Program-made: the position numbers and the translations under genes
The notes under the pieces: model-generated
What the model was told of the DNA's origin: nothing
What the model saw: the letters and a program-made list of their open reading frames with translations, nothing else
Databases searched by the model: none
Shown here: positions 1 to 64,000 of the stretch, piece by piece
Position numbering within the stretch: position 1 is the first letter of the stretch
Layout of the letters: each line of letters opens with the position of its first letter
Source: a bacterium
GTDB lineage: Bacteria > Patescibacteriota > Minisyncoccia > Phycocordibacterales > Phycocordibacteraceae
Assembly: GCA_037200965.1 (NCBI GenBank)
Contig: JBBCGK010000001.1
Span: 576,001 to 640,000 of the forward strand
Direction of reading: 5' to 3'
DNA: 64,000 nt

Positions 1-15
1 TGGGGAGCTGCCATA

Positions 16-450
16 TCAGGATTCATCCTTCCTGTCCTGGACGTCAAGCGACCAGGCAAGGTCCCGGAGCTTGCTTTGCGAGAGTTTCGGAAGCGCCGAC
101 GGCCGTACTTCCTCGGCCTTGGCGCGGGCGGCCGCGGCGGCAGTCGTCGCGGCCGCCTCGCTCTGGGTCGGGTCGGAATGCCGCCACAGGAAGAGCTTTC
201 CTCCTCCGTAGAAGCCGATCGCCGCCTCGATAAGCTCGACGAATGACTTGCCGTTCACTTTATAGAATGCGAGCGCTCCCGCGAGCGCAACTACGGGAAT
301 GCAGAGGATGATGGCGAGGACGAGCGGCAGGGAGAGGATAATGATGGCGCAGAGGCCGCCGCCGCCCGCGATATAAATGAACTGCTTGAGCGTGAGCGGG
401 CCCACGATCTTGTCCTCCACTTCGATGAATTGGGGTACCGGATACTCCAT
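16..450 (-). CDS. PrgI-family-like small membrane protein (T4SS/conjugation-associated), two TM helices
   Basis: N-terminus MEYPVPQFIEVEDKIVGPLTLKQFIYIAGGGG followed by two hydrophobic helices. This resembles PrgI-family proteins of Gram-positive and CPR type IV secretion clusters. It is the last gene of a minus-strand operon. Confidence 0.5.
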   Translation of the reverse strand: MEYPVPQFIEVEDKIVGPLTLKQFIYIAGGGGLCAIIILSLPLVLAIILCIPVVALAGALAFYKVNGKSFVELIEAAIGFYGGGKLFLWRHSDPTQSEAAATTAAAAARAKAEEVRPSALPKLSQSKLRDLAWSLDVQDRKDES

Positions 451-513
451 TTGCTTCCAGTATATACCAAAAGAGCCGCGCGAAGCGGGCGCTATCCTCT
501 TCTTCTCCTGTAT

Positions 514-1092
514 CTAGTGTTGATCGATCGGCTCGTGATACGGGTCCTCGGCATACTCCTTCACGATCGGGCGCGGCAGCGGCGGGGTCTCAAAGGGAGG
601 GCGTGTTTCCGGAGTAGCTGGTGGTGTCTGATATTGCGAGACTTCCTTTTGCTGCCGTACGACAGCGTTTTCGGCCCCGGGCAGGTTCGAAGGGGGAGGT
701 ATTTGTTTTGCGATATGCGTCGGAACTTGCGGCACCTGCCGCATTGATGTGTCCTGCGGCGCTGCTGCGGTTGCCGCGCGCATTTTTGCCTGAAGCGGCT
801 GGAATACATCCTTATTGATATCCTCGAGGATTGCCTTCAGTATTTCCGGCGCGAGCCCAAGCTCCTCCTGCAGTGATTGTGCGAGTTCTGCCGGTGCTTC
901 TGTCCCCGTTAATACCAGCATAAGCTCGCGCCGCACCACTGCTCCTTGGTCGACATGGAGCTTGTATTTGGAAGTAATGGCGCGCGCGGTATTTGCAAGG
1001 CCGTCTTGTGCCAGATATTCGCGTATGGGCGGCGGCAATATTTCCATCATCCGTCCTATACTTTCTTCCAGCGTCGGTTCGGTTTCGTTCAT
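514..1092 (-). CDS. hypothetical protein, Pro-rich C-terminus, member of the secretion-like operon
   Basis: 192-aa ORF co-oriented and tightly spaced with neighbouring genes. No recognisable motif. Confidence 0.4.
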   Translation of the reverse strand: MNETEPTLEESIGRMMEILPPPIREYLAQDGLANTARAITSKYKLHVDQGAVVRRELMLVLTGTEAPAELAQSLQEELGLAPEILKAILEDINKDVFQPLQAKMRAATAAAPQDTSMRQVPQVPTHIAKQIPPPSNLPGAENAVVRQQKEVSQYQTPPATPETRPPFETPPLPRPIVKEYAEDPYHEPIDQH

Positions 1093-1103
1093 ATGTTCTT
1101 TGA

Positions 1104-3107
1104 TTATTTCGCACCCCCCGCGTTTTCAGCCGCCTTTTTGAGAAGCCCCTCGATAGTATCGTATTCTTTTTCGGTTTTCTTCTTTTTTGCCTCGGTTCGG
1201 ATTTTTCGTGCGGCGGCGTTGTCGGCAGCGCGCCCAGGACCGCTGAGCCAGTATGGCTTTTCAAGCGGTATACCAAAGAGGCTAAAGTCTTCTTCAAGAG
1301 CCTGCGCGTACCCTTTCTTTCCTTTCCTGATGATATTTCCGTCCTTATCTTTGATTTCTTCAATACCGATTTGAGGAGCCTTGCTGTACGTGTCGATGAT
1401 TTCATTCTGAGTCTTCTCAACAATCTTATGAGCGGCCTTGGCACGCTCAAGTTCCGCTTTTGCGGCATCGATATCGGCCTGCACGCCGGTCGCTTTTGCC
1501 TTGTCAAGCTTCTCCTCAAGCTCGTCGACGTGTTTCTGCGAGGCGTTTCTTTTAGCGTCCGCCTCGTCAATGATTTTTTGTTCTTCCGGAGTGTTCTTCA
1601 TGCGCTTAGACCGTTCCAGACGTCCCTTTTCAGCGTCCGCTTCCATCTGCCGGTAATTACTCTTCGAGGCAGTACCCAAATCAAGGCCACCTGCCTTAGC
1701 AATTCCCCCAAGGGCTCCGCGCCCGTCGAAAGTCGCTTTCGCGCCTGCATCCGCAACGCGGAAGGCGATGCTATTAACCAGCGGACGCTTGCGCAGCCAC
1801 TCGCTCTTTTCGAACCGCTTGCCAAGGCGGTTGAATCCTCTGCCGATCGTGCGTCGGCCCACGGCTGCGCTGATGCCGAAGAACGCACCGCTGGTGGCTT
1901 TGCTTGCCGTACTCACCGCAAAACCAGCCCCCATCGCGCCGAGTTCCTTGGCCGACATGAGCGCGGCGATCATAAAGCCGATGATGATCGCGAAGGTGAT
2001 GAAAACGCTTACGGAACCGCCCCCCCCGGCCGCAAGCGCGGTCGCGAAACCACCGCCTCCCGCCGCCGCCGAGACCCCCTGGCCGATTTTGAGCCCGATA
2101 AGTGTGAGGAGGAGATAAACCGGAACGAAGAACGACTGGTGGAGTATCGTCGTCCACCATTGCTTCGCATACCCATGGAACATCGGCAGCGCCATGCCAG
2201 CAAAACCGATCGGGGAAAGGACCATCAAAAAAGCGAGCACGACGATACGGACTACGAGCATGATCGCGGCGGCGAACAGAACGACGGCCGCGATCAGCAC
2301 GAAGATGGTCGATAAAATTAAGACAATGACACCGTTGAAATTCCCGCTGAATTTGGTATAGGACTGAAGCCCGTCTTCTCCGAAAATAGTGCCGATGCCA
2401 AGCGTGCTGAGGACCGCTCCCGCAAGGCCGGAATCTGTAAAACAGCTTGCACTATTGCTGCTTTGTATGCTGCAGGTGCTCGAACTTTGGGAACTGATGT
2501 TCGAATAAATAGCGGTCGACAGAAGGTTTGAGCTGTCGATAATCACTTGCGAGATAAAGAGCGAGAAGTTGAGAAGAATCGCGAACAGGAGCAGCTGGGG
2601 CAGTGATTTTTTGAGGCCGTAGTTTTGAAGGCCGAGGATGATGGCGATGCCGATAAAGACAAAGCTGAATATGAGTACGATATTCCCGACGTCGCGCAGC
2701 ACCCCCCAGCCGATTCCGATGCCGGATGCGGTACCGCCGAGCGTCTGGCCGAAGTTGAGGACGCTGTAATAAATAGCCGTATTGAGCAGAATGCCCGAAA
2801 GCCACAGAAGGCCCGATGCGAGCGTAAGAAAAAGATAAGCAATGCTGCCCATCGCGCACGGTACCCACGTGCTTACGCTCCAGATGCTGCATTCGGTTGG
2901 TCCTTTGGTGCCGGACTCAGGGGGTCCCGGTGTCGTTTGCGCGGGCGCTGCCGGAGTATTTGTCGGCGGAGTGGTCGCTGGCGGAGTGGGTGTCCCGAAT
3001 CCGGGCGTCCCGTTTCCGAGTGCGAGCAACGAAAGATTTGTCGCAGACGCTACGCTGGGAAGTGCGAGAATCGCGAGCAACAGAAGCGAAAGAAGGAATT
3101 TTTTCAT
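1104..3107 (-). CDS. TrbL/VirB6-like polytopic membrane protein (signal peptide, Thr/Pro linker, multiple TM helices, charged coiled-coil C-terminus)
   Basis: N-terminal signal peptide MKKFLLSLLLLAILALPSVASA, a TP-rich linker, at least 6 hydrophobic helices, and a C-terminal K/E-rich coiled coil. This architecture is typical of TrbL/VirB6. Confidence 0.5.
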   Translation of the reverse strand: MKKFLLSLLLLAILALPSVASATNLSLLALGNGTPGFGTPTPPATTPPTNTPAAPAQTTPGPPESGTKGPTECSIWSVSTWVPCAMGSIAYLFLTLASGLLWLSGILLNTAIYYSVLNFGQTLGGTASGIGIGWGVLRDVGNIVLIFSFVFIGIAIILGLQNYGLKKSLPQLLLFAILLNFSLFISQVIIDSSNLLSTAIYSNISSQSSSTCSIQSSNSASCFTDSGLAGAVLSTLGIGTIFGEDGLQSYTKFSGNFNGVIVLILSTIFVLIAAVVLFAAAIMLVVRIVVLAFLMVLSPIGFAGMALPMFHGYAKQWWTTILHQSFFVPVYLLLTLIGLKIGQGVSAAAGGGGFATALAAGGGGSVSVFITFAIIIGFMIAALMSAKELGAMGAGFAVSTASKATSGAFFGISAAVGRRTIGRGFNRLGKRFEKSEWLRKRPLVNSIAFRVADAGAKATFDGRGALGGIAKAGGLDLGTASKSNYRQMEADAEKGRLERSKRMKNTPEEQKIIDEADAKRNASQKHVDELEEKLDKAKATGVQADIDAAKAELERAKAAHKIVEKTQNEIIDTYSKAPQIGIEEIKDKDGNIIRKGKKGYAQALEEDFSLFGIPLEKPYWLSGPGRAADNAAARKIRTEAKKKKTEKEYDTIEGLLKKAAENAGGAK

Positions 3108-3110
3108 GGC

Positions 3111-4712
3111 TCAGTGGATGACTGGCGAGAGACAAGCATTCGCCTCCTTCACGATATTATTCATCGTGGTTATAAGCGTACCTCCCTCTCCCCCGGAATC
3201 GGTGCTTTGCGTTTCGGCGTCCGCTATTTCGCTCGCGGAAGGCGTGGTTGAAGCAGAAAGGAATTGCTGATAGTTGAGTCCCGCCCGCGCAAGCGCGCCC
3301 GCGGCGGGAACGGAACCGTCCGCAGGCGTTACTTGCTCGGAAAGAATGCCCAGTGTCTGAAGCGAAGCGACGGCCTTCGCATCTGCGGCGGAAGCCTGGT
3401 CTATCACAGGATTCACGACCGTTTCTATCACGGCGCCCGCGTTCGCTCCTTCTTCAAAAGTGCAGGCACCGAAGACAGTATGGCTGTTGGCAGCCTCCGT
3501 GGCCGCCGTCTTTGCCGCATCTGCGGCGGCACCGATCTTCTTCCAGTCGTTCTGATATTTCGTAATTTGCGTTTTTCCTTGCTGGAGCGCTTCCGAGAGA
3601 TTGGATACGACATTCGAGACGTTCCCCGCATCGGCTGCCGCGAGGTCCGGTCGGCTGAAATAATCACTGCCGCCGCCTTGCGGTTTGGAAAGACCCAGGA
3701 AGCCGCTGCCGCCGAGCACGTTCTTGATAAGTCCCTGGAGAACGGCACCGATAATTTCGTCTATCTCGTCGGCCGAGATGACGGAGTCGATCGGGGTGCC
3801 GATCGCCTTGCTCGCGGCGTCCGCGATGACCGAGCCCGGGGTCTCGATATCGTATTCAAGACAGTTTGCACCATTGTCCTTCACGACCGGGTCGGAGAAC
3901 TGGAAGTCCATCGTGCCGTCCGGGTTTGTCGTTACGACCGGGTCGGCCACTTCAACGGTCTGCGGCGCTTGACCTTGCAGTTTGCAGTCGCCGCGCCAGG
4001 AGAGGAAGCCCTTATTCTGAGTTATTTCATCTTTGCTTTGTGTGACTGCCGCAGTCGCCCGGGCGATGAGCTCGTCACGCGCCCGCATCGCGAAGCCCAC
4101 GGGGTTATTCTGGGAATCCATCGTGAACCTGAACCATCCCGAGAGCCCGCCTTTATTGAAATCGAATCCGGAAGATGAAACCGCAACGGTCGCGCTTCCG
4201 AGCGTGCACTGGTTGAGAAGGAAGAATGAGTTGCTCGACGTCGACTTGTAGTAGTCCGCCTGGAGAAGCGCCGCCGTATTTACTTTGAAAGGCAGGTCGA
4301 GTGAGAAGTTACCGATCTGCGAGAAGAATTTCGACGCAACCTGATCGACGATGTTTCCGAGATGCACGTTCAGGTTCACCACGAACGACGGTGATCCGTT
4401 GAAACCGTTGCTCGCCCAACTGACGATGCTTTGCACCATGGCGGCCTTCACTTGCTGCACGACCGCATAAGCGAGCGGATCGAGCACATATTCTTTTATT
4501 TGGAGTGCAAGGGCGTTTTCGGACGTTACGGCATCGGCAGCAGCAGAGATCGTTTGCTTTGCGATTTCGATGAAGGTGGTGGGTGCTGAGTCGCTTGCTA
4601 TGTGCACAGTCTGTGCCTGCACGCGCGAAGAAGCGAAGAGTGTCGGGGCCGCGAGCGAAAGCCCGATGATAAAAACTGCGGCCCGGACGCGACTTGAGGG
4701 GGGTTGCGGCAT
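3111..4712 (-). CDS. secreted hypothetical protein (signal peptide, A/S/T-rich)
   Basis: 533-aa ORF with a signal peptide (MPQPPSSRVRAAVFIIGLSLAAPTLFASS). It is separated by 3-4 nt from its neighbours in the operon. Confidence 0.5.
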   Translation of the reverse strand: MPQPPSSRVRAAVFIIGLSLAAPTLFASSRVQAQTVHIASDSAPTTFIEIAKQTISAAADAVTSENALALQIKEYVLDPLAYAVVQQVKAAMVQSIVSWASNGFNGSPSFVVNLNVHLGNIVDQVASKFFSQIGNFSLDLPFKVNTAALLQADYYKSTSSNSFFLLNQCTLGSATVAVSSSGFDFNKGGLSGWFRFTMDSQNNPVGFAMRARDELIARATAAVTQSKDEITQNKGFLSWRGDCKLQGQAPQTVEVADPVVTTNPDGTMDFQFSDPVVKDNGANCLEYDIETPGSVIADAASKAIGTPIDSVISADEIDEIIGAVLQGLIKNVLGGSGFLGLSKPQGGGSDYFSRPDLAAADAGNVSNVVSNLSEALQQGKTQITKYQNDWKKIGAAADAAKTAATEAANSHTVFGACTFEEGANAGAVIETVVNPVIDQASAADAKAVASLQTLGILSEQVTPADGSVPAAGALARAGLNYQQFLSASTTPSASEIADAETQSTDSGGEGGTLITTMNNIVKEANACLSPVIH

Positions 4713-4714
4713 AG

Positions 4715-5737
4715 TTAATAGCCGTTAACGGGCGAAATGCTGAGAAACTGTGATCCGGGCTCTCCTGCGGGGACGACCACTCCCGCATCCTTGAATGTCT
4801 GTGCCATCGCGACGAACGCGTTGCGCATCGCGATGACGTCGTCAGGATACTTGGCAAGCCCGAGCGAAGTCAGGAGCGGATCGCGATCAAGCGCAGCGAG
4901 CTGTTGTGTCACTGTGCCCATGTTCGCGAGCGCGTTCGCGAGCGCGAGATGTTTCGTCGCGAGTTCCTCGGGTACCGGCACGCTGCTGAGGGCATGTGCT
5001 CCCCCGGTATAGGTCTCGGCGATCTTCCCTATCATGTCGAGCGCCTTTGTGTCGCTTCCACTTATCGCGTCTCCGAGATAGAGGAGCTCGCTCTTTTTTG
5101 AAGGGGCTGTATATCCGGCAAGCGTATTTTCAGCAGCGGCCGCGTAAGTCCGCATTGCTTCCGGGCCGCTTCCCGATACGTTCATTTGCCCGAGCGTAAA
5201 TGCATCCTGTTGCGGCACCGCGCGCTCCAATTCCGAAAGCGCGCTCGCGACGAACGTTGCCATATCGTCCGCGGAAAGAGGCGCTCCCTGATGCGCCGCG
5301 ACGTATTGCGCGAAGAATGCCTGGGCGAACTGCTCGGTGAGGGAGCCGGGAGCTGGCGCTTTCCCCGGAATGTTTTTTGCTATGGTCGAGGAAGCAACCG
5401 AGGATGCCGGTATCGGCGCCTTCGGCACGATAAGTCCCTGCGCGACTGCTTGCGCGTCCGTCATGCCCCGCCCGCCGGTGTCGGTCTTATCCGGATCCGT
5501 ACCGTAGAGCGACTCTTCCCAGTCCGGGAGGCCGTCGCCGTCGGAGTCTTTTACGGCTATGGCCTTGAGGAGATCGTCGGTCGTCCCGGCCTCCGCGTTC
5601 GACGCTTTGAAAAGATGCGGCCACTGCGGGATGAGGTACGCCGCAAACACCATTACCAGGGCAATGGCGAGCGCAACTGGCGTGCTCCATTGTTTCGTTT
5701 TGTTAGTCACACGCGTACCGTAAAGGATAGCACGCAA
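4715..5737 (-). CDS. membrane-anchored protein with thrombospondin-type-3-like Ca-binding repeat (DSDGDGLPDWEE, DPDKTD)
   Basis: N-terminal TM anchor followed by a DxDxDG acidic repeat. It is the first gene of the minus-strand operon 5737->16. Confidence 0.5.
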   Translation of the reverse strand: MRAILYGTRVTNKTKQWSTPVALAIALVMVFAAYLIPQWPHLFKASNAEAGTTDDLLKAIAVKDSDGDGLPDWEESLYGTDPDKTDTGGRGMTDAQAVAQGLIVPKAPIPASSVASSTIAKNIPGKAPAPGSLTEQFAQAFFAQYVAAHQGAPLSADDMATFVASALSELERAVPQQDAFTLGQMNVSGSGPEAMRTYAAAAENTLAGYTAPSKKSELLYLGDAISGSDTKALDMIGKIAETYTGGAHALSSVPVPEELATKHLALANALANMGTVTQQLAALDRDPLLTSLGLAKYPDDVIAMRNAFVAMAQTFKDAGVVVPAGEPGSQFLSISPVNGY

Positions 5738-5760
5738 GCCCGTTTTACCTCACTATACCT

Positions 5761-6543
5761 TCATGGTGTGTGCATAGCGCTGGCGAGGAGAAGCCATGTG
5801 GAAAGACCCAAATCTTCCGCGCGCGCCTTCTCCGGAACTTCCGCCGCAAGAAACGCATGTTGGATCGCTTCCGGTGCGGCGATTGCCTCCAAATTTCGCG
5901 CCAAAAGCTTCCTTTTATGGGCGAATCCGGCACGGATAGCCGAGAAAAAGGACTCTTCCTGGGCCGTATTCTTGAAATTAGCACGGCCGATGTTTTCTAT
6001 GGTGAGCACGGCCGAGTCTACGGCCGGAGCGGGCACGAACGCGCCTTTGGGGACCGTAAAGCGGTATTTCGGCTCGCCGTACGCCTTCACCGAAAGCGAA
6101 AGCAGGCTCTCCTTCTTGCTTCTGGCGATACGAACGGCCACCTCCTTCTGCACCAGAAGCGTCATCGAGGCGGGCTGGTGCGCGTCGGTAAGGAACCGGC
6201 GCAGGATCTCGCCGCTTATGTAGTACGGAATATTCGCCACGAGGAGATAGCGCTTCGGGAACGCTGCCGTGTCGAACGCGCGGATGTCCTCATGGATAAG
6301 CTCGAGCTTTCCTAAGCCAATCTCCGCGGCGAAGGTTTCCCGGAGTATGGGAATAAGCTCCTTATCGGTCTCGACGGCGACCACATGCCCGGCGCGCGAG
6401 AGGAGTTCCCGCGTGAGAAGCCCGGTTCCGGGACCGATTTCAAGTACGGTGTCTTTGGGGCCGATGCCCGCGGCATCCGCGATGCGTGCGGCAATCGAGG
6501 CGTGCATGAGAAAGTGCTGGCCGAGCGATTTCTTCGCGCGCAT
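5761..6543 (-). CDS. rsmA: 16S rRNA (adenine1518/1519-N6)-dimethyltransferase RsmA/KsgA
   Basis: Motifs KSLGQHFL, EIGPGTGLLT and NIPYYISG. Confidence 0.9.
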   Translation of the reverse strand: MRAKKSLGQHFLMHASIAARIADAAGIGPKDTVLEIGPGTGLLTRELLSRAGHVVAVETDKELIPILRETFAAEIGLGKLELIHEDIRAFDTAAFPKRYLLVANIPYYISGEILRRFLTDAHQPASMTLLVQKEVAVRIARSKKESLLSLSVKAYGEPKYRFTVPKGAFVPAPAVDSAVLTIENIGRANFKNTAQEESFFSAIRAGFAHKRKLLARNLEAIAAPEAIQHAFLAAEVPEKARAEDLGLSTWLLLASAMHTP

Positions 6544-6546
6544 AGA

Positions 6547-6840
6547 TTAGAAACTCCGGCGCTTTAACGCGCGAAGCAGGTCCGGCCCGTATCCCTGGCT
6601 TCGATGCCGCAGAACCAGGACGATCAGTTCGTCTTTTTTGCACCGGCGGATGGCCCGCCAGTCTCCGACCCGGAGGGAGCGATAGTCCGAAAGCGGGTAC
6701 CCGAGAGGCTTCCCGGGAAGCGCCATGCGCGCATACTGCTGTTCGATAGACGTATGTACGCACTTCCATACCGAAGCGTCGAGACTCCGCGCGTCTTTGG
6801 CAATAACCTCGCTATGATAGCTAACGCGCCACGCGCTCAT
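6547..6840 (-). CDS. type II toxin, RelE/ParE family
   Basis: C-terminal LSDYRSLRVGDWRAIRRCKKDELIVLVLRHRSQGY matches the RelE/ParE core. The start (MSAWRV) lies inside a longer ORF and overlaps the upstream antitoxin by 20 nt. Confidence 0.65.
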   Translation of the reverse strand: MSAWRVSYHSEVIAKDARSLDASVWKCVHTSIEQQYARMALPGKPLGYPLSDYRSLRVGDWRAIRRCKKDELIVLVLRHRSQGYGPDLLRALKRRSF

Positions 6841-7102
6841 CGTGCAATTTGCGCCAGAGCGCGTCTGCCTCGCCCGCGCTGAGGTATTTCGTGCCCGGGG
6901 CGGTACGTTCCTTGAGCATCTTCGCAAGCGCCCGCTGCTCTTTCGGCGTTATATATTCGAATTCTTCTTCCGCAATAGCCGCGTCAAGCATTCTGGCGGC
7001 GATGGTGGCGCGCGGAGTCCGTTCCCGCTTGGCGCGAAGGGAGAGCGCCCGCGCGGTCGACGGCGCGAGTGTCACCAGCATGCGCTCCTTGGTTGTCGCC
7101 AT
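6821..7102 (-). CDS. ribbon-helix-helix-type antitoxin
   Basis: 93-aa protein MATTKERMLVTLAPSTARALSLRAKRERTPRATIAARMLD immediately upstream of, and overlapping, the toxin gene. Confidence 0.55.
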   Translation of the reverse strand: MATTKERMLVTLAPSTARALSLRAKRERTPRATIAARMLDAAIAEEEFEYITPKEQRALAKMLKERTAPGTKYLSAGEADALWRKLHDERVAR

Positions 7103-7145
7103 ATATCAAAAGTGTATCACCTGCTCCGCGCGTGCGCAACCGGAA

Positions 7146-10139
7146 TCACGCCTCGATGATACGTTCCTGTCCGGAATGTCTCATGAGCGCGGGATCGATG
7201 TCGTGCAAGAAGTTCGACGGCTCGGTGATAAAGTCGGCGCCGTAGATGCGGCGGATGCGTGCGAGCGTAAGCACGAGGCGTTTTTTCGCGCGCGTCATCG
7301 CGACATAGAAGAGGCGCCGCTCCTCTTCGTCGTCGTCTTCCTCGTTGCGCTCGTGCGGGAACAACCCTTCTTCAAGTCCGCTTACGAACACCAGATCGAA
7401 CTCGAGTCCTTTCGCCGCGTGCACCGTCATGAGCGTAACGCCCGTCTTCCCTTCAACGCGGTCGAGCTCGTCCTGGTCTCCCGCAAGAGCCGCGTCCGCA
7501 AGGAACGCCGCGATGCCTCCCCGCCCCGGAGTATCGTCGTAGCGCGTCGCCAGAGTAGCGAGCTCCTGGATGTTCTCGAAGCGTTCCTTCTCTTCTTCGT
7601 TTCCGTGCTCGAGTTCGGCCTTAAGCCCGCTCTTCTCGACGACGAGCCGCACGAACTCCGAAGGTGCCGCGCTTTCGGCGCTTCGCGAAAGTTCCCCGAC
7701 TATCGCTTCGAACGCCGCGACTTTCGCCTTCTCGCCCGCCCGGAGCTCGTCGCGCTTTCCTGCCGAAAGTTTCCCGAGCGTCGTCTTGCCGATGCCGCGC
7801 GTTGGCGCCTGCACCGCGCGCATCCGGTCCGCTTCGCGCGAGGGTTCAAGCGAAAGACGCACCCACGCGAGTACGTCTTTCACCTCCTTGCGGTCGTAGA
7901 ACCTCGTACCTAAGAGCTTGTACGAAATCCCTTCGGCAAGGAACGCCTCCTCGAGCGCGCGGGACTGGAAGTTAGTGCGAAACAGAACCGCGATTTCTTC
8001 CGGTGCCGTGCCGTTTCGTATCACGCGTCCCGTCTCGTGCGCGATCCAACGCGCTTCGTCTTCCGCGTTGTCCGCGACGTGGAGCGTGATCGGATCGCCA
8101 GGTGCGTTTTCCGTAACCGAGCGCTTTTCTTTCCGGCGCCGGTTTTTTTCGATCACGGCGTTCGCCGCGGAAACGATCGTCGCCGTCGATCGGTAGTTAT
8201 GCTCGAGCATGATGGTTTTCGCGCTCGGGTAGGTTTCGTCAAACGCGAGCAGGTTGTCTATCGTCGCGCCGCGCCAGCTATAGATGCAATTGTGCGTCGC
8301 GATGCCATTCGCGACGAAATTGTGTGTGCCTTCAATGTCGATGTCGTATACCCGCACTTTCCTTGCGGGGACGCGTTCAACCTTATCTACAAGGTCGTAT
8401 CCTCCCTCGGAATCAAAGACCGCCATGCCCGGCCGTACGCTTGCGGCGGGAAGGAGCGGAAGCGAATTCCCGTCCCTGAGCCTCGCCTTTTTCCCGCCAA
8501 GCCGTGCCGCACGCACGATGCTCGCGCTTGGAAACGCGACGCGAAGGCGTTCGACGCTTTCAAGCAGTGCCCCGTAACTCTTATGGGCGGATTCGAATCG
8601 CCAGCTGGCAGATCCTTTCTTTGCCGGACGCACGGAGAATCCGGCCTTTCGTAAAAGGATGCTGCCTTCCTCGTCGCTACCCACCACCGATATCCTGTGC
8701 ATTGTTGTTTCCCCGCGCCGGTCGCCGCACAACGTTATGTTGATGTTTCGCCGGTCGCTCCGGGTCGCCTGCGCGCGGTGGTGCGGATGCGCAGGAGAAA
8801 GGAAGAGGTCGTCCATAAGTTTCTTCGCACCGGACTCAGTATCGAAAGAAGCGAAGACGGAATCGATCGTTCCTTGATCATGAACGTATCCTCCGGTGCC
8901 GCTCCCCTTGCGCGCGACAAACGGGAGCGTCGGGATACCATATGAAAGGGACAGCTTGTATTCCATCACCCGTGCTGCCCGGGAAGTATCGTGTGTCCCG
9001 AGAACCCACACCGCGTCTCCGTGCTCCTGGTTGCAGCGCTGCTGGAATCCGGCCATAGCCAGGCGCTGTCCGTTCGTATAGGCGCGCGAAACGCCGAGCC
9101 GCCAGCCGACACCGTTTTTTGCCATGAGATACGTAAAATAAAGTTGCGGCATGAGTCCGAGCCGATATCCGGCGAAATGCACGTGTTCTGGCGTGCTCGT
9201 GAGGATCCGTCCCGCGGCCGTGGTTATGCGCACCAATGTGCCAGAGTGCGTCCGCTGCTTAGCGCGAATAACGCGCGCGGCGCGCGTATCGCCGCTTCCG
9301 TAGTTCGACCGAACCTCGTCGCCTATTCGTATCTTCTCGATGTTCCTTTCGGAACCGTCGGCCATTGCCACTTTCGTCCCGGCGACAAGGCATTGATCGA
9401 TATCTCCGACCACAAATACGTTCCCGTGCCGCCTGGAAAGCATGCCGACGAGCGTTCCTTGAAGCGCGTTCGTATCCTGAAACTCGTCAATGTGGAGATA
9501 GTCCCAGCGCTCCTGCGCGAGCGCACGTACGTCCTCATGCTCGCGCAGGAGCCGTACCGGAAGCGAGATGAGATCGTCGAAGTCGAGCGCTTTCTCTTCC
9601 CTCAGCGTTTTCTCATAGCGCAGCCACGCTTCGGCGACGATACGCCCCCCGAAGCTTTTGCGGCCATGCTCGGCATAGAAGCTCTCCGCGGTTTCTCCCG
9701 CTCCCTTGGCCTTCGATATGCGCGACAACACCGCTCTTGGCGAAAGTTCCTTCGTGTCGACATCAAGTTCCTTGAGAGCCTTGCCGATCGCTTTCTGGGA
9801 GTCGTCCCGGTCGAAGATGGTGAAGTGCCTCGGCACGCCGATCTTTGCGCCGTACGACTCGAGAAGCTCGCGGCCGAGCCCGTGGAATGTGGCGATGAAA
9901 GGCGGCCGGCCGCCGTGAAGAAGCCTTGAAAGCCGCTCGCGCATCTCGCGCGCGGCTTTGTTGGTAAAGGTGACGGCGAGGATCTTCTCGGCGGGCACCC
10001 CCTCCTTTATAAGGTGGTAAATCCGGGTGGTAAGCACCTTCGTTTTCCCCGATCCTGCCCCGGCAAGCACCGATACCGGGCCGGCGGTCGCGAGAACCGC
10101 CGCTTTTTGGGCGTCATTAAGGTCTTCGAGGTGGTTCAC
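7146..10139 (-). CDS. UvrD/PcrA-family ATP-dependent DNA helicase, intein-containing
   Basis: Walker A AGAGSGKTKVL and DEFQDT are present. Helicase motif III (VGDIDQ / CIYSWRGA) is split by a 368-aa insertion. C-terminal helicase motifs are intact. Confidence 0.85.
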   Translation of the reverse strand: MNHLEDLNDAQKAAVLATAGPVSVLAGAGSGKTKVLTTRIYHLIKEGVPAEKILAVTFTNKAAREMRERLSRLLHGGRPPFIATFHGLGRELLESYGAKIGVPRHFTIFDRDDSQKAIGKALKELDVDTKELSPRAVLSRISKAKGAGETAESFYAEHGRKSFGGRIVAEAWLRYEKTLREEKALDFDDLISLPVRLLREHEDVRALAQERWDYLHIDEFQDTNALQGTLVGMLSRRHGNVFVVGDIDQCLVAGTKVAMADGSERNIEKIRIGDEVRSNYGSGDTRAARVIRAKQRTHSGTLVRITTAAGRILTSTPEHVHFAGYRLGLMPQLYFTYLMAKNGVGWRLGVSRAYTNGQRLAMAGFQQRCNQEHGDAVWVLGTHDTSRAARVMEYKLSLSYGIPTLPFVARKGSGTGGYVHDQGTIDSVFASFDTESGAKKLMDDLFLSPAHPHHRAQATRSDRRNINITLCGDRRGETTMHRISVVGSDEEGSILLRKAGFSVRPAKKGSASWRFESAHKSYGALLESVERLRVAFPSASIVRAARLGGKKARLRDGNSLPLLPAASVRPGMAVFDSEGGYDLVDKVERVPARKVRVYDIDIEGTHNFVANGIATHNCIYSWRGATIDNLLAFDETYPSAKTIMLEHNYRSTATIVSAANAVIEKNRRRKEKRSVTENAPGDPITLHVADNAEDEARWIAHETGRVIRNGTAPEEIAVLFRTNFQSRALEEAFLAEGISYKLLGTRFYDRKEVKDVLAWVRLSLEPSREADRMRAVQAPTRGIGKTTLGKLSAGKRDELRAGEKAKVAAFEAIVGELSRSAESAAPSEFVRLVVEKSGLKAELEHGNEEEKERFENIQELATLATRYDDTPGRGGIAAFLADAALAGDQDELDRVEGKTGVTLMTVHAAKGLEFDLVFVSGLEEGLFPHERNEEDDDEEERRLFYVAMTRAKKRLVLTLARIRRIYGADFITEPSNFLHDIDPALMRHSGQERIIEA
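8289..9392 (-). other. intein (368 aa) inserted in helicase motif III; Cys1 (CLVAGTKV), terminal HN, +1 Cys
   Basis: N-terminal splicing block CLVAGTKVAMADG...IGDEV and C-terminal block VYDIDIEGTHNFVANGIATHN followed by the extein CIYSWRGA. No LAGLIDADG or HNH motif is recognisable in the central region. Confidence 0.7.
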
Positions 10140-10500
10140 CGGTCAAATATACCCCACATTCCCCTATCCCCAGCTTCACCAAGCCTTCATTGACAGGGGT
10201 TTTTGCCCGGGTAAGATAGCTGAATCGACTGACCCGGAAGAACTCAAGAAATGGCCCATATAAGCCGTTTTTGTACTTGGGAGCACGCCTGAACAACCTT
10301 TAAACCGTATCTTCTCGAACAAGAATCTTCCTGATTCCAAAGGGCGCAAAGGTGCACCTCAGGACGCATATCGGCTGATCCACCCCGCAACCGCGGCGTG
10401 CCTCGCCCTCTGTCTTCTTTTTCTCCTGGCCCCGGGCCTTGCGAAGGCTTTTTCGCTTTCCGGGCTCTTCGGAAGCCCTGCCCAGGGTGCTTCGGGGGTA

Positions 10501-11439
10501 ATGACCGTCGTTCCCGACCCGGGCCTCGCCCTTCTTGCTTCCCCGACCAATTCCGACCCGAATGCCGGAAGCGCTCCGGACGCCCCCGACACCACCGGGG
10601 GCGCTGCGCTTGTCGCCCATACCGGGCCTGCGGGCACCATCGCCGATATCGTCGAAATGCCCGCAAACGACCAAATTTCTACATATGTCGTTCGTTCGGG
10701 CGACTCGATTTCCGATATTGCCCAGATGTTCGATGTTTCCGTAAATACCATCATTTGGGCCAATAACCTGAAGAGCGCCAAGGATATTCATGTGGGACAG
10801 ACGCTCGTCATTCTTCCGGTCTCGGGCCTCAAGTACACGGTCGTTAAGGGCGATACGCTTGCGGGGGTCGCGAAGAAATACGGAGCGGACGCGGAAGAAA
10901 TAGCGCAGTTCAGCGGTCTTGAGGGTGCCGCGCCGCTTGTTGCCGGGCAAGTACTCATTATTCCGGGAGGCGAGCTTGCGGCTGCGGCTCCTGCGAAGAA
11001 AACCAGTACGTCGAAAACTCCTGCGAACCCGCTTCGCGGCGCGAGCGGTCCTTCCATCCCCGGCTACTACGGAAACCCTCTTCCGGGCGCCATTCTTACG
11101 CAGGGCCTTCACGGCAACAACGGCGTCGACCTCGGAAAGCCTTCGGGAGCACCTATCCTTGCGGCGGCGGCGGGTACCGTCATCGTCTCGAAAGCCGACG
11201 GCGCGTGGAACGGCGGATATGGAAGCTACGTGGTTATAAGCCACGGCAACGGCACCCAGACGCTTTACGCGCACATGAGCCGCGACATCGCGACGGTCGG
11301 CGAGACGGTCGCGAAGGGCGACGTCATCGGCTACGTCGGCCGCACGGGCGAAGCCACCGGCCCGCACCTCCACTTCGAAGTCCGCGGCGCGAAGAATCCC
11401 ATTCCCGCTTCCTGCGCCGTCGGGAGGGCGTGCTGGTAA
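10501..11439 (+). CDS. LysM-domain M23 family peptidoglycan metalloendopeptidase
   Basis: Two LysM repeats (YVVRSGDSISDIAQMF, YTVVKGDTLAGVAKKYG) and an M23 core (HGNNGVD ... GPHLHFEV). The in-frame upstream sequence encodes a signal-peptide-like stretch without a canonical start, so the N-terminus is uncertain. Confidence 0.85.
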   Translation: MTVVPDPGLALLASPTNSDPNAGSAPDAPDTTGGAALVAHTGPAGTIADIVEMPANDQISTYVVRSGDSISDIAQMFDVSVNTIIWANNLKSAKDIHVGQTLVILPVSGLKYTVVKGDTLAGVAKKYGADAEEIAQFSGLEGAAPLVAGQVLIIPGGELAAAAPAKKTSTSKTPANPLRGASGPSIPGYYGNPLPGAILTQGLHGNNGVDLGKPSGAPILAAAAGTVIVSKADGAWNGGYGSYVVISHGNGTQTLYAHMSRDIATVGETVAKGDVIGYVGRTGEATGPHLHFEVRGAKNPIPASCAVGRACW

Positions 11440-11490
11440 CAATATTTCAATAACAAAAGCAATTACTGGTACAAACATAAGCTGCATCAG

Positions 11491-12451
11491 CTTAATATCG
11501 CACTAACATATCGAACACTCTTGCAGTCGAGCATACGGCGTCTTGAGCTCGATGCCAAGGTGCGGCCGTTCGTGGTTGTATTCGCGCAGAAAGGCCTGAT
11601 ACTGGGCATTGAGGTCCTCCATTGAAGCGGGCTTTTTCATGAAGCGCCAGAAGAACTCCTCCTCGTCGGTGCGGAATGACCGCTCGATGACCGCGTTCTC
11701 ATTCGGGTTCGCCTTGTGGATGAAATGATGCTTCCAGCCGAGTTCCCCAGTCACGAAGGCGCGGAAGCGGCTCTGGAACTCAAGGCCGTTGTCGGTCTGC
11801 ACGAAATCCGGTACGAACGGCAGCGAAACCGTCCGCAGGGCCTCGATGGAGAAGTCCTGCACGAGCTCGGGGAAGATGACGCCAGCTTTGTATCGGCTCC
11901 AAATATCAATGACGGCATACAGATACAGGGTATGCGGGAGCCCCGACAGCTCGGGCGTCACGTACTTCACATCCATCTGAAGCTTCCCGGGCGCGGTCAC
12001 GTTCTTGAGATACATATGCGTGGTCTCCTGATATCTCGGCCGTCGGTATGACGCGCCTTCCAGTATATGACCTTTCGCTTTGAGGAAGCGATGGATGGTC
12101 GCCGGGTGCTCGGAGAGGCCGAGCAGCACTTTGAGCTTGCGCGCCCCGTATCCTTTCTCTTCGCGCAGGCGCAAGAGCGCCTCAGCCCGCTCTCCCGAGA
12201 GCGTCCTGCGGCGAAGACGCTTCGGTCTTGTCGACTTGCGGACAAGCTGCCGCGTCGAGAGCGCAAACCGGCTCCGGATGCTCCGGGCTCGCTTCTTCCA
12301 GAACACCACCGTGCCCGGAGATATGCCGAGTGTCCGTGCGGTTTCGCGCACCTTTCCTCCCGACTTCTTCAATTTCCTGATGATTTCCCTGGGTTCTTTG
12401 CGCATATCCTCCTTAGTATTAGGGAGTGTTCGATATGCAGTGCGACCTTAA
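11491..12451. mobile_element. IS481-like insertion sequence (~961 bp) with ~30-bp imperfect terminal inverted repeats and a 7-bp direct repeat GCATCAG
   Basis: Left end CTTAATATCGCACTAACATATCGAACACTC. The right end reverse complement is CTTAAGGTCGCACTG-CATATCGAACACTC. A flanking GCATCAG lies at 11484-11490 and at 12452-12458. Confidence 0.75.
11503..12405 (-). CDS. DDE transposase, IS481/IS3 superfamily (N-terminal HTH, DDE integrase core)
   Basis: Motifs DVKYV, LYLYAVIDIWSR, QTDNGLEF and YNHERPHLG. Confidence 0.85.
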   Translation of the reverse strand: MRKEPREIIRKLKKSGGKVRETARTLGISPGTVVFWKKRARSIRSRFALSTRQLVRKSTRPKRLRRRTLSGERAEALLRLREEKGYGARKLKVLLGLSEHPATIHRFLKAKGHILEGASYRRPRYQETTHMYLKNVTAPGKLQMDVKYVTPELSGLPHTLYLYAVIDIWSRYKAGVIFPELVQDFSIEALRTVSLPFVPDFVQTDNGLEFQSRFRAFVTGELGWKHHFIHKANPNENAVIERSFRTDEEEFFWRFMKKPASMEDLNAQYQAFLREYNHERPHLGIELKTPYARLQECSIC

Positions 12452-12541
12452 GCATCAGTTGCGTTCGCGACGGTTTTTGATAGCATTCGCGGAATCGCCG
12501 TAGGTTTTGGATGCGGCGCAACGAGTAAGAGGGAGAATAAG

Positions 12542-12898
12542 ATGGGCGACAAATCGCCAGAGTACCTTCCGTACGAAGAATTCCACGCGTGTCTCAAAAG
12601 ACGCCTGCCCAGGCTAAATCCCGGGAACAGGGACGACATGCAATTTCTGAGTGCCGCCGCCGTCTTGCGCAACTGCATCGCAGAAGAACATCGGCTTGCC
12701 GTGCTTGAGGACATCAGCGCGGGTCTTGCTGTGCTTCACGGCAACGAACATCCGGACGCCGAGCGAATGCGGAAGCTCCTGGAAACGCTGCGCCGGGGCG
12801 TCTACTTCACCGGGTATCCGTCGGAGGAATCTGCAAGCAAGACTCCTCCGCTTCCGCGGGGCGGAGTTATCAATGGCGACTGCACGCAATCCATGTGA
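12542..12898 (+). CDS. hypothetical protein
   Basis: 118-aa ORF with the SD-like AGAGGGAG upstream. No recognisable motif. Confidence 0.4.
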   Translation: MGDKSPEYLPYEEFHACLKRRLPRLNPGNRDDMQFLSAAAVLRNCIAEEHRLAVLEDISAGLAVLHGNEHPDAERMRKLLETLRRGVYFTGYPSEESASKTPPLPRGGVINGDCTQSM

Positions 12899-12984
12899 CG
12901 GATTCGGCACACTTGCAGGCGGCGGGGGATCGTTTCCTCCCCCGCCTGTTTTCTTTTGTACAGATTGGTTAAACTGAAAGTTGT

Positions 12985-13788
12985 ATGCGGAAGCCAGCGA
13001 CTCCTCTCACCGAACGCATCATCGATGCGCTATCAAACGGTCCGCGCGGGAAAGTGGAACTGCGCAACCGGGTCGTCGGCAAGGATTTTACCTACCAAGG
13101 CTTCTATAAAGCACTCGCCTCGCTCCGCGCCGCGGAAATAGTTACCCTCCATCGTGACACGGTAAGCCTTTCCGTCGTCTGGCTCGAGCGGGAGCGGGAG
13201 CGTATCGCGAAGAGTGCGGACGCATATCATCTCTCCGGATATCAGAGTTATTTCGGCGGGTTGAAGAATGGCAAGAAACTCTCTTTTAAATTCAAGACGC
13301 TCCGTGAACTCGACCTCTTCTGGACGCAGGCGGTGCTTATCGCGATGCAGGGCGCCGGTCGCGGCGTTCCCATCATTTCCTTCATCCCCCACGACTGGTT
13401 TTACCTTCTTCGGCCCTCGACCGCCGACGTATGGTTCAAACTGCTTGGCAAGGAGAATCCGCATGTGAACATCCTCACGCACGCGACTCGGGAAGAAAAG
13501 AAACTGAGCGAGCATCCTCGCGTTGCCCGCATCGAAAATATGTTCGGCGAGAACCCGCTCCGGCAGAAGGAATCCGCGTATATGAATGTTATCGGCGATC
13601 TGGTGATCGAAGCTGCCCTTGATGAGGCAGTCGTACCCGGGATTCGACGGGCGGTCCGCGGTGAGGCGGTCGACATCGACAAACTCACGGCTCAAAAAGG
13701 TGTTTTCAAGCTTTCTATCCGGCGCGATTCTGCCAAGGCTTCTGTCTTTACGAAGAAAGCCCAAAAGTACTTCAGCATATCTCTGTAA
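12985..13788 (+). CDS. uncharacterised winged-helix regulator-like protein, paralog family X (1 of 3)
   Basis: 267 aa with an N-terminal wHTH-like region. It shows clear similarity to 26571..27374 and 62739..63554 (IPHDWFYL / NPHDFWAY / NPHNWSS, and the C-terminal blocks). Confidence 0.55.
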   Translation: MRKPATPLTERIIDALSNGPRGKVELRNRVVGKDFTYQGFYKALASLRAAEIVTLHRDTVSLSVVWLERERERIAKSADAYHLSGYQSYFGGLKNGKKLSFKFKTLRELDLFWTQAVLIAMQGAGRGVPIISFIPHDWFYLLRPSTADVWFKLLGKENPHVNILTHATREEKKLSEHPRVARIENMFGENPLRQKESAYMNVIGDLVIEAALDEAVVPGIRRAVRGEAVDIDKLTAQKGVFKLSIRRDSAKASVFTKKAQKYFSISL

Positions 13789-13799
13789 ACAACCGGAAG

Positions 13800-14141
13800 T
13801 TGAAAGTATCGACAAATCCGGGAAGTTATTTGCCGATCCTGTTCCGAGGGCTATCTTTCGTGAAGTTACGTGCGATAGAGGAGATGCGCATGATGTGTTC
13901 TGTATGGCCCTACATAATTACTGTCGCGTTCCTTGGAGCAGGGGCTTTTTTGTTCTTGAGTCCGGAATTGAATAGGTACACGGCTCACCGAAGGACGGAA
14001 CTTGGTCTTCCTCCCCTGCCCGCTACTTTCGGTCAAGTCTTCGTACATGGTCTGTGGGCCGCCTTCATGATGTCCCTTATGAGCGGTTTCGTGGCGTATT
14101 TGGTCTATATCACCGTTCACGCTTCCGCGGCCTGCCGCTAG
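13800..14141 (+). CDS. small membrane protein (2 TM), hypothetical
   Basis: Hydrophobic ORF followed by the hairpin 14153..14181. The start is uncertain. Confidence 0.3.
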   Translation: MKVSTNPGSYLPILFRGLSFVKLRAIEEMRMMCSVWPYIITVAFLGAGAFLFLSPELNRYTAHRRTELGLPPLPATFGQVFVHGLWAAFMMSLMSGFVAYLVYITVHASAACR

Positions 14142-14152
14142 GCCAGCCAACC

Positions 14153-14181
14153 CGCCCGGTTTCCGACGAGGAAACCGGGCG
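14153..14181 (+). terminator. GC hairpin (CGCCCGGTTTC / GAAACCGGGCG)
   Basis: Perfect 11-bp stem immediately downstream of 13800..14141. Confidence 0.4.
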
Positions 14182-14276
14182 AACTATTATCAGCACATGC
14201 AACTTTTAGTTGTTTATATCCATACATACCTTCATTTCCTTCGCTTTTATACTTTATTAATCCTAGGCTAGCGGGC

Positions 14277-15092
14277 ATGCGCAAAAGCGATCCGAATCCC
14301 TCTTTCGACTGGTGGGATGAACGCGTCACGAACGAAATATATCTTTCCACGAACCGTCCGGATTGGTGGCGGTTCTGCAAGGCTGTCGCTGGGCTGCTTG
14401 CTGACGGAGAGAATGTGCTTGATGTCGGAACGGGCGACGGCCATACCTTCTGGCAAATCATCTCGGTCGCCTCCGCGCTTCCTTCGTACCGGATAAATAG
14501 CCTGTTCCTGCTCGAACCGAACGAAAGCGGCCTTCGAAGGGCCATGCGCCGCTGCTCGCAATTGCCCGTGGAGCGCATAGTGCCGTACCGGAGTTCGTTT
14601 GCCGATTTCGCGGCCGCATGGGAGCGGAATCCTGAGAGGCTTGATGCGCCGAAGCAGTTCGATAAATTGTTCGCGGGACATGTCAATTACTACCTCGCGG
14701 GCACCCCGAATAACGAAAGTTCGTACCGCGCCGCGCTCGACGCCATGGCCGCTATGGCGGAGACGCTCGTCATCGTTACCGCCCCGCGGGACGGCGACTA
14801 CTACAAAATGGTCCCGAACCCGTTTGGAGAGTATGTGTACAGCGATGTCGTAGCCGAGCACTACCGATCCAGGGGTCTGCGGGTCGAGGTAACGGAGATG
14901 CCCATGCGTTTTTATATTGATCATGTAAATCAGAGCAGGCATGAAGCCGCCGTGCTGTGGCAGTTCTTCAGCAATACCGAGCGGAAGCCGAGTGAAGCTG
15001 AACTTGAAGAGTTTGTAGCGAATGCAAATAAGACCAAGGATAGGAACGGGGATATAAATTTTAAGGACCAAATTCTAGTTATAAATACGTAA
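14277..15092 (+). CDS. class I SAM-dependent methyltransferase
   Basis: SAM-binding motif VLDVGTGDGHTF. Confidence 0.65.
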   Translation: MRKSDPNPSFDWWDERVTNEIYLSTNRPDWWRFCKAVAGLLADGENVLDVGTGDGHTFWQIISVASALPSYRINSLFLLEPNESGLRRAMRRCSQLPVERIVPYRSSFADFAAAWERNPERLDAPKQFDKLFAGHVNYYLAGTPNNESSYRAALDAMAAMAETLVIVTAPRDGDYYKMVPNPFGEYVYSDVVAEHYRSRGLRVEVTEMPMRFYIDHVNQSRHEAAVLWQFFSNTERKPSEAELEEFVANANKTKDRNGDINFKDQILVINT

Positions 15093-15128
15093 GCAGGAGA
15101 CGAGAAGTTTGGTGAACAAATCGCAAAG

Positions 15129-15875
15129 TTAAAGACCGTCCCACAAAACGTCAAAAGCGTCTTTCAGATACTTCACGATCGCCTGATTCTCGATCATCAC
15201 TCCCACGTTGTCCTTGTACGAGAAGAAATACGCGCGGTTGCCCACAAAATAGATTCCCGCTTCCTGCTCGTCGATGTCGAGCCGTTTAACGTTTCGCCCG
15301 AGCGCGGTCTGCTCATCCCTGATGCCGAAGTTGTCCGGCGCGTCCGCGATGAGGAGGTTGGTCGTGACTCCGTACGAGTGCCGACGCTCGATAAATCCGC
15401 GGATGTATTCTTCGAGTCCGCCATCGAAGCGATTGATGCCGAACCCGCGGAAGCTTTTGGCTTTGGTGCCTTTGTGCTGCGTAAGAATATTCTCGAACAG
15501 TCTCTTCAGTCCCTCTTGCCCTTCGTAGTACTGCACGACCGGGAATGCGCCTCCGCGCTTGTTCTCCGCAAGAAGCTTCGGCAGCTCCCGCTCGAGCGTC
15601 TTTTTCTGCTTTTCAAGTTCGTCTTTCCTTTCGGCGACCAGCCGCAAGAGCTCGTTCGGGTCGGCATAGAATTGCCGGACGCCCCGCTTGTCGCTCTGGT
15701 CGATAAATCGCTTCTTGACCAGATCGGCGAGGAGCGAATAGACCGTCTGCCGCGGCAGTCCTGTTTCTTTCGCAACTTTAGCGGCGCCCGCAAGCCCGAT
15801 TCGTAGTAGAGCGAGGTACACACACGTTTCTTTTTCGGACAGGCCGAGTTTTTGTAGGATTTGTTCCACACCCAT
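15129..15875 (-). CDS. TrmB-family transcriptional regulator
   Basis: N-terminal LGLSEKETCVYLALLRIG...ETGLPRQTVYSLLADLVKKRFI. Confidence 0.8.
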   Translation of the reverse strand: MGVEQILQKLGLSEKETCVYLALLRIGLAGAAKVAKETGLPRQTVYSLLADLVKKRFIDQSDKRGVRQFYADPNELLRLVAERKDELEKQKKTLERELPKLLAENKRGGAFPVVQYYEGQEGLKRLFENILTQHKGTKAKSFRGFGINRFDGGLEEYIRGFIERRHSYGVTTNLLIADAPDNFGIRDEQTALGRNVKRLDIDEQEAGIYFVGNRAYFFSYKDNVGVMIENQAIVKYLKDAFDVLWDGL

Positions 15876-16037
15876 ACCTATAGCTTATTGCTGACGAGAA
15901 CTTTCGTCAATTCTTTTAAAAGAAGGCGGACAGTAAGCAATTCTGTACACGACTTGTCATACAAGTCTTGATTATTACTAAAACATCAGCAAAGTAGGGC
16001 GCAGGAACCTGTACGGTGTAAGAAGGAGCAACTGAAG

Positions 16038-16439
16038 ATGAACTACGATGTTTATGGAGACCTGAAAGACAGATTGCGGTTTAGGAGTGGAGTTCGCTTC
16101 GCCCTTAGGATGGTCGGCGGCAGAATTCCTTCAAATTTCACTCTTACCAAACACGGCGCTTCCTGGGAATACATCACGCAGCCCTTAGAGGTCATCGTGC
16201 TTTACGAGGACAAGCCGGAGCCGCGCGTGACTGTCGATTATTCCAGAAACAATCCATTCTTTTCCGCCGTTTTCTGTTGGCCGGAAGAAGGGCGAGAATC
16301 GGACAATGACAGGATGCCATCCAGCGCCCGTCGCCTATGCCGGGTTTTGCTCCGCCGGGCGCGGAGAATGTACTCCCGGCGTATGTTCTGGGCGAAAGTC
16401 CGCCGGGCTCTTTGGCTCGGCAAACCCTTGACGGATTGA
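16038..16439 (+). CDS. hypothetical protein
   Basis: 133-aa ORF with AAGGAG 8 nt upstream of the ATG. It is divergent from the TrmB gene. Confidence 0.4.
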   Translation: MNYDVYGDLKDRLRFRSGVRFALRMVGGRIPSNFTLTKHGASWEYITQPLEVIVLYEDKPEPRVTVDYSRNNPFFSAVFCWPEEGRESDNDRMPSSARRLCRVLLRRARRMYSRRMFWAKVRRALWLGKPLTD

Positions 16440-16499
16440 GAAGACAGGAAAAGCAGCGCGGTGTTTACACCGCGCTGTTCCTTTTCCGTCCCCCGGTTC

Positions 16500-16874
16500 T
16501 TATCCGTTCAAATGTGCCTTACAGGTCGCCGCAGCAGGGTCGGCGTTAAGGCGGTCTTCTTCAATCGGTTCGCCGGAAACGGTGCAGATGCCGTAGGTTC
16601 TCTTCTCAATGCGGTCGAGCGCGGCAAGCACTTCGTTATAGCGTATTTCAAGGTCGCTCAGAATCCCCGCGTTTTCCTCATATGCCTCCTTCTGGTCCGC
16701 AGCGTCTACGGGATCCGGTTCGGAGCCGGTCTCGGGAGGAACGGTTTCCCAGTCGCCCGAATTCCCGGGATTCCTGCGCCCAAGGCTTGCAAGCTCGCTT
16801 TCAAGCTTTGCCTTCTCTTCCGCAAGCCTCGCTTTGTATGTATTGGTGTCGGTCATATCGGCCGATTCTAGCAC
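16500..16874 (-). CDS. DksA/TraR-family protein (degenerate C-terminal zinc finger)
   Basis: Coiled-coil N-terminus and a C-terminal CTVSGEPIEEDRLNADPAAATC. Confidence 0.6.
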   Translation of the reverse strand: MLESADMTDTNTYKARLAEEKAKLESELASLGRRNPGNSGDWETVPPETGSEPDPVDAADQKEAYEENAGILSDLEIRYNEVLAALDRIEKRTYGICTVSGEPIEEDRLNADPAAATCKAHLNG

Positions 16875-16877
16875 GGC

Positions 16878-18197
16878 TTATTGCTTGCGAGTAGTCGCAA
16901 GGCGGTTCATGAGTTCGGTGAAGGCTGCCGCGTCGCGGGCGATGACGAGCGTCGACTGGTTCCAATAGCCGTACATGATAAGGCTTCGTCCGCTTGCGTC
17001 CCGAAGCGTCCGCACGTCATGGTTTGCCACCACTTCGTCCTTAAATGAAGGCGCGGGAAGAAATTGCGCGGAAGACACCGAAGAAGAGGGTGTCGTGGTT
17101 GATGCGATCGGCTCGGAAACGACGGCGGCGGGATATGCCGGGTACAGAAGCGCCAAATCTCCGGGAAGGGTCGGCTCCCACGCGAGCATGCCGCCGAAGC
17201 TGCGTTCGAACGAGTCGACTTTGAGTATGAAAAACGGGCGCGTCTCTTCCCCGTTTCGTACGACGCCGAGCATGCTTTCGGGCAAGATGCTGCGGAGCAG
17301 GATGTCCGGCGCGGGGAGCTGCATGGCCGCCACAAGGGAGCCGCCGGAAACGGGGGAACTTGAGGTTATTCCGTCCGCGGTCGTCGTGCTCACCGTCGCA
17401 TACACGAGGCGGACGGCCCCCGCGGCAAGCGGCTTCTGGGCGGCTTCTGCAAAGGCGGCAAGAAGATCGCGCCCAGTGCCCGTGATCTCTTGCTGCTCGT
17501 CGACGAAAATAAGGGAAGGGGCGCTCACTACGGTCGGGATGATATTGGCCGCCTGCATGAAGTAGTACGCGGCGTAGAGTGCGCCTCCTCCAAGAAGCAC
17601 GATCGCGATTCCCGACAACATGAGCGCAACGCCTCCCTTTTTCACGGGCGCGGCGGTAACTTTTCGTGCGGGCGCGTCCGATTCGGTTGCGAGAACGCTT
17701 ATAGCCGAAGCCCCTTTGTCTTCGATGTGTTCCGCGAAATCATTCTTATACGTATGCAGTCCGGCAGAAATATCAGGCGCTTTGACCGGAGCGGCCGGAG
17801 CCGGAACTGGTGCGGGCGGCGGAACAAACGCTTCCGGTACCTCAAGCGGGCTCGCTTCTATGAGGCGCTCCGAGGCGGTGGGAGCATATCTGTCCCGTAC
17901 GCTCGCGGAAGCGTTCCGGTCCGCGTCGAACGCCGATTCCGGAGGCGCTTGCGCGGTCTCAGGCTGCCGCACGGCGCCCGCTTTCGCGCGGAGGCGCGCG
18001 AGTATGGCGTCACGGTCTTCTTGCGCGGCCGCTTGCGGCGCGGGAACCGGCGGGGGCACTGCCGCGCCCTGCGCGGTCACGCCTGTAATCGAGGCGACAT
18101 CGCCCGCATAGGTGCGTATCACGCGCTCCGGCACGTCGCGGCCTCCGGCGAGTGCCGGGGCCTCTTCGGTCGCATCGATGTAATTGTCGTCCTGCAT
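16878..18197 (-). CDS. hypothetical membrane-anchored Pro/Ala-rich protein
   Basis: 439-aa ORF with a single TM (VALMLSGIAIVLLGGGALYAAYYF). Confidence 0.45.
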   Translation of the reverse strand: MQDDNYIDATEEAPALAGGRDVPERVIRTYAGDVASITGVTAQGAAVPPPVPAPQAAAQEDRDAILARLRAKAGAVRQPETAQAPPESAFDADRNASASVRDRYAPTASERLIEASPLEVPEAFVPPPAPVPAPAAPVKAPDISAGLHTYKNDFAEHIEDKGASAISVLATESDAPARKVTAAPVKKGGVALMLSGIAIVLLGGGALYAAYYFMQAANIIPTVVSAPSLIFVDEQQEITGTGRDLLAAFAEAAQKPLAAGAVRLVYATVSTTTADGITSSSPVSGGSLVAAMQLPAPDILLRSILPESMLGVVRNGEETRPFFILKVDSFERSFGGMLAWEPTLPGDLALLYPAYPAAVVSEPIASTTTPSSSVSSAQFLPAPSFKDEVVANHDVRTLRDASGRSLIMYGYWNQSTLVIARDAAAFTELMNRLATTRKQ

Positions 18198-18329
18198 CGC
18201 TTAGGAAAGTATAACCGAAAAGATATGCGCGAAATCCCGGCGGGTGCCTTACTTTTTTGAGGGGGGTGAATATTTTTGGGATGTATGCGATAGTGCCGGA
18301 CAGCGGAATTGTTCCAAGGAGTACCTGAA

Positions 18330-18839
18330 ATGCGAATACTAAGGCTCGAAGGGGACGGGCGGATCCTGGAACAGATCGGTGAACTGAAAATCCATGACCC
18401 TCCCCCGTTCTCAGTTTCGGTGCACGGACTTCACCTGCGGGGTTGTGAAGTCACGCGTACAAGGAATTTCAATCGGCGCTTCAACGCAATCCGCAGACCA
18501 GCGCTCGGCGACGCAGCCATCTGCATATGGAAACTCAGTCTCTCCGGCGTTTCGGACAAAGCAACGGCCGAGGACATATTCGGACCGTTTCCGGTACCCG
18601 TAGAGATAGGCCATGCCAGAATAGTCCTCGCCCGGCATCTGAAAAAGGGCGGCCTCCTAAGCGAAGGAACGGAGGCCAACATCTTTCCCGCCCTCGCCTC
18701 GGGAGACGAAATACACACTGTTCGCTTGGCGCGTGTTGCGCGCGGGAAGTGGATATACGGAAGTCCTATAGCGCCGAGACCGCTTCAGGACGAATATCGA
18801 AGCGGCACATACGTGCTTTCCTATCCGCCGGGAGCGTAA
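18330..18839 (+). CDS. hypothetical protein
   Basis: ATG at 18330 with SD CCAAGGAG 8 nt upstream. Confidence 0.4.
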   Translation: MRILRLEGDGRILEQIGELKIHDPPPFSVSVHGLHLRGCEVTRTRNFNRRFNAIRRPALGDAAICIWKLSLSGVSDKATAEDIFGPFPVPVEIGHARIVLARHLKKGGLLSEGTEANIFPALASGDEIHTVRLARVARGKWIYGSPIAPRPLQDEYRSGTYVLSYPPGA

Positions 18840-18894
18840 ACACACAGGCCCCGGGACACATGCGTGTCCCGGGGCCAAATTTCAGTCTATATGC

Positions 18895-19410
18895 CTATCC
18901 CCGGTGCCCGATAATGAATTTCTTCGGGTCGTCGCACATGTCGGTGAAGGCATGTACCGCTTCCTTGAGCTTCGCCGAGGAAGACTTGCCGAACGAGATC
19001 GCTTCCACCTGACATCCCTCGTTCATGTCGAGGTATTCGACGAGCGGAACGTAATCGCCATCGCCGGACGCGATGATAACCGTGTCGAGCTTCGGCGCCA
19101 TTTTGACCGCGTCGATCGCGAGCCCTACGTCCCAGTCGGCCTTTTTCGCGCCGTCGGAGAAGACCTGGAGGCCTTTTACCTTGGTCTCGATGCCGATTTT
19201 CGTAAGGGCGTCGAAGAACGCGCTCTCTTCCCCGCTTTCGGTCGAGATGACGTAGGCGATGGCGCGCACGAGCACGCGACCGCCGACCGCTTCCTTGAGA
19301 ACGTTCGCGAAGTTCACGCGCGCCTTATAAAGATGCTTCGCGCTGTGATAGAGATTCTGCGTATCGATAAATACGCCGACCCGCTGCGCGGGATGTTTGA
19401 TGACTGCCAT
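18895..19410 (-). CDS. NYN-domain (LabA-like) protein
   Basis: Motifs RVGVFIDTQNLY and TVIIASGDGDYVPLVEYL. Confidence 0.75.
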   Translation of the reverse strand: MAVIKHPAQRVGVFIDTQNLYHSAKHLYKARVNFANVLKEAVGGRVLVRAIAYVISTESGEESAFFDALTKIGIETKVKGLQVFSDGAKKADWDVGLAIDAVKMAPKLDTVIIASGDGDYVPLVEYLDMNEGCQVEAISFGKSSSAKLKEAVHAFTDMCDDPKKFIIGHRG

Positions 19411-19497
19411 AGAAAGTAATGCTTATGAGAAACGTTTATTAAAACAGGACGGAAGTCCTGAGCTACATACTACCATCCCGCAAGCGGCGGGAAGAAG

Positions 19498-19764
19498 CTA
19501 CTTCTTAAGCCCGAGCTTCTTGACGACCGCGTTGTAGCGGCGCTTGTCGTTGTTCTCGAGATAGTGGAGGTGGCTCCGGCGGTCGGCGACCATCTGGAGA
19601 AGTCCGCGGCGGGAATGGAAATCCTTCGCGTTCTTCTTGAGGTGCTTGGCAAGGTCGTCGATCTTCTTGCTAAGAAGCGCGATCTGCACGTTGGCAGAGC
19701 CGGTGTCGGTCGGGTGGATACCCGAGTCCTTCATGATTGCCGCCTTTTTCTTCGTAGTTAGCAT
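19498..19764 (-). CDS. rpsO: 30S ribosomal protein S15
   Basis: Sequence MLTTKKKAAIMKDSGIHPTDTGS...RRGLLQMVADRRSHLHYLEN. The start is the internal ATG at 19764. A GC hairpin CCCGCAAGCGGCGGG lies downstream. Confidence 0.9.
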   Translation of the reverse strand: MLTTKKKAAIMKDSGIHPTDTGSANVQIALLSKKIDDLAKHLKKNAKDFHSRRGLLQMVADRRSHLHYLENNDKRRYNAVVKKLGLKK

Positions 19765-19852
19765 GTGCCGATACCCTACCACATCTTGATTATTTATGCA
19801 AGGGTTGTATTGTAAGTGCTGGTTCGGCAGCACTGTTTTAACGGAGGAACTC

Positions 19853-20161
19853 ATGCATAAGATAGTCGCTTCTTTTTGCGCCGACGGGCGGGAAATCCTG
19901 ACCCCCGAGGTCAGAAAGGAAGCTCGCACAATCGGGCGGGCGCTGAAGAAGAGAGCGCCCCTTACGGGCTACATGGTTGTGGCAACCGGGAAAGGGATTC
20001 GGACATTTTCAGTTCTCCATGTTCCGAACATTAACCGGCTCAGTCTCGAAGGGGGCGGGCGCGTGTCGGTTTGGTGGCGCTCCAGTCGCAACGATGCGGA
20101 TACCATGTTCAAGCAATTGCTCGGTCTGCCCGAGGTCAGCTGCTGGGTGCTGACACTCTGA
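19853..20161 (+). CDS. hypothetical small protein
   Basis: SD GGAGG 5 nt before the ATG. It is followed by a perfect 9-bp-stem hairpin, GACCCGCGG-CTGGTG-CCGCGGGTC. Confidence 0.35.
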   Translation: MHKIVASFCADGREILTPEVRKEARTIGRALKKRAPLTGYMVVATGKGIRTFSVLHVPNINRLSLEGGGRVSVWWRSSRNDADTMFKQLLGLPEVSCWVLTL

Positions 20162-20247
20162 GTGTTCGAACGCCAGACAATGACGACCCGCGGCTGGTGC
20201 CGCGGGTCGCTAATTATTGTGCGCACATCGGTGCTACACTTCCCCAT

Positions 20248-21168
20248 ATGAATGCCGAGCAGCTCAAGCGGCAATTTCTCGAATACATCGAAATCGAGCG
20301 AGGCCGGAGCGTGAAAACGGTCGAGAACTACGACCGCTACCTTTCGCGCTTTATCAAACAGGCGGATATAAAAGACCCTTCCGATATTACCGAACCGAAA
20401 ATCCGCGAATTCCGCATGTGGCTCAACCGCCAGTCGGGCACCGGACGGGACTCGATGAAGCGCCGCACCCAGAACTATTACCTCATCGCGCTCCGCGCAT
20501 TCCTCAAATACCTCCGGAGGCTCGAGATCCAGACCATAGCCCCCGAGCGCATCGAACTCGCGAAGGTGCCGGAGCGGCAGATCGACCTTATAACCTCGGC
20601 GGAGCTCAGTCGCCTTATAGACTCCCCTGCCGAGGCGCTCAAAACGGAAAAAGACCCGCACGTGCGCCGTACCCTCCTTCGCGACCGCGCAATCATGGAA
20701 CTTCTCTTCTCCACGGGCCTGCGTATCGCCGAGTTGTGTTCCCTCAATAACGATCTCGATCTTGGAAGGGACGAATTTTCCATACGAGGCAAAGGCGACA
20801 AAGTCCGCGTGGTATTCCTCTCCCCTGCCGCCAAGGAGGCGGTACGCGAATACCTCAAGGCTCGCGCTGATATGGAGGAGGCGCTCTTCGTCGACGGCCG
20901 CCCGAAGAAGCTCCACCGCATCACTCCCCGCGACGTGCAGCGGCACCTCAAGGCGTATGCCGCCCGGGCCGGTATCACGAGCAAAGTGTCTCCCCATACC
21001 CTTCGGCACGTCTTCGCGACTGATCTTCTAAGCAACGGCGCGGATATCAGAAGCGTCCAGCAGCTCCTCGGCCACGCCTCCATCATCACGACGCAGATCT
21101 ACACGCACGTTACCGACTCGCACTTGCGGGATGTGCATAAGAAGTTTCATAGCAAAAACCGCGAGTAG
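20248..21168 (+). CDS. tyrosine recombinase XerC/XerD family
   Basis: Motifs HTLRHVFATDLLSNGADIRSVQQLLGHASIITTQIYTHV. The start was chosen at the internal ATG (MNAEQLKRQFLEYIEIERG). Confidence 0.8.
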   Translation: MNAEQLKRQFLEYIEIERGRSVKTVENYDRYLSRFIKQADIKDPSDITEPKIREFRMWLNRQSGTGRDSMKRRTQNYYLIALRAFLKYLRRLEIQTIAPERIELAKVPERQIDLITSAELSRLIDSPAEALKTEKDPHVRRTLLRDRAIMELLFSTGLRIAELCSLNNDLDLGRDEFSIRGKGDKVRVVFLSPAAKEAVREYLKARADMEEALFVDGRPKKLHRITPRDVQRHLKAYAARAGITSKVSPHTLRHVFATDLLSNGADIRSVQQLLGHASIITTQIYTHVTDSHLRDVHKKFHSKNRE

Positions 21169-21172
21169 TTGT

Positions 21173-21865
21173 TTAGGAAGAAGGAAGGCCTCTCGGGACT
21201 GCATCGAAGTGTTCTATGCCCTCATATTCTTTTATATACCTGGCAAGCCGCTTCGTAAGCGGGAGAACAACCATTTCACAGAGTATCACCGCCATCCAGC
21301 TGACAGTCGCTGCGGAAGCCATAAGCGCAAGCGGCAGGATACCCGCGAATGCGATCCCATAGAAGAAGAGCACGTTCACTATCTGTGCTACCGCTACCGA
21401 CGTAAGAGCCCTACCGTAGAAGTACCGAGCCGTGAAATGTACCTTCAAGCGCGACATGACGTATGAGTTGGTGAGTTCTGTGACAAAGTACGCAATAATT
21501 CCCGCAGTGGTTATGCGCGGAACTTGGGAGAAGAGAGTGACGAACGCCGAGTTATTCGCGTAACCTGCCGCAGGCGGGAGGAATACGGCGAGTTCTATGA
21601 AAATGGTATAGACGATAAGACCTCCGAGCCCGACCCACAGAAGTCGTCTCACTCGCCGATAGCCGTATACCTCGGCAAGAATGTCAGCAACGATAAGCGA
21701 CAAGACATAGCTGATTTGCGAACCGACTATCGAGATCCCGAAAAAGTTGACGAACTTGAGATTAAGAACTTCGGTAACAAGCATGAGCGCCATCATAGGC
21801 ATGGCGAGGTACACCAGCGCTTTTGGCTGCCAGGTGTCGCCGACCGCAACCTTTAATTCCTTCAT
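21173..21865 (-). CDS. queuosine-precursor transporter (YhhQ/DUF165 family)
   Basis: Polytopic membrane protein with VADILAEVYGYRRVRR and FVTELTNSYV. Confidence 0.65.
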   Translation of the reverse strand: MKELKVAVGDTWQPKALVYLAMPMMALMLVTEVLNLKFVNFFGISIVGSQISYVLSLIVADILAEVYGYRRVRRLLWVGLGGLIVYTIFIELAVFLPPAAGYANNSAFVTLFSQVPRITTAGIIAYFVTELTNSYVMSRLKVHFTARYFYGRALTSVAVAQIVNVLFFYGIAFAGILPLALMASAATVSWMAVILCEMVVLPLTKRLARYIKEYEGIEHFDAVPRGLPSS

Positions 21866-21981
21866 AACTTCACCTTATTTTCGACAGGGAAAGGCGTCAA
21901 AAAAGTCGACAAAGTGTCTAGAATCAAGAAAATACCCATGGTTTACATATGGTATTGTTTGTCTGACTAGCCGTCAGAATC

Positions 21982-22728
21982 ATGCAAAACCGGGAATCGC
22001 TCAGAAAAATGCTCATACGCTCGGGCCTTAACGATCACGAAGCCGTAGTGTATCTTTCGATGCTTGAACTCGGCCCCTCGACCGTGCTCAAAATCTCCCG
22101 ACAGTCGGGGGTAAAACGAACAACCATTTACGCCGTTATAGAGTCCCTGCGCGCCAAAGGACTGGTAGGGATTGAGGAGCCGGGTCTCAAGCGCATATAC
22201 GTAGCGGAGAATCCGACGCGTCTTGAACGCATACTCGATGAACAGAAGCATGCCCTTCAGTCGTTTTTTCCCGAACTTCAGGCACTCTATTCGCTGCGCG
22301 GCAATAACTCAATAATCCGTTATTACGTCGGTACCGAGGCGATGAGGAGCGTCTACGACGAACTTCTCGCGGAACTCAAAAGCGGTGACGACTATTATGT
22401 CTTTGGGGACCCCGAGCGGTGGGATGCGTTCGATAAAGACTATTTCAAGTCTTTCATTGCTCGCAGGCTGCGGATCAATCTCAAGGCGAAGATCGCGCTC
22501 ATACCCTCAGAAGTTGCGAAAAGTTATAAGCTAAATGAGAAGAATTTTCGGGAAGAGGTTCGCTTGCTTCCGAAAGGCACGCGGCTTGATGCAAATATGC
22601 TGATAACGCCTCGGAAAATCGTAATTCACCCGCTCACCTATCCCATTACGACCATTGTTATTGAAACAGACGCCTTGGTTCGTATGCAGCAGGAGCTGTT
22701 TATGGTGACGTGGGAAGGACTCATATAA
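21982..22728 (+). CDS. TrmB-family transcriptional regulator
   Basis: Sequence SGLNDHEAVVYLSMLELGPSTVLKISRQSGVKRTTIYAVIESLRAKGLV. Confidence 0.8.
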   Translation: MQNRESLRKMLIRSGLNDHEAVVYLSMLELGPSTVLKISRQSGVKRTTIYAVIESLRAKGLVGIEEPGLKRIYVAENPTRLERILDEQKHALQSFFPELQALYSLRGNNSIIRYYVGTEAMRSVYDELLAELKSGDDYYVFGDPERWDAFDKDYFKSFIARRLRINLKAKIALIPSEVAKSYKLNEKNFREEVRLLPKGTRLDANMLITPRKIVIHPLTYPITTIVIETDALVRMQQELFMVTWEGLI

Positions 22729-23268
22729 AAATCTGGAAGACCAGCACCTTAAGAAACCTGTATATTTGATTGATCAAGTTATAAAACAGAGAACCACCTT
22801 GCAGAAGCCGGCCTTAAACAAGGCGATTCTCTGCATGGTGGTCGATTATGCGGCATCGTCACCTCCTGTTGTCGTTGCCGGGACAGTCGTTGTCGTGCGA
22901 GCAATTTTGCACAGCCAGTCGAGCATGGCCCGGCGAGCCTTACCATTTGTCTGGGTCCGAAAATACACATACACGTGGCCTGCGTGAGAGGTACCGTGGA
23001 TACCGAAATAGTCGTCCGCGATGCCTAACCGCTTCGCCATTTCTTTTGCAGACCTCTGGGAAAAGGACTCAAACTCTTCCTCGGATGTGCGGGGGCGAAG
23101 AAGAAAACGGGCAACTGTTACCGCGGACCCAAGGCTTATTCTTGCCGTGAATGTCCAGGTCACTCCTGATGCTCTACGCATTGTTGGCACCCTCCTTAAC
23201 GATGCCGCTGATAAATGTATACCTGAAATACGTAAAAGCAACCGGCCGGGAACGTGTAAGATAAAGAA

Positions 23269-24060
23269 ATGAAGATCGTCTCGTGGAACGTGAACGGTAT
23301 ACGTGCGGTGCACCGGAAAGGCGTCTTTCTCCCTTTCATTGAGGAAATAAAACCCGACATCCTCTGCCTCCAGGAAACGAAAGCTCAGGAACACCAGTCG
23401 GAGATAGATCTGCCGGGCTATACGGAATACTGGAACTCCGCGAAGAAGGCCGGGTACAGCGGTACGGCCATCTTCTCGAAAGAAGAAGCGCTCGACATAC
23501 GGCTTGGTCTTCCCGAGGATCTCGTGGCGAAATACGGTCTTGCGGACGACTCCTACGGTGACCCTAATACCGAAGGAAGGGTTATTACGGCCGAATACCA
23601 AAAATTCTTCGTAATCTCCGCGTATACGCCGAACTCAAAGCCCGACTTAAGCAGGCTCGGCCTCAGGCATACGCAATGGGACCCAGCGTTTCTTGAGTAC
23701 TGCAAGTGGCTTGAGGAGGAGAAGCCGGTTATATTCTGCGGCGATCTCAATGTGGCCCATACGCCGGACGACCTCGCCCATCCCACGGAGCATGAAGGCG
23801 GGCACGGCTACACTAAGGAGGAACGCGAAGGGATCGACCAGATCATAGCGGCTGGCTTTATTGACACTTTCCGTTTATTTACCAAGGGCAACGGACACTA
23901 CTCCTGGTGGAACCATTGGAACTTCGCCCGGGAGCGCAACATAGGTTGGCGAATCGATTATATATTCGTATCAAAATCTCTTGCGCCGCTTATTAAAGAG
24001 GCGGCGATACATCCGGAAATCCTGGGCTCCGACCACTGCCCTGTTTCAATAACGATCTAA
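23269..24060 (+). CDS. xth: exodeoxyribonuclease III (ExoIII/APE1 family)
   Basis: Motifs MKIVSWNVNGIRA, LCLQETK and SDHCPV. Confidence 0.9.
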   Translation: MKIVSWNVNGIRAVHRKGVFLPFIEEIKPDILCLQETKAQEHQSEIDLPGYTEYWNSAKKAGYSGTAIFSKEEALDIRLGLPEDLVAKYGLADDSYGDPNTEGRVITAEYQKFFVISAYTPNSKPDLSRLGLRHTQWDPAFLEYCKWLEEEKPVIFCGDLNVAHTPDDLAHPTEHEGGHGYTKEEREGIDQIIAAGFIDTFRLFTKGNGHYSWWNHWNFARERNIGWRIDYIFVSKSLAPLIKEAAIHPEILGSDHCPVSITI

Positions 24061-24424
24061 AGGACATAAAGGACACTTATCCCCTGCTTGCCTCTTTACT
24101 TCGTCCTTTACAAGAGTATCCTTACCTTCGGGCAGTTGTACCGTTGATCGCTCTTTAGCTCTTTGTGCGAGCAAACATCAATCAGTGAGCGCCAAAGCAC
24201 GAGACAGCCAGCCTCCGCCAGGGACGAATCCCTTACGTACTCAGGGCTTGGCCAGTTGCACGTGAAAAGACGCCCAGTTCAAGGCAATCTCTCGAAAGCC
24301 GCCAGAAACCCAGTCTCTTATAGTGAAGGACCATCAGTTCTCCCCCGTTCCCCCATTTGTGGTCCCCACTCCTTCGGGTTACAGGCGGCTTTCTCTTTTC
24401 CGTACTGTTTCCCGTGTAACTGAT

Positions 24425-25894
24425 TTAACAAACGTGGTGTCTCTCGAGGATCTTCTGTAGTTCCGCCTCTTCCTCCGCTTCCCTCCTCTTCATGCCTGCG
24501 TCTCCGAGCTCTTTAAGTGCTTTGTCGCTAAGAGTGCTGAACTCTGCTATCTTCCCGTCCAAATACTCCAAGGAGTTCTTTTTTGGGTCCTCAAGCACCT
24601 CTTCAAGAAGTGCGTGAAGCATCCAACCTATCCTTGGCCCCGGTTGCACGTGTAACACTTCCATGATCCTCCTGCCGTCAGTTTTTAGCATAGCTACGGA
24701 TATAGGGTCCCTGAGGGCTTCGTCCACCATCGCTTTGTATTTACGGAAACGGAACGGCTGCTCCTTGGGCCTTCCGGTGCCTATACGGTCGCATATGCGC
24801 AGATTGAGCAAGTCCATGATGTTTTCCTGCCCCACGTTCCGAATCATTCTCCGTACGGCCGAGAGGGTTATCTGATCAGGGTCGGAGAAGAACATGTGCC
24901 AACGGACCAGTTTGGTGACCTTTTCGATGGTTTCACGTGGAAACTTAAGATCTTCAAGGGCCTTTTGTGTTACACGTGAACCAACCACCTCGTGTCCATG
25001 GAAGGTCCAGTCCTGCTTTTCCTCTGACCATCGACGGGTTTCCGGCTTAGATACGTCGTGGAACAGGGCAGCAAGGCGTATATCGAATTCCCAGCCCTTG
25101 TCTGCAGCGTGCTGCATGCTCCTCATCAGGTGGCCAAACACGTCATAGCTGTGTGCCTGGTTCTGGTCGATCCCTATACCGCGGGTTAAGTCGTGGGCGA
25201 TATAACTAAGTATTCCAAGCTGCTGTGCCAGCACAAGGGCCATCATGGGCTGGTCGGACTCAAGAATGCGGGTGAGCTCATCGCGTATGCGCTCCTTTGA
25301 AATATGCTGCAGGTTTGGGGCCTTTGCCTGGATAGCTGCAGCGGCATCGCCATCAAGTGCGAAACCTAGCTCCGCCACGAGCCGCACCGCACGCATAAGG
25401 CGCAAGGCGTCCTCTTCGAAGCGTAGAGCCGCCTCCCCCACCGTTCTGAGCACTTTGTCCTTTATGTCCTTTTGACCGCCGTACGGGTCAATTAGATGTC
25501 CTTTAGACTCATCAAGGGCTATGGCGTTGATCGTGAAATCGCGGCGCGCGAGGTCTTCGGTAAGGCTTTGGCCGAATTCGACCTTATCCGGCCGTCGTTT
25601 GTCGGTATAGGAGGATTCGGTGCGGTAGGGTGTAACCTCGATCACTTTAAGGCTCTCCTCGTCCGTTTCACGTAGAACACCAACGGTTCCAAAGTCGTTG
25701 GTGTAGTAGGAATCGGGGAATATACGCTGTATATCCTCAGGTTTTGCGTTGGTAGTGACATCCCAATCTTTCGGCTTACGGCCTATAAGAAGATCGCGTA
25801 CGCATCCGCCGACAAGATATGCTTCGAACCCTTCCTTGCGGAGTATTTCGGAAACCGAGGAAACTTCTTTTGAAATAGAGAAGTGCATAATCAA
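24425..25894 (-). CDS. cca: CCA-adding tRNA nucleotidyltransferase with HD domain
   Basis: Motifs GGCVRDLL, DFTINAIA and HDVSKP. Confidence 0.85.
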   Translation of the reverse strand: MIMHFSISKEVSSVSEILRKEGFEAYLVGGCVRDLLIGRKPKDWDVTTNAKPEDIQRIFPDSYYTNDFGTVGVLRETDEESLKVIEVTPYRTESSYTDKRRPDKVEFGQSLTEDLARRDFTINAIALDESKGHLIDPYGGQKDIKDKVLRTVGEAALRFEEDALRLMRAVRLVAELGFALDGDAAAAIQAKAPNLQHISKERIRDELTRILESDQPMMALVLAQQLGILSYIAHDLTRGIGIDQNQAHSYDVFGHLMRSMQHAADKGWEFDIRLAALFHDVSKPETRRWSEEKQDWTFHGHEVVGSRVTQKALEDLKFPRETIEKVTKLVRWHMFFSDPDQITLSAVRRMIRNVGQENIMDLLNLRICDRIGTGRPKEQPFRFRKYKAMVDEALRDPISVAMLKTDGRRIMEVLHVQPGPRIGWMLHALLEEVLEDPKKNSLEYLDGKIAEFSTLSDKALKELGDAGMKRREAEEEAELQKILERHHVC

Positions 25895-25955
25895 TAAAAT
25901 AGTAGCCCGCGATTAGGCTTTCTCCTAGCCGTGTCTTAGTATCAAAGAGTTCAAT

Positions 25956-26027
25956 GCCCCTGTGGTGAAATGGATATCATTACAGACTTCGAATCTGTCG
26001 TTCCAAGTTCGAATCTTGGCGGGGGCA
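25956..26027 (+). tRNA. tRNA-Arg (anticodon UCG), CCA not encoded
   Basis: Cloverleaf folded by hand: acceptor GCCCCUG/CGGGGGC, anticodon loop CUUCGAA, T-arm CCAAG-UUCGAAU-CUUGG. Confidence 0.8.
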
Positions 26028-26036
26028 CAAAAAGAA

Positions 26037-26059
26037 GCAGGCGGCTCTGGGCCGCCTGC
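26037..26059. terminator. bidirectional hairpin GCAGGCGGC-TCTGG-GCCGCCTGC
   Basis: Perfect 9-bp stem between tRNA-Arg (+) and the end of 26079..26438 (-). Confidence 0.5.
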
Positions 26060-26078
26060 GGGGAAGTTGGTGTAGGGC

Positions 26079-26438
26079 TTATTGTGGTCTCCGGACCAGC
26101 TCGCCCTTCTTGTTGATGTGAAGCTCCGCGATCAGAACTTCGGCGCGGTCGAGAGCCGCATTGATTGCCGACCGGGGATTCGGATGCTTCCCGCTTGCGA
26201 GCTCCTCGTCGGCGTAGCTGTACACGCCTTTGGCGAATTCGAGCGTACCCCGAACCACGCCGTCCGGGGTTTCCGGAGCCGCGGTAACGAGCTTCAGGGC
26301 CGCGAGCTCACCGCGGATTCCGGCGGGAAGGTCCGGCCACTTTCCGTCGATGACCTCTTGATCGAGATCCTCGATGCATCCTTCAAAGAGCTCGTGGGCG
26401 CCGTTCCTGGCGCGCTGGGCAAAACCTGATGGGGGCAT
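26079..26438 (-). CDS. hypothetical protein
   Basis: 119-aa ORF. The minus strand was preferred over the overlapping plus-strand ORF because of the downstream hairpin. Confidence 0.35.
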   Translation of the reverse strand: MPPSGFAQRARNGAHELFEGCIEDLDQEVIDGKWPDLPAGIRGELAALKLVTAAPETPDGVVRGTLEFAKGVYSYADEELASGKHPNPRSAINAALDRAEVLIAELHINKKGELVRRPQ

Positions 26439-26570
26439 GGTCTTCTCCTGTTTCCGTTAGACCTTCTCGGTCCGAGGTTGAGATTACTAAGTATGATTTT
26501 ATAATGCGATTATACTGGCGCTTTTTATATACTTTTGTACTTTTAGTTCAAATAGAGTATCCTCTCGATA

Positions 26571-27374
26571 GTGATATTCAGCCGCACGGAAGACCTCGAA
26601 GACCGTATCATCGAACTCCTCCTTGAGGGTCGTTTGAGTATCAAATCGATGCACGCCCGGCTGGTCTTTCCTGAGAAATCGCTCTCGCTTCGCGCTATTT
26701 ATAAAGCGACGGACAAACTCATCGCGGCGGGCGTGCTCATTAAAACCGGGAAGCGGCTGATGGTGGACGAAGAATGGGCGCGAAGGGTAGGGGAGCGACT
26801 TCGTCCTGTCCCGGTCGCGGCGCCCTCAGTCGGGGAGAAATTTTCCCATACCTTTACATCGATCGAACACCTCGATGCCTTCTGGAAGACAGTGGTCCTC
26901 CCTATTGAGGAATCGGTTCCGAACCCCGAAGTCTTCTTCTACAACCCGCACGATTTCTGGGCATATATGCCCGAGCGCAAGGAAAGCGAGGAGGCGTATT
27001 ATCGGCATTTCGCTAAGGTGGGGCGCCACGGCTTTTTTATCGTAGGAGGGGAGTCTGAGGCGGACAAGGAATTTAAGCGGGAATACCAAGGCGAATACCT
27101 TCAAATAGATACAAGAAATATCCTATCCCTTCGCCGAAGTGACCATGTGACCGTTATAGGCTCTCTTATCGTCACGGTACGGCTCCCTAAGGTATCAGCG
27201 ACGCGGATCGATAAGCTCTATGAATCGAACAGGCCGATAAAGGACACACTTCCCGAGCTTCTCCCCATCTGTCGGGCGTTGGGGAAGATTCGCTTCACCC
27301 TTGAAAACGACCCCTTGAAGGCAAAGAAGCTCAGAAAGCTTCTTGCGAGGAACTTCTATTTTCCGAAAACGTAG
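26571..27374 (+). CDS. uncharacterised winged-helix regulator-like protein, paralog family X (2 of 3)
   Basis: 267 aa, homologous to 12985..13788 and 62739..63554. Confidence 0.55.
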   Translation: MIFSRTEDLEDRIIELLLEGRLSIKSMHARLVFPEKSLSLRAIYKATDKLIAAGVLIKTGKRLMVDEEWARRVGERLRPVPVAAPSVGEKFSHTFTSIEHLDAFWKTVVLPIEESVPNPEVFFYNPHDFWAYMPERKESEEAYYRHFAKVGRHGFFIVGGESEADKEFKREYQGEYLQIDTRNILSLRRSDHVTVIGSLIVTVRLPKVSATRIDKLYESNRPIKDTLPELLPICRALGKIRFTLENDPLKAKKLRKLLARNFYFPKT

Positions 27375-27426
27375 CGGCTGTTAACAATCTTGCGTCATAA
27401 CCGTACTCTCGTCGTAGAGTATATAT

Positions 27427-28128
27427 ATGCGAAAGGATAAAGACAAAGCTTTTGAATTACGCAGGAATGGAAAGAGCTACAGAGAAATCAGGGGCGCCCT
27501 TAAGGTACCAATAAGCACCCTTTCTGGCTGGTTCAGTGAAATTGGATGGTCTAAGAAGATGGCCAGAGATTTAGCAGCAAAGGCCCAGATACAGCACACG
27601 GCCAGGATAATCGAACTCGACAGGATTCGGGGCGTTCATCTGGCTCGGATATACGAGGAAGCGAAGGAAGAAGCCCGGACAGACCTTGAGATTCTCAAAT
27701 ACAACCCCCTCTTTATAGCCGGGCTCATGCTCTATTGGGGCGAAGGAGACAAGACGACGAAAAGTCAGGTGCGGCTCGCGAATACCGACCCGGAATTAAT
27801 CAGACTCTTTGTCGTCTTCTTGAAGAACGTATGCAATATACCCGAGGAGAAAGTGTGGGTCTCCATCCTCACTTATCCGGATATAGACGATGAGGCGAAT
27901 CGGCGTTATTGGTCCCAAGCATCCGGGGTCCCGCTCGATAAGTTCCTCAAAAGCATCCTTATACAGGGCCGCCATAAGACGAAGCGTCTCGGACACGGCG
28001 TCTGCAGCATCTTCGTCTCAAGTACGTACCTGAAGGTGAAGATGATCGAGTGGCTGCGGTTGTTACCGCAGGAATTGATGAACTTGCAATATTATGAGAA
28101 TATAAAGCCCGAGGCGGACATGGTTTAG
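27427..28128 (+). CDS. hypothetical protein with N-terminal HTH
   Basis: Sequence AFELRRNGKSYREIRGALKVPISTLSGWF. Its 3' end overlaps the first 15 nt of tRNA-Gly. Confidence 0.45.
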   Translation: MRKDKDKAFELRRNGKSYREIRGALKVPISTLSGWFSEIGWSKKMARDLAAKAQIQHTARIIELDRIRGVHLARIYEEAKEEARTDLEILKYNPLFIAGLMLYWGEGDKTTKSQVRLANTDPELIRLFVVFLKNVCNIPEEKVWVSILTYPDIDDEANRRYWSQASGVPLDKFLKSILIQGRHKTKRLGHGVCSIFVSSTYLKVKMIEWLRLLPQELMNLQYYENIKPEADMV

Positions 28129-28187
28129 TGGTAAAACAGGATCTTGCCAAGATTCAGTCGGGGGTTCGATTCCCCCTGTCCGCACCA
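28114..28187 (+). tRNA. tRNA-Gly (anticodon GCC), CCA encoded
   Basis: Acceptor GCGGACA/UGUCCGC, anticodon loop UUGCCAA, T-arm GGGGG-UUCGAUU-CCCCC. Confidence 0.85.
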
Positions 28188-28194
28188 GCTTCTT

Positions 28195-28234
28195 GAAGCG
28201 CAAAAACGGCCTTGAATGGCCGTTTTTGCGCTTC
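28195..28234 (+). terminator. rho-independent-like hairpin (17-bp stem GAAGCGCAAAAACGGCC / GGCCGTTTTTGCGCTTC)
   Basis: Perfect inverted repeat immediately 3' of tRNA-Gly. Confidence 0.6.
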
Positions 28235-28394
28235 GGACAAAAGTGGATAAAGGTGTTAATACTGGGGATAAAGGACAATATTTGACGCTCTGTCCACCGC
28301 GATGGTCTGTAGAATTGCAAGCAAATAGGCCCTCATTCTTAAAGCCGTGAGGTCCTCTCGGAAAATGAAGAAAGGACATAAAGGTTTTAGGCGA

Positions 28395-28436
28395 CCAAAA
28401 TGTAAAACACCCCTGACGGGGTGTTTTACATTTTGG
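28395..28436 (-). terminator. 19-bp-stem hairpin CCAAAATGTAAAACACCCC-TGAC-GGGGTGTTTTACATTTTGG overlapping the tRNA-Pro 3' end
   Basis: Perfect inverted repeat directly downstream of tRNA-Pro on the minus strand. Confidence 0.6.
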
Positions 28437-28507
28437 TCGGGGCGCCGGGAATCGAACCCGGTCATCTTGCTCCCAAAGCAAGCGTACTACCGGTATACGA
28501 CGCCCCG
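28434..28507 (-). tRNA. tRNA-Pro (anticodon UGG), CCA encoded
   Basis: Reverse complement folds as acceptor CGGGGCG/CGCCCCG, anticodon loop UUUGGGA (G37), T-arm CCGGG-UUCGAUU-CCCGG. Confidence 0.85.
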
Positions 28508-28603
28508 AGTGCAAGCAGAGTAACACGGGCCCTTAACCCTTGCGACTTTTACATTCTCCGATCAGTGCGGAAAAGCCCCGTAAGTGGTATTCTCGGGAAC
28601 GAA

Positions 28604-28674
28604 GCGGGATTAGTTTAATGGTAGAACATCAGTTTTCCAAACTGATGGCGGGAGTTCGATTCTCCCATCCCGCA
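28604..28674 (+). tRNA. tRNA-Gly (anticodon UCC), CCA not encoded
   Basis: Acceptor GCGGGAU/AUCCCGC, anticodon stem UCAGU/ACUGA with loop UUUCCAA, T-arm GGGAG-UUCGAUU-CUCCC. Confidence 0.75.
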
Positions 28675-28810
28675 CAGCGGTCAGAGACCCGTTTTTCGTC
28701 TGCGAGGCCTCGAAAATAGTTCGCAACCGCGAGGCCTGCCCGGTCGAGCTTTAGTGTTCCGCATCCGTTCCGTCTAAATTAAACCGACCCGGCAAGCTAT
28801 ACTTACCTCT

Positions 28811-29347
28811 ATGTCCCACGAGGTCCCGAAACTCAATCAGAGCGAATCTAAGGAAAAGCCGCCTGTTCTGTACCATGGAACAGCGAACGGTGATATCAAG
28901 GAGTTTGAACCACGTTCCGCGGCAGAAAGACCCGATGAAGAACCGGCGGTGTATGCATCTCCTGATCGTGAGATCGCCATTCAATCAATGGCGAATAAAT
29001 TCGTGACAAACGGCGGTATCGTAAATGGGCGTAAATTCGTATGTATTCCCATGACCCGTGAAGAATTTATAGAACAGGATCACGGTGGCACGGTGTATAG
29101 CTTCCCCAGCGATTCCTTCGAAATAAATAAAGGAATCGGACTTGGCGATAAGGAATGGGTTTCTAGAACTACTGTTAAACCCCGTGGGTTAGAGCGGTTC
29201 CCTTCGCTATTAGCAGCAATGCTCAAACAAGGAACCGAGGTTTATTTTATTAAACCCGAAATGGTCTCGGTAATTAGTAAAGCTCAAGATAGTGACCCTG
29301 AAGAATTAGAGAGGCTTCTTGGGGGTCTTGAACGGGCAGAGTCTTGA
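28811..29347 (+). CDS. hypothetical protein (island cargo)
   Basis: 178-aa ORF with no recognisable motif. Confidence 0.45.
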   Translation: MSHEVPKLNQSESKEKPPVLYHGTANGDIKEFEPRSAAERPDEEPAVYASPDREIAIQSMANKFVTNGGIVNGRKFVCIPMTREEFIEQDHGGTVYSFPSDSFEINKGIGLGDKEWVSRTTVKPRGLERFPSLLAAMLKQGTEVYFIKPEMVSVISKAQDSDPEELERLLGGLERAES

Positions 29348-29478
29348 ATCGCGTCCGACCCCATCATTTTGACCTTTCCCAAATTCGCCGTGGAGCCTCG
29401 CGGTGCCACACATGCTGTGGTTTTCATCCGTCCACGCCCGTTCACGCACAAAAGCCCGACATTCGTCGGGCTTTTGTG

Positions 29479-30804
29479 CTAGTCGGCCAGCGTGATGATT
29501 CGGTCGTTGAGAATAAGCCGATCTCTGAGGTGCTCCAGCAGCTCCCGCTTTTCCTCTCTCGTGCCGTTCTTCAGCAGATACTTGGCATACTTGCGTATGT
29601 CCATCTCCTTGGCCTCGATGGTTTCTTTGGTGCCCTCCACCTCCGCCCGCAGCTTGTTGTATCGGGACACCTCCCGCTCAATGAGGTGTCGCGCCCCGAT
29701 CTCGTCAAGGGAGATGCGGTCTATCATGGTGGCGAGCTGGTCGAGTACTTTCTCCTCCCGCAGATACGGGTTCTTGCACTGGGTATCCTTGGCCCGGGAG
29801 CAGGAATAATACACATAGGAGACGGGCTCGCCGGTACTCAATATCTTCTGCTTCTCCTGTGCCGTTATGCCGCTCCCGCAGTACCCGCACAGCAGGAGCT
29901 TGGTGAAGTTCCATTCTTTGAAGCGGTGCTTGGGGCGGTTCTCCTCGGCGATCTTTTCCTGCACGGCTTGGAAGAGTTCCTGGGTGATAAGCGGCGTATG
30001 TTTGCCGGTATACCAGTTTCCCGAGCCTCTCGGATACTCGAACACGCCGCAATAGAAGGGGTTCTTGAGCATTTTGTATAGCGTCGAGAGATTCATGCTC
30101 TTGCCGATGCGCGAGGCGAACTGCACATCCCTCTTCAGCCACCCGTGTACCTTGCGGCCGCTCCAGCGCTCGATCCCGACTTTCTCGAAGACCTGTTTAA
30201 TGATTGGCGCTCTAATAGGGTCCACCAATATCTCGCAGCGGTGATCCTTCCGAGAATCGTTGAGGTATCCCGTGGGCGCGATGCCGGGCCACAGGCCCAT
30301 CTCGGCCCTTGCACGTAGCCCGCGCTTCACATTGATGCGCTTGTTATCGTTCTCAAGCTTCGCTTGGCTCCCAAGAATCATCAGCAAGAACTTCTCGTTC
30401 GGGTTGTTGCCGAACCGCTGCCCATATGTGCGTATGTCCACCAAGTGCCTGCTATCCATTAAGTCCACGATGCGGCCGAGGTCGCCTGCGTTGCGACTGA
30501 TGCGGTCCGGTGCCCAGGTTAAGATGCCGTTGAACTTTCCAGCCCTCAATTCGTCTACGATTTCATTGAATACCGGTCGCGCTCCGGCCTCCTTGGCCGA
30601 GTGCGACTCTCGCTTCACCTCGACAATCTCCAATTTCTCTTTCTCTGCGAGCGCCAACATCTCCTTGACCTGGCTCTCGATGCTCAAAACTTGCTGCTCC
30701 TCGCTCTCTGTACTTTTCCTCGCATACAAGCAGTACCGCACCGCCTGTACCTCCACCAAGGGAGGAGCCGCCCCAAATCCGCCCTGAATCATTGCTGTTT
30801 CCAT
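29479..30804 (-). CDS. large serine recombinase (resolvase-type catalytic domain + recombinase domain + zinc ribbon + coiled coil)
   Basis: Catalytic motif [16 protein letters not shown], a recombinase domain, CGYCGS...[12 protein letters not shown], and a long C-terminal coiled coil. Confidence 0.85.
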
Positions 30805-30902
30805 ACATTTGCCGTTATTGCTAACGGGTCAATGGATGACGCAACCCCTCGTGGGTGTCCAGCGAGGGGTTGTTGGTATCTAATGCGGAATTTAGTACCT
30901 TG

Positions 30903-31934
30903 TTATTTTCTCTTCCCTGGTTTTCTCACAGGCTCGGCGTGAGGGAACTTCTCAAAGTGATCGATGACGGCTTCCTCTTTTGCAACTTGTTCTGACGCAG
31001 TACGTTTGCGCTCTTCATCCTCCTTCTCGCGGCGAGTCACCGCTTCGCGCTCCTCATCTTCCCGAATACGTTCACGCTCCTTCGCCTCGATTTCCCCAAG
31101 AACCTCGGTTGCGATTTTAAGCTCGTGTTCGTCGCCAAATTTTCGTATGTGCTCAAGCGCATCCTGGGCATACTGCTCATCCAGTAAACTTAGATATAGA
31201 CGGAATTTCGCGGGATATTCTCGCAGGGAGGACTCAACTTCTTCGGCAGAGTAGAATTGGTCACCCAAGCGGTATTCACTCGGATGTTCGCGAATAAACG
31301 CCGCGACCTCTTCGATTCTTGCCTTCGGAATAAGAACACCCGAAGCGACCAGCCCGATTTCGTGGTATGTGCTGCCGTCCTGGAAATTCGCAGTCGGGAG
31401 ATCTAATGCTTTTGCGAGCGCCTCCTCTCGATCTTGGCGAATAGGGCCGTCCCTGCGAGGCAGAGCGGGGCGACGGCTCCATCCATCGCCGATGCTCTTA
31501 TCAAGAAAATCAAAAACAAGAAGCGCGTTTTCACCCAAGATCCCGCCGTCCTCATGTTCGGATGGAAAGAATCTATCGCGATTTTGCATGAGCCTTCCGT
31601 CAGGCAGGTCCTCACTGGATATGATCGTGAATTCTGGGAGGCCAAGCTCTTCGAGACTTCCTTCCTGCCGTAACAGGTCTATGAGAACATCGTGGTCACT
31701 TTTGCCTAAGTCCTTGCCGAGCGCATTTAACTCAAGATGTGTATTGTGCCGCTCAGAGTCTATGAGTTCCGCTTCCGTTTTCACTTCTGGGTCGGTGAGA
31801 GCGTGCGCGTTCTGCTTGCGAAATCGCTTAAGCTCCTTGAACTTGTCTTGATACGAACGAACAAGACGGCCATACTTTTTCTGAGCGGTTTCCTGTGATT
31901 CGGGCCGTGGGCCAGCACCTTCAAATCCGGACAT
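30903..31934 (-). CDS. hypothetical protein with charged E/K/R-rich C-terminus (island cargo)
   Basis: 343-aa ORF. Confidence 0.45.
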   Translation of the reverse strand: MSGFEGAGPRPESQETAQKKYGRLVRSYQDKFKELKRFRKQNAHALTDPEVKTEAELIDSERHNTHLELNALGKDLGKSDHDVLIDLLRQEGSLEELGLPEFTIISSEDLPDGRLMQNRDRFFPSEHEDGGILGENALLVFDFLDKSIGDGWSRRPALPRRDGPIRQDREEALAKALDLPTANFQDGSTYHEIGLVASGVLIPKARIEEVAAFIREHPSEYRLGDQFYSAEEVESSLREYPAKFRLYLSLLDEQYAQDALEHIRKFGDEHELKIATEVLGEIEAKERERIREDEEREAVTRREKEDEERKRTASEQVAKEEAVIDHFEKFPHAEPVRKPGKRK

Positions 31935-32019
31935 ATAGACATCATACTATGACAAATGAAAAGCCGTCCTCAAACGACTTTTCGTTAGAGAACGGCTTTG
32001 GCCTGTTAGAGCTTTTGCC

Positions 32020-32304
32020 CTACTGGGAGGCCGACGCGCGGCCTGCCATGAAGAGTTTCAGGAGGAGCTCTTCGGCGCCATTTTTTCTATGCAGGTTGGC
32101 ATCAATCGCCAACCAGAGCACGCCCGAAATGGCGGCAATTGCCAGGTCGTCCTCGTCGAGATCGACGTATCCAACGACCTCTTCGGTGCCACCACTTTCC
32201 GTAATCATCCGACGCGCTTCTTCGATGTCGTCGACGTTGCAGATGGCCGCTCCGAATCCTTCATCGGCTTTCGCGCCGACCTGACGAGTGAATACGATAC
32301 CCAT
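32020..32304 (-). CDS. hypothetical small acidic protein
   Basis: 94 aa from the internal ATG (MGIVFTRQVGAKADEGFGAAICNVDDIEEA...). The longer upstream extension overlaps the neighbouring gene out of frame. Confidence 0.3.
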   Translation of the reverse strand: MGIVFTRQVGAKADEGFGAAICNVDDIEEARRMITESGGTEEVVGYVDLDEDDLAIAAISGVLWLAIDANLHRKNGAEELLLKLFMAGRASASQ

Positions 32305-32458
32305 AGATCTTCTCCCTAGCTGGATGCCCGTAAATGGGCGACAAATTGACTGTTTTCTATAGTAGCATGTAGCACATATACTGTCAAGGGTCATGCGCCT
32401 GGATTCTATATCAAAAGCCCCACACCGGATTGTGTGGGGCTGTAGCGGACGGATTGTG

Positions 32459-32923
32459 CTAGGCGTGGTGTCTCCGTTGGTTGAGCAGCACGAGGCCGCC
32501 GAAGAAGAAACCGATTCCGAGCGGAAGGTCCGCGAGGAAGTTGAGGAACCAGTTGCGCCAGGGAGCGGTGCTCCCGCCCGTATGCACCGCAGATATCGCG
32601 GCGAAGACCAGAGTGGCCATGGGCCACAGAAACATCCAATCGCGATCCGGCCCCCGGAAACTCGTGGGATGATACACACCCTCCCTCAAGAAGAGGAGGC
32701 CAGTAATCGCGCAGAGTGCACTCAGCCCGCACATCAGGGCTTCGAGTTTGCGATCGTCGTCCCCAATCCTTCCGCCCGCCGCCATCGTGCAGAGGACGGT
32801 GACGGTCAGGGCGACGCCGATACCGACGCCGATGCGCTGGGTAAACAGGGCGATTGCCCCGCCGACCAGAAGCTGGGCGAGCAGGATGCCCGCGTTCCAG
32901 TACCAATTTCTCAATGTCGTCAT
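32459..32923 (-). CDS. hypothetical 4-TM membrane protein
   Basis: 154-aa ORF with four hydrophobic helices. Confidence 0.45.
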   Translation of the reverse strand: MTTLRNWYWNAGILLAQLLVGGAIALFTQRIGVGIGVALTVTVLCTMAAGGRIGDDDRKLEALMCGLSALCAITGLLFLREGVYHPTSFRGPDRDWMFLWPMATLVFAAISAVHTGGSTAPWRNWFLNFLADLPLGIGFFFGGLVLLNQRRHHA

Positions 32924-33014
32924 GTTTGTGGCCCTCCTTAGGCCATTTGTGCTACCGTACGCAGTATTACATATCTACTTAGGAAGTCAAGGATTGCATG
33001 GCGACCCCGAATTC

Positions 33015-33539
33015 TAGGCATTTGTAGGCATTTCGCGGCCTGCCGTATGAGTGTCTAATGTGTCTAATCGGCACCTACCGAAAGTGACAGTGCGCTGTCA
33101 CTCTTTACGCCTAATTTCCTCTAAGATACCCAGCATCTGCGGTCTGGTTCTCTGAAAATGTTACGCGCCCGTACATGCCGTATTCGTGTAACATTTGTAA
33201 CATTTTGCCCTCCGGCATTGGACACGCCTGCGGGGGTATCTAACGTCCTTGCAACCCCAAAATGCAACATGCCACAAACGCCGTTTTGACGTTGCATTCT
33301 ATATCATTTTGACCCCCGACCCCCTGTCAGATTTGTAAGGTAACAGTCCACTTTCCGAACACTCGGGATAGCCCTTTTCGTGTTCGGTTTGTTCGCTTTT
33401 CCAGTCCGCAACCGCGAGGCCCACGCTCGCCACTCGTGAGACACACCCAAAACGCTAGAATACCTTGCAACTGCTTGCTGGAATCGCTAAAACGAGACAG
33501 TGTCCGATATACCCTACCTGTGTCTCATTTGTCTCATTT
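33015..33539. repeat. noncoding region with four short tandem duplications (TAGGCATTTG x2, GTGTCTAAT x2, GTAACATTT x2, TGTCTCATT x2) plus palindromes
   Basis: Tandem units at 33015-33033, 33051-33068, 33188-33206 and 33521-33539. Perfect palindrome AGTGACAG-TGCG-CTGTCACT at 33083-33102. Inverted repeat AATGCAAC...GTTGCATT at 33261-33298. Confidence 0.6.
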
Positions 33540-33770
33540 TGTACCCGACCCCGAGGCCTCGATCGGGGTTAGCGGCTACTCGCCAAAGGGCGTTGCGTTT
33601 GCCTCGCCTGGCCCAGTTCAGTACAGTGAGGGGGCACACTCTAGTGCTAGTTCAAGTGACCGAGGTGCATAAAGAAAAACCGCCTCTTGCGAAGCGGTTT
33701 AAGGTTGCGCCCTATCTTTATCCTGCCCAGCGCGGCAGTTCGATTTTTGGTTCTGTTGCCAAGCGGGTTT

Positions 33771-34532
33771 TCATCCCGCTCCGTTAATCTCCAAGAGCTC
33801 GCTCTCTAGTTCCCTAGCTATATGTGGCCAAGCCTCTTCCACGACTCCCGTTAATAGTCCGACGCGTTCTAAGTCGCGCACCATCGTTTCAACAGGGATA
33901 CTGAAGAAAAGACGACCTGATTTAGCGTAGTAACAAGGATGCGCTTCTGGGTCATGGCGATCTAGGATGTTCCATCCCTTAGTGGGACGATAACAATCTA
34001 AGATTTCCACCGTGCATTGTGGGAAGAGTTCCCCTAGCCATGCACGAAGACTCTCGCATCCCAATTCGGGATTACCGCGGAAGGGCTCATGATCTCCAAA
34101 GTGGGAAGTCCAGAGAGAAACGACCTTAGGCTCGCCGATCTTGTCGGCAACCATGCGAGCCACCTTTTGAAAGATAGCTTTCGTTTCTTCCAACCCGATA
34201 TCATGGGTCGACTTTTCTCCAAAGAGAGAGGCCGAAATCCCCCGAGCGATCAGCTGATCCAACCCACCGAAACGGAACTGTTTGGCGGATAGAAACAGAT
34301 CGCTCTTGCAGGTAAGGTCGGGGAGCCAATAGGAAGCCTCCTTTGCCTCCGTTTCCATATTGTCGCGGTCACGGAAGATACCTTGAAATCCACGAGGATA
34401 GGATTTCTCCCTCACCTCGTACCCAGCTATCTTCAATGTCTCCAGGATGCGTGGGACATACGCCTCGAATACATCGTTCGAGCGGTAAGTAACAAGTACG
34501 GTCTTAGTCATATGGTTGCCCTCCTGAGGCAT
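33771..34532 (-). CDS. hypothetical protein
   Basis: 253-aa ORF. The start may instead be the internal MTKTVLV. Confidence 0.45.
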   Translation of the reverse strand: MPQEGNHMTKTVLVTYRSNDVFEAYVPRILETLKIAGYEVREKSYPRGFQGIFRDRDNMETEAKEASYWLPDLTCKSDLFLSAKQFRFGGLDQLIARGISASLFGEKSTHDIGLEETKAIFQKVARMVADKIGEPKVVSLWTSHFGDHEPFRGNPELGCESLRAWLGELFPQCTVEILDCYRPTKGWNILDRHDPEAHPCYYAKSGRLFFSIPVETMVRDLERVGLLTGVVEEAWPHIARELESELLEINGAG

Positions 34533-34660
34533 GCGCCGAAGCGCGATAAAGCGAACTTGATTTCTGAGATTAGTGTAGCGCAGTATTGTATAAAGTCAAG
34601 TAGTCTTGACGACCAAATATATGACCTATATGCTATGTAAATAAAGGCTATTTAATACCT

Positions 34661-35434
34661 ATGTCAATAATTCTTGACCAAACGGATAGCAAGGAGTTGA
34701 TTGAAGGGCTTGAGACGCTGGGCCTGAACGCTAAGGAGGCACAGGTCTATCTGGCCCTTTTGCCCCGTCGGGACGTCGGTTCCTCGAAGATTGTCCTTGC
34801 GACAGGCCTTCATAAGCAGTTCGTATACAATGCAATCGAAAAACTGGAGCAATTAGGCCTCATAAAGCATGTCATACAGAACGGCCGGAAGAAGTTCAGT
34901 GCCAATCCGCCGAGTCGTCTCCTCTCTATCGTGGAAGAGAAGCGCCTTGCCGCTCAAAACATGGCGAAGCGCCTCCAGGAACGCTTTATCGGCGCGCATG
35001 AGCAGGATTTCGAAGTGTTCCAAGGAGATTCGGCCGTACTTGCCCACCATTACGATATGTTCGAACGCATCGAACAGGACCAGGAAGCGCTCGTGATATC
35101 GGGACCCACCGAGACATTCCTTAAGATTATCGGCCCGGACGAGAAGGATGTATTCGAGGAAACGCGCGTAGCGAAAGGCCTTCGCATCCGCTATCTGGGT
35201 ATGGAATCGATGCGCGAACGGCTCATCGAGACGAAAAAATGGCGCAAGCTCTTCGATTACCGCATCCTGCCGGGCGGACAATCGACCGGCCAGCTCGATA
35301 TCGATATCTGGCCGAACAACGTCACGTACAACCTTTTCGGTGATCCTCTGCTCTCCATCACGATTACGAACAAAGCGATGACCGATGGATACCGGGAGTT
35401 CTTCGAGTCGCTGTGGAAGCTCTCGAAACCATAA
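34661..35434 (+). CDS. TrmB-family transcriptional regulator
   Basis: Sequence LGLNAKEAQVYLALLPRRDVGSSKIVLATGLHKQFVYNAIEKLEQLGLI. A TTGACG-17-TATGCT promoter-like element lies upstream. Confidence 0.75.
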   Translation: MSIILDQTDSKELIEGLETLGLNAKEAQVYLALLPRRDVGSSKIVLATGLHKQFVYNAIEKLEQLGLIKHVIQNGRKKFSANPPSRLLSIVEEKRLAAQNMAKRLQERFIGAHEQDFEVFQGDSAVLAHHYDMFERIEQDQEALVISGPTETFLKIIGPDEKDVFEETRVAKGLRIRYLGMESMRERLIETKKWRKLFDYRILPGGQSTGQLDIDIWPNNVTYNLFGDPLLSITITNKAMTDGYREFFESLWKLSKP

Positions 35435-35599
35435 AAGAAGTGCTAGACCGAGATGCCTCAGCTTTGGTCTGAGGAATTCGCCAAGGAACCTTTGAAATGC
35501 CTCACTCGGTGCAGTTCACGACTGGGGTGGGGCACAGTTAGAGATTTCGAGTCCGCAGATCTCGAAGAAGTCCTGAAAATCCAAGCCAGGATAGAGATT

Positions 35600-36160
35600 T
35601 AATACCCCAATTCCCCGCGGCTCTGCCGCGGGGTACCGCTAAGGAGGGTTCGGGAACCGTTGGTTCCCGAGATACAATACGCGCATGGCCGTCGTCCGTT
35701 CGAACCACTGCGCCTTCGACACCCACTACCACATCGTCTTTCCGGTCAAATACCGCAAAGCACTCCTGACACCTGTCGTCACCAAGGCAATTCGGGATAT
35801 CGCTGGCGATATAGCCGAACGGTACGACATCGTCTTCGAGCAGCTCGGTACCGACCAGAACCATATCCATATACTGTGCTCCTTCCATCCCAAATACAGC
35901 GGGGGAGATGTCGTACGGATGTTCAAGTCCATCACCGCAAAACAGCTGTTTGAGCGATTTCCCGAATTGAAGAAGGACCTCTGGGGCGGAGAGTTCTGGG
36001 CAGACGGCTACTATATCGCCACCGTCTCCACACACGGCGACTGGACCACGGTCGAACGCTATGTCGCTAACCAAGGAAAGACGAGCGGACAACCAACCCA
36101 ACTCACGATTCTCTGACGGCCATGCACGACTCAATACCCCGGGGCTCTGCCCCGGGGTTG
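35600..36160. mobile_element. IS200/IS605-family element (tnpA only) bounded by subterminal GC hairpins
   Basis: Left hairpin CCCCGCGG-CTCTG-CCGCGGGG (35613-35633). Right hairpin CCCCGGGG-CTCTG-CCCCGGGG (36137-36157). Both are preceded by AATACCCC. Confidence 0.7.
35685..36116 (+). CDS. tnpA: IS200/IS605 family HUH (Y1) transposase TnpA
   Basis: Motifs HYHIVFPVKYRK and NHIHIL. Confidence 0.85.
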   Translation: MAVVRSNHCAFDTHYHIVFPVKYRKALLTPVVTKAIRDIAGDIAERYDIVFEQLGTDQNHIHILCSFHPKYSGGDVVRMFKSITAKQLFERFPELKKDLWGGEFWADGYYIATVSTHGDWTTVERYVANQGKTSGQPTQLTIL

Positions 36161-36201
36161 TTTATTAGCGATTTCCGCATAGGTTAGCAGCTTTTCAAAC
36201 G

Positions 36202-36231
36202 CAAAACAGCCAGCGTACGCTGGCTGTTTTG
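36202..36231. terminator. hairpin CAAAACAGCCAGCG-TA-CGCTGGCTGTTTTG
   Basis: Perfect 14-bp stem downstream of 36248..36661 (-). Confidence 0.6.
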
Positions 36232-36247
36232 CTCGTCTCGCTCCAGA

Positions 36248-36661
36248 TTAGAGTGGAACGTCGGCCGAAGGCGAGATTGCCGTACCGGTCGCGGCAATGT
36301 TCACCACGCCGCTGTGGAGAGCGAGCCCGGTGGCGGCTACCAGCGCTTCCGAGGCGTTCGCCGCGACGACCGTCTTCACGTCGCCGTTCACGTTTATGTA
36401 TTGATACGTGCCTGACGGGTAGTTGGCATCCGTCGTCGTTCCGCCGGGGAGCGACGCGCTATCGCCTGCGTTCAAGAAGCCCATATCAAGCACCACACCA
36501 CTATGCGGAGCGATATTGATCGCCTGCGCGAGCGCCTGCTCGGCGTTTGCCGCGTTGGTGTCCTGTATTTCCCCGCTCGTGTTCACGTAGTGGTATGTGG
36601 CTGCAAGCGAAGCGGTGGGGAGCGCAAGCAGCATTACGGCAAGAAGGAGTATTTTCGTCAT
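36248..36661 (-). CDS. small secreted protein with two internal ~45-aa tandem repeats
   Basis: Signal peptide MTKILLLAVMLLALPTASLA. Repeat units YHYVNTSGEIQDTNAANAEQALAQAINIAPHSGVV and YQYINVNGDVKTVVAANASEALVAATGLALHSGVV. Confidence 0.55.
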   Translation of the reverse strand: MTKILLLAVMLLALPTASLAATYHYVNTSGEIQDTNAANAEQALAQAINIAPHSGVVLDMGFLNAGDSASLPGGTTTDANYPSGTYQYINVNGDVKTVVAANASEALVAATGLALHSGVVNIAATGTAISPSADVPL

Positions 36662-36785
36662 AGATTCATTCTTTCATCATGCCTTATTTGGTAATATCCC
36701 GGCGTCAGTATCCCATTTTCCTCATGAAGGGGGCGTGAGGGTCTTTGCTCACTTTATATATAAGTAAGAAGCGTACAATAGAGAT

Positions 36786-37925
36786 ATGGAACCCCTCGCC
36801 GCCCGCATACGCCCGAAAAACCTTGATGATGTGAGAGGGCAAGAGCACTTGGTAGGTCCTGGAAAGCCGCTCCGGGTCGCCATTGAGAAAAAGCATCTCT
36901 TCTCTTTCATCCTCTGGGGCCCGCCCGGGACAGGAAAGACCACTATCGCCCGCATTTACGCCCGCGCGCTCGACGCCGAGCTCTTTGAGCTCTCGGCAGT
37001 CTCGGCGGGAAAGGAGGATATACGGAAGATAGTGGGGAATGGGAAGAAAACGCTCGGTTTTGATAAACCGAAAGTTCTCTTTCTCGACGAGATACACCGT
37101 TTCAACAAGTCGCAGCAGGATTTCCTCCTCCCGTATGTCGAAAGCGGTGAGCTCACCTTGATCGGCGCGACGACGGAGAACCCGAGCTTTGAAGTGATCC
37201 CGGCACTCCTCTCAAGGGCCCGCGTGTTCGTTCTCGAACCACTTTCGGAGGGGTCTCTCAAAGCAATTGTGAAAAGCACCAAGATTAAGGTGCCAAAGGA
37301 TGCGTTTGATTGGCTTTTAGGCTACGCAAACGGCGACGCGCGCCGGGTGCTCGGGATGCTTGAGGGAGCCGAAAAGCTGTACGGTAATATCACGGTCGAG
37401 AATCTCAATAAAGCGCTCGAGTCTCCGCACCTGCGCTACGACAAGAAGGGCGAAGAGCACTACGACACCATCTCCGCGTTCATAAAATCCATGCGCGCTT
37501 CGCAGCCTGATGCTGCACTCTACTATCTCGCGCGCATGGTCGAAGCCGGGGAAGACCCGCTCTTTATCGCAAGGAGGATGGTAGTCTTCGCGTCGGAAGA
37601 CGTAGGGCTTGCCGTGCCGACCGCACTCGTGGTCGCGAATGCGGTATTCCGCGCATGCGAAACGATCGGGTATCCCGAATGCGCCATAAACCTCGCGCAC
37701 GGCGTCGCGTATCTCGCCGAGTGCAAGAAAAGCCGGAAGAGCTACGATGCATACTTTGAAGCGGTAGCGGATGTGCAGAAGCTCGGCAATCTTCCGGTGC
37801 CGATGAAGATCCGAAACGCGCCCACCAAGCTCATGAAGAACCTGGGATACCACAAGGGCTACAAGCTCTACGACGAGGAGTCGTATCTGCCGGAAAAGCT
37901 TAAGAAGAGGAAGTATTTGAACTGA
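36786..37925 (+). CDS. rarA: replication-associated recombination protein A (AAA+ ATPase RarA/MgsA)
   Basis: Motifs [10 protein letters not shown] and [14 protein letters not shown]. Confidence 0.9.
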
Positions 37926-37965
37926 CGGTCGGCCTACCCACAAGCTATAGTATCAAAGGTTTGCA

Positions 37966-37992
37966 ATAACCGTATCACTGTGATACGGTTAT
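37966..37992. promoter_or_regulatory. perfect 12-bp inverted repeat ATAACCGTATCA-CTG-TGATACGGTTAT immediately upstream of the fic ATG
   Basis: Seen directly in the sequence. It ends 5 nt before the ATG at 37998. Confidence 0.5.
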
Positions 37993-37997
37993 CCTAT

Positions 37998-39062
37998 ATG
38001 ATTGATACGATAAAAAGTTCCGTTCAAGCGAATCTCTTTGAATTCTTATTCCGGAGTGGCAGCGGCAAGTCCTCCGAGCTGCATTCTTTCATTGCTCGAA
38101 AAGGAGCGGACGACGTGTCGCTCGTTACGATAAAACGGCTTTTGGGAAGGCTGCAAAAAGAAGGATCCCTTGCGGTCGCGGGGAAAGGTCCAGCCACCCG
38201 CTACGCCCTTACTCCTTTGGGAAGACTTACGGCAAAAGTCGATGCGCACGCATACTGCGCCGAGGAACCCGACCGCCGGTTCGGTCTGGCCGGGTATCAG
38301 TTCGATCTTTTCCCGGCGCTCGCCTTCGATCCGTTCTCTCCGAAAGAACTCGAAGCGCTCGAAACGGCAACCGCTGGGTATCGGGGAAAATCGAACGGGC
38401 TATCGGAAGCGCTCCGTCGGAAAGAGCTCGAGCGTTTCGTGATAGAGCTCTCGTGGAAATCGTCGAAGATAGAAGGCAACACCTACACGCTCCTTGATAC
38501 CGAGCGTCTCCTTAAAGACGGCAGCGAAGCGGCGGGGCACGGCAAGGACGAGGCGACGATGATCCTCAATCACAAAGCCGCGTTTTCTTATATTACCGAG
38601 CATCGCGAACGGTTTTCGGCATTGACGCGCGCGGGCGCGGAGGAGGTGCATGATCTTCTTACCCGCGGGCTGTCGGTCGCACGCGGCTTCCGCTCCGGCC
38701 TCGTGGGGGTGACCGGCTCCCGCTATCGGCCGCTCGACAACCGCTACCAGATCGAGGAGGCTTTCGAAGAGCTCGCGCACGCGGTCGGCCGCATGCCGCA
38801 CGGCTACGCGAAAGCGCTCGTCGCGCTCGTCGGCCTAAGCTACATCCAGCCGTTTGAGGACGGCAACAAGCGGTCGGCGCGCCTCATGGGGAATGCGCTC
38901 CTTCTTTCCCACGGCCTTTCGCCGCTCTCCTATCGGAGCGTGAGCGAAGAGGCATACCGCGAGGCGATGCTCGCATTCTACGAGCTCAACACTCTCGAGC
39001 CGTTCAAGGCGCTTTTTCTCGAGCAGTATCGGTTCTCCGCCGAAACGTACGCGCTTTCGTGA
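37998..39062 (+). CDS. Fic-family protein (Fic/DOC) with N-terminal wHTH
   Basis: Fic motif IQPFEDGNKRSARL (HPFx[DE]GNGR-like). Start chosen at the ATG (MIDTIKSS); the ORF track's upstream start is a GTG inside the palindrome. Confidence 0.8.
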   Translation: MIDTIKSSVQANLFEFLFRSGSGKSSELHSFIARKGADDVSLVTIKRLLGRLQKEGSLAVAGKGPATRYALTPLGRLTAKVDAHAYCAEEPDRRFGLAGYQFDLFPALAFDPFSPKELEALETATAGYRGKSNGLSEALRRKELERFVIELSWKSSKIEGNTYTLLDTERLLKDGSEAAGHGKDEATMILNHKAAFSYITEHRERFSALTRAGAEEVHDLLTRGLSVARGFRSGLVGVTGSRYRPLDNRYQIEEAFEELAHAVGRMPHGYAKALVALVGLSYIQPFEDGNKRSARLMGNALLLSHGLSPLSYRSVSEEAYREAMLAFYELNTLEPFKALFLEQYRFSAETYALS

Positions 39063-39187
39063 CGGAATAGATGCGGAGGCCGCGAGCCTTACGATGAGGA
39101 GTTGTACTTGCCGGAGAAAGAAGAGGAAGTATATGAAATAGGAAAATGGCCGCGACTAGCGCGGCCATCTCAAGTTTTTGTTGGAAA

Positions 39188-39733
39188 CTAAAGCCCGATG
39201 AGTTTCTGGGCATCTTCCGGTCCTCCGACATAGAAGACAAGCTTCAGCATAGTCGTGCCCTCGTCCGCAATGCTCAGATGCGGCGTCCCGGCGGGGTTAT
39301 AAACGATGCTTCCTGCGGCGACTGGTTCTTCGGCCCTGCGCATGTCGTGCGGCAGCGTCCATTCGTTCTCGTGCGCCCAGAGTTCGATGCCGTGCTTGCA
39401 GAGGCCGTGAAGTCCGCCGTGTTTCCTTTTGGGAACATTCAGCATGAGCTTCTCGCCCTCGGGAATCCGCTCGAAAAGCAGCGATACCGGCAAGCCGATG
39501 TAGTGATTCTTTCGCTTGTGTACGACGCAAATGATGACTCGGTCGGCGAGTTTGAGCCGACCGCGGGACATTTGCACGCGGTTCGCGCTGTTCGCGGCGT
39601 AGAAAAGGCATCGTTCGCCGTCGATGAGGCGCATATTGAGCCACATCTCGCCCTCTCCGTGCCTGGTCGGAACTTTCTTGACGCGGTGGCCTCGGGCCCG
39701 CGCATGGCTGCAGCCCTTTTCGATGTATCCCAT
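39188..39733 (-). CDS. hypothetical His-rich protein
   Basis: SD AGGAGTG 8 nt upstream of the ATG. The minus strand was preferred over the overlapping plus-strand ORF on composition grounds. Confidence 0.35.
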   Translation of the reverse strand: MGYIEKGCSHARARGHRVKKVPTRHGEGEMWLNMRLIDGERCLFYAANSANRVQMSRGRLKLADRVIICVVHKRKNHYIGLPVSLLFERIPEGEKLMLNVPKRKHGGLHGLCKHGIELWAHENEWTLPHDMRRAEEPVAAGSIVYNPAGTPHLSIADEGTTMLKLVFYVGGPEDAQKLIGL

Positions 39734-39813
39734 GGATAACACTCCTGCGTAACTGTTGCGGTCTGACCGGATACTAGCGTCGAAGGGGATAAAACGCAAT
39801 TCGTATAGGGAAA

Positions 39814-39840
39814 ACCCGCGGAGGTAAAATCTCCGCGGGT
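39814..39840 (-). terminator. hairpin ACCCGCGGAG-GTAAAAT-CTCCGCGGGT downstream of hup
   Basis: Perfect 10-bp stem. Confidence 0.55.
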
Positions 39841-39860
39841 CTTCCTGCGAGAAAAAGAAA

Positions 39861-40133
39861 CTATTTAACCGCGTCCTTAAGCGCCTTGGCCGCGCGGAAC
39901 TTCGGAGTGCGGGTCGCGGCGATCTTGATTGACTCGCCGGTGCGGGGGTTCCTGCCGGTGCGTGCCGGGCGGGCCTTCGCTACGAAGATGCCGAGGCCTG
40001 CGATCGAAACCTCGTCGCCTTTCTTGAGGCCGTCCGTGATGCACTCGATCATCGTCTCGACCGCGCGCTCCGCGTCCGCCTTGGTCGAACCAAGAACGCC
40101 GTGCACTTTGTCTACGATAGCTGCTTTATTCAT
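39861..40133 (-). CDS. hup: HU-family DNA-binding protein
   Basis: Motifs MNKAAIVDKV...SIAGLGIFVAKARPARTGRNPRTGE. Confidence 0.9.
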   Translation of the reverse strand: MNKAAIVDKVHGVLGSTKADAERAVETMIECITDGLKKGDEVSIAGLGIFVAKARPARTGRNPRTGESIKIAATRTPKFRAAKALKDAVK

Positions 40134-40344
40134 ATTCTGGTCGGGGTTTTACCTATAATCCCTACCTAAAGCAGGGCTTGGCCTAAAGTATAGGAAATAG
40201 GCGGTTTTGTGCAACTGGCCTTGATATAAGCAGGGGACAGAACTAGGACCGTATTCACAGAATACTACCTTTCGGCGGGCCATCCGCAGGACTCCTTCCC
40301 GGGAATTGCGAAAAACCATAATTCCCGGTAATATAGGCCGTATT

Positions 40345-41307
40345 ATGAAGATTTATCTGCCAAACAGCGCTTTCCTTGGAAACATAGACTCCTTCTTCCG
40401 GGGATTTGACCCAAGCGATCCCCAGACACTTCAGGTAACTGCGAACAAGAATTGGATATCGGTTCACCCACTCGTGCTCACTATGCTTGCCGCACTTGGT
40501 AACACGATTACCCCGGAGAATCTCCATTTCGAGGTGCTTGAGGCGCGTTCGAAGCATTACTTCGAACGTATGGGTCTTTTCAAGCACCTGGGCTTGTATT
40601 CCGGCATGTCCATTACCGAACATGACCCAAGCGGCAGATTCATACCGCTTACGCAGGTTATCGACGCGACTGACCTTACGCGGTTCGTCACCGACATGAT
40701 CCCCTTACTCCATCTTTCTCCGACTCATGCGGAACCAATCCGGTATATCGTGAGCGAACTGGTGCGGAACGTGATCGAACACGCGGAAACCAGGGAAGGC
40801 GCGTTCGTTGCCGCTCAATATTATCCAAAGAGCAACACAATCCGGATCGGTATCTGCGACGCCGGGATCGGTATTACGAAAAGTATCCGCCGTTCTCATC
40901 AGGCTAGTGGCGACCTGCAAGCCATCCGCCTTGCCCTGACTCCGGGAATTACCGGTACGACGCCGCGCGAGGGTGGCAATGAGCAGAATGCGGGAGCCGG
41001 ATTGTTCTTCGTGAAATCAATCGCGGCCGTCAATGGAGACTTCTTCGGTATCTATAGCGGGAACGCATTCTACAAGCTTCTGCGGCAAGACAAAGAATCT
41101 CGCGATCTCCTTCATCCCGACCCGTTTGAGGATCGACATTCGGCGGGGCAGGACTATCCGTACTGGCAGGGAACGGCAATTGGTATCGATATATGTCTTG
41201 ACGCCCACGAGCGCTTTACCACCCTTCTCGGTCATATACGGGGTGCATACGCCAGAGCCGTCCGCGAACGCAAGCGTGACCGCTATAGAAAACCCGTATT
41301 CATATGA
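40345..41307 (+). CDS. GHKL/histidine-kinase-like ATPase (RsbW/SpoIIAB-like N-box) with N-terminal extension
   Basis: Motifs SELVRNVIEHA, GICDAGIGI and GAGLFFVKS. The start is uncertain (TTG at 40306 or ATG at 40345). It overlaps the next gene by 4 nt (ATGA). Confidence 0.6.
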   Translation: MKIYLPNSAFLGNIDSFFRGFDPSDPQTLQVTANKNWISVHPLVLTMLAALGNTITPENLHFEVLEARSKHYFERMGLFKHLGLYSGMSITEHDPSGRFIPLTQVIDATDLTRFVTDMIPLLHLSPTHAEPIRYIVSELVRNVIEHAETREGAFVAAQYYPKSNTIRIGICDAGIGITKSIRRSHQASGDLQAIRLALTPGITGTTPREGGNEQNAGAGLFFVKSIAAVNGDFFGIYSGNAFYKLLRQDKESRDLLHPDPFEDRHSAGQDYPYWQGTAIGIDICLDAHERFTTLLGHIRGAYARAVRERKRDRYRKPVFI

Positions 41308-41594
41308 AAACCATACCTTTACGGCCCCTTACGGGCCCGTTTGCCGAAAACAAGGATATCGCGAGGATGATCCGGCTTGAGATGATTACTCCCGCGCTCT
41401 CCGAAGATGGAGAAGTCATTCTCGACTTCTCAGGAATCGAGGGAGCAACCCAGTCTTTCGTTCACGCGCTTATCAGCGAACTGTTTCGTCAGCACGGAAG
41501 CCAGATTCTCGACCGCATCAGGTTCAGGGACTGCAACAGTACGTTGCAGGAGGTCATCACGATAGTGACCGAGTATATGCAGGAAGCGGAATAA
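41304..41594 (+). CDS. small STAS-like (DUF4325-like) protein, putative partner of the upstream ATPase
   Basis: 96 aa (ILDFSGIEGATQSFVHALISELF) translationally coupled to the GHKL gene. Confidence 0.5.
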   Translation: MKTIPLRPLTGPFAENKDIARMIRLEMITPALSEDGEVILDFSGIEGATQSFVHALISELFRQHGSQILDRIRFRDCNSTLQEVITIVTEYMQEAE

Positions 41595-41600
41595 GCTCCC

Positions 41601-43109
41601 TTACCGTGCAAACTCCACCACCCTGTTCTCCCGTATGATATTTATCTTTATTTCCCCCGGGTACTTGAGCTCTTCCTGGATACGCTTGGAGATATCCTTG
41701 GCGAGCCGGTGCATGGCGAGATCGGTAATCTTGCCCGGGTTCACGAACACGCGTATTTCGCGTCCGGCTTGTATGGCATAGACTTTCTCGACGCCTTCGA
41801 AGCCCCCCGCGATGCGCTCGAGTTCTCCGAGGCGCTCGAGATAGCGCTCTACCGTGTCCCTTCTCGCGCCGGGGCGTCCGCCGGATACTGCATCCGCCAC
41901 CTGGACGATGATCGATTCCGGCGTTTCATACGGATATTCCTCATGGTGCGACTGCATGGCTTGTATCACGCGCTTGTCGACGCCGAATTTCTCGAGAAGG
42001 CGGCGACCGATCTCCACGTGCGTGCCCTGCACTTCGTGGTCGACGGCCTTGCCGATGTCGTGGAGAAGGGCACCCGTTCGCGCGACGGCCGCGTCGGCCC
42101 CGAGCTCGGTCGCAAGCATCGAGGCGAGATGCGCCATTTCGACCGAGTGCGTGAGAACGTTCTGTCCGTAGCTTGTACGGAAATGGAGGCGGCCGAGAAG
42201 CGCGATGAGCTTAGGGTCAAGTCCGACGACCCCCGCTTCATACGCGGCCTTCTCGCCCTCCTGCTTCACTATCTCGGCGACTTCCGCCCGGGTCTTCTCG
42301 ACAGCCTCTTCTATCTTCGCGGGTTGGATGCGCCCGTCAGCGATAAGCTTCTCAAGCGCGATCTTCGCTATGTGGCGGCGCAGCGGATCGAAAGAGGAGA
42401 GGGTGATCTTATCCGGCGCATCGTCGATAAGGACATCGACGCCCGTCGCCCGCTCGAAGGCTTTTATATTGCGGCCTTCCTTGCCGATGATCTTGCCTTT
42501 CATCTCTTCTGAGGGGATGGTGACGGCAAGGCTCATCACCTCCGCGTTTACGGCATTCCCGAGGCGGTGTATTGCGGCAATCAGGATGCTGCGTGCCTTT
42601 TCCTCGAGCCGCTCGCGGCCGTGCGCTTCGAGCTTCTGGATGCGCGTAAGAATGGCCTCCTCCTGCCCGCTCTCTACCTCTTTTATCAAAGCCTCGCGCG
42701 CGTCCTTTTCCGTGAGGTGGCCAGCGCGTTCGAGTTCTTTGGTGCGTTTCTTTGAAAGTTCGTCGGCGACTTCCATCGCATTCTCGGCCTCGCGCTCGCG
42801 CTCGCGAACGTCTTCCGTCGCGGTATCGAGGTCGCGCTGGCGCTCGTCGAGGAATTCTTCTTTCTTCGCAAGCCGTTCCTCGCGTTCCCGGAGGGGATCG
42901 AGCATTTCGGTCTCAAGGGCCTCGGCCCTGGCCTGCGCCTCTTCGAGCACCTTCGCGGCCGCTTCCTTGGCGGCGAGGATCCGCTGCTTGATTTCCAATT
43001 CCAAAGAGCCCCGCTGTGAGAGCGAGACGAGGACGCGGAGCACGTAGCCGAACGCGATTCCCGCGACGCCCGAGAGCGCGAGCAGGGTGAGGATGATCTT
43101 GAGAGACAT
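41601..43109 (-). CDS. rny: ribonuclease Y
   Basis: N-terminal TM, a coiled coil, a KH domain (GKEGRNIKAFE) and an HD domain (LLHDIGKA). Confidence 0.9.
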   Translation of the reverse strand: MSLKIILTLLALSGVAGIAFGYVLRVLVSLSQRGSLELEIKQRILAAKEAAAKVLEEAQARAEALETEMLDPLREREERLAKKEEFLDERQRDLDTATEDVREREREAENAMEVADELSKKRTKELERAGHLTEKDAREALIKEVESGQEEAILTRIQKLEAHGRERLEEKARSILIAAIHRLGNAVNAEVMSLAVTIPSEEMKGKIIGKEGRNIKAFERATGVDVLIDDAPDKITLSSFDPLRRHIAKIALEKLIADGRIQPAKIEEAVEKTRAEVAEIVKQEGEKAAYEAGVVGLDPKLIALLGRLHFRTSYGQNVLTHSVEMAHLASMLATELGADAAVARTGALLHDIGKAVDHEVQGTHVEIGRRLLEKFGVDKRVIQAMQSHHEEYPYETPESIIVQVADAVSGGRPGARRDTVERYLERLGELERIAGGFEGVEKVYAIQAGREIRVFVNPGKITDLAMHRLAKDISKRIQEELKYPGEIKINIIRENRVVEFAR

Positions 43110-43309
43110 ATGCGGGTTATTAAACCCGCCGCCCCGAGGTCAAAGTGTTCTGTCGGAACGGTTTCAAAAATCCGGAATACACGGCGTACTTTGGTCGGGA
43201 GGGCAGGGGAGCGATCGGATAAGGTCGTTCAGGCGGGTCGGTACGGTCGCACTGTACTATAAAAGGTGGGAAGGGGCAAAAACCATGAAAAAGAGCTATA
43301 CTCATTTTC

Positions 43310-44059
43310 ATGAAATCTCCGGGCATGGAAAGCCGGGAAGTCCCTCCGAAAATCCTTTTCAAGGTTACTCTCATGCGGCATGAGAAGCCGTATTACAAGG
43401 ACGAAGGCCATGATCTGACGCCAGAAGGGGTCGAGCGCGCGGTGGAGACAGGAAAGCAGATGCGGGAACAGGGAACGGTAAGCGACGAGGATGAGATATA
43501 TCTCGTGCATTCGCCCCAGCCGCGCGCGAAAGGTACGCTCGAATTCGTCGCGCAAGGAGCGGGTTTGGAAGGAAAGCCTATGGTGAGCAGCAACCAGCTC
43601 CGCAAGAGCGACTTTCTGGATATGGACGCGTTTTTGGCGCGGGTAGCGGAACTCGGCCATGACCAGGAAAAGATAGCGCAAGACCACTACACGCACCCGA
43701 TGCATGCGGAAGGTTCCGTGATCGTCGAGCCGCATGCGCACAAGAAGGAAAGGCTGTATCGCGCATTCGAATATCTTCTCAAGTGGTTCGAGAGCCATCC
43801 GGCAGAAGGGAAGACCGCGCACGTCATCGCGGTATCCCATTTCGAGATCATTACCCACCTAATCGATGACGTCTTCGGTATGGAAAACATCGGAAGATAT
43901 AATGCGCCGAGTTTCGGCGAGGCAGTCCAGATCGAAGCCCGGCCGACTGCGGAAAGCAACCGGGTGCTCCTGAAGGTTACTTTTGACGGGAAAACCAAGG
44001 ATGTTTATTTCGACCGGGCCGCCCGTTCCATCGTTATCGACGGCCAGGCCGCCTCCTAA
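43310..44059 (+). CDS. histidine phosphatase (phosphoglycerate-mutase-like) family protein
   Basis: Motifs LMRHEKP ... AVSHFE. The start is uncertain. Confidence 0.5.
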   Translation: MKSPGMESREVPPKILFKVTLMRHEKPYYKDEGHDLTPEGVERAVETGKQMREQGTVSDEDEIYLVHSPQPRAKGTLEFVAQGAGLEGKPMVSSNQLRKSDFLDMDAFLARVAELGHDQEKIAQDHYTHPMHAEGSVIVEPHAHKKERLYRAFEYLLKWFESHPAEGKTAHVIAVSHFEIITHLIDDVFGMENIGRYNAPSFGEAVQIEARPTAESNRVLLKVTFDGKTKDVYFDRAARSIVIDGQAAS

Positions 44060-44069
44060 GCTTACCGCT

Positions 44070-45092
44070 ATGAGCTATTCGCAAAGACCGCTTATCGAAG
44101 CCTTCAAGCGGGGCGAAGTTCCTGGTGAAAGCACGGTCCCGAAGCATATAGAAACGGTCATCTCGAATGTCTTCCTGTTTCCCGAGCGCGTGTATAAGGT
44201 CTATAAGGATGACAACGAGTTCTTCAACAAGAATTTCAGGGACATCTCGGCCAAAGAGGCACGCTTTTCGTTTACCAGAAAGGACTTCGTCTGGAATTCC
44301 ACGTTAAGCCCTTCAATCTACCTTGAGCTCAAAGGAGCCGCGGTAGCAGGGGCTTCCATGCAGCTTGCCGAGCCTGGCGACAGCGCCGAAGAGCTTGTGT
44401 TCCTGATGAACCGAATCGACTCGAAAGATATCTTATTCGAGAAGCTCTCTCGCGGGGAAGTATCGGTCGCAGATGCTTATGCGATCGGCGGTCAGCTTGC
44501 GGGGAACTTGGCCAAAGTTCGCACCAGGGCGATAACCGGCCTCAACTATTTCGAGATATTCGAACGGGAGATACGCGATGTGCGCGAATGGATACAGGGA
44601 GTGTCCGAGTACATTCCCGAAGAAGAGTGGAAGAAATACTGTGATTTCATGGAAGAATTCAGGCAGACAAACCGCGCGTGGCATGAAGGTGAGCTTAGCG
44701 AACAGCTTGCCTATTCGGGCGACGCCCATAGCCATAATGCCGTTTTCTCAAACGGGGCGCTGTACCTGATGGACACGTATGCTCCGAAAGAGGAATGGAT
44801 GGTGGCGCACAATCTCATTCCTTTCTACCGGATCGGCGCAGACTTATGGGCGCTCGGCAGCAAGGAGCTGTTCGACTCGTATGCCCGTGGCTATGAAGCG
44901 GCTCTTGAAACCACCCTCGACCCCCGCCTGCAGGCTCCCTTCATTATCTATGCGGCATCCATCATGGTCTCCTATCTATACATGCTCCAAAAGACGGATA
45001 CTGACAAGAAAGAGGCTGCAAAGAAATATCATGAATTCATACAGAGGTATTACAAAGAGATTACCAATCCAGACGCACAGATTACGGTTTAG
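44070..45092 (+). CDS. hypothetical protein, possibly kinase/phosphotransferase-like
   Basis: 340 aa from the ATG just after the upstream stop. GDAHSHNAVF weakly resembles a phosphotransferase catalytic loop. Confidence 0.4.
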   Translation: MSYSQRPLIEAFKRGEVPGESTVPKHIETVISNVFLFPERVYKVYKDDNEFFNKNFRDISAKEARFSFTRKDFVWNSTLSPSIYLELKGAAVAGASMQLAEPGDSAEELVFLMNRIDSKDILFEKLSRGEVSVADAYAIGGQLAGNLAKVRTRAITGLNYFEIFEREIRDVREWIQGVSEYIPEEEWKKYCDFMEEFRQTNRAWHEGELSEQLAYSGDAHSHNAVFSNGALYLMDTYAPKEEWMVAHNLIPFYRIGADLWALGSKELFDSYARGYEAALETTLDPRLQAPFIIYAASIMVSYLYMLQKTDTDKKEAAKKYHEFIQRYYKEITNPDAQITV

Positions 45093-45102
45093 AGGCGCCG
45101 AA

Positions 45103-45147
45103 GGGAAAGGGAAACGCCCCGGCAAAACCGGGGCGTTTCCCTTTCCC
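45103..45147. terminator. 20-bp-stem bidirectional hairpin GGGAAAGGGAAACGCCCCGG-CAAAA-CCGGGGCGTTTCCCTTTCCC
   Basis: Perfect inverted repeat between convergent genes. Confidence 0.65.
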
Positions 45148-45157
45148 TCGATAAAAC

Positions 45158-45766
45158 CTATTTCCCCTTATACACCTGGTCAACGATCCCGTATTTCTTC
45201 GCCTCGTCGGCGGTCATGAAGAAGTCGCGCTCGACGTCCTTCTCGATCTTTTCAAGCGGCTGCCCGGTGTTCGCGGCGAGCATCTTGTTGAGGCTCGAAC
45301 GAAGCTTGAGTATCTGCTTCGCGGTGATCTCGATGTCGGTCGCCTGGCCTTCGGCGCCTCCCGAGGGCTGATGGATCATCACTTCCGCGTTCGGAAGCGC
45401 GAAGCGCTTGCCCTTCTTCCCGGCCGAGAGAAGTATCGCGCCGCCGGATGCCGCCATGCCGACGCATACGGTCGAGACGTCAGGCTTGATGTGATTCATG
45501 GTATCGACCATGGCAAGCGTTGCCGTGACCGAGCCGCCGGGGGAGTTTATATAGAGCTGGATATCCTTCTTCGGGTCTTCCGACTCGAGAAAGAGCATCT
45601 GCGCGATAACGAGGTTCGCAGTATCGTTGTCGATGCCGCCGCCAAGGAAAATGATGCGCTCGCGAAGGAGACGCGAGAAGATATCGTATGCGCGCTCGCC
45701 GAACTGCGATTTCTCGATGACCATCGGAACGAGCATGGATGCGCTCGGAGTGCTGTGTTTTTGCAT
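45158..45766 (-). CDS. clpP: ATP-dependent Clp protease proteolytic subunit
   Basis: Motifs [12 protein letters not shown]...SPGGSVTA...MIHQPSGG. The true start may be the internal MLVPMV. Confidence 0.9.
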
Positions 45767-45779
45767 GATAGTTTCTTGG

Positions 45780-45986
45780 TTACTCGGATACGGTCGTGGT
45801 GCCGACCGGGAGCGGCGCCTGGCGCTCGGCTATCTTCTTTCCCCAGGCATAGAAGGCTCCCACGACGACGATCGCCACGATGACGACGATGGCGATAAGT
45901 GCGCCATAGGACGTCTGCTTTTCGGTGCGGACGGGTTCAACAGTTGCCGGCGTCTCCCGGCTTGGCACGGGTTCGTTGGGTTCCAT
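45780..45986 (-). CDS. small single-TM membrane protein
   Basis: 68-aa ORF that exactly fills the gap inside the nusA-ppa-clpP minus-strand operon. Confidence 0.4.
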
Positions 45987-46009
45987 GCGAAGAGTATAGC
46001 AAACCGCCG

Positions 46010-46597
46010 CTATGCTTCGAGTTTCGGTTTATATTCCTTGTCGTAGCGCTCGATGCTTTCGTGTACGACCGTTTGAGCGTTCGCGACGTCGAGGAACTCT
46101 CCGACCGCGCCGGTTCCGGGCTTTTTGAGCGCCTTATAATTCTCCCAATAGTATTTCGTTTCCGTCTTGAAGTACTCCCCGAGATCCTCGACCGTCTTTA
46201 TGTGGTCGGCGCGCCGGTCGCTTGCGAGGACGGCGATGATCTTGTCATCCACCTCGCCGCCGTCGACGAACTTCATCGCCCCGATGATGCGGGCCTCGAC
46301 GAGCGATCCCGGCACCAAAGGCTCCGTAACGTTCACGATCTCCACGTCGAGAGGATCGTTATCAAGATCCCAGGTCTGCGGGATCGCCCCGTACGTGAAG
46401 GGATAGGCAAGGGAGGAATAACCGACGCGGTCGAGCTTGAGCTGTCCCGATTCCGTGATGAGTTCGTACTTGTTGATCGAGCCGGACGAGACTTCCACGA
46501 TTACGTTGACGATGCCTTTCTCCTCATCCGCAAACGCAGGAAGCGCGTGCAGGAGGTTCAGCATGTACCTTGAGGGTTTTTGATCGATGTTTGCCAT
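46010..46597 (-). CDS. ppa: inorganic pyrophosphatase (family I)
   Basis: Motifs DNDPLDVEIV...YPFTYGAIPQTW. Confidence 0.9.
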   Translation of the reverse strand: MANIDQKPSRYMLNLLHALPAFADEEKGIVNVIVEVSSGSINKYELITESGQLKLDRVGYSSLAYPFTYGAIPQTWDLDNDPLDVEIVNVTEPLVPGSLVEARIIGAMKFVDGGEVDDKIIAVLASDRRADHIKTVEDLGEYFKTETKYYWENYKALKKPGTGAVGEFLDVANAQTVVHESIERYDKEYKPKLEA

Positions 46598-46620
46598 ACG
46601 TTTCAGTATACGCTGTGCGG

Positions 46621-48036
46621 CTATTCATCCGACGCTTTCACGTCGCGCGCTTCCTCGGCGTCGGCCTTGGAGCCGTTGTCGGTGATCGCGGTCTCGTCCG
46701 CGACCGTAAGGCTCGAAGCCTCCGGATCGTCCTCATTGATGACCGACTCGCTTTCTGAAGGCTTGAGCCCTATCTCGGCGGACGGGTCCTCGGTCGGCAC
46801 ATGTGCCCGCTCGAGGCTTTCCTTAAGCGCGGCCCGGTCCGCCTTCTCGTCCCGTACGTTCGCAATGGAGATGCTCTCGCCGTCGGAGCCCGCGACGCTC
46901 GCGCCCCCGGTCGAGATGATGTCGATGTTCCAGCCCGTGAGCTTGGCGGCGAGGCGTACGTTCTGTCCGCCGCGGCCGATCGCAAGCGACTGCTGGTCCT
47001 CGCTCACCGTCACGATCGCGCGGTGGTCGGCCTCGTTAAGCTTCACCTCGATAGCTTCGGCGGGGGAGAGGGACTCCTTTATATAGGAGGCCTGGTCCTC
47101 GCTCCACTCGATGATGTCGATGCGCTCGCCTCCGAGTTCCGACATCACGGTAGAGACGCGGACGCCTCGTTGTCCGACAAGGGAGCCGACCGGATCGACG
47201 TGCGCCTCGGTCGAGGCGACGGCGATCTTCGTGCGGCTGCCCGCTTCACGCGCGAGTCCCTTCACTTCGATCGCGCCCGAAGCAAGTTCCGGAGCTTCCA
47301 TCTCGAAGAGCTTCAAGAGGAATTTCGGATGCGAGCGGGAAAGACGCAGGTATACGCCGCGGAATCCCTCGTCGACGGCGTAGAGATACGCGCGGATACG
47401 CTCTCCCGGGCGGAAGCGCTCGCCGGGAATTTGCTCCTCGTACGGGATGATGCCGGTCGCGCGACCGAGGTCGACGAAGACCGCGCCGCGCTCGACGCGC
47501 TGCGCAATGCCGGAAACGATCTCTCCTTTCTTGTGCCCGAACTCCTCCATGATGGAGATCTTTTCCGCTTCGCGGATCTTCTGTATCACCACCTGCTTCG
47601 CGGTCTGTGCCGCGATGCGGCCGAAGTCGTCCTGCGGCTCGAGCGGGAAGACGATCTCCTCGCCAAGCGCCGCGTCGCGCTTGATGCGCTTCGCGTCCTC
47701 AAGAAGCATGTGCTTCTCCGCATCAAAGCGGGGAAGTTCGCCTTCGGCCACCTGTTCCTCTTCATGAAAATGTCCGTGATCGGATTCCGGCGCGGCTTCT
47801 TCGCCGTCTTCGGGAAAACGCACCATCGAAGCGTCGACGATGGTCTTTACCTGCTCGAAGGACACGGTGCCAGTGTCAAGCGAAAGCTTGGCGCGCACGA
47901 CCTGGCCACGCTTGCCGTATTCCTTCTTGTACGCGGTTGCCATGGCGACTTCGATCGCGTCGATCATGGTCGCTTTGGAGATGCCGCGCTCTTCGAATTC
48001 CGTGAAAACCGAATTGATCGTCTTGAGATCCAACAT
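46621..48036 (-). CDS. nusA: transcription termination/antitermination factor NusA
   Basis: N-terminal domain, S1 and KH domains (GRGGQNVRLAAKLTGWNIDI), and an acidic tail. Confidence 0.9.
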   Translation of the reverse strand: MLDLKTINSVFTEFEERGISKATMIDAIEVAMATAYKKEYGKRGQVVRAKLSLDTGTVSFEQVKTIVDASMVRFPEDGEEAAPESDHGHFHEEEQVAEGELPRFDAEKHMLLEDAKRIKRDAALGEEIVFPLEPQDDFGRIAAQTAKQVVIQKIREAEKISIMEEFGHKKGEIVSGIAQRVERGAVFVDLGRATGIIPYEEQIPGERFRPGERIRAYLYAVDEGFRGVYLRLSRSHPKFLLKLFEMEAPELASGAIEVKGLAREAGSRTKIAVASTEAHVDPVGSLVGQRGVRVSTVMSELGGERIDIIEWSEDQASYIKESLSPAEAIEVKLNEADHRAIVTVSEDQQSLAIGRGGQNVRLAAKLTGWNIDIISTGGASVAGSDGESISIANVRDEKADRAALKESLERAHVPTEDPSAEIGLKPSESESVINEDDPEASSLTVADETAITDNGSKADAEEARDVKASDE

Positions 48037-48188
48037 ATATAGGGGGTGTTATAGGGTGTGTAGTAGCGTTTTCCAAAACGGAAGCCCGCTTCCGCGGGCT
48101 TCCGTAACGGTCGTGCTGTACGGAAAAGATAGCACGGACGGGGAGCGCGCGTCAAACTATATACCGCCGCCAGTGCATGCTTCGCCTG

Positions 48189-48216
48189 TTGACGAAAGAG
48201 CTACTATGGCTATAAT
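48189..48216 (+). promoter_or_regulatory. sigma70-like promoter TTGACG-16 nt-TATAAT
   Basis: Near-consensus boxes. The -10 box ends 7 nt before the antitoxin ATG at 48224, suggesting a leaderless or short-leader transcript. Confidence 0.45.
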
Positions 48217-48223
48217 GGCTCGT

Positions 48224-48499
48224 ATGACCAAAACGCTCATCAATGAAAATATGATCGACGCGCGGGAGGCGAAGAATAACTTCGGCGCGCTTATCGACGC
48301 CGCGCAGCGCCGCCCTATCATCATCCGCAAGCACGGGCGCAAGGTCGCCGTCATGCTCTCGCCGGAGGAATTCGCGCTTTTCGAGCGCATGGAGGACATC
48401 GTGTGGGGAAAGAAGGCGATGGCGGCACTCAAAAAGAACGATTTTCTCGGTCCGGCCGCGTCCAAACGCGTTCTCGACAAGTACCGCAATGCGGCTTGA
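48224..48499 (+). CDS. type II antitoxin, Phd/YefM family
   Basis: Sequence MTKTLINENMIDAREAKNNFGALIDAAQRRPIIIRKHGRKVAVMLSPEEFALFE. Confidence 0.65.
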   Translation: MTKTLINENMIDAREAKNNFGALIDAAQRRPIIIRKHGRKVAVMLSPEEFALFERMEDIVWGKKAMAALKKNDFLGPAASKRVLDKYRNAA

Positions 48500-48758
48500 G
48501 CTTTCCAAAGCATTAGACCGTTTCCTCGCCCGCATTCCGAAGAAACACGCGGGCCAAATTACCCGTAAGATCGACGAGTTGCTGATCAATCCCTATCCCA
48601 TAGACAGCAAGCTCCTGTCCGGCATCCCTCTGTATCGCGTCGATGTAGGCGAATACCGGATAGCGTACCGCGCGTATACGACTATGCTCGTCGTGGTTCT
48701 TGTTGGTAAGCGAAACGACGGCGATGTTTACCGCCGCCTGGCGAGGATGTTCCGTTAG
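48489..48758 (+). CDS. type II toxin, RelE/ParE family
   Basis: Sequence GEYRIAYRAYTTMLVVVLVGKRNDGDVY. It overlaps the antitoxin by 11 nt. Confidence 0.65.
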   Translation: MRLELSKALDRFLARIPKKHAGQITRKIDELLINPYPIDSKLLSGIPLYRVDVGEYRIAYRAYTTMLVVVLVGKRNDGDVYRRLARMFR

Positions 48759-48775
48759 CTTTTCATTTTTAGCGC

Positions 48776-50557
48776 ATGAAACCGGAAGTTTCCGCGTTAT
48801 ACTTCCTATACACAGACATGCACGTACCGGAACAACAGCTTACGCAATTCATCATCGATTCGGGGCTGGTATCCCGGAAGGATGTTGATAATGCGCACGC
48901 GGAAGCGAGGGAGCGCGGCCGATCCGTCGGCGATGTTCTCGTCCTTCGCGGGCATCTTTCCGAAGACGACCTGCGGCGTACCGCGTCCTATGTCCTTGGT
49001 ATCCCGTTCGTTCAGTTCGCCGGGAAACAGATCCCTCCCGATATTCTTCTGCTTATTCCCGAGCCCGTCGCCCGGGCGCATAACGTCATAGCGCTTGATG
49101 CGGACGAGAGCGGTATCGAAGTCGCCCTTCTCGACATCGACGACCTTGCGTCGCTTGACGCGCTCCGGGAGAAGACCGGGCGCGCCATCCGCCCCCGCCT
49201 TACGGACACCGGATCGATCCGCTCCGCGCTTATGCAATACCAGAAGGCTCTTCAGAAAGAGTTCGGCGCGATCATCTCCACCGAATCGAATCTGCTCGAC
49301 GCTGCCGGTCTTGTCGAAGGCGCCTCTAGGGAAGAAATAACGCGTTTGGCGGAAGACCCCTCGATCGCGCGCATCGTCGATGCGCTTTTGCGCCACGCGA
49401 TCGTGCAAAACGCGTCTGACGTGCATGTCGAACCGGCGGAAGGAGGAACGCTCGTCCGCTACCGCATCGACGGCGCTCTCCATGACGCCATGTCCCTTCC
49501 GGGAAACATCGCTCCGCGCATCATCGCCCGCATCAAGCTGCTTGCCGCGCTCGATCTTCACGAACGGCGCCTGCCGCAGGACGGACGGTTCAGGATGGAG
49601 ACGGAAAAAGATACGACATCGTTTCGCGTATCGACGCTCCAGACGGACCGCGGCGAGAAGCTCGTGCTGCGCCTCCTTCGCGAAACCGCCGAAGGATTTA
49701 CGCTCGAGACGCTCGGTTTCCACGGAGAGGGGCTTGAGCATCTACACAAGGCGCTCCGGGAACGAAGCGGGCTTATTCTCGTCGCGGGGCCTTCCGGTTC
49801 GGGCAGGACGACCACGCTCTATACGCTTCTCGACATACTGAACGCGCCGGAACGGAGCATCGCGACCATAGAAGAGCGCGTCGAATACCGGATGAAGCGC
49901 GTGAGCCAGACGCAAGTGGACGTGTCGGCAGGATTCGGCTTCGCAAACGGCCTGCGCGCGATCCTTCGCCAGGATCCCGATGTCGTCATGGTAGGCGACA
50001 TAGGGGATGCCGAGACCGCCGCGCTTGCGATAAGCGCGGCGCTATCCGGACGCCTCGTGCTCGGGGCGATATCGGCCGGGAGCGCCGCAGCGGCCATCTC
50101 CCGCCTCATAGCTGTGGGGGCGGATCCGTCCTCGCTTGCCGCTTCCCTTAAGGCAGTGATCGCCCAGCGGCTTGCGCGCCGGTTGTGTGATGAGAAAGAA
50201 ACGTACGTTTTGAATACAAAAGAGCGGGCGCCGGTTGCTCCGGAAGAGAGCTTCCGCGCCGCACTCGGAGCACTTCAGGAAGAGAGGGTCGCGAAGAGCG
50301 GTGTTTTTCTCGACACCGTCCCGTTTCCCCGCGCGAAGCCGTCTGCCGAGTGTATGGACGGGTTTAAGGGGTACGTCGGCCTTCAGGAAATCCTTCCCGT
50401 ATCTTCCGCAATCCGTGATCTCATTGTTCGCGAAGGAACGAACGAGGAGATAGAAGGACAAGCCGTAAGAGAAGGCATGCTCATGCTTTTTGAAGACGGT
50501 CTGTATAAGGTGATGCGGGGGATGACGAGCCTCGAGGAAGTGGCGGGTACGATATAG
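48776..50557 (+). CDS. GspE/PilB-family secretion/pilus assembly ATPase
   Basis: N-terminal GspE_N-like domain and Walker A LILVAGPSGSGRTTTLY. The C-terminal region is conserved. Confidence 0.8.
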   Translation: MKPEVSALYFLYTDMHVPEQQLTQFIIDSGLVSRKDVDNAHAEARERGRSVGDVLVLRGHLSEDDLRRTASYVLGIPFVQFAGKQIPPDILLLIPEPVARAHNVIALDADESGIEVALLDIDDLASLDALREKTGRAIRPRLTDTGSIRSALMQYQKALQKEFGAIISTESNLLDAAGLVEGASREEITRLAEDPSIARIVDALLRHAIVQNASDVHVEPAEGGTLVRYRIDGALHDAMSLPGNIAPRIIARIKLLAALDLHERRLPQDGRFRMETEKDTTSFRVSTLQTDRGEKLVLRLLRETAEGFTLETLGFHGEGLEHLHKALRERSGLILVAGPSGSGRTTTLYTLLDILNAPERSIATIEERVEYRMKRVSQTQVDVSAGFGFANGLRAILRQDPDVVMVGDIGDAETAALAISAALSGRLVLGAISAGSAAAAISRLIAVGADPSSLAASLKAVIAQRLARRLCDEKETYVLNTKERAPVAPEESFRAALGALQEERVAKSGVFLDTVPFPRAKPSAECMDGFKGYVGLQEILPVSSAIRDLIVREGTNEEIEGQAVREGMLMLFEDGLYKVMRGMTSLEEVAGTI

Positions 50558-50565
50558 TTATAGGC

Positions 50566-51423
50566 ATGAAGGAGGGAATGCCTGGTACCGGTAAGAACAC
50601 CCAGTCGCAATCGGAGCCGGAAAGGATCGATCGGCGGGTATTTCTTCGCGGCGTTCTTGCTGGCGGCGCTGCGGTGGCCGCAGGCCCGCTTGCTCCTCAG
50701 GAAGCGCAAGCGTCGACAGCGCAAGAGATCCACGAAGGGATGAAAAACGTCGCGGAACTCGAGACGGAAAACGCGAAATACAAGATCGTCTATTCGCTGC
50801 ATAACATCCCCACCAATCCCGGCGTGCTGGAAAGAAGCGACGCCTTGGTGCTTGAAATGACCGACATCAACGATGGGGAGATAGCAAAATCTGAGGTTAC
50901 TACGCATATGAACGGACATTCGGGGGCTAGCGGCAAATTGCAGTATCAGGACGTACTACCCACCGCTCTTGATCGAGGGATGCCGGTATATTTTGCAGAT
51001 GCGATGGGTTTTTCCGAAGAAGCGGTCTTCAGCGAAATGATTAAACGAGAGGTTATCACTCAAGCTGAAGGAACGGTGGGTATAGGAGCGTTGGTTGGTG
51101 GGGCCATCTCCCTTAAGAAGAATCAAAGCAGACCGGATAGAAGGAAGTTGCTGGGCGGCATCGCCGGGTTGACGAGCGGAATTTGGCTCAATATGCCAAG
51201 AGCGGAAAATCTCGTGCAACGAGCGCTGTATGCGGACAACACGCGGGAACCGGAAGAGGGCTCGCTCTACCGGACGATCGATAAGAAATTGACTGATGCG
51301 AATTACCATCTCCATCCCGAAACCCGTACCAAGGTCCGCGATGTTCGTAATACGCTCATAGCCCAAAAAGCGGAGAAACTCGGCAAATGGCTGACGGCAA
51401 AGCTCGACAAGAAACCGACCTAA
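50566..51423 (+). CDS. hypothetical secreted protein with twin-arginine-like signal (DRRVFLRGVLAGGAAVAA)
   Basis: 285-aa ORF. Confidence 0.45.
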   Translation: MKEGMPGTGKNTQSQSEPERIDRRVFLRGVLAGGAAVAAGPLAPQEAQASTAQEIHEGMKNVAELETENAKYKIVYSLHNIPTNPGVLERSDALVLEMTDINDGEIAKSEVTTHMNGHSGASGKLQYQDVLPTALDRGMPVYFADAMGFSEEAVFSEMIKREVITQAEGTVGIGALVGGAISLKKNQSRPDRRKLLGGIAGLTSGIWLNMPRAENLVQRALYADNTREPEEGSLYRTIDKKLTDANYHLHPETRTKVRDVRNTLIAQKAEKLGKWLTAKLDKKPT

Positions 51424-51639
51424 CACTTCTCATCGGGGGTGCGCATACGAGGATCGAGCGGGAGCTTGCGCGAACCGAAGAAGAAAGAGTGGAGGAATTG
51501 AAGAACATCCTCGGTCCATCGTTTAAGGCACAAGGCGCGGTCGTGAAGGTCTGGAAAGAGAACGGCCGCCTACAAAGCAAAGTCTTTACCGACGAAGCGT
51601 TCGAATAGGCCGTTTCTCGTGCCTGCTATACTTGAGTAT

Positions 51640-52383
51640 ATGCTCATCGTCGCGAACTGGAAGGCGTATGTGGCGAGCGAAGAGAAGGCGAGGAAGCTCT
51701 TCACGCTCGCGAAACGGCTCGCGAAACAGCCGAAGATAAAGATCGCGCTCGCCCCGCCCGCTCCGTACCTGGGGCTTTTCGCAAGTTTCAAAAAGTCGAA
51801 AATTTGGCTTGCCGCGCAGGATGTCTCGGAGGCGACTGGCGGGGCCGAAACCGGGGAGGTTCCCGCCCAGTTTCTTTCGGGCCTGGGCGTTTCATACGTG
51901 ATAATCGGGCACTCGGAACGGAGGGCGAGGGGCGAAACGCTCGAAGCGGTCGCCGTAAAGATGCAGCGGGCAAGCGCACAGGGATTAAAGCCGATTCTTT
52001 GCATCGGAGAAAAGGAGCGGGATCATAACGCGGCGTATCTCGCGCTTCTTCGCCAGCAGATCACCAGCGCGCTCGAGCCGCTTACCCAAAAAGAGCGCAT
52101 GAGCGTTACGATCGCGTACGAGCCCGTATGGGCCATAGGAAAATCCGCGGCTGACGCCATCACGCCGCCCGATCTGCATGAAATGGTGCTCTATATACGG
52201 AAAGTCTTGGCCGATCTCGTCCCCGGACGCGCCAACGCGCGCATTCCTATTCTCTACGGCGGTTCGGCGGAAGCGGGGAATATCCGGCTTCTTGCGGCCG
52301 GCAGCGGTATCGACGGATTCCTGGTCGGCCATGCTTCAGCCGATCCGGAGATGTTTTCGGAGTTGGTAAGAGCATTAGCATAG
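51640..52383 (+). CDS. tpiA: triosephosphate isomerase
   Basis: Motifs ANWK, GHSERR and AYEPVWAIG. The start may be GTG at 51619 or ATG at 51640. Confidence 0.9.
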   Translation: MLIVANWKAYVASEEKARKLFTLAKRLAKQPKIKIALAPPAPYLGLFASFKKSKIWLAAQDVSEATGGAETGEVPAQFLSGLGVSYVIIGHSERRARGETLEAVAVKMQRASAQGLKPILCIGEKERDHNAAYLALLRQQITSALEPLTQKERMSVTIAYEPVWAIGKSAADAITPPDLHEMVLYIRKVLADLVPGRANARIPILYGGSAEAGNIRLLAAGSGIDGFLVGHASADPEMFSELVRALA

Positions 52384-52439
52384 TAAGTTCATATAAAAAG
52401 TAACGGTGCACCGGCCAGAAGCCAGCACACCGTTAGAAG

Positions 52440-53702
52440 TCAGGCCGCAACCGAAAGCCTTTCGGCGACGCGCCTAGGCACGTCGCTGTAGAAGCGCTTC
52501 GGCAGGGATATGCCATCTTTCACGCACCCGTTGTTGAACTTGTTGATCTGGTAGTTCACGCTGCCTTGCCAGATATCAACCAGCGATGCATCCCGCACAT
52601 TCGGATGGACGACGAAGTCGGGTGTGTCGTTTCCGGGGCATCTCCAGACGGCACCATCGTAGTGCAGATAGAGTCCGTGCGTGAGCTGATTGCACGGAGC
52701 GATGCCGATGTAGGATGCGGCGCCTTCATGGTACAGCTGTTCAAGGGTCATGACGCCGCGGGTGATGGCCCAAGTGTAGACGTCGACGGCGAGGTCGAGA
52801 TAGTCGTTCTCGAACTTCTCATCCGCAGCCGACCTCACCAGCTTATGGCCCTTGCCGCTCACCATGGTGGGCGGCATCACAACGGGGATATTTCGTTCGG
52901 TTCCCCACTGATAGAGCTCGAACGCGCCATGTACGTTTTCGCCCGTAACCGGAGCGCAGGCGATCTCGAGGCGCTGATGCAGGAGGTCGCCGTTCATCCC
53001 GAGTCCGCAGAGGCGCTCGATGGCGAGGTTCCGCGCCGCGTGATAGTCGAACCTGATATCGCGGAACTCGCGCAAGTTCTGCGGAATGAAGCGATTTTCA
53101 AGCTCGGGATCGAACGACCGTGCGCCGACGAGGAACGTGGTGTTTGGATATGCCGCAAGACGCCGGGTCAGGTCCTCCGATCCGATCCCGTGATAGTGCC
53201 GCGACAGATGGTCATTGCCCATGATTGCCGCCTTGGTGAAGATACCGGCGATGATGTTCCTTTTCGCCAGCTCATCGAGGATGAAGAAGAGCTTTGAATT
53301 CGCCAGCAGTTCTCCGGGACCGAGAAACTTCATCGACTCGAGCCCGAGCAGTTTCGCCTGGTCGACAACCCGCATGACTTCAGGAAGAGTCATGATCGGA
53401 TTGACCAATTCGGCGTTGTTGAAGCAGCCGGGACAGGCGTGCGGACACGGATAGTTCTTCACGAACGTGTCCTTCGCCTCTTTGGAACCGGGCGCATGCG
53501 CGTTGACCTTGGCCGCAAAACCGGCCTCGGGGATATTGAGATCGAGGGTAAGCATTTTCTTTACGCGCTTGCCTTCAATCTCAACGCTTTCCCCGATACG
53601 GCTTTCAGGGAAGCTCCATTTATACACCATCAATGCGTAGCCGTTCGGGATCTGGCCCTTGGGCGGCAGAATGGGCACAACGGCAGGGAATATGTTTTTC
53701 AT
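52440..53702 (-). CDS. radical SAM protein with Cys-rich C-terminal (SPASM/twitch-like) region
   Basis: Motifs CPHACPGCF (CxxxCxxC + aromatic) and GPGELL. C-terminal cysteines (APC, WRC, GCV). Confidence 0.7.
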   Translation of the reverse strand: MKNIFPAVVPILPPKGQIPNGYALMVYKWSFPESRIGESVEIEGKRVKKMLTLDLNIPEAGFAAKVNAHAPGSKEAKDTFVKNYPCPHACPGCFNNAELVNPIMTLPEVMRVVDQAKLLGLESMKFLGPGELLANSKLFFILDELAKRNIIAGIFTKAAIMGNDHLSRHYHGIGSEDLTRRLAAYPNTTFLVGARSFDPELENRFIPQNLREFRDIRFDYHAARNLAIERLCGLGMNGDLLHQRLEIACAPVTGENVHGAFELYQWGTERNIPVVMPPTMVSGKGHKLVRSAADEKFENDYLDLAVDVYTWAITRGVMTLEQLYHEGAASYIGIAPCNQLTHGLYLHYDGAVWRCPGNDTPDFVVHPNVRDASLVDIWQGSVNYQINKFNNGCVKDGISLPKRFYSDVPRRVAERLSVAA

Positions 53703-53874
53703 GACGGTAGCCTTTCGGGTTGGGTTGCCTTTCTTTCAAGAAGCTTCGCACTTCTTCCGCAAGTATATTTCTACAAGTCAAGGATGTCAATAGGTCGTAT
53801 GCTAAAATAGGGCTTACTTAAAGCATGTGCACAGTAGTGTGGAACGCGTTTGACACGAATATACCCTATAGAGT

Positions 53875-54678
53875 ATGATTAAACTCATGAAAAAAAGACA
53901 AGAGGACGCGTCAGAAACGCTTCTGTCTTTAGGGCTTTCAAGAAGGGAAGTAGGAGTGTATATCGCGCTTTTAGAGCTTGGACACGGGACGGTCACCCAG
54001 ATATCAAGAAAGGCGGGTATAAATAGGACGACTGGTTACGATATCCTTGATGCGTTAGCGCACAAGAACCTCGCGCGGCTCTCCGGTAAGGAGCCAAAGG
54101 AAGAATACGTGGCTGAATCTCCGGAAAAGCTCGTTACGCTGCTTGATGAGAAGCTGGCAGAGACACAAAAGCAGCTGATCCTTGCGAAGGAATTTCTCCC
54201 GCAACTCAAAGCGATGCATACGGTTCAGGATCGTCCGCAAGTACGGTTCTATGAGGGTGTCGAAGGACTCAAAGAAGTATATGAAGACACTTTGACTTCC
54301 CCGGAACCGATTCGTGCGTACGCCTGTATCGACGACATGCACAAGGCGCTCCCCAACTACTTTCCCGAGTACTATAAACGTCGCGCGCGCAAAGGCATCT
54401 CGATACGCGGCATAGTCCCCGAGACAAAAACGGCGATGGCGCAGGCTGCGTTTAATGCGGAGGAAAAACGCGATATAGCGTTCGTGCCTGCCGATAAGTA
54501 TTACTTCTCTCCGGAAATAAATATTTACGCTAATAAAGTTATGGTGGCATCGTGGCGCGAGAAGCTCGGCATCATCATAGAAAGCGCCGAGATCGCTGAT
54601 GCCATGAAAAAGATATATGAGCTGGCGTGGGCAGAAGCCAAGCGGCTTGATGCGGCGAACTCACCGGTGTCGACATAG
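53875..54678 (+). CDS. TrmB-family transcriptional regulator
   Basis: Sequence LGLSRREVGVYIALLELGHGTVTQISRKAGINRTTGYDILDALAHKNL. Confidence 0.75.
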   Translation: MIKLMKKRQEDASETLLSLGLSRREVGVYIALLELGHGTVTQISRKAGINRTTGYDILDALAHKNLARLSGKEPKEEYVAESPEKLVTLLDEKLAETQKQLILAKEFLPQLKAMHTVQDRPQVRFYEGVEGLKEVYEDTLTSPEPIRAYACIDDMHKALPNYFPEYYKRRARKGISIRGIVPETKTAMAQAAFNAEEKRDIAFVPADKYYFSPEINIYANKVMVASWREKLGIIIESAEIADAMKKIYELAWAEAKRLDAANSPVST

Positions 54679-54714
54679 GCAACGTCGAAGGAAGGAGCAG
54701 GTTACTATGTATCC

Positions 54715-55854
54715 ATGAAAAGCGTTCGCGATATTCCGGTGCTTGAAAACGTACCGGTATTCGTGCGCTCGTCGCTCAATGTTCCGTTGGTAGATGGAAA
54801 GGTAGCGAACGCGTACCGCATCAAGCACGCGCTTCCCACCATCGAATTCCTCCGGAAAGAGAACGCGCGCATTGTTATCGGAAGCCATATCGGGGAAGCG
54901 GGAACCGAGACGCTCGAGCCCGTATACCTCGCGCTCAAGCAGATGCTCCCCGGCGTCTCGTTCTGCCCGGTCTCTACGGGTCCCCGGGCGCGCGAAGCGG
55001 TGCGGGCGCTTCTGCCGGGCGAAGTTCTCGTGCTTGAGAACCTGCGCAGGAATCGGGGGGAAGTGATGAACGACATGGCGTTTGCCGAAGCGCTTGCCGA
55101 ACTCACGGATGTCTTTGTCGAAGATGCGTTCGATACCTGCCATCGCGAGCACGCATCGATAGTAAGCCTTCCGACGCTCCTGCCTTCGTATGCGGGGCTT
55201 CAGCTCATCGAGGAGATCGCCGAACTCTCGAAGGCGCTCAAACCGAAGGCCCCGTCGCTCGCGGTCATCGGCGGCGCGAAGTTCGGCACCAAGGAGCCCG
55301 TGATCCGCAAGCTTCTCTCCCTCTACACGCACGTGTTTGTGGGCGGCGCGCTTGCGAACGATTTTCTCGCAGCTAAGGGCTATCCCGTGGGAAAGTCGCT
55401 CGTTTCGGGCGGAGATGCCGCCGCTACTAAAGAACTCTTGGTGGATAAGAAACTGGTGCTTCCGCTCGATTCGCTCGTCTGCAAATCCGGCGGCGCGAAA
55501 ACGCCCGGACAGGCACGTATCGCGGGACTTGATGACGTTCAGGAAGACGAAACCATCCTCGATCACGGCCCGAAGACGAATGAAATGCTCGCGAGATTGG
55601 CAGCCGGCGCGAAGACGATTCTCTGGAACGGGCCGCTCGGCCAGTATGAGGCGGGCTTCACGGAAGCGACGGATGCGCTTGCGGTCGCCATCGCCGACTC
55701 AGGCGCGGAGTCATACATCGGGGGAGGAGACACGGAAGCTGCCATCGACTCGCTCGGCCTCAACCGCCGATTCACGTTCATATCGACCGGCGGCGGCGCG
55801 ATGCTTTCGTATCTTGCGAAGGGGACGCTTCCGGGGATTGAGGCGCTGGGCTAG
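54715..55854 (+). CDS. pgk: phosphoglycerate kinase
   Basis: Full-length match to the PGK domain architecture (GSHIGEAG...STGGGAMLSYL). Confidence 0.9.
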   Translation: MKSVRDIPVLENVPVFVRSSLNVPLVDGKVANAYRIKHALPTIEFLRKENARIVIGSHIGEAGTETLEPVYLALKQMLPGVSFCPVSTGPRAREAVRALLPGEVLVLENLRRNRGEVMNDMAFAEALAELTDVFVEDAFDTCHREHASIVSLPTLLPSYAGLQLIEEIAELSKALKPKAPSLAVIGGAKFGTKEPVIRKLLSLYTHVFVGGALANDFLAAKGYPVGKSLVSGGDAAATKELLVDKKLVLPLDSLVCKSGGAKTPGQARIAGLDDVQEDETILDHGPKTNEMLARLAAGAKTILWNGPLGQYEAGFTEATDALAVAIADSGAESYIGGGDTEAAIDSLGLNRRFTFISTGGGAMLSYLAKGTLPGIEALG

Positions 55855-56111
55855 GTTCCGTACAGGTTATGGTGCGTGTCGATGTCCGTGAGGACGATGG
55901 CGTCACCTACCATCTCGTAGATGAGTCGCCAATCGCCGGTCACGTTGATGCTTCGAAAGCCCGTCCATTCTCCCCGCAAGGGATGGTTGTTAAGTAGCGG
56001 GTTTTGAGGATCGGCCATAAACAGCCTAAGGCGCTCGACGAGCGCGCGGCGGATACCAGCCGGTAGGCGCGATACTCGTTTCTCAAACTGTCGTTTGCGG
56101 AGAACCTGCAT
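55851..56111 (-). CDS. type II toxin, RelE/YafQ family
   Basis: Sequence LLNNHPLRGEWTGFRSINVTGDWRLIYE. Confidence 0.65.
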   Translation of the reverse strand: MQVLRKRQFEKRVSRLPAGIRRALVERLRLFMADPQNPLLNNHPLRGEWTGFRSINVTGDWRLIYEMVGDAIVLTDIDTHHNLYGT

Positions 56112-56113
56112 GA

Positions 56114-56383
56114 CTATGCGCGTATGGCGCGCGCGAATTCTTCAAGGGACGAAGCGATGAAATGCTCCGGATGTTCGCGGTATTCGCGGCTAAGCGCTTC
56201 CCATTCGCGCAGCTTCTCCGGACGCGGTACAAGCGATACCTCGAACCGCCCGTCGGAAACGAACTGCGCGAGCTGCGCGTTCATAACGGTAGTAAGGGGA
56301 ATGCCGAGCTTCTGCGCGGTGCGCTTCGCGGCATCCCGGAGCTTTTTGTCAGTCTTGATGGTGATAGTTGTTTTCGTATTCAT
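56114..56383 (-). CDS. type II antitoxin, DinJ/RelB family
   Basis: Sequence ITIKTDKKLRDAAKRTAQKLGIPLTTVMNAQLAQFV. It lies directly upstream of the toxin gene. Confidence 0.6.
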   Translation of the reverse strand: MNTKTTITIKTDKKLRDAAKRTAQKLGIPLTTVMNAQLAQFVSDGRFEVSLVPRPEKLREWEALSREYREHPEHFIASSLEEFARAIRA

Positions 56384-56530
56384 ACCTATATACTACTTTG
56401 GGTATGAGCGTGCTGTCAATCCAATGCAGTTCAAATCTCGTCCGCGAGCCCGCGCACTTCACAAAACCGCCTATCTGGGCGGCTTTGTGTTTAAGAGAAC
56501 GGAATGTTTAAACCAGGTATACTTTTAGTT

Positions 56531-56890
56531 ATGGAAGACTGCATTTTCTGCAAAATAGTGAACCGAGAATCACCTGCCTCGGTAGTGTTTGAAGACGATA
56601 CCTCTATGGTAATTGAACCCATTGATCCTATTTCAAAAGGACATGTACTCGTGCTGCCCAAGAAACATTTTGTGAATATGCTCGATACCGACGACGAGAC
56701 GTTATCTCATCTTGCTGTCGTTTCCAAGAATGTCGGGCACACAGTGCTTGGAAAAAACAACGCTCACTCAATGAACCTTCTCCATGCCGCTGGGATGGAG
56801 GCGCAGCAATCCGTATTCCATCTCCACTTCCATATCGTGCCACGGTATGAGAATGATGGGCTGGATCTCTGGTTTAGGAACAGTCTCTAG
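56531..56890 (+). CDS. HIT-family (histidine triad) protein
   Basis: Sequence MEDCIFCKI...HLHFHIVPR. Confidence 0.8.
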   Translation: MEDCIFCKIVNRESPASVVFEDDTSMVIEPIDPISKGHVLVLPKKHFVNMLDTDDETLSHLAVVSKNVGHTVLGKNNAHSMNLLHAAGMEAQQSVFHLHFHIVPRYENDGLDLWFRNSL

Positions 56891-56991
56891 GATTAGAGAG
56901 GATACTGGAATCGAACCATTCTCTCAGAAAGCACAGTAAGCTGAGCTAACACAATTTCGGTATAAGAATATAGCCCCTACACTCTCTTATC

Positions 56992-57504
56992 TTGGTTCCA
57001 ACAGCGTCTACGAGCTCGCGCACTCTGGACGATAGTGGAACTGCTATAGTTCCTGATATGGAAATTCCACAGATTAAGATGATTTACGCTTATCCGTTAG
57101 ACGAGGACAGGCGACGGTTTTTCTCTCAACAAAACTTAGGCCGGTATCCCTCCGTTGAAGAGGTCAGGGATACGACTTCTCACTGGAGAAATGTATGGAA
57201 TGAAACCAATAGAGACAACAGGATCGTCTTAACGTTACAAGAGTTAACGAAGAGAGTGCCAACGCGGAGCTTAGAGTGTTTCATTATCGGAGGAGGCATT
57301 AAAGCCATGTCTACCCCCTTCATTATTTCAGTCAGAAAAAGAAATGGGGAAGAGCGCTCAGATCAAGACTTCATCGAGACGCTAATTCACGAAGCAGCGC
57401 ATATTTTCGTATCAGACGTTCCGGCCTACTTCGACTCTCTTCGCGAGAAATATTCCGGGAGCCGCTATCTGCCCGGAATCATATACTCATTTACGCGCTA
57501 TTAG
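56992..57504 (+). CDS. hypothetical protein with HExxH motif (LIHEAAHIF), putative small metallopeptidase
   Basis: 170-aa ORF. The start is uncertain. Confidence 0.4.
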   Translation: MVPTASTSSRTLDDSGTAIVPDMEIPQIKMIYAYPLDEDRRRFFSQQNLGRYPSVEEVRDTTSHWRNVWNETNRDNRIVLTLQELTKRVPTRSLECFIIGGGIKAMSTPFIISVRKRNGEERSDQDFIETLIHEAAHIFVSDVPAYFDSLREKYSGSRYLPGIIYSFTRY

Positions 57505-57793
57505 AGAAACTATACTTAGACCTATTTAATTCTCGCCCAAGTGACTTTGCTAACAGTGACCTGCCGGACAGTTATATCCGAGCGATAGAAATCGTTAAGC
57601 AAGAGGGTTACGAAAAGCTGATTGAAGAATACCAGTCCTTCGTGTAGTAGTTCCGAGGTTGTCCGTAAGGTCGCGACCCTCCCATCTGTTTCACAAATAT
57701 GCCCGAATCTTCCCCGCATTCCCCTCGAAATCCATTTTGTCCCCTTCCGCTTGGCCTGGGAATATCCAGATATTCAATCGGTGGCAACGCGGT

Positions 57794-57848
57794 AGTAGCG
57801 TATCTTGCATGGGAAACGCTTCCGGGGACTGAGGCGCTGGAATCCTAG
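57794..57848 (+). repeat. degenerate duplicate of the pgk 3' terminus (would encode ..AYLAWETLPGTEALES*), direct repeat of 55805-55856
   Basis: CGTATCTTGC...ACGCTTCCGGGGA[T/C]TGAGGCGCTGG is shared with the pgk end (25 bp with 1 mismatch inside a ~45-bp ~85% match). Confidence 0.6.
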
Positions 57849-58615
57849 AGAGCCTTCCACATAAAGGCATGCATATTTTTAAACAGATTAGCGATATCCT
57901 TGTTTTCGATAACAACCGCAGATAAGTCCCGGAGACTTATAAGCGCGACCTTTTCGTTGAAAACAAGAACGTCGACATTGGACGTAAACCATTCGGGGAG
58001 CCGTTTGTCTGATTTATTTTCATATCCGTTCTTCTCGCGCAGAGCTCGCAGTTTTTTGTAGGTTTTAGCGCTTGCGATAAACAAATCCTTCGCCTTAAAC
58101 GCGTGATCGCTATTTGTCTTGTCGAAATCGCCGTATTCTGCTTCGGTGAAGTTTTCGAAGAAAATATCGGCGGGGAAGATGGAATACGTATCGCCGAGCG
58201 TTTTAAACAGTTCCTCGTAAATATTCTTGATCGCACGCTTTCCTTCGAAGAAGCCGACCTTGGGCTTGTTCGTCGCGCGTTCATATATCTTGCTCATGAC
58301 GGCGGCAGTCGAGTCGAATGCTAGAAGCTCCTTCCTAAGATTTGCGGCGACGGTCTTCGGATCGACTGCCGCGTACAGCGTGCGCTTGCCGATAGGTATC
58401 CGAGTAATGAAACCCTTTTTGAGCAGAAGATCCAGATATTCGTAGCAGGTAGCGCGCCGCACGTCCGCTTGGCGGACTATATCCGCGACTCCCATGCGGC
58501 TTTTCCCGAGAAGCGACACGTAAATCACCGCAGCCTTATCCGGCAAACCGATTCGTTCCAACTCCTTTATGAACGGGATATGTTCCATAAGTTCATATAA
58601 GCTGACTTGGAACAA
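57845..58615 (-). CDS. TrmB-family transcriptional regulator
   Basis: Sequence IGLPDKAAVIYVSLLGKSRMGVADIVRQADVRRATCYEYLDLLLKKGFI. Confidence 0.7.
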   Translation of the reverse strand: MFQVSLYELMEHIPFIKELERIGLPDKAAVIYVSLLGKSRMGVADIVRQADVRRATCYEYLDLLLKKGFITRIPIGKRTLYAAVDPKTVAANLRKELLAFDSTAAVMSKIYERATNKPKVGFFEGKRAIKNIYEELFKTLGDTYSIFPADIFFENFTEAEYGDFDKTNSDHAFKAKDLFIASAKTYKKLRALREKNGYENKSDKRLPEWFTSNVDVLVFNEKVALISLRDLSAVVIENKDIANLFKNMHAFMWKAL

Positions 58616-58720
58616 ATGTCAACGAAAGCGACATATTTTACCAGTACCCTCTAAACCACCCTTCACTTTATAAGTCTATTAATAAATATAAGCGTTATTC
58701 CAGACACAAGTACCCATTTA

Positions 58721-59245
58721 TTGAATACTGGGCGGGCTGGTATGGCGCTAAAATCAAAGACAACTCTGCAAACCAAACGCGGCATTTTCGAAGTCGGATA
58801 TTACGTTGTAGACGGGAATCCTTATGTTTCTTTCCGCTACGGGGATGTTTCCCAGGGCAGACCAATAGTGCGATTACAGTCGGCTTGCCTTTTCGGGGAG
58901 GCTTTCGGTTCGCTTGAGTGCGAGTGTGGCGCGCAACTTGCCAAGGCTCTGGACGCCATTGTTAGCCGCGGGGCGGGTCTTGTGCTCTATGCCTATGCGG
59001 AAGGTCGTGGCGCAGGGCTTGAGAAAAAGATAGAAGCTATGGAGATTCAAAGGACGACCGGATGCAATACAGTCGAAGCTTTTGACTCGCTTGGTCTTGA
59101 GAAGTCCGACTACCGGGATTATCAGGCTGAGGTGAACATCCTCACCGAGTTAGGCACAAGCCTCCATATCTGCTTGTTTTCGAAAAATCCAGCTCGATAT
59201 CAAGCGCTCAAAGACGCAGGCTTCGATGTAGATCCATATGAGTAG
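58721..59245 (+). CDS. GTP cyclohydrolase II (RibA)-family protein
   Basis: Motifs RLQSACLFGEAFGSLECECGAQLAKAL (zinc Cys triad) and EGRGAGLEKKIEA...NTVEAFDSLGLEKSDYRDY. The start may be the internal MALKSK. Confidence 0.75.
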   Translation: MNTGRAGMALKSKTTLQTKRGIFEVGYYVVDGNPYVSFRYGDVSQGRPIVRLQSACLFGEAFGSLECECGAQLAKALDAIVSRGAGLVLYAYAEGRGAGLEKKIEAMEIQRTTGCNTVEAFDSLGLEKSDYRDYQAEVNILTELGTSLHICLFSKNPARYQALKDAGFDVDPYE

Positions 59246-60140
59246 CTCGTCTGAGCTTATGTATCGTTGGCTTCGCGTATCTCCTACCGGAGACGGATAT
59301 ATCGAGCCCGATTATTACGATCAGCTTCTCAGAAAGTATATCTTTGATGGTAAAGAGGATACCGAGTACTTCCGAGAACATCTTGCAAAAGCACCTTCTC
59401 ATTCAGCATTTCTTGAGCTTGGCCCCGGGACCGGACGAGCGACAAATATACTATTCGCATCGGTTCCGGACATACATTCGCTTACGCTCGTTGATTTAAG
59501 CAGCCGTATGCTTAGTAGCTGCAAACAAGTTTTCACCCGCAAAGAATGCATTTCTTATGTCGTTTCCGATTCCATAGATTTCCTGTTGTCAGTGCAGTCG
59601 TCGTACGACTATATCTATAGCCTGTGGAGTCTTTCTCACTCCATACACAAGAATCTTGAAGACTTGGGAAAAGAAGACGGAAAAGCAAAAGTACGAGAGG
59701 CGCTCTTAAAAATGGTACGGGAGAATCTCAACCGGAACGGCTCTTTATTCCTGATACATTTCGATTCTTCCTCTCCCGAGCAGGAAATATCTATTCGGCA
59801 AAGGCGGCGCGATTCCCGTGACCGGAAATTGTTTGCAGATGTCTCCAAACAAAGTCCCTCTAAGGAAATACTCGACGAGTGCCTTGAAGAATTAAGGCGC
59901 TCGGGTGAGATCTGTTTTGAATGTGAGAGGCATGTAGGTACAGCGCTCGAATTCAGTTCGCTCGACGAAGCGCTCGAGTATTATCTTAATTTCCATATGG
60001 CTTCGTATTTCAATACCTCAAGTTCGATCGACGACATCTTGAAGGAGCTTTCTCAGGATTTACTGGAACACCAAGGGAGTGATGGAAAGATACGGATCGT
60101 TCCCGGTTGCTTCATCTACAAAGCAAGTAAGCCTGGTTAA
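59238..60140 (+). CDS. class I SAM-dependent methyltransferase
   Basis: Motif LELGPGTGRAT. Overlaps the upstream gene by 8 nt (ATGAGTAG). Confidence 0.6.
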   Translation: MSSSSELMYRWLRVSPTGDGYIEPDYYDQLLRKYIFDGKEDTEYFREHLAKAPSHSAFLELGPGTGRATNILFASVPDIHSLTLVDLSSRMLSSCKQVFTRKECISYVVSDSIDFLLSVQSSYDYIYSLWSLSHSIHKNLEDLGKEDGKAKVREALLKMVRENLNRNGSLFLIHFDSSSPEQEISIRQRRRDSRDRKLFADVSKQSPSKEILDECLEELRRSGEICFECERHVGTALEFSSLDEALEYYLNFHMASYFNTSSSIDDILKELSQDLLEHQGSDGKIRIVPGCFIYKASKPG

Positions 60141-60176
60141 ATGTTGGTTGCCAGAAAGCTCCCTATATAAAAATCA

Positions 60177-60998
60177 CTAAGATACTTGGCTATTCATCAG
60201 ATCGCGCAAAAGCTCGTTCGCATCTATAAGCTGCGAATGCTCCTGCATAAATTCAAAGGCGGAAAGAATCATTTTTTGTATCTCCGAGTTCTTGACTTCG
60301 ACAATCAATCCTTCGCTTAAGGAGAAGAGATATAAGGAATCCTTAAATATCCAGCACTGGCCGCCATGCCTGAAGTACTTTGGATCAATAACATTGACTC
60401 TCGCGGTGCGTCCTTCGAAATCTTTCACCCATTGTATTCCTAGAGAACGCGCTTGTTCCTCAAGCCACCCGATTGGCAAGACAGCTTCGGTAATCGTACG
60501 GCCCTTCTTTATATCGCGGTTTATTCGGTTTGTTTCGGAAACGGTGAACAGGGTATTCCAACTCTTGGTCGCGCGGTCACCTTGGAAGCCCCAGAAGAAC
60601 CGTTGGTTCTTGTTCGCTTCAAAGAGCTCAAGCATGACCTTCCTAATTGCTTCTTTTCCCCGATAGATACATACCGTTGAGTCAGCGCGACCGTGAACCT
60701 GTTGGTTTCCTTCGGGTATTTGCAGCAAGAAACGCTTGAAATCGTATAGTGCCTGATCAATAGTATCTCCGCTATGCAATTGCCACCGCTTGCGTCCTTT
60801 GGCGATGCGCGAAACGGCCAGCCCTCGTTTATGCAGATTCGCCAAAATCGCATAAATGGCAGAGCGGGAGATTCCCGTCTGGCGAGTCAGCTTTAAGGGC
60901 GTATCCGCACCGTCGCGAAGCGCCAAGAGAATCTTCCTTTCCTTGATTGAGAGGCCGAGTATTCGCAGATCATCGTGAAGTGCCATACGGCAAAACAT
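60177..60998 (-). CDS. TrmB-like transcriptional regulator
   Basis: Sequence LGLSIKERKILLALRDGADTPLKLTRQTGISRSAIYAILANLHKRGL. Confidence 0.65.
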   Translation of the reverse strand: MFCRMALHDDLRILGLSIKERKILLALRDGADTPLKLTRQTGISRSAIYAILANLHKRGLAVSRIAKGRKRWQLHSGDTIDQALYDFKRFLLQIPEGNQQVHGRADSTVCIYRGKEAIRKVMLELFEANKNQRFFWGFQGDRATKSWNTLFTVSETNRINRDIKKGRTITEAVLPIGWLEEQARSLGIQWVKDFEGRTARVNVIDPKYFRHGGQCWIFKDSLYLFSLSEGLIVEVKNSEIQKMILSAFEFMQEHSQLIDANELLRDLMNSQVS

Positions 60999-61169
60999 AG
61001 CAAAAGGTATATAACCTGTCCACTTTCTTAGACAGATATATAAAGCATAAAAACCCTTATATACAGCTTATTTCCAGTATTACTCAACTTAGAGAATACC
61101 TTACTATACTGTCAATGTCTTTAGGATCATTCTTATAGAGGGAACTAGAACTTTATATGGGAGACCGCT

Positions 61170-62318
61170 ATGGCTTGCGAAACGAACGAAGTGCCGCAGG
61201 AAGTGACCGCGATCGATCGTTGGATTGACCACGTATTGCACGGAGAAAAGGATACTGCGATTCCAACGTTACTTGGTCGGGAAGTTCCACCTCTTTTGTC
61301 GTGGATAGTGCGGGGCGGATGCGCGATACAGTGCCGCCACTGCATCTTTCCTCACGAAGGCCCGAAAACCTTCGGCGTGCAAACGGGCGAGGAAGCGCTT
61401 CTCGGCATTCTCCGCCAGTTGTCCGGTTCGCGCCACCTCATTCACGAAGGAAGGCAGCTACTTCCGTGGCAGGTACCGATCTTGGCGGCTGCAGGCCGCG
61501 CAGGACACGGAGTATCGCTTATCAATAACGGACAATATGCAGCGCCGAATATGCTGGCGCTATGCGAGCGAGAGGGGCTCGCAATCGACGCGCTTGACGT
61601 GTCGGTCGACGGTACGAAAGATATCCACAATGGACAGCGCGCGAGCAATAATGCCTGGGACATCGCAATGAAAGGGATTGTGCATGCCAAGCACATACTC
61701 AAGACCGATGGCAAACTTACTTCTCTCTTCACGCTCACCACGCTCAATCACGCGCACTTAGCCGAAACGGGAGAGATGCTCACGCAGGTGGTCGATGAAT
61801 GGCACGTGACGACGATGTCGTTACGGCCGGGGATCGAGCACCTGCGGGCAGGCGATCGCGAACTCGCCTTAGCGCTTGAACAATTGCTCGGCGGCAACTT
61901 CGCGAAACCAGTGTTCCTGCGTACCTATTCTCTCGACGATTTTGTCGCTCTGCTTGGAATTCTCGGAAAAGAAACGGCAAATAGGGTTCTCAGGAACGCG
62001 CTGGTGACTTATAACGCCATCGTACTCGATATCGGAATACCCCTGTACTTCTATCCTAAGTCCCTGCAGGTGAATGAAACGTTAGTGATCGACGCGGATG
62101 GGTGGTGGCGTCTGCCGTTTTGCATCCATCACTCGCTTGCGGAACTGCGGGCGGGAGAGGATGAGATGGGCAAGGATATTTCGCATTTCAATGTCGTCCC
62201 GGTACTGCCGTGCGTGGATGTCCCAACTCTCCATGCCAAGGCCGCATCGAGATGGTGGGTCAGTATAGGCCGGGATTGTTTATCGCTTGAGCGCCAGGCG
62301 CTCGAAGCGTTTCTCTAA
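61170..62318 (+). CDS. radical-SAM-like enzyme (CxxxCxxC: GGCAIQCRHCIF) with C-terminal Cys residues
   Basis: N-terminal Cys triad in typical rSAM spacing. Three further Cys near the C-terminus. No other family assignment is possible by eye. Confidence 0.5.
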   Translation: MACETNEVPQEVTAIDRWIDHVLHGEKDTAIPTLLGREVPPLLSWIVRGGCAIQCRHCIFPHEGPKTFGVQTGEEALLGILRQLSGSRHLIHEGRQLLPWQVPILAAAGRAGHGVSLINNGQYAAPNMLALCEREGLAIDALDVSVDGTKDIHNGQRASNNAWDIAMKGIVHAKHILKTDGKLTSLFTLTTLNHAHLAETGEMLTQVVDEWHVTTMSLRPGIEHLRAGDRELALALEQLLGGNFAKPVFLRTYSLDDFVALLGILGKETANRVLRNALVTYNAIVLDIGIPLYFYPKSLQVNETLVIDADGWWRLPFCIHHSLAELRAGEDEMGKDISHFNVVPVLPCVDVPTLHAKAASRWWVSIGRDCLSLERQALEAFL

Positions 62319-62341
62319 CAACCGGAAAGGAGGTGAAAACT

Positions 62342-62461
62342 ATGTCCGGAGCCAATACCGGTTCCGCTGGCGTGGATGCGAAAGCACGTCCGCCAGTGCA
62401 ATCGTCAGGGGCGAATACCGGTTCGACGGGCGTAACGACGCCGCGTTTGCCGCGTAAGTAG
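62342..62461 (+). CDS. 39-aa repeat peptide MSGANTGSAGVDAKARPPVQSSGANTGSTGVTTPRLPRK, candidate RiPP precursor/substrate
   Basis: Strong SD AAGGAGGTGA 8 nt upstream. Begins 24 nt after the rSAM-like stop. Two copies of SGANTGS[AT]GV. A nested hairpin (62472-62515) lies downstream. Confidence 0.4.
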   Translation: MSGANTGSAGVDAKARPPVQSSGANTGSTGVTTPRLPRK

Positions 62462-62738
62462 CCTCGGTGACTACAGAGAGCCCGTTCACGCTTTTGATTC
62501 GCGTGGGCGGGCTCTTCTCTTTTATACACTAAATGTGATTCTCGATGTTTCTTTAGAATCGATCGGTCGCCGTTCGCGTAGCCGAGACGGGTCTAACAAT
62601 CGAACGATAGCGGCGCAATGCTCAAGTCTCTTGCGGCTGAATGTTTTCAGCGATTGAAGCATTGAGAGACTAAACAGATTACTCTATTCATAAAGACGCA
62701 TATACCACCTCGTAAAGTCACCCAATACCGCTTTGGTA

Positions 62739-63554
62739 TCAACGACGAATATGAAAATCCTTGGATATACGGCGTTTCCACGCGGCGGCTTTCCCAGGGT
62801 CTTTAGCAATTTTTACCTTTGATGTAACTTCGTGATCTAACTTCTTCAACTTATCCTTGGCGCGCTCAAGGTCGGTTTCCGTTTTAAAGAGAAGTTCGAC
62901 TGCCTTTCGAGCTTTGGGATTAAAACGCACTTCAATCACCCATTCGTGGATTACGGCAATAAACACTTCTTGACGAACTTTCGGCGAGTACGATACCTCA
63001 ACGTTAGAGAATGCGAGCTCCCGGGTTGCGAGCTTGTCGAGCGCCGAAGAGGAGCCGATGAGAAGATAGGCTCTTCTTCCTTTTGCTCCAAGGAGCATAT
63101 CGTGGCTTTTGTCGCTATCGCCACGCAGTACACTCGACCAATTATGCGGATTAAAGAGGTAAAGGTGCTGGCGGTGAGGAACACCCTTTTCAATTACTGA
63201 AAACAGATGGGACCATATCCGATCCATAGCAGTAAGACCATGAATGGTAAGCGTGATCTCTTCTCCGCGTTCAAGCTGACTGAAGTCGCCGAGGATGGAA
63301 CTGTTTTTATATTCGACAAGCTGGCGAAGCTGCTTTAACCAATGTTCGCTTACCGATACGGCAGAACGGTAGACGATAACCTTCTCTTGCGCTCTCAGCT
63401 TTCTAAGCGCCCTATAAAAACCCTGCTTCGTGCAGGCGTGCTTCCTCCTCAGGCCTTTAAGGAGCTCAGTAGTCGTAACCGCTCCTTTTTGAAGTACAAA
63501 AGTAAGGACTGAATCTTCAAGGCGGCTGCCTAACAGTTGCATAGCAGTAAACAA
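62739..63554 (-). CDS. uncharacterised winged-helix regulator-like protein, paralog family X (3 of 3)
   Basis: 271 aa, homologous to 12985..13788 and 26571..27374 (FNPHNWSS, IGSSSALDK). Confidence 0.55.
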   Translation of the reverse strand: MFTAMQLLGSRLEDSVLTFVLQKGAVTTTELLKGLRRKHACTKQGFYRALRKLRAQEKVIVYRSAVSVSEHWLKQLRQLVEYKNSSILGDFSQLERGEEITLTIHGLTAMDRIWSHLFSVIEKGVPHRQHLYLFNPHNWSSVLRGDSDKSHDMLLGAKGRRAYLLIGSSSALDKLATRELAFSNVEVSYSPKVRQEVFIAVIHEWVIEVRFNPKARKAVELLFKTETDLERAKDKLKKLDHEVTSKVKIAKDPGKAAAWKRRISKDFHIRR

Positions 63555-63658
63555 CCCGTTTACTATACACCCATTTTGGCCCAGATGCTTGAGCTTGGCA
63601 AAAGGCGGGTTCTAAATGTACGCGGACGGAAGAACCGTTCTCTTTGGAGGAACGAACT

Positions 63659-64000
63659 ATGTGTTTTTGTGGCTATGATCCGAAAATGGGCGAGAGCGTC
63701 CGGGTGTTTGCTGAGGGGTTGAATCGATCCCTCAGCGCCAAGGCCGAGCGTCTCGGTCTTACCATGTCCGCGCAGATGCAATCGGAAGCGCTCGAGCTGA
63801 ACGCGCTGATCGAACTCCTGAACCAGAAGCTCGCGAACTCGGAAGACTCTCGACGACATGAGCTGGAAGGACTGCTCGGCATCGTGTACCTCATTCGTGC
63901 TCTTATGCAGCCGGAACGAAACGAGATATCCGTTCGCAGCGACTTCGAACTCTCAGTTCGCACGCGGGCAGTTCGACTGGACGAGAGCATGATTCGCTTC
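63659..64000 (+). CDS. hypothetical protein, 5' partial view (continues beyond window)
   Basis: ATG preceded by GGAGGA. The open frame runs to the window end. Confidence 0.3.
   Translation, partial: MCFCGYDPKMGESVRVFAEGLNRSLSAKAERLGLTMSAQMQSEALELNALIELLNQKLANSEDSRRHELEGLLGIVYLIRALMQPERNEISVRSDFELSVRTRAVRLDESMIRF

Follow-up and report, generated by a model that had tools for sequence, protein, structure and literature searches.

A conserved array of paired 9-base motifs at the boundary of a putative large serine recombinase island in Patescibacteria

The res regions of serine resolvases (sites I–III of Tn3 and gamma-delta; resH of Sin and beta) contain copies of a short TGT-ended motif, which stand in direct and inverted orientation beside the crossover and just upstream of the recombinase operon. 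They measure 86–114 bp and comprise two to three sites. In Tn3, the same res sites repress transcription. A serine recombinase with documented head-to-tail regulatory sites is Sin, whose site II is a direct repeat (PMC2428073). Accessory direct repeats beside the core crossover at the end of a mobile element are likewise present in lambda attP (arm-type sites P1, P2, and P'1–3) and in integron attI1 (DR1 and DR2); the recombinases of these systems are tyrosine recombinases with a separate arm-binding domain. Islands of the SCCmec and SCC type, whose Ccr enzymes are large serine recombinases (LSRs), are bounded by direct repeats of 15–20 bp and accompanied by extra repeat copies, tandem elements, and relics, all at one and the same position of the chromosome. 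Arrays of paired 9-mers are not known to accompany SCC junctions. In iteron origins (pSC101, pPS10, R6K), direct repeats with a period of about 22 bp are combined with an inverted motif copy in a gene-free stretch. The att sites of phage-type LSRs comprise about 40–50 bp, and these enzymes are not known to need accessory sites. LSRs are valued as tools for genome engineering, since two short sites are believed to be all that they require.

The region described here comprises 847 bp (32924–33770) of a 64-kb window, i.e. of the whole stretch of DNA that was analysed. It is flanked by open reading frames on the minus strand (32459–32923 and 33771–34532), and gene callers placed no gene in it in two other assemblies, which agrees with the gene-free state claimed in the first-pass annotation. 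The four head-to-tail duplications, the palindrome, the inverted repeat, and the AAACCGC hairpin listed there were all recovered on the plus strand. The duplications are TAGGCATTTG (1.9 copies, 33015–33033), GTGTCTAAT (two copies, 33051–33068), TGTAACATT (two copies, 33187–33205), and TGTCTCATT (two copies, 33521–33539); the inverted repeat AATGCAAC/GTTGCATT spans 33261–33298. To these can be added a fifth tandem pair, TGTTCGGTT/TGTTCGCTT (33382–33399), and a degenerate sixth module at 33257–33311. The clustering of these 9–10-bp duplications far exceeds chance, which confirms the reported repeat density: three of the six perfect tandems with a period of 8–12 bp in the window fall into these 847 bp, and all four matches of the shared frame ACAMANNNNACACNNNNASGG in the window are located here, compared to an expectation of 0.12. 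The repeats are not an assembly artefact, because a Logan assembly (L001) and GCA_015655515.1 (L002) match the stretch with 100% identity over 901 bases; three assemblies in all agree. The array is a real, conserved set of paired 9-base motifs. The initial description of the duplications had to be revised. They are not independent but repeat a single module type and share its frame, and the relevant strand is the minus strand, opposite to the one that had been read.

The array lies at the edge of a recombinase island, as had been proposed. A direct repeat of 19 bp, termed R, occurs at 28718–28736 (R(a), AGTTCGCAACCGCGAGGCC) and at 33403–33421 (R(b), AGTCCGCAACCGCGAGGCC). Both copies are identical in 18 of 19 positions, and their exact 14-mer core is present only at these two places in the 64 kb. 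R(a), with an att-like core of the attL type, forms the tRNA-proximal boundary: the island begins 42 nt past the 3' end of tRNA-Gly(TCC) (28604–28675, plus strand). R(b), with a core of the attR type, forms the far boundary, and the array abuts its inner side, an architecture that recurs in related loci. The two copies bracket a DUF6886 gene and a minus-strand operon, which codes in this order for proteins of 154 aa (32459–32923), 94 aa (32020–32304), and 343 aa (30903–31934), and for an LSR (29479–30804). The Resolvase, Recombinase, and zinc-ribbon (Zn_ribbon_recom) domains of the LSR were assigned with Pfam E-values of 1.6e-21, 5.7e-13, and 5.1e-09; the three small operon genes gave no Pfam match. 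As there is an LSR gene inside, a short direct repeat at both junctions, and one of these beside a target gene, the segment 28737–33402 can be regarded as a putative integrative island of about 4.7 kb that carries its LSR operon on board and is inserted just past tRNA-Gly(TCC). No tyrosine recombinase belongs to it. To the right of the boundary, positions 33422–33640 presumably are what remains of an earlier end of this type. This segment contains a degenerate third R copy (CCCCCTCACTGTACTGAACTGG, 33613–33634, minus strand), which is homologous to R motifs at position 546 of the related locus L016 and at position 5278 of L017.

A promoter-like site and the leader of the 154-aa gene occupy 32924–32990 on the minus strand. 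The –35 element TTGACT (32990) is followed after 16 nt by a TG-extended –10 element AATACT (ending at 32963) and by the ribosome binding site AAGGAGGG (32932–32939); a distance of 10 nt separates the –35 element from the end of the array upstream of it. At its other side, the hairpin AAACCGC...GCGGTTT (33677–33700) lies outside the array. With a 10-pair stem followed by TTCTTTATGC, it is the minus-strand intrinsic terminator of the upstream 253-aa gene and not part of the repeat system to which it had been assigned. The neighbouring 253-aa and 154-aa proteins are orphans, each without any match but itself in a set of 5.8 billion proteins.

Read on the minus strand, a module comprises two tandem copies of AAATGNNACA (X1 and X2) and, after about 20 nt, usually an inverted copy (X'). 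All modules of the window share the direction of the recombinase gene, and most are located just inside R(b), with at least six modules within 410 bp of it. Module s1 (33012–33034) consists of the tandem 10-mers AAATGCCTAC/AAATGCCTAG and has no inverted copy; its type AAATGCCAA is also found in L016, L017, and L084. Module s2 (33051–33068) contains ATTAGACAC twice, and its TAGACA type recurs in L016 at 900–930. It is followed by a perfect palindrome, AGTGACAG-N4-CTGTCACT with TGCG as N4 (33083–33102), which brings a pair of X-like motifs face to face. In s3 (33155–33207), two copies of AAATGTTACA are separated by 21 nt from CGTAACATTTT; the X motif is identical in L016, L017 (twice), L018, and L093. 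The degenerate module s6 (33257–33311) combines AATGATATAG/AATGCAACG after 21 nt with GTTGCATTTT and is preceded by GGGGGTCGGGGGTC. Module s4 (33352–33402) consists of AAGCGAACA/AACCGAACA, 19 nt, and TGTTCGG, and directly abuts R(b). Its type also occurs in L016 (964, 4643) and L017 (4036, 5640). Beyond R(b) follow an extra inverted X copy, GTGTCTCA (33437–33445, minus strand), and a promoter-like motif, GCAAGGTATTCTA (33456–33468, minus strand), which is also found 10 nt before tRNA-Gly. Module s5 (33489–33542) is placed outside the 19-bp repeat; it comprises two copies of AAATGAGACA, 21 nt, and TGTCTCGTTTT. The orthologous modules of L016 and L017 have changed to GGGACA/TGTCCC in all copies. 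Finally, a GC-rich inverted repeat, CCCCGA-N8-TCGGGG (33549–33568), carries a GGGTCGGGGT-like motif, which in other loci precedes modules of the GAGACA and GCGACA types.

Modules of this kind were found in about 13 related LSR loci of Patescibacteria, where the two variable bases of the motif (NN) are of the same few types. A position weight matrix of the tandem pair had 38 matches in 894 kb, compared to one in shuffled sequence. The strong matches, 35 in number, are all in the LSR-sense orientation, each after an att-like core or the end of a pseudo-tRNA; the three matches on the other strand are weak and close to the 16-bit threshold. All loci had been gathered through their LSR, and the association of modules with LSRs therefore carries a sampling bias. 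R follows the LSR stop codon in eight close relatives (L014, L016, L017, L018, L020, L022, L023, L027), where it is located next to a tRNA read in antisense, and recurs upstream just before the arrays. L016 and L017 have R at both element ends; L017 contains four R copies and a remnant of an LSR C-terminus, and L016 a second partial array. L093 harbours two tandem elements, each consisting of a pseudo-tRNA end with array, cargo, and LSR, whose right ends abut the next array or a real tRNA-Gln. One of its array copies contains a whole 64-bp module that is absent from the other. Turnover is indirectly visible in these tandem elements and in the LSR remnant of L017. L053 and L069 are minimal elements, in which no more than about 200 nt upstream of the LSR start contain the array. 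In L042, xseAB and a defence-gene island separate the single module from the LSR. No array was detected within 2–8 kb upstream in L014, L022, L023, and L027, whose far ends may lie outside the DNA covered. The cargo is completely different between loci. Among proteins of 40–400 aa, the array-bearing elements have none in common, so that the LSR, which defined the loci, is their sole common protein; a small DNA-binding protein shared by the elements was likewise sought and not found. A block conserved upstream, GCGG..GGGTTAAGTACCC, was considered as an RNA gene. RNAalifold gave 0 consensus pairs for it, and it is better explained as the 3' end of a pseudo-tRNA, i.e. as an att half-site. The LSR family is widespread: more than 8000 homologues above E 1e-30 were counted in Patescibacteria.

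The geometry of the modules was evaluated with respect to DNA and RNA. The tandem period is 9 bp, and the gap between X2 and X' amounts to 18–22 nt in 20 of 27 modules, with unrelated loop sequences. X' is complementary to X1 in 159 of 180 positions and to X2 in 158 of 180. Mispairs comprise four G·U and eight A·C, i.e. there is no wobble bias, and the mean folding energy is –15.2 kcal/mol for the sense and –15.5 kcal/mol for the antisense strand. In 17 of 20 modules, X1, X2, and X' all have the same NN bases. Complementarity is kept between NN types, for which symmetric DNA sites account equally well. The symmetry of the modules is DNA-like rather than RNA-like.

Judged from sequence, the stretch is most likely a protein-docking region for recombination or its control, rather than an RNA gene or a replication origin. 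Among the options offered by the first-pass annotation, an array of protein-binding motifs next to a recombination site fits best, whereas an iteron origin appears weak and a non-coding RNA finds little support. With some reservation, we prefer the interpretation that the region is a res-like array of recombinase-binding sites, which may also act as an operator. The modules would serve as docking sites, and the docked protein would most likely be the LSR itself, because it is the only protein common to the array-bearing elements and because the motif resembles the half-sites next to crossover cores. As in a res region, sites beside the crossover could organise or gate recombination. It is also conceivable that LSR bound to the array represses its own operon, because the array lies just upstream of the operon promoter; this position is compatible with a role in directing recombination or in repressing the promoter. 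The clustering of several copies of one motif beside R(b), together with the 38 matches of the weight matrix, corresponds to what characterises resolvase-type sites. TGTCnCATTT resembles half-sites of the TGTCYnnTA type, to which resolvases bind. On visual inspection, R in L016 and the TGGCTG core of L093 are also bordered by X-like motifs of the same polarity.

The likeness to known systems has its limits. The enzyme encoded here is an integrase-type LSR, a class without known use of accessory sites, unlike the resolvases of res systems. The array is considerably larger than a res region (400–600 bp with at least six modules), and differs from it by the 9-bp tandem period, by an inverted copy at about 20 bp with opposite polarity, and by several NN types; its binding sites are putative. 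The sequence of two direct repeats and a subsequent inverted pair, which is reminiscent of attI1, is seen in the s5 orthologues of L016 and L017, although the island lacks the recombinase class that acts on attI1 and attP. With SCC, the window, L017, L018, and L093 share the LSR, the short direct repeats, the extra copies, the tandem elements, and the relics, but insertion here is into a tRNA gene's 3' end or trailer. Several findings argue against LSR sites. The period of 9 bp is neither a helical turn nor the 5-bp offset between attP and attB known for LSRs. In the inverted pair X2...X', the ACA/TGT ends point inward, which is the reverse of the polarity of the R-centred site and of resolvase sites. 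The identity of the NN bases across the three copies is not explained by a single protein that ignores them. The loci without an array in the upstream range covered, the separated module of L042, and the LSR-based sampling count against this reading as well.

If this LSR family indeed has additional sites next to its crossover core, in a conserved and ordered array, this would point to a new mode of regulating these enzymes and provide the first cis-acting 'grammar' for mobile islands of the candidate phyla radiation, whose mobile elements are poorly known and here carry defence cargo. A more speculative extension, to which we assign a low probability, is that LSRs of Patescibacteria are more than two-site integrases. 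A long regulatory or docking array of paired 9-mers with several specificity types beside a tRNA-derived core would then gate the direction of recombination without a separate directionality factor, or would form a multi-site landing pad for further elements. The result would be an integron-like serine recombinase platform beside tRNA genes, on which defence systems and other cargo (DGR, CBASS, restriction-modification, toxin-antitoxin) accumulate. Even under the most modest interpretation, the tandem-pair motif is a practical marker of island ends in these genomes.

Alternatively, the modules might be operators or promoter/insulator sites of a DNA-binding protein other than a recombinase, e.g. 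a host TrmB-like HTH regulator or a nucleoid protein, which controls transcription into the island. Strict spacing and DNA-type symmetry would suit any dimeric or oligomeric binder, the operon promoter is close by, the array contains a promoter-like GCAAGGTATTCT shared with the promoter region of tRNA-Gly, and a TrmB-like gene lies 900 bp away. However, no regulator gene is common to the array-bearing elements, and none of the other loci has the TrmB neighbour. AATGNNACA has six matches in the 64-kb window compared to 5.7 expected, and five of the six fall into 33187–33538; it is therefore no genome-wide operator, and the fact that the motif is not used elsewhere in the window makes a host global regulator unlikely. 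Moreover, the array is not consistently a promoter region, since the cargo genes that come after it in L016 and in the first element of L093 are encoded on the other strand. We therefore regard this explanation as rather unlikely.

The probability is somewhat lower still that the array is transcribed, with each module forming the 3' hairpin and U-run of a small RNA or a terminator/attenuator in a leader, and with the duplicated arm providing an alternative pairing. The single orientation of all modules would be in line with transcription, as would TTTT after the inverted copies of s3, s5, s6, and many relatives, and a –10-like GTAAGGGTATTCT 60–100 nt upstream of the single modules in L042, L079, and L084. 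Both strands of the region fold better than shuffled sequences (z = –2.1 and –3.0), and in a few modules (L053, L084) G·U pairs between X2 and the loop are possible only in the sense strand. These points are outweighed by the missing wobble bias, the equal folding energies of both strands, and the lack of consensus pairs in the upstream block. A covariance search with Rfam found nothing in the region at the gathering score, and at E<=10 the best scores of 12–17 bits, compared to cut-offs of 37–46, were at chance level; the arrays of L016, L017, L042, L093, and L098 gave no match. By the criteria for intrinsic terminators, only 33677–33700 qualifies: the arms of the modules are A+T-rich, and their loops, unrelated in sequence, keep a length of about 20 nt instead of 3–8 nt. 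In some X pairs, only 1 nt lies between the two motifs (GGACA-C-TGTCC in L016 and L017), which makes an RNA hairpin impossible at these places.

It is improbable that the region is non-functional debris, in which remnants of att half-sites and element ends were stacked at a tRNA site as elements integrated repeatedly, were partly deleted, and accreted in tandem. Such a history could leave traces like the three R copies of the window (28718, 33403, and the degenerate one at 33613), the four copies and LSR remnant of L017, the module present in only one array of L093, and the partial second array of L016. Against this, the grammar of tandem pair, gap of about 20 nt, and inverted copy persists with the same few 9-mer types across loci whose LSRs have only 58–62% identity to that of the window. 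X sites are conserved where the intervening sequence has diverged, and the change from GAGACA to GGGACA in the s5 orthologues affected all four or five copies jointly, whereas debris would decay independently.

An iteron-type replication origin of an excised circular element, with direct repeats for initiation and the inverted copy for autorepression, would suit the gene-free location and the combination of direct and inverted copies of one motif, a layout that is classic for Rep-iteron plasmids (e.g. pSC101 and pPS10), but is most improbable, as no Rep or initiator gene is present among the Pfam-scanned island genes or common to the elements, at least six sequence types with two direct copies each and units of 9–10 bp, located at the end of an integrated island, contrast with the at least three identical repeats of about 17–22 bp at helical phasing that define iterons, no DnaA boxes were seen by eye, no DNA similarity to plasmid or phage records was found, and none of the contigs among 86 loci is circular.

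Further candidates were examined and discarded. The LE/RE hairpins CCCCGSGGC-TCT-GCCSCGGGG at 35613 and 36136, which belong to a neighbouring element with a Y1 transposase, are unrelated to the modules, which are thus neither IS200/IS605 ends nor REPs. Footprints of target-site duplications left by excised transposons do not account for units with a common frame and flanks that are conserved between genomes. By eye, Bacteroidetes-type TAnnTTTG promoters do not fit, and X' of one module and X1 of the next do not form crossover-type sites, their spacers varying between 7 and 80 nt. A scan of viral contigs with CAAAATGNNACAAATGNNACAC yielded 11 matches, which by their appearance are coding repeats or unrelated phage promoter regions and not a convincing array. 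A search of a genome collection with a conserved 26-nt pattern matched only a genome already in the set, the pattern being too specific. If the tandem pair is read as –35 and –10 elements of a sigma-70 promoter, the spacings do not fit in most modules; by eye, only s5 provides such an arrangement, GAGACA-18-TATATC.

The gene-free region at positions 32924–33770 comprises 847 bases between two ORFs on the minus strand, which code for a membrane-like protein of 154 aa (32459–32923) and a protein of 253 aa (33771–34532). No Pfam domain was found in either protein, and neither had homologues beyond itself. The features listed for this region in the first-pass annotation were all confirmed at their positions; Tandem Repeats Finder contributed a fifth duplication, TGTTCGGTT/TGTTCGCTT (33382–33399). 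Three of the six perfect tandem duplications of period 8–12 in the whole window fall into the region, and this clustering is not due to chance. Two further assemblies contain the region at 100% identity, and gene callers left it empty there, too. Therefore, the repeats are not assembly artefacts and those callers overlooked no gene. In front of the 154-aa gene, positions 32932–32990 contain its Shine-Dalgarno sequence and a TG-extended sigma-70-like promoter (TTGACT-16-AATACT). The AAACCGC hairpin is present as annotated, but it belongs to the 253-aa gene as its intrinsic terminator (33677–33700, minus strand).

The duplications had been regarded as independent. However, the units on the minus strand align without gaps as a single module type, with the layout CAAA-X1-X2-C, approximately 20 nt, then X', an inverted copy of X, and a T-run. 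Read on the minus strand, X is AAATGCCTA in module s1, ATTAGACAC in s2, AATGTTACA in s3, AAsCGAACA in s4, AATGAGACA in s5 and AATGCAAC in s6, a degenerate sixth module. The common frame ACAMANNNNACACNNNNASGG has four matches in the window, all of them in the region (expected, 0.12). The strict motif AATGNNACA is not over-represented window-wide (6 matches versus 5.7 expected); five of its six matches fall into 33187–33538.

The 19-nt direct repeat R, AGT(T/C)CGCAACCGCGAGGCC, is located at 28718–28736, 42 nt past tRNA-Gly(TCC), and at 33403–33421, where it directly adjoins s4. Its 14-mer core has exact matches at only these two places in the 64 kb. Since the copies bracket the DUF6886 gene and the minus-strand operon 154aa-94aa-343aa-LSR, which ends with the large serine recombinase (LSR) gene, modules s4, s6, s3, s2 and s1 lie just inside the far boundary of an island of approximately 4.7 kb. 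Module s5, a degenerate third repeat copy (33613–33634) and the terminator are outside. A perfect 22-nt inverted repeat, CGACCAAAATGTAAAACACCCC/GGGGTGTTTTACATTTTGGTCG with a 4-nt loop (28392–28439), overlaps the 3' end of tRNA-Pro (28434–28507, minus strand), runs on downstream and is probably the terminator of this tRNA.

LSR homologues occur by the thousands in Patescibacteria, named sources including Minisyncoccia, Paceibacterota and Kaiserbacteria. Six loci were obtained via exact proteins and 80 from metagenomes; all were sampled via the LSR and turned to place its gene on the plus strand. Close relatives share the gene order of the tRNA side, with the CCA-adding enzyme and exonuclease III, and have an R motif after the LSR stop codon, beside a tRNA read antisense. 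The cargo upstream of the LSR is unrelated between loci: a diversity-generating retroelement with reverse transcriptase and bAvd accessory gene in L014 (5452–6862), pilin-like genes in L017, restriction-modification genes in L093 and L019, CBASS with SMODS cyclase and SLATT effector in L042 (2909–4780), and HicA in L018. The L014 retroelement is directly upstream of an 88%-identical LSR, where the window has its own cargo. L042 also contains a LOOT RNA (RF03000, 83 bits; 7714–7834), a short distance ahead of the LSR gene and on the other strand.

In Patescibacteria, the ends of LSR islands located at tRNA genes are marked by a conserved module array; no published description of such an array at LSR-island ends was found in the literature. 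The gene-free gaps of L016 and L017 contain the same modules, with X types GTTACA, CGAACA, GAGACA, TAGACA and GCCAA, on the LSR-sense strand and with R motifs before them. A position weight matrix of the tandem pair gave 38 matches in 894 kb versus one in shuffled sequence. All 35 strong matches are LSR-sense, and three weak, near-threshold matches are on the opposite strand; nhmmer agrees with this picture. Arrays are also found where the LSR is only 58–62% identical to that of the window (L042, L053, L069, L079, L084, L093, L098), and in some close relatives the array is absent from the DNA retrieved. At 24058–24111 (plus strand) of the window, directly after the exonuclease III stop codon, which its first unit overlaps, a similar module on the opposite strand consists of two TAAAGGACA units, 27 nt and GTCCTTTA. 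It scores under the matrix threshold; it could be a chance match or have diverged from the other modules.

L093 contains two near-identical arrays (26–310 and 3950–4310), each starting with a degenerate copy of the antisense tRNA-Gln 3' end and followed by cargo and an LSR gene (1839–3173; 8001–9302). At their right ends (...catttgaattagYatgtat/TGGCTG), these tandemly stacked elements border either on the intact tRNA-Gln or on the following array. The array is therefore an integral component of each element, across the crossover core from the recombinase gene. One array copy has a complete additional 64-bp GTTACA module, so that modules act as discrete units. In L017, R occurs four times. A remnant of an LSR C-terminus with an R motif after it (5060–5200) lies upstream of the intact LSR in this locus and indicates element turnover at the site. 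In L018, a further array comes after the R copy downstream of the LSR. The arrays of L053 and L069 are at most approximately 200 nt upstream of the LSR start. Between array and start codon (L053, 290–350; L069, 195–250) is a conserved sequence with the inverted repeat GGGACGCTCTrGACTCCTTT...GCGTCATTC, which possibly serves the recombinase gene as leader or operator.

No protein of 40–400 aa common to the array-bearing elements was found, leaving the LSR as the only protein that they share. The nearby TrmB-like gene and IS200 element are present in the genome of the window only. It is well established that serine recombinases can have regulatory sites next to the crossover site, and X' (TGTCnCATTT) resembles the TGT-ended half-sites of resolvases. 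X-like motifs with their AAAT end toward the core were read by eye on both sides of R in L016 and of the TGGCTG core in L093. The Sin regulatory site is a head-to-tail direct repeat (PMC2428073). Given these points and the location of the array immediately before the operon promoter, the best explanation, in which our confidence is somewhat less than even, is that the array is a res-like set of putative recombinase docking sites. The recombinase would dock on the modules and thereby organise or gate recombination, and it may repress its own operon. The array would then be a variant, not found described before, of recombinase-associated binding-site arrays, and the first-pass option of an arm-type recombination site is retained in this res-like form.

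Several points stand against the res-like reading. The polarity of the inverted pair is opposite to that of the R-centred site, and the 9-bp tandem period corresponds neither to a helical turn nor to the known 5-bp attP/attB offset. X1, X2 and X' agree in the variable bases NN in 17 of 20 modules, and in the s5 orthologues (L016, L017) all four or five copies switched together from GAGACA to GGGACA. Either NN is read, with several specificities, or the copies are homogenised. Integrase-type LSRs are not known to need accessory sites. The lack of an array in the retrieved DNA of some close relatives and the sampling via the LSR also count against this reading. That the modules are sites of a regulator other than the LSR seems unlikely.

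Slightly less probable is that the modules are small RNAs or leader terminators, as in the ncRNA locus suggested at first pass. The T-runs after many inverted copies, the common orientation of all modules and a -10-like motif, GTAAGGGTATTCT, upstream of several single modules speak for RNA; the latter motif is also present in the divergent promoter region at 61093 and, at a distance of 10 nt, upstream of the real tRNA-Gly gene. Against it, covariance searches of this region and five related loci gave no Rfam match at gathering score, only chance-level scores at E<=10. In the conserved block that precedes the modules, RNAalifold found no consensus pair; this block is better read as a pseudo-tRNA half-site. 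The folding energies of 47 candidate tandem-pair segments of the arrays are equal on both strands (sense -15.2 versus antisense -15.5 kcal/mol). In 20 well-defined modules, X' is complementary to X1 at 159/180 and to X2 at 158/180 positions, and the mispairs (4 G·U versus 8 A·C) give no wobble signature on either strand. The X2-X' gap is 18–22 nt in 20 of 27 modules, with unrelated loop sequences. Such near-constant loops of approximately 20 nt are expected from a fixed protein geometry; neither terminators nor unconstrained RNA loops look like this. A spacing of one base between an X copy and X' (GGACA-C-TGTCC), as found in the L016 and L017 orthologues of s5, makes an RNA hairpin impossible there. 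At the sequence level, the Rfam, folding, symmetry and spacing results thus point to sites in DNA. The motif GTAAG(T)GGTATTCT is found at three places in the window: at 28580–28593 (plus strand), 10 nt before tRNA-Gly(TCC), at 33456–33468 (minus) in the array, and at 61093–61104 (minus) in a divergent intergenic region. L042, L079 and L084 have it conserved upstream of modules as well, and these bacteria probably use it as a promoter element of the -10 region.

It is quite improbable that the array is inert debris of serial integration, because grammar, spacing and X types are conserved across distant loci. The iteron origin offered at first pass is very improbable: there is no initiator, and the repeats are of several types, with just two direct copies of each.

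A complete IS200/IS605-type element without a TnpB gene occupies 35590–36165. Its Y1 transposase gene (35685–36116, plus strand) lies between two near-identical subterminal hairpins, CCCCGCGGC-TCT-GCCGCGGGG on the left (35613–35633) and ACCCCGGGGC-TCT-GCCCCGGGGT on the right (36136–36158). The modules are not IS200 hairpins, as the hairpin sequences are unrelated. In L098 (13905–14013), the 13-bp direct repeat CAGTTTGACTAGA is found on both sides of a single module; the whole is enclosed in a CAGGCAG...CTGCCTG-TTTT hairpin and looks like a 96-bp unit inserted into a terminator loop.

Follow-up and report, generated by a model that had tools for sequence, protein, structure and literature searches.

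A predicted kinase-STAS gene pair of the CapK-CapS / VapK-VapS type under a conserved promoter operator in bacteria and archaea

The 64-kb stretch of DNA analysed here (the window) carries two overlapping genes on its forward strand, K and S, which encode a predicted GHKL protein kinase and a minimal STAS-domain protein. We hold with moderate confidence that the two form an autonomous, self-repressed and signal-activated switch cassette of the CapK-CapS / VapK-VapS superfamily, with an output that is possibly toxin-antitoxin or defence-like. The pair had been described in an initial annotation of this DNA as a signalling or defence-type module, and that is still the best reading. The first immunity-controlling kinase-STAS switches were reported in 2026, from bacteria only, each joined to a repressor domain, a PIN toxin or an immune operon (PMC13373217). 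The K-S family would represent the same switch as a free-standing and very widespread cassette, with one 17-bp operator set into sigma-70-type promoters in bacteria and into TATA-box promoters in archaea. If confirmed, this would mean that the signalling logic also operates in archaea and in ultra-small symbionts with reduced genomes, offer a clean natural example of a regulatory cassette adapting to cross between bacteria and archaea, and provide a minimal system for asking about kinase input and targets.

The large open reading frame ends at a stop codon at 41307 and can start either at TTG 40306 (333 aa) or at ATG 40345 (320 aa), which is the size range first reported. We favour the ATG because homologues are 319-321 aa long and begin MKI..., while the TTG falls within the inferred -35 box. 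K is accordingly placed at 40345..41307 (+), as a 320-aa protein whose assignment as a VapK/CapK-like GHKL protein kinase is predicted from homology, domains and model. S occupies 41304-41594 (+) and encodes a 96-aa minimal DUF4325 STAS protein. Its start codon lies on the stop codon of K in an ATGA overlap at 41304..41307 (+), an arrangement suggestive of translational coupling, so the two-gene coupled module of the initial annotation was recovered as described. The exact ATGA overlap was found in 72/87 loci and also in a relative with 44% identity, and S directly follows K in all 87 loci. The K-S pair is obligate, and natural K-S fusion proteins were also observed (P0376, P0381 and P0389).

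Profile searches proposed in the initial annotation (HATPase_c, DUF4325/STAS) placed both proteins. K exceeds the Pfam cut-off for HATPase_c (27.9 bits against 26.4, residues 129-232) and scores 27.0 bits against HATPase_c_2, for which the cut-off is 27.4. The RsbW/SpoIIAB-like ATP motifs noticed earlier are invariant in 69 K homologues. They comprise an N-box (E138/N142, 40756-40770), a G1 box (D172xGxG176, 40858-40872) and a G2 box (N215-F221, 40987-41007), all on the + strand within a GHKL (Bergerat-fold) domain that covers aa 108-245 (40666..41079, +). In structure searches the best matches of K were Ser-kinase anti-sigma factors, with the GHKL fold nearest to SpoIIAB and RsbW and no transducer domain present. 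Matches in BFVD were limited to the GHKL domain, and a PDB sequence search with the K profile returned no significant match. Sequence and model together predict that K is a SpoIIAB-type Ser/Thr protein kinase.

On either side of the kinase domain, K has regions that bear on its probable input and contacts. The N-terminal domain (aa 1-107, 40345..40665, +) has a beta-alpha-beta STAS-like topology in the AF2 model, in which K begins directly at strand beta1, and W37 (codon TGG, 40453-40455, +), S39, H41 and P42 are invariant in the homologue alignment. The initial annotation was right to set this domain apart, and the label "unknown" that it gave can now be replaced: the AF2 topology and intermediate sequences identify it, at the level of prediction, as a VapK/CapK-type sensor domain. 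The C-terminal region (aa 246-320, 41080..41304, +) comprises a beta-hairpin also present in VapK, then a basic helix specific to this clade and a conserved C-terminus (..RERKRDRYRKPVFI). The final 25 aa carry a net charge of +7, and K across the family is basic, with a median pI of 9.5 and a median net charge of +6.5 in the tail.

S matches DUF4325 (STAS-like) in Pfam at 48.9 bits (E 5.5e-13), and its AF2 model (pLDDT 96.5) has STAS domains as its best PDB matches, so that the STAS/DUF4325-like character first proposed for the small protein holds at the level of both sequence and predicted fold. It is a STAS-only protein, ending with the domain at residue 96, and is acidic (median pI 5.4). 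No recognisable DNA-binding domain, including HTH, was found in K or S with Pfam. A candidate phospho-acceptor site lies at the N-terminal end of helix alpha2, in T49-Q50-S51 (codons at 41448..41456, +), none of which varies among 68 homologues. The AF2 model begins this helix at residue 50, with T49 as its N-cap. The residue that aligns with VapS S48 is the invariant Q50, not Ser or Thr, so phosphotransfer would need the flanking T49 or S51. In S proteins of the fusion type and in those carried by phages, every one of these positions is a Ser.

Among described systems, VapK-VapS and CapK-CapS (PMC13373217) come closest to this pair, rather than Rsb or SpoIIA. [quoted passage not shown] K shows homology to VapK over the GHKL domain and the terminal beta-hairpin (BLASTP E 2e-14, 27% identity, K residues 129-296; hhalign probability 96.9%). 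For the N-domain the likeness runs through intermediates (P0286, P0371 and P0382) that align with both K and VapK over nearly their full length; direct profile comparison of the K N-domain alone with the VapK STAS domain or DUF4325 was not significant. Aromatic residues of the kinase sensor domains stack on ssDNA (F54 in VapK, W68 in CapK; PMC13373217); VapK F54 aligns with K S39, and the invariant W37 lies two residues upstream. S and VapS are both Pfam DUF4325 proteins (VapS itself at E 2.7e-17), their hhalign match (probability 87%, E 3.7e-6) spans the whole STAS domain, and in both systems the kinase gene precedes the STAS gene. In contrast to VapKSC, the K-S loci have no VapC PIN toxin, S stops at residue 96 without the inhibitory C-terminal helix of VapS (residues 94-116), and the additional basic helix at the C-terminus of K is missing from VapK. 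The Gln of S at the VapS S48 position is a further difference, as are the conserved promoter operator of the K-S family and its presence in archaea.

CapK-CapS pairs regulate CBASS, Bub and Thoeris operons, and CapK phosphorylates CapS in response to ssDNA; CapS recognises a TTAA half-site and controls a second promoter besides its own (PMC13373217). The K-S pair is likewise a kinase-STAS pair with palindromic operators at its own promoter, in "narrow" (closely spaced) and "wide" (widely spaced) forms, which suggests a shared logic in which the kinase inactivates a repressor complex and thereby raises the expression of the pair. The differences are that K has no N-terminal HTH and S no wHTH, that the K-S half-site is TACCGGGAAT rather than TTAA, and that the loci lack both a regulated immune operon downstream and a second operator.

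The promoter region of K contains an inverted repeat, CCGGGAATT-N12-AATTCCCGG, at 40299-40328. The initial annotation had given the repeat with the same 12-nt spacing and 7-bp arms; the spacing stands, and the arms are 9 bp long. The left half-site (40299..40307, unstranded) belongs to the "wide" form of the family operator and overlaps the inferred -35 box TTGCGA (40306..40311, +), which was located by its position from homologous loci with TTGACA. The right half-site (40320..40328, unstranded) directly abuts the inferred -10 box TAATAT (40329..40334, +), which lies 17 nt past the -35 box and 10 nt ahead of the ATG, in keeping with the promoter placement first suggested for the repeat. Because promoter and terminator consensus scans of 40100-41750 detected neither element, with the -35/-10 hexamers together matching only 8/12, the window promoter is placed by homology only. 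The window holds a single match to CCGGGAAW-N(0-30)-WTTCCCGG, where 0.01 would be expected, and we do not regard the repeat as a chance occurrence because identical half-sites stand at the same position in about 80 independent loci.

Compared across these loci, the window repeat reads as a variant of a widely conserved operator, TACCGGGA(A/T)TCCCGGTA. The conserved operator is 17 bp long. Across 1.0 Mb of loci, 104/107 copies of ACCGGGAWTCCCGGT occupied fixed positions no more than 130 nt upstream of K. Operator copies overlap the -35/-10 boxes in bacterial loci and flank the TATA box in archaeal loci, and in other bacterial loci the right half-site continues straight into TATAAT (..CCCGGTATAAT). 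The -10 box ends 4-12 nt ahead of the start codon in 26/30 bacterial loci with a stringent promoter; this spacing, together with the bacterial and archaeal layouts, points to a leaderless or near-leaderless mRNA. Two closely spaced palindromes lie 28 bp apart, which is no whole number of helical turns and so offers no same-face argument. Relatives with 44-48% identity carry other palindromes, either ATACCCGTAG in the same promoter layout or CAAAACTGGGC further upstream (about 85-50 nt ahead of the start codon). Since diverged relatives have different palindromes, the module itself probably encodes the protein that binds the operator. Of its two products K is the likelier candidate, because K is basic, whereas S is acidic and lacks a DNA-binding domain.

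Several further observations were made on operator sequences. At the variant-operator loci L067, L032 and L030, unusual substitutions fall mainly in the K N-domain (residues 10-13, 34, 38, 66) and almost none fall in S, in a comparison of DNA specificity that covers 3-5 loci and is a hint only. No further operator copy was found in the window, where sites with 2 mismatches are no more frequent than chance predicts. One such operator-like sequence, at 16756-16777, was rejected because it lies within a coding ORF and is at chance level. A scan of IMG/VR for the 17-mer operator returned 29 contigs, which we estimate to be roughly chance level, and none of them carried K or S.

Neighbourhood analysis across genomes, which the initial annotation had proposed, showed no conserved third gene beside K and S. 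No sigma factor or PP2C phosphatase is encoded within +-10 kb of the pair, nor in the other examined loci, in agreement with the earlier remark that no sigma factor was nearby. The window locus has no wHTH and no VapC, and no PIN gene was adjacent in any examined locus. When neighbouring ORFs were clustered, no family appeared in >7 of about 82 loci and the flanking genes were heterogeneous. Pfam and PADLOC scans of 143 flanking ORFs found no recurrent partner and established no formal enrichment in defence islands, and Rfam searches found nothing. This supports an autonomous K-S cassette, without a conserved third gene.

Proteins ~60-77% identical to K were found in at least 550 species from many phyla, among them Patescibacteria, DPANN and other archaea, Elusimicrobia and Proteobacteria. 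In Kaiserbacteria and Zambryskibacteria the pair is syntenic and adjoins RNase Y, which suggests long-term vertical retention, not a purely selfish element. The family resembles toxin-antitoxin systems in layout: two genes overlap, a palindrome covers the promoter, and the distribution is patchy and associated with mobile elements. Relatives occur as an inserted cassette inside a siphovirus structural module, on a 6.8-kb plasmid beside BrnTA, and beside an IS1595 transposase. In Burkholderia phage vB_E188 the relatives (about 28% identity) adjoin an integrase and a BrnTA toxin-antitoxin pair, and the relative in Rhodomicrobium lacus (45% identity; CP125860.1, 3396626-3397905) lies between a resolvase and an integrase. 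The last two offer experimental entry points, R. lacus as a cultured host and the Burkholderia phage through a cultured genus.

For the switch that we favour, we infer kinase activity on S, the acceptor residue, the DNA-binding protein, the activating signal and the output as follows. A single leaderless transcript would give K and S, with S translated by coupling to K. K would combine a VapK-like ligand-sensing domain, the kinase domain and the basic C-terminal helix found in this clade only, and S would be its minimal STAS-domain partner and substrate. A protein or complex encoded by the module would bind the half-sites that cover the promoter and keep it off. A stress or infection signal, by analogy with CapK/VapK perhaps ssDNA held between the N-domain and the kinase domain, would activate K, which would then phosphorylate T49 or S51 of S, where helix alpha2 begins. 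A change of state in the K-S complex would follow, and the promoter would be released. As there is no separate effector gene, the output is most likely carried by K itself, for example by phosphorylation of a conserved host target that leads to growth arrest in toxin-antitoxin or abortive-infection style. Alternatively, free S may act on a partner whose gene lies outside the cassette.

A classical toxin-antitoxin addiction module, in which K is a kinase toxin with a universal target, S serves as antitoxin or decoy substrate to it, and the K-S complex represses the promoter, overlaps the switch reading except that it has no dedicated signal sensing and persists since its loss is harmful. The overlapping two-gene layout with palindromes over the promoter fits it, as do the patchy host distribution, which is consistent with horizontal transfer, the relatives next to BrnTA on the plasmid and in a prophage, the cassette inserted in a phage, and the antitoxin role proven for a VapS relative (PMC13373217). 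However, the conserved sensor-type N-terminal domain favours a ligand input, the toxin of VapKSC is VapC instead of the kinase, and the syntenic position is kept across a CPR clade, so that we consider addiction unlikely. A bolder combination is that the module is a portable system for sensing infection or DNA damage, with K as sensor, autorepressor and effector kinase and S as a decoy substrate that restrains it. This would be a new kinase/pseudosubstrate class of toxin-antitoxin or abortive-infection system whose leaderless transcript and exchangeable promoter enabled repeated crossing between bacteria and archaea, and we put it forward as speculative and rather doubtful as a whole.

The sequence specificity and strong conservation of the operator, and the second promoter under CapS control, would also suit a transcription-factor system in which K-S governs a dispersed regulon through the same operator and the copy at its own promoter is only the autoregulatory part. 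Yet in the roughly 1 Mb of flanking DNA that was scanned only 3/107 operator copies fall anywhere but at the module promoter, the window contains just the one, and a regulon shared between DPANN archaea and Proteobacteria is hardly plausible, which makes this reading very unlikely. K might instead work like MutL, MORC or topoisomerase VI-B, as a GHKL ATPase that binds or clamps DNA in an ATP-dependent way, with S as a non-phosphorylated regulator whose binding to K depends on ATP/ADP. The invariant Gln at the canonical acceptor position of S, and the basic character that makes K the best candidate for operator binding, are in its favour. Against it, the top structural matches are Ser-kinase anti-sigma factors and a transducer domain is lacking, K shares homology with VapK, whose relative CapK has been shown by experiment to be a kinase, the invariant T49 and S51 flank the canonical position, and the fusion-type and phage-borne S proteins have Ser there; we regard it as quite improbable. 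The pair shares with SpoIIAB-SpoIIAA and RsbW-RsbV a GHKL Ser-kinase fold in K and, in S, a STAS fold as in SpoIIAA and RsbS, and the initial annotation had accordingly called it similar to a partner-switching pair with non-canonical features, a description that the extra K regions and the missing sigma factor bear out. Weak matches to TIGR01925 and RsbW models, and the names "sensor histidine kinase" or "anti-sigma regulatory factor" given to homologues in some sources, could be taken to indicate a canonical Rsb/SpoIIA module or a two-component sensor histidine kinase, as in some database records. Gene-context, Pfam and NCBIfam tests contradict both identities, and we consider them extremely improbable. 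Sigma factor and PP2C genes are missing within +-10 kb of the pair and from the other examined loci, many hosts are archaeal and archaea have no sigma factors, K has extra N- and C-terminal regions, and S belongs to DUF4325, not to the canonical STAS family. NCBIfam scores are far under the cut-offs (e.g. 20 bits vs 135), histidine-kinase models there reach 10-14 bits vs cut-offs of >=300, and there is no DHp/HisKA domain, no response regulator and no adjacent receiver-domain gene.

Two more distant likenesses were observed. HipBA is also a two-gene operon with a protein kinase, an association with mobile elements and palindromic operators over the -35 and -10 boxes. The likeness is a functional analogy only, because HipA is a eukaryotic-like (Hanks-type) kinase of a fold unrelated to the GHKL fold of K, and the HipBA antitoxin carries an HTH and is encoded first. 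In the PADLOC model PDLC02567, a DISARM DrmA variant, the first ~393 of 1750 positions correspond to a K-S fusion, whereas in our family K and S are separate proteins with no helicase or DrmA body attached or adjacent. The stand-alone fusions P0376 and P0381 match positions 46-393 of this model (E 6e-100 and 9e-82, respectively), while K matches positions 76-253 only (E 3.5e-17).

The kinase-type gene K runs on the forward strand from an ATG at 40345 to a stop at 41307 (320 aa), and its partner S follows on the same strand at 41304-41594 (96 aa), the two overlapping by the four bases ATGA. The initial annotation had allowed K 320-333 aa. An in-frame TTG upstream at 40306 (+) would indeed yield 333 aa, but because homologues are 319-321 aa long and begin MKI..., the start was placed at the ATG. 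K scored slightly over the Pfam HATPase_c cut-off (27.9 bits vs 26.4) and slightly under that of HATPase_c_2, with intact ATP-binding motifs, while S matched DUF4325 ('STAS-like domain of unknown function') at E 5.5e-13. GC3 of the module is 0.60-0.65, somewhat lower than in the housekeeping genes around it (0.70-0.75). In the AF2 model of K (pLDDT 82.8, pTM 0.85), an N-terminal beta-alpha-beta domain (residues 1-107) is followed by a Bergerat-fold domain (108-245), a beta-hairpin (266-284), and a C-terminal helix (291-314). S was modelled as a four-stranded alpha/beta domain (pLDDT 96.5) whose best PDB matches were the STAS domains of SLC26 transporters, RsbS, and SpoIIAA, with probabilities up to 0.99, weak E-values (about 1e-2), and TM-scores of 0.5-0.56. 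A sequence profile search of the PDB with the S family gave one notable match, 'Escherichia VapS' (9z7o, E 0.002). These results bear out the initial annotation of a GHKL-type protein beside a small STAS/DUF4325-like one.

The pair is widespread. We found 2984 K relatives at E <= 0.001 in a 90%-identity cluster database, the best 120 being 61-100% identical over their full length. At 50%-identity clustering, the K profile retrieved 120, 1293, and 4089 representatives at E <= 1e-30, 1e-10, and 1e-3, respectively, so K belongs to a tight family nested in a large superfamily. On GTDB contigs, with one genome per species, K is encoded in at least 550 species. Going by record titles, the 80 best of these loci (59-76% identity) come from bacteria (Kaiser-, Zambryski-, Davies-, Uhr-, and Saccharibacteria, Elusimicrobia, Omnitrophota, Margulis- and Saganbacteria, Gamma- and Deltaproteobacteria, Planctomycetia, Actinobacteria, Ignavibacteria, and Spirochaetia) and from archaea (Woese-, Nano-, Aenigm-, Micr-, and Iainarchaeota, and Methanosarcinales- or Thermoplasmata-labelled MAGs), a similarity that points to horizontal transfer between the two domains. 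S lay 3' of K in all 87 loci having downstream DNA, and the exact ATGA overlap, already read as translational coupling, recurred in 72 of them, the rest reflecting our crude estimate of the S start. S relatives are all ~96 aa (55-72% identity). Across ~82 loci of the main family, no neighbouring gene family recurred in more than seven, and those cases were synteny among close relatives; K and S thus form an obligate pair with no conserved third gene. Flanking genes were mostly housekeeping, with a few integrases and AAA_21/AriA-like, Fic, and restriction-type matches. The cassette adjoins RNase Y in stable synteny across a CPR clade, so it can persist for long periods.

The inverted repeat first noted with 7-bp arms at the promoter and start region is real and lies on the putative promoter, but its arms are 9 bp, CCGGGAATT at 40299-40307 and AATTCCCGG at 40320-40328, separated by 12 nt. 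A pattern of this inverted-repeat kind occurs once in the 64-kb window vs 0.01 expected. When the 120 nt upstream of K were aligned for ~80 loci, TACCGGGA(A/T)TCCCGGTA was present in nearly all. Searching for ACCGGGAWTCCCGGT with at most two mismatches gave 107 matches in 81 non-redundant loci (1.0 Mb), 104 of them within 130 nt upstream of K and clustering around -60/-55 and -30; 70 loci carry one or two copies. In bacterial loci, one copy stops just 5' of TTGACA, and a second occupies the spacer and continues into the -10 box (..CCCGGTATAAT), the two being 28 bp apart in 25/29 loci. A stringent -35/-10 pair was found in 30 of 57 bacterial loci, with the -10 ending mostly 4-12 nt 5' of the start codon. 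In archaeal loci, the full palindrome precedes a TATA box (TTTATAAATA), with a half-site, (A)TTCCCGGTA, just 5' of the start codon; the TATA box was seen in 21 of 23, 29-33 nt 5' of the start codon, and a sigma-70-type hexamer pair in none of the 23. Because both geometries leave no space for a leader or ribosome-binding site, we infer that the K-S mRNA is leaderless. Leaderless mRNAs are translated in bacteria and archaea alike.

The window, its Kaiserbacteria relatives (L001, L010, L012), and two further loci (L061/L070) carry a widely spaced form, with the same half-sites 12-22 nt apart, bracketing the -35 to -10 region. In the window, TTGCGA (40306-40311, +), assigned by position as the -35 box, and TAATAT (40329-40334, +) as the -10 box are separated by 17 nt and precede the ATG at 40345. 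These hexamers match consensus at only 8/12 positions and an automatic scan reported no K promoter here, so the candidate promoter at 40306-40334 was placed by comparison with homologous loci. Pairs at 44% identity (L089-L091) keep the promoter layout with another palindrome, ATACCCGTAG...CTACGGGTAT, which surrounds TTGACA and abuts TATAAT, and a group at 46-48% identity has CAAAACTGGGC-N14-GCCCAGTTTTG farther upstream, at about -85 to -50 relative to the start codon. Since the putative operator co-varies with the module, is nearly confined to its promoter, and is shared by hosts with no transcription factors in common, we conclude that its binder would be module-encoded and the cassette autoregulated. 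K is basic (median pI 9.5; median net charge of the last 25 residues +6.5) and S is acidic (median pI 5.4) with no extra domain, so the DNA-binding part is probably in K. The basic C-terminal helix and conserved C-terminus of K (consensus ..AVRERKKxRYKKPxFI) are common to a broad clade, down to ~30% identity. A weak hint comes from a few variant-operator loci, where unusual substitutions fall in the K N-domain and not in S. Separately, CCCGAATTCCCGGGATTCCTGC at 16756-16777, within a coding ORF, looks like overlapping operator half-sites; it is a chance-level match and was rejected as a second operator.

A GHKL kinase with a STAS substrate is a known kind of stress or immune switch, described in 2026 (PMC13373217). 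There, ssDNA activates CapK (HTH-STAS-GHKL), which phosphorylates S54 of the repressor CapS (STAS-wHTH); phosphorylated CapS leaves palindromic operators, de-repressing a downstream immune operon (Chambers et al., EMBO J 2026, PMC13373217). For VapK (STAS-GHKL), the proposed target is S48 of the antitoxin VapS (STAS plus a C-terminal helix), whose phosphorylation would free the PIN toxin VapC (PMC13373217). Using VapK and VapS sequences rebuilt from the deposited AlphaFold 3 model file of Chambers et al., we found that K resembles VapK by BLASTP over K residues 129-296, beta-hairpin included (E 2e-14), and by hhalign (probability 96.9%), and S resembles VapS over the entire STAS domain (hhalign probability 87%, E 3.7e-6), VapS also being a DUF4325 protein (E 2.7e-17). 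The pair is homologous to an experimentally characterised kinase and substrate. A direct profile match between the K N-domain and VapK was not found, the domain being too diverged; three intermediates from the superfamily search (P0286, P0371, P0382) match both along almost their entire length. In the multiple alignment, the VapK residue proposed to stack on ssDNA, F54 (PMC13373217), falls on K S39, three residues before conserved P42 and two after invariant W37. VapS S48 aligns without gaps with invariant Q50 of S, whose neighbours T49, a helix N-cap in the AF2 model, and S51 are also invariant; in S proteins of the fusion type and in those borne by phages, all three positions are Ser. The acceptor residue is thus uncertain, with T49 and S51 as candidates. 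Unlike CapKS, K-S lacks HTH and wHTH domains as well as a downstream operon, and unlike VapKSC it has no VapC and S has no inhibitory tail, so it is neither system; K also differs from VapK in its added basic helix and conserved C-terminus. Our literature search found no description of a stand-alone two-gene form, of such a helix on the kinase, of a 17-bp operator common to bacteria and archaea within promoters specific to each, or of the leaderless architecture.

Most likely, a K-containing complex would sit on the operator and repress the promoter, and K would bind S and, once activated by a ligand sensed through the N-domain/kinase groove (by analogy, ssDNA), phosphorylate it at the N-terminus of helix alpha2. 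Modification of S would then lift repression and free K or S to act. A toxin-antitoxin or abortive-infection-like role for K itself is our preferred reading, because the cassette is autonomous and found in mobile-element contexts; a rival is that it is a plain addiction module that receives no signal. K could instead be a GHKL ATPase that is not a kinase, regulated by S in unphosphorylated form, as the Gln at the canonical acceptor position would suit. That K-S regulates a dispersed regulon is argued against by the near absence of operator copies outside the module promoter in the 1.0 Mb of loci scanned. The archaeal hosts contradict a canonical Rsb/SpoIIA module or two-component histidine kinase, and so does the absence of a sigma factor, PP2C phosphatase, DHp domain, and response regulator; as the initial annotation had stated for sigma factors, neither these nor PP2C phosphatases occur within +-10 kb of the cassette.

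Natural K-S fusion proteins of 400-424 aa were also found (P0376, P0381, P0389). Two of them, P0376 and P0381, match positions 46-393 of the 1750 in the PADLOC 'DrmA' model PDLC02567 (E 6e-100 and 9e-82); the DISARM-type DrmA protein of this model therefore starts with a K-S module (sensor domain, GHKL, and DUF4325), which explains why K alone matches positions 76-253 (E 3.5e-17). Such stand-alone fusions (400-417 aa) could be mis-called as DrmA fragments. A siphovirus-like contig (L090 8001-9250; IMG/VR UViG_3300008474_000007) carries a 44%-identity pair that has its own promoter and a palindrome of another sequence; the pair is inserted between head and tail genes, amid portal, protease/major head, and tape-measure proteins. 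A distant pair in Burkholderia phage vB_E188 (L123 3231-4438; PQ789830.1), a 305-aa STAS+HATPase protein and an overlapping 98-aa DUF4325 protein, lies between an integrase and a BrnT/BrnA pair, and its kinase N-domain is a true STAS domain by Pfam (PF01740, E 1.5e-7). A 293-aa and 112-aa DUF4325 pair is reported in a similar position in Francisella phage KIRK (PMC7924643), and a K-like gene adjoins BrnTA on a 6.8-kb A. baumannii plasmid. Another pair follows an IS1595 transposase, and one at 45% identity lies between a resolvase and an integrase-like gene in Rhodomicrobium lacus (L126 5001-6280; CP125860.1, 3396626-3397905), a cultured alphaproteobacterium and possible experimental host.

In the window, the cassette is flanked by divergent HU and convergent RNase Y, whose stop codon is 6 nt beyond that of S. 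RarA, ClpP, and NusA lie within +-10 kb, as do an IS200-type Y1 transposase (35685-36116, +; Pfam Y1_Tnp E 4e-32) ~4 kb upstream and a serine recombinase (L124 1-448, on the matching public contig) ~10 kb upstream. A histidine-phosphatase superfamily protein beyond RNase Y (43310-44059, +; His_Phos_1 E 1.8e-7) was not counted in the module, since it is not PP2C-type and is not conserved beside the cassette in other clades. The Phd/YefM-type antitoxin gene with an overlapping 89-aa partner, ~7 kb downstream (about 48215-48758; L124 17871-18414), is apparently a separate toxin-antitoxin pair. A 137-aa ORF (36248-36661, -) with no Pfam match combines an N-terminus resembling a signal peptide with two internal repeats (..YHYVNTSGEIQDTNAANAEQALAQA.. 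and ..YQYINVNGDVKTVVAANASEALVAA..). Directly after RarA/MgsA lies a 360-aa Fic/DOC-family protein (37980-39062, +), and Fic-type genes were also seen beside the cassette in two other loci (two members by Pfam Fic; two by PADLOC SoFic).

Follow-up and report, generated by a model that had tools for sequence, protein, structure and literature searches.

A duplicated phosphoglycerate kinase gene end that looks like the scar of a recombination between two alleles

Results

Organization of the locus

We found the last 67-75 nt of the phosphoglycerate kinase gene pgk repeated about 2 kb downstream of the gene, within a 64,000-nucleotide stretch of a Patescibacteriota genome (the window). The locus probably arose from one recombination that joined two alleles of the variable region between pgk and the HIT(-) gene. 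It looks like the scar of a single sloppy recombination and not like the footprint of a dedicated integrating element, and general plus illegitimate recombination between two alleles explains the pattern better than a site-specific element with a lost integrase.

The pgk gene (54715-55854, + strand) is intact and encodes a phosphoglycerate kinase (PGK) of 379 amino acids, matching PF00162 with E = 1.8e-98 (profile positions 6-377 of 379). Its nearest relatives are 74-80% identical. The features around it are as follows; the flanking genes were assigned with Pfam and the toxin-antitoxin (TA) promoter by a promoter scan.

52440-54678, upstream flank: radical-SAM/SPASM gene (52440-53702, - strand) and the TrmB-family regulator TrmB1 (53875-54678, + strand)
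55783-55854, + strand, repeat copy A: functional pgk 3' end, reading ...STGGGAMLSYLAKGTLPGIEALG and stop
55851-56111, - strand: RelE/YafQ-family toxin gene, 86 aa (PF15738, TIGR02385)
56114-56383, - strand: RelB/DinJ-like antitoxin gene, 89 aa, 2 nt upstream of the toxin gene
56380-56419, - strand: predicted TA promoter/operator, -35 TTGACA (56419-56414), -10 TAGTAT (56395-56390)
56420-57685, + strand, patch X: low-GC stretch with hairpin, HIT(+) and HExxH pseudogene
56467-56492: terminator-like hairpin within patch X
56531-56890, + strand: HinT-like HIT(+) gene (PF01230, E = 2.9e-23)
57058-57647, + strand: HExxH pseudogene, frameshift at the GGG run 57457-57459
57686-57773, - strand, repeat copy B': 88-nt relic with the last ~26 codons and stop of a 118-aa HIT(-) gene, reading IWIFPGQAEGDKMDFEGNAGKIRAYL and stop
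57773-57774: illegitimate joint, written B'/A' below, fusing the interior of the HIT fragment to that of the pgk fragment
57774-57848, + strand, repeat copy A': displaced, decaying pgk 3' end, reading ...SIGGNAVVAYLAWETLPGTEALES and stop
57845-64000, on to window-equivalent 64196: segment Y, with the following genes
57845-58615, - strand: TrmB2 (recorded product 247 aa)
58721-59245: GTP cyclohydrolase II
59238-60140: methyltransferase
60177-60998, - strand: TrmB3
61170-62318: radical-SAM gene
62739-63554, - strand: gene of 271 aa; segment Y also holds a 140-aa gene
64203-64559 (window-equivalent), after segment Y: intact HIT(-) gene, followed by recJ

The two repeat pairs

A preliminary description had noted a recurrence of about 45 bp of the pgk end at 57794-57848 and had read it as an alternative PGK C-terminus. 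The repeat proved to be longer. In our repeat search, 55783-55849 aligned without gaps to 57774-57840 (67 nt, 51/67 identical, 76%), and with one 3-nt indel the in-frame match reaches both stop codons (55854 and 57848). The copy described earlier is real, with a trivial offset, as its 50-mer starts at 57799. Over 200 shuffles of 55861-64000, the best matches to the 67-mer of the pgk end averaged 30.9±1.3 (maximum 36), and the next-best real match in the window was 37/67. No third copy was present as far as window-equivalent 73.5 kb. The proximal copy A serves as the end of the working pgk, and A' is a displaced, decaying terminus; as it stands A' is unusable as an alternative C-terminus because it reads GGN for GGG, AVV for AML and WE for KG. 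The longest exact run shared by A and A' is 13 nt (ACGCTTCCGGGGA); decay could have erased a longer core. A' ends in ALES and stop, like the intact pgk of L010, the closest available genome (PGK 80% identical), and its stop codon overlaps that of TrmB2 by 4 nt.

The 2-kb segment ends in a piece of HIT(-) and not at the HExxH gene. This piece, B', shares 90% identity, including a 43-nt exact core at 57714-57756, with the 3' end of the intact HIT(-) gene (B, window-equivalent 64197-64285), and 78.6% identity with the 3' end of the HIT(-) gene of the relative L011. The intact copy lies 6.4 kb downstream of B', and HIT(-) is a conserved neighbor of pgk in relatives. A three-way comparison of the joint with B and A indicated a possible microhomology of 3-4 nt (CAT/ATAT), both sides having since diverged. 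The repeat pairs are thus arranged in tandem: A and A' enclose the TA pair, X and B', whereas B' and B enclose A' and Y, and the pairs abut at the B'/A' joint. A and A' (76%) are more diverged than B' and B (90%; Fisher p = 0.027).

The second pgk end and its left junction were unchanged in a second NCBI assembly and in the Logan assemblies of two runs, so that the copy is reproducible. GCA_015655515.1 shows the identical structure, with the X end, B', A', Y, B, HIT and RecJ spanned by one contig. Two samples in all reproduce the structure. Short-read and Logan contigs break at 57531, 57565, 57727 and 57743, all near or within B', as would be expected if the contig were a chimera of two strains joined at their repeated HIT or pgk ends. 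The Logan breaks within B' (57727, 57743), however, are explained by the exact core, since at 43 nt it is longer than the Logan k-mer. In the independent assembly from the other sample the X end through RecJ lies on one 9,996-nt contig at 99.9% identity, and A', being a decayed pgk end, cannot derive from the live pgk of a co-assembled strain. We therefore regard a chimera as extremely improbable.

Genes within the 2-kb segment

Profile searches confirmed the gene content reported for the segment (RelE/YafQ toxin, RelB/DinJ-like antitoxin, HIT and HExxH proteins), with the amendment that the HExxH gene is a frameshifted pseudogene. The toxin stop codon overlaps the pgk stop by 4 nt (CTAG). The toxin scored 40.9 bits against PF15738 (cutoff 30) and 39.1 bits against TIGR02385, RelE/StbE (cutoff 27.9); the antitoxin scored 29.7 bits (E = 5.7e-07) against TIGR02384, RelB/DinJ, which is below the cutoff of 45.65. 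A 7-nt inverted repeat (TCATACC...GGTATGA, 56380-56406) lies over the TA promoter. The pair is predicted to form an autoregulated RelE-type mRNA interferase module that does its usual job, and the module itself is nothing unusual. Its GC content is 56%.

Patch X has a GC content of 45.7%, compared with a window mean of 55.1%. The HIT(+) protein would be a HinT-like nucleotide hydrolase with its usual role. The gene is 85% identical in nucleotides, across the ORF only, to a gene in L048, where a close HIT(+) homologue adjoins a large serine recombinase. An origin of HIT(+) as an inverted copy of its neighbor HIT(-) was rejected, given that it is merely 33-36% identical to every HIT(-). The HExxH gene is, by its reading frame, dead; merged across the frameshift it matches intact homologues of 191-203 aa over their whole length. 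The relatives of HIT(+) and those of the HExxH gene are unlinked and occur in unrelated contexts.

The four genes had been taken as the cargo of one element. They do not form such a unit: the TA pair is colinear with pgk in the relatives L008 and L009, where the repeat is lacking, and HIT(+) and the HExxH gene constitute a separate low-GC patch.

Comparison with relatives

The genome L010 carries the empty site. It lacks window positions 55848-57851, and its pgk runs straight into a TrmB gene, so that the window shows an insertion of about 2.0 kb exactly at the pgk 3' end, as the preliminary description had expected of related genomes. L010 1251-3178 aligns to window 53914-55847 at 72.8% and L010 3202-3647 to 57852-58297. 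The pgk gene of L010 is followed by the TrmB2 orthologue after a 6-nt gap (compared with the 4-nt overlap in the window), and the upstream order of radical-SAM/SPASM gene and TrmB1 is common to both genomes.

In L008, positions 959-2666 align to window 54715-56419, and homology stops exactly at the end of the TA promoter. The order in L008 and L009 is pgk, toxin, antitoxin and promoter, colinear to 56419, then HIT(-) and RecJ; neither has a second pgk end. The L008 toxin, at the same position after pgk, is 67% identical at the protein level and the antitoxin 78%, and the promoter with its 7-nt inverted repeat is kept. The divergence of the TA pair from L008 (66-70% nucleotide identity) is about that of pgk (70.5%). 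The pair is patchy, being present in the window and in L008 and L009 and absent from L005, L010 and L011. A 9-nt resemblance to a pgk-end relic between antitoxin and HIT(-) of L008, seen by eye, was dismissed, as its position is not equivalent and a scan placed it at chance level.

In relatives the convergent genes pgk and HIT(-) lie end to end or share 4 nt, with recJ next in line, and the boundary between them carries different DNA in different relatives. The order HIT(-), RecJ, RNase H, ComEC, SOD downstream of segment Y matches that of L005, L008 and L011; the conserved backbone from HIT(-) through RecJ and RNase H to ComEC is thus picked up again on the same contig, 6.4 kb downstream. A' is 76% identical to the window's own pgk end and 61% identical to that of L010, which suggests that the two alleles came from closer relatives than any sampled. 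A PGK scan of the genome contigs returned merely a 60%-identical Saccharibacteria fragment and one archaeon.

Recombinases and attachment sites

We scanned every ORF of at least 100 aa between pgk and HIT(-) against Pfam and NCBIfam. No integrase, recombinase or transposase was detected in this 8.3-kb variable stretch; the preliminary remark that no integrase remains thus holds for the 2-kb segment and for the following 6.4 kb. The nearest transposase (rve_3) is several kb beyond ComEC. A tRNA or tmRNA fragment as attachment site was rejected, since Rfam gave no match within 55.5-58.8 kb and the tRNAs of the window lie only at 25.9-28.7 kb. A 30-nt repeat (D5, 56429/56995), with a start that by eye loosely recalls a tRNA T-arm, is one of many similar pairs and does not exceed chance. 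Segment Y as a pgk-targeting element with its own pgk end was likewise rejected: both pgk and pgk-end relics are missing from the neighborhood of TrmB2 relatives at 18 loci.

An element integrating at the pgk 3' end had been proposed from the repeat, and the insertion and the displaced terminus have stood up. According to this explanation a site-specific element (55855-57773) entered via an attP that mimicked the pgk end, supplied A, displaced A' and later lost its integrase. The empty site in L010, the pgk frame that stays intact through the supplied end, the in-frame direct repeats at both borders and the serine recombinase next to the close HIT(+) homologue in L048 are all in line with it. 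Yet a recombinase is absent from the 2 kb and from the whole 8.3 kb between pgk and HIT(-), the longest identical block of A and A' is only those 13 nt, and the site lacks a tRNA or other classical target. The content is a mosaic (TA 56% GC, X 45.7%), and the TA pair is chromosomal DNA, syntenic beside pgk in L008 and L009 without the repeat. The right end furthermore carries a passenger HIT(-) fragment, which gives the unit the look of a piece of chromosome from a relative. A unit recurring with the same ends was not found elsewhere; the TA pair of L008 and L009 stands beside pgk without X and without repeats. Taken together, we consider such an element unlikely.

Discussion

Proposed mechanism

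Based on the repeats and the comparison with relatives we propose the following scheme. The layout A-(TA, X)-B'/A'-(Y)-B fits a homology-facilitated illegitimate recombination (HFIR) with 3'-end displacement. Allele 1 would have consisted of pgk, the RelE/RelB TA pair, patch X with HIT(+) and the HExxH gene, and HIT(-); its pgk-TA part is seen in L008 and L009. Allele 2 would have consisted of pgk with the ALES end, TrmB2, GTP cyclohydrolase II, further genes and HIT(-); L010 shows its pgk-TrmB2 part. The cell would have taken up DNA of one allele, probably from a close relative, with homologous recombination at one flank and an illegitimate joining at the other, the latter fusing a point 88 nt inside the HIT 3' end to a point 75 nt before the pgk stop (57773/57774). 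A Campbell-type insertion of a circularised fragment would give the equivalent topology. As an outcome, pgk would keep a complete 3' end (A) and HIT(-) would keep B, with B' and A' left back to back as dead relics. The repeats, the empty site, the colinearity with relatives, the joint, the lack of a recombinase and the reproducibility are observations, whereas we infer the recombination mechanism, the involvement of natural transformation and the choice of the resident allele. The parental alleles are deduced from relatives that are 26-30% diverged in DNA, with no unmerged allele at >80% PGK identity.

The relic order B'A' is the one that a single joint between two alleles would give. Two successive end-replacing integrations, into pgk and then into HIT, were rejected on topology, as they predict A'B'. 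The unequal divergence of the two repeat pairs is not obviously predicted by a single simultaneous origin; it fits a homologous exchange through B with A' as a passenger, or a two-step event. The homologous side of the exchange was not located in pgk: a search for a breakpoint within the gene gave a max-chi2 p = 0.84 and no signal in sliding identity against L010 and L008, which at 70-74% nucleotide identity are too distant to resolve it. The possible microhomology at the joint is short, and decay has blurred it.

The four gene ends would also stand in their present order if a tandem duplication of about 160 nt, covering overlapping pgk and HIT(-) ends, came first and created A-B'-A'-B, after which TA and X entered between A and B' and Y between A' and B. 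The pgk/HIT boundary demonstrably holds different DNA in different relatives, which suits such insertions. This scenario, however, requires three or more independent steps that all hit a gene boundary exactly, and leaves unexplained both the separate, relic-free arrangements pgk-TA (L008) and pgk-TrmB2 (L010) and the derived ALES end shared by A' and L010. It also leads one to expect equal divergence of A/A' and B'/B, yet the values differ. We judge it quite unlikely.

Implications

The joining of two alleles is an event of an ordinary kind, of which this locus is a neat example. Because Patescibacteria (CPR) combine tiny genomes with few recognisable mobile elements and lack laboratory genetics, the gain of accessory genes in this group is mostly inferred. 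The pgk locus keeps a readable joint, in which the end of a housekeeping gene and that of its neighbor were probably duplicated upon allele fusion without a dedicated recombinase. The outcome is of the kind expected from DNA uptake and one-sided homologous recombination. As a caution, a duplicated gene terminus together with an empty site in relatives is insufficient for calling an integrative element. The practical value is modest: the locus is a worked example, and the pgk/HIT(-) region may serve as a marker for following allele turnover of this lineage in metagenomes.

It is conceivable, if very unlikely, that the merged locus acts as a two-way switch by means of its two tandem direct-repeat pairs. 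RecA-mediated deletion between A and A' would then regenerate a pgk-TrmB2 allele with the ALES end like that of L010, and deletion between B' and B a pgk-TA-X-HIT allele resembling the L008 gene order; populations of this uncultured bacterium with its reduced genome could thus keep two sets of accessory genes at a single site and segregate one or the other. In a related reading, the TA module may routinely travel with the ends of both neighboring genes as built-in homology arms, which would allow a recombinase-free spread of the cassette among competent Patescibacteria.

Comparison with known systems

Genomic islands and prophages that use the 3' end of a tRNA, tmRNA or protein gene as their integration site restore that gene, with an attL/attR duplication. 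The locus shares with them the 3' end directly repeated at the borders, the intact target gene and the empty site in relatives. It differs in that an integrase is absent and A and A' now share no identical core above 13 nt, in the presence of syntenic chromosomal DNA and a passenger fragment, and in a second, tandemly placed repeat pair (B'/B) that meets the first pair at the B'/A' joint. The TA pair resembles RelE/YafQ-RelB/DinJ type II modules in gene order (antitoxin, then toxin), 2-nt spacing, palindromic operator over the promoter and patchy presence; unlike in those modules, the antitoxin is below the NCBIfam cutoff.

Displacement of C-terminal (3') gene ends with orphan remnants is described for rhs, CDI and T6SS effector-immunity loci (PMC5361080, citing Jackson et al. 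2009). There, as here, a new 3' end with downstream genes takes over the gene body, and the old end becomes a downstream orphan fragment with a short stretch of homology. In those loci, however, the exchanged parts are polymorphic toxin tips under diversifying selection and the immunity genes are kept for function, whereas pgk is a housekeeping kinase, both of its ends have the same function, the orphan is decaying and the TA pair is separate from pgk.

The closest parallel to the proposed allele fusion is HFIR during natural transformation, known from Acinetobacter baylyi, Streptococcus pneumoniae and Pseudomonas stutzeri (reviewed in PMC3240628), in which homology anchors the incoming DNA at one end, the other end joins illegitimately, and non-homologous genes are carried in. 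The window would match this in having one anchored end (pgk or HIT/recJ) and in needing no dedicated recombinase, and competence genes are present, with a T2SSE/MshEN pilus ATPase encoded upstream of the pgk locus and ComEC (PF03772) downstream. Colinearity extends from the homologous anchor outward, through pgk, the TA pair and the promoter shared with L008, and the far end is the HIT(-) 3' end. Here, unlike in the transformed strains, the process is read from its scar. The donor tail moreover would have had a homeologous copy of the gene end, so that the result would be a short gene-end duplication and not the insertion-deletion described in PMC3240628.

A duplicated pgk end joined to a HIT gene fragment

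A repeat search of the window yielded a direct repeat of 67 nt with 76% identity (55783–55849 and 57774–57840). With one 3-nt indel, the reading frame of both copies stays open as far as a TAG stop: A, the copy in pgk, ends in ...STGGGAMLSYLAKGTLPGIEALG (stop) and the distal copy, A', in ...SIGGNAVVAYLAWETLPGTEALES (stop). The two share 51 matches over the 67-mer; when the downstream 8 kb were shuffled 200 times, the best match averaged 30.9±1.3 (maximum 36), and the second-best real 67-mer match in the window is 37. The duplicated pgk terminus of the preliminary description is thus real, and its length, put there at ~45 nt, was underestimated.

Directly upstream of A', the minus strand (57691–57773) encodes IWIFPGQAEGDKMDFEGNAGKIRAYL (stop), the C-terminus of a 118-aa HIT protein of the type found in L011, one of the loci around the closest PGK relatives. 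In a blastn comparison, L011 2309–2378, the 3' end of its HIT(-) gene, corresponds to window 57701–57770. This relic, B', is 90% identical to B, the 3' end of an intact HIT(-) gene, and shares a 43-nt exact core with it. The intact gene lies at 64203–64559 (numbering continued along the contig beyond the window) and codes for a 118-aa protein 78% identical to that of L011. The HIT relic and the pgk relic meet interior to interior at 57773/57774. The locus is arranged in the following order:

55783–55854: A, 3' end of pgk
Ending at 56419: toxin, antitoxin and their promoter (TA)
56420–57685: X, low-GC patch with a HIT(+) gene and an HExxH pseudogene
57686–57773, minus strand: B', relic of a HIT(-) 3' end
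57774–57848: A', displaced pgk 3' end
Downstream of A': Y, TrmB2 through a 140-aa gene
64197–64285, minus strand: B, 3' end of the intact HIT(-) gene
Beyond HIT(-): recJ

Between A' and HIT(-) we found genes for TrmB2, GTP cyclohydrolase II, a methyltransferase, TrmB3 and a radical-SAM protein, and two unassigned genes. HIT(-) is followed by RecJ, RNase H, ComEC and SOD, which form a conserved backbone. An ATG-initiated ORF of 49 aa (57699–57848) runs antisense through the HIT relic into the pgk relic and ends at the relic stop; it gave no family match and is most likely spurious.

In Logan data of the same run, contigs start or end at 57743 and 57727, inside the exact core of B, because this core is longer than the k-mer. 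In GCA_015655515.1, an assembly from another sample, one contig covers window 55199–57531 (99.6% identity). A second one of 9,996 nt extends from window 57565 through B', the joint, A', Y, B and HIT(-) to RecJ (99.9%), with a gap at 57532–57564 between the two. This assembly therefore independently reproduces the second pgk end and, with it, the structure of the locus, including how the two B copies are phased.

Gene content and composition

Profile matches agree with the gene calls made previously: pgk (PF00162, E = 1.8e-98), a RelE/YafQ toxin clearing both curated cut-offs, a RelB/DinJ-like antitoxin scoring under its cut-off, and a HIT protein. The HExxH gene (57058–57647) is a pseudogene whose frame shifts by 1 nt at a GGG run (57457–57459). 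Joined across the frameshift, its two frames match intact homologues of 191–203 aa over their full length; in these homologues H111-E112-x-x-H115, E135 and N141-H142 are invariant. This family is rare (18 matches in 5.8 billion proteins) and has no Pfam or NCBIfam model; elsewhere, its relatives have a response regulator on one side and uvrA on the other.

The HIT(+) ORF (56531–56890) has a homologue with 85% nucleotide identity on L048, an unrelated contig, with homology confined to the ORF. This exceeds the best value for pgk (74%, four aligned relatives) and suggests a recent horizontal spread of the HIT(+) gene among Patescibacteria. On L048 (2106–4378), one 152-aa gene lies between this homologue and a large serine recombinase (Resolvase, Recombinase and Zn_ribbon domains); APH/zeta-toxin-like kinase genes follow the homologue. 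The left edge of the low-GC patch carries a terminator-like hairpin (56467–56492, CCGCC...GGCGG with a T-rich tail, on either strand), with the TA promoter on one side of it and HIT(+) on the other.

The window is contained in the 960-kb contig JBBCBH010010897.1 of GCA_037975565.1. Its mean GC content is 55.1±4.1% (1-kb windows), with core genes at ~60% (GC3 0.68–0.75). The TA pair is core-like (56% GC, GC3 0.68), the highest AT content of the window is found in X (45.7% GC), and on the right the segment ends in a fragment of the neighboring chromosomal HIT(-) gene. The 2-kb "cassette" is a mosaic.

Comparison with related loci

The nearest relatives of the PGK protein are annotated as Parcubacteria/Paceibacteria (Patescibacteria, CPR). 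We compared the gene neighborhoods of the closest PGKs (L005–L012) with the window by blastn. In L011/L012 (PGK 74% identical) and L005–L007 (77%), pgk is followed by a convergent HIT(-) gene, the stops overlapping by 4 nt, and then by RecJ, a small ORF, RNase H, ComEC and SOD. L008/L009 (78%) share this backbone, but a YafQ-type toxin and its antitoxin separate pgk from HIT(-). In L010 (80%, the closest), a radical-SAM gene, TrmB and pgk are followed by a convergent TrmB-family gene.

L010 is colinear on both flanks (1251–3178 with window 53914–55847; 3202–3647 with 57852–58297) and lacks exactly 55848–57851. It thus provides the empty site that had been sought in related genomes. L008 959–2666 corresponds to window 54715–56419, covering pgk, toxin, antitoxin and TA promoter, with homology ending at the TA -35 box; A and TA fit this arrangement. 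Since the TA genes are about as diverged from those of L008 (66–70% nucleotide identity) as pgk is (70.5%), their linkage to pgk is old. Together with the mosaic composition, this contradicts the earlier view of four genes inserted as one cargo.

A' resembles A of the window (76%) more than the pgk ends of L010 and L008 (61–65%), and the derived residues Y-L-A and E-A-L are common to A and A'. Both alleles therefore stem from closer relatives than any sampled. The derived terminus ALES is shared by A' and the live pgk of L010, and in both cases TrmB2 follows directly (in the window the stops overlap by 4 nt, in L010 the gap is 6 nt), which marks A' as the pgk end of the Y allele.

Several features were noted around pgk and its backbone. 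TrmB1, TrmB2 and TrmB3 flank pgk on both sides (52440–54678 and 57845–62318), together with two radical-SAM/SPASM-like genes (420 and 382 aa), and could represent a paralogous theme on either side of this glycolytic gene. The divergent pair TrmB2/GTP cyclohydrolase II (57845–59245) occurs in most of 18 metagenomic loci (L013–L030, TrmB2 50–58% identical), none of which has pgk adjacent; it thus behaves as a conserved two-gene unit moving between contexts. A second putative TA pair, a PhdYeFM antitoxin with an overlapping 89-aa ORF, lies at ~48215–48758, 6 kb upstream of pgk beside a pilus ATPase gene. L005 (6618–8004) carries a bAvd accessory gene (minus strand) and a reverse transcriptase (RVT_1) directly upstream of pgk, the gene pair of a diversity-generating retroelement. 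An IS-type transposase (HTH_Tnp_1 and rve_3; L034 1652–2554, corresponding to ~71.0–71.9 kb) interrupts the downstream backbone between its Lactamase_B and HTH genes, an insertion absent from L005.

Proposed mechanism

The preliminary description proposed a degenerate element integrated at the pgk 3' end. The repeat and the empty site in L010 support this in part; the mosaic content and profile searches, which detected no recombinase or transposase between pgk and HIT(-), speak against it. No tRNA was found in this interval either. Two successive end-replacing integrations, one each into pgk and HIT, predict the relic order A'B' and are excluded by the observed order B'A'. A single non-homologous joint that links two pgk/HIT(-) islet alleles produces exactly the observed order.

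The locus is best read as a recombination scar fusing two alleles of this variable islet. The parental alleles would have been pgk-TA-X-HIT(-) and pgk-Y-HIT(-), the latter with the ALES terminus. The incoming DNA could have been a linear piece of the first allele with its anchor in pgk, a linear piece of the second with its anchor in HIT/recJ, or a circularized fragment inserted by a single homologous crossover. These routes would be topologically equivalent, each involving one illegitimate joint plus homologous recombination. The joint shows 3–4 nt of possible microhomology, and ComEC and a pilus ATPase are encoded near the locus. Three observations accord less well with this reading. One is the closeness of A' to A noted above. 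A and A' are also more diverged than B' and B (Fisher p = 0.027), which is compatible with homologous exchange through B and A' as a passenger. No breakpoint was detected within pgk (p = 0.84), because all relatives are 26–30% diverged.

One illegitimate joint combined with homologous recombination is known as homology-facilitated illegitimate recombination (PMC3240628). On this reading the event is of a known kind, although examples from this lineage have seldom been documented. A similar outcome, displacement of a 3' end that leaves orphan remnants, has been proposed for rhs and T6SS loci (PMC5361080).
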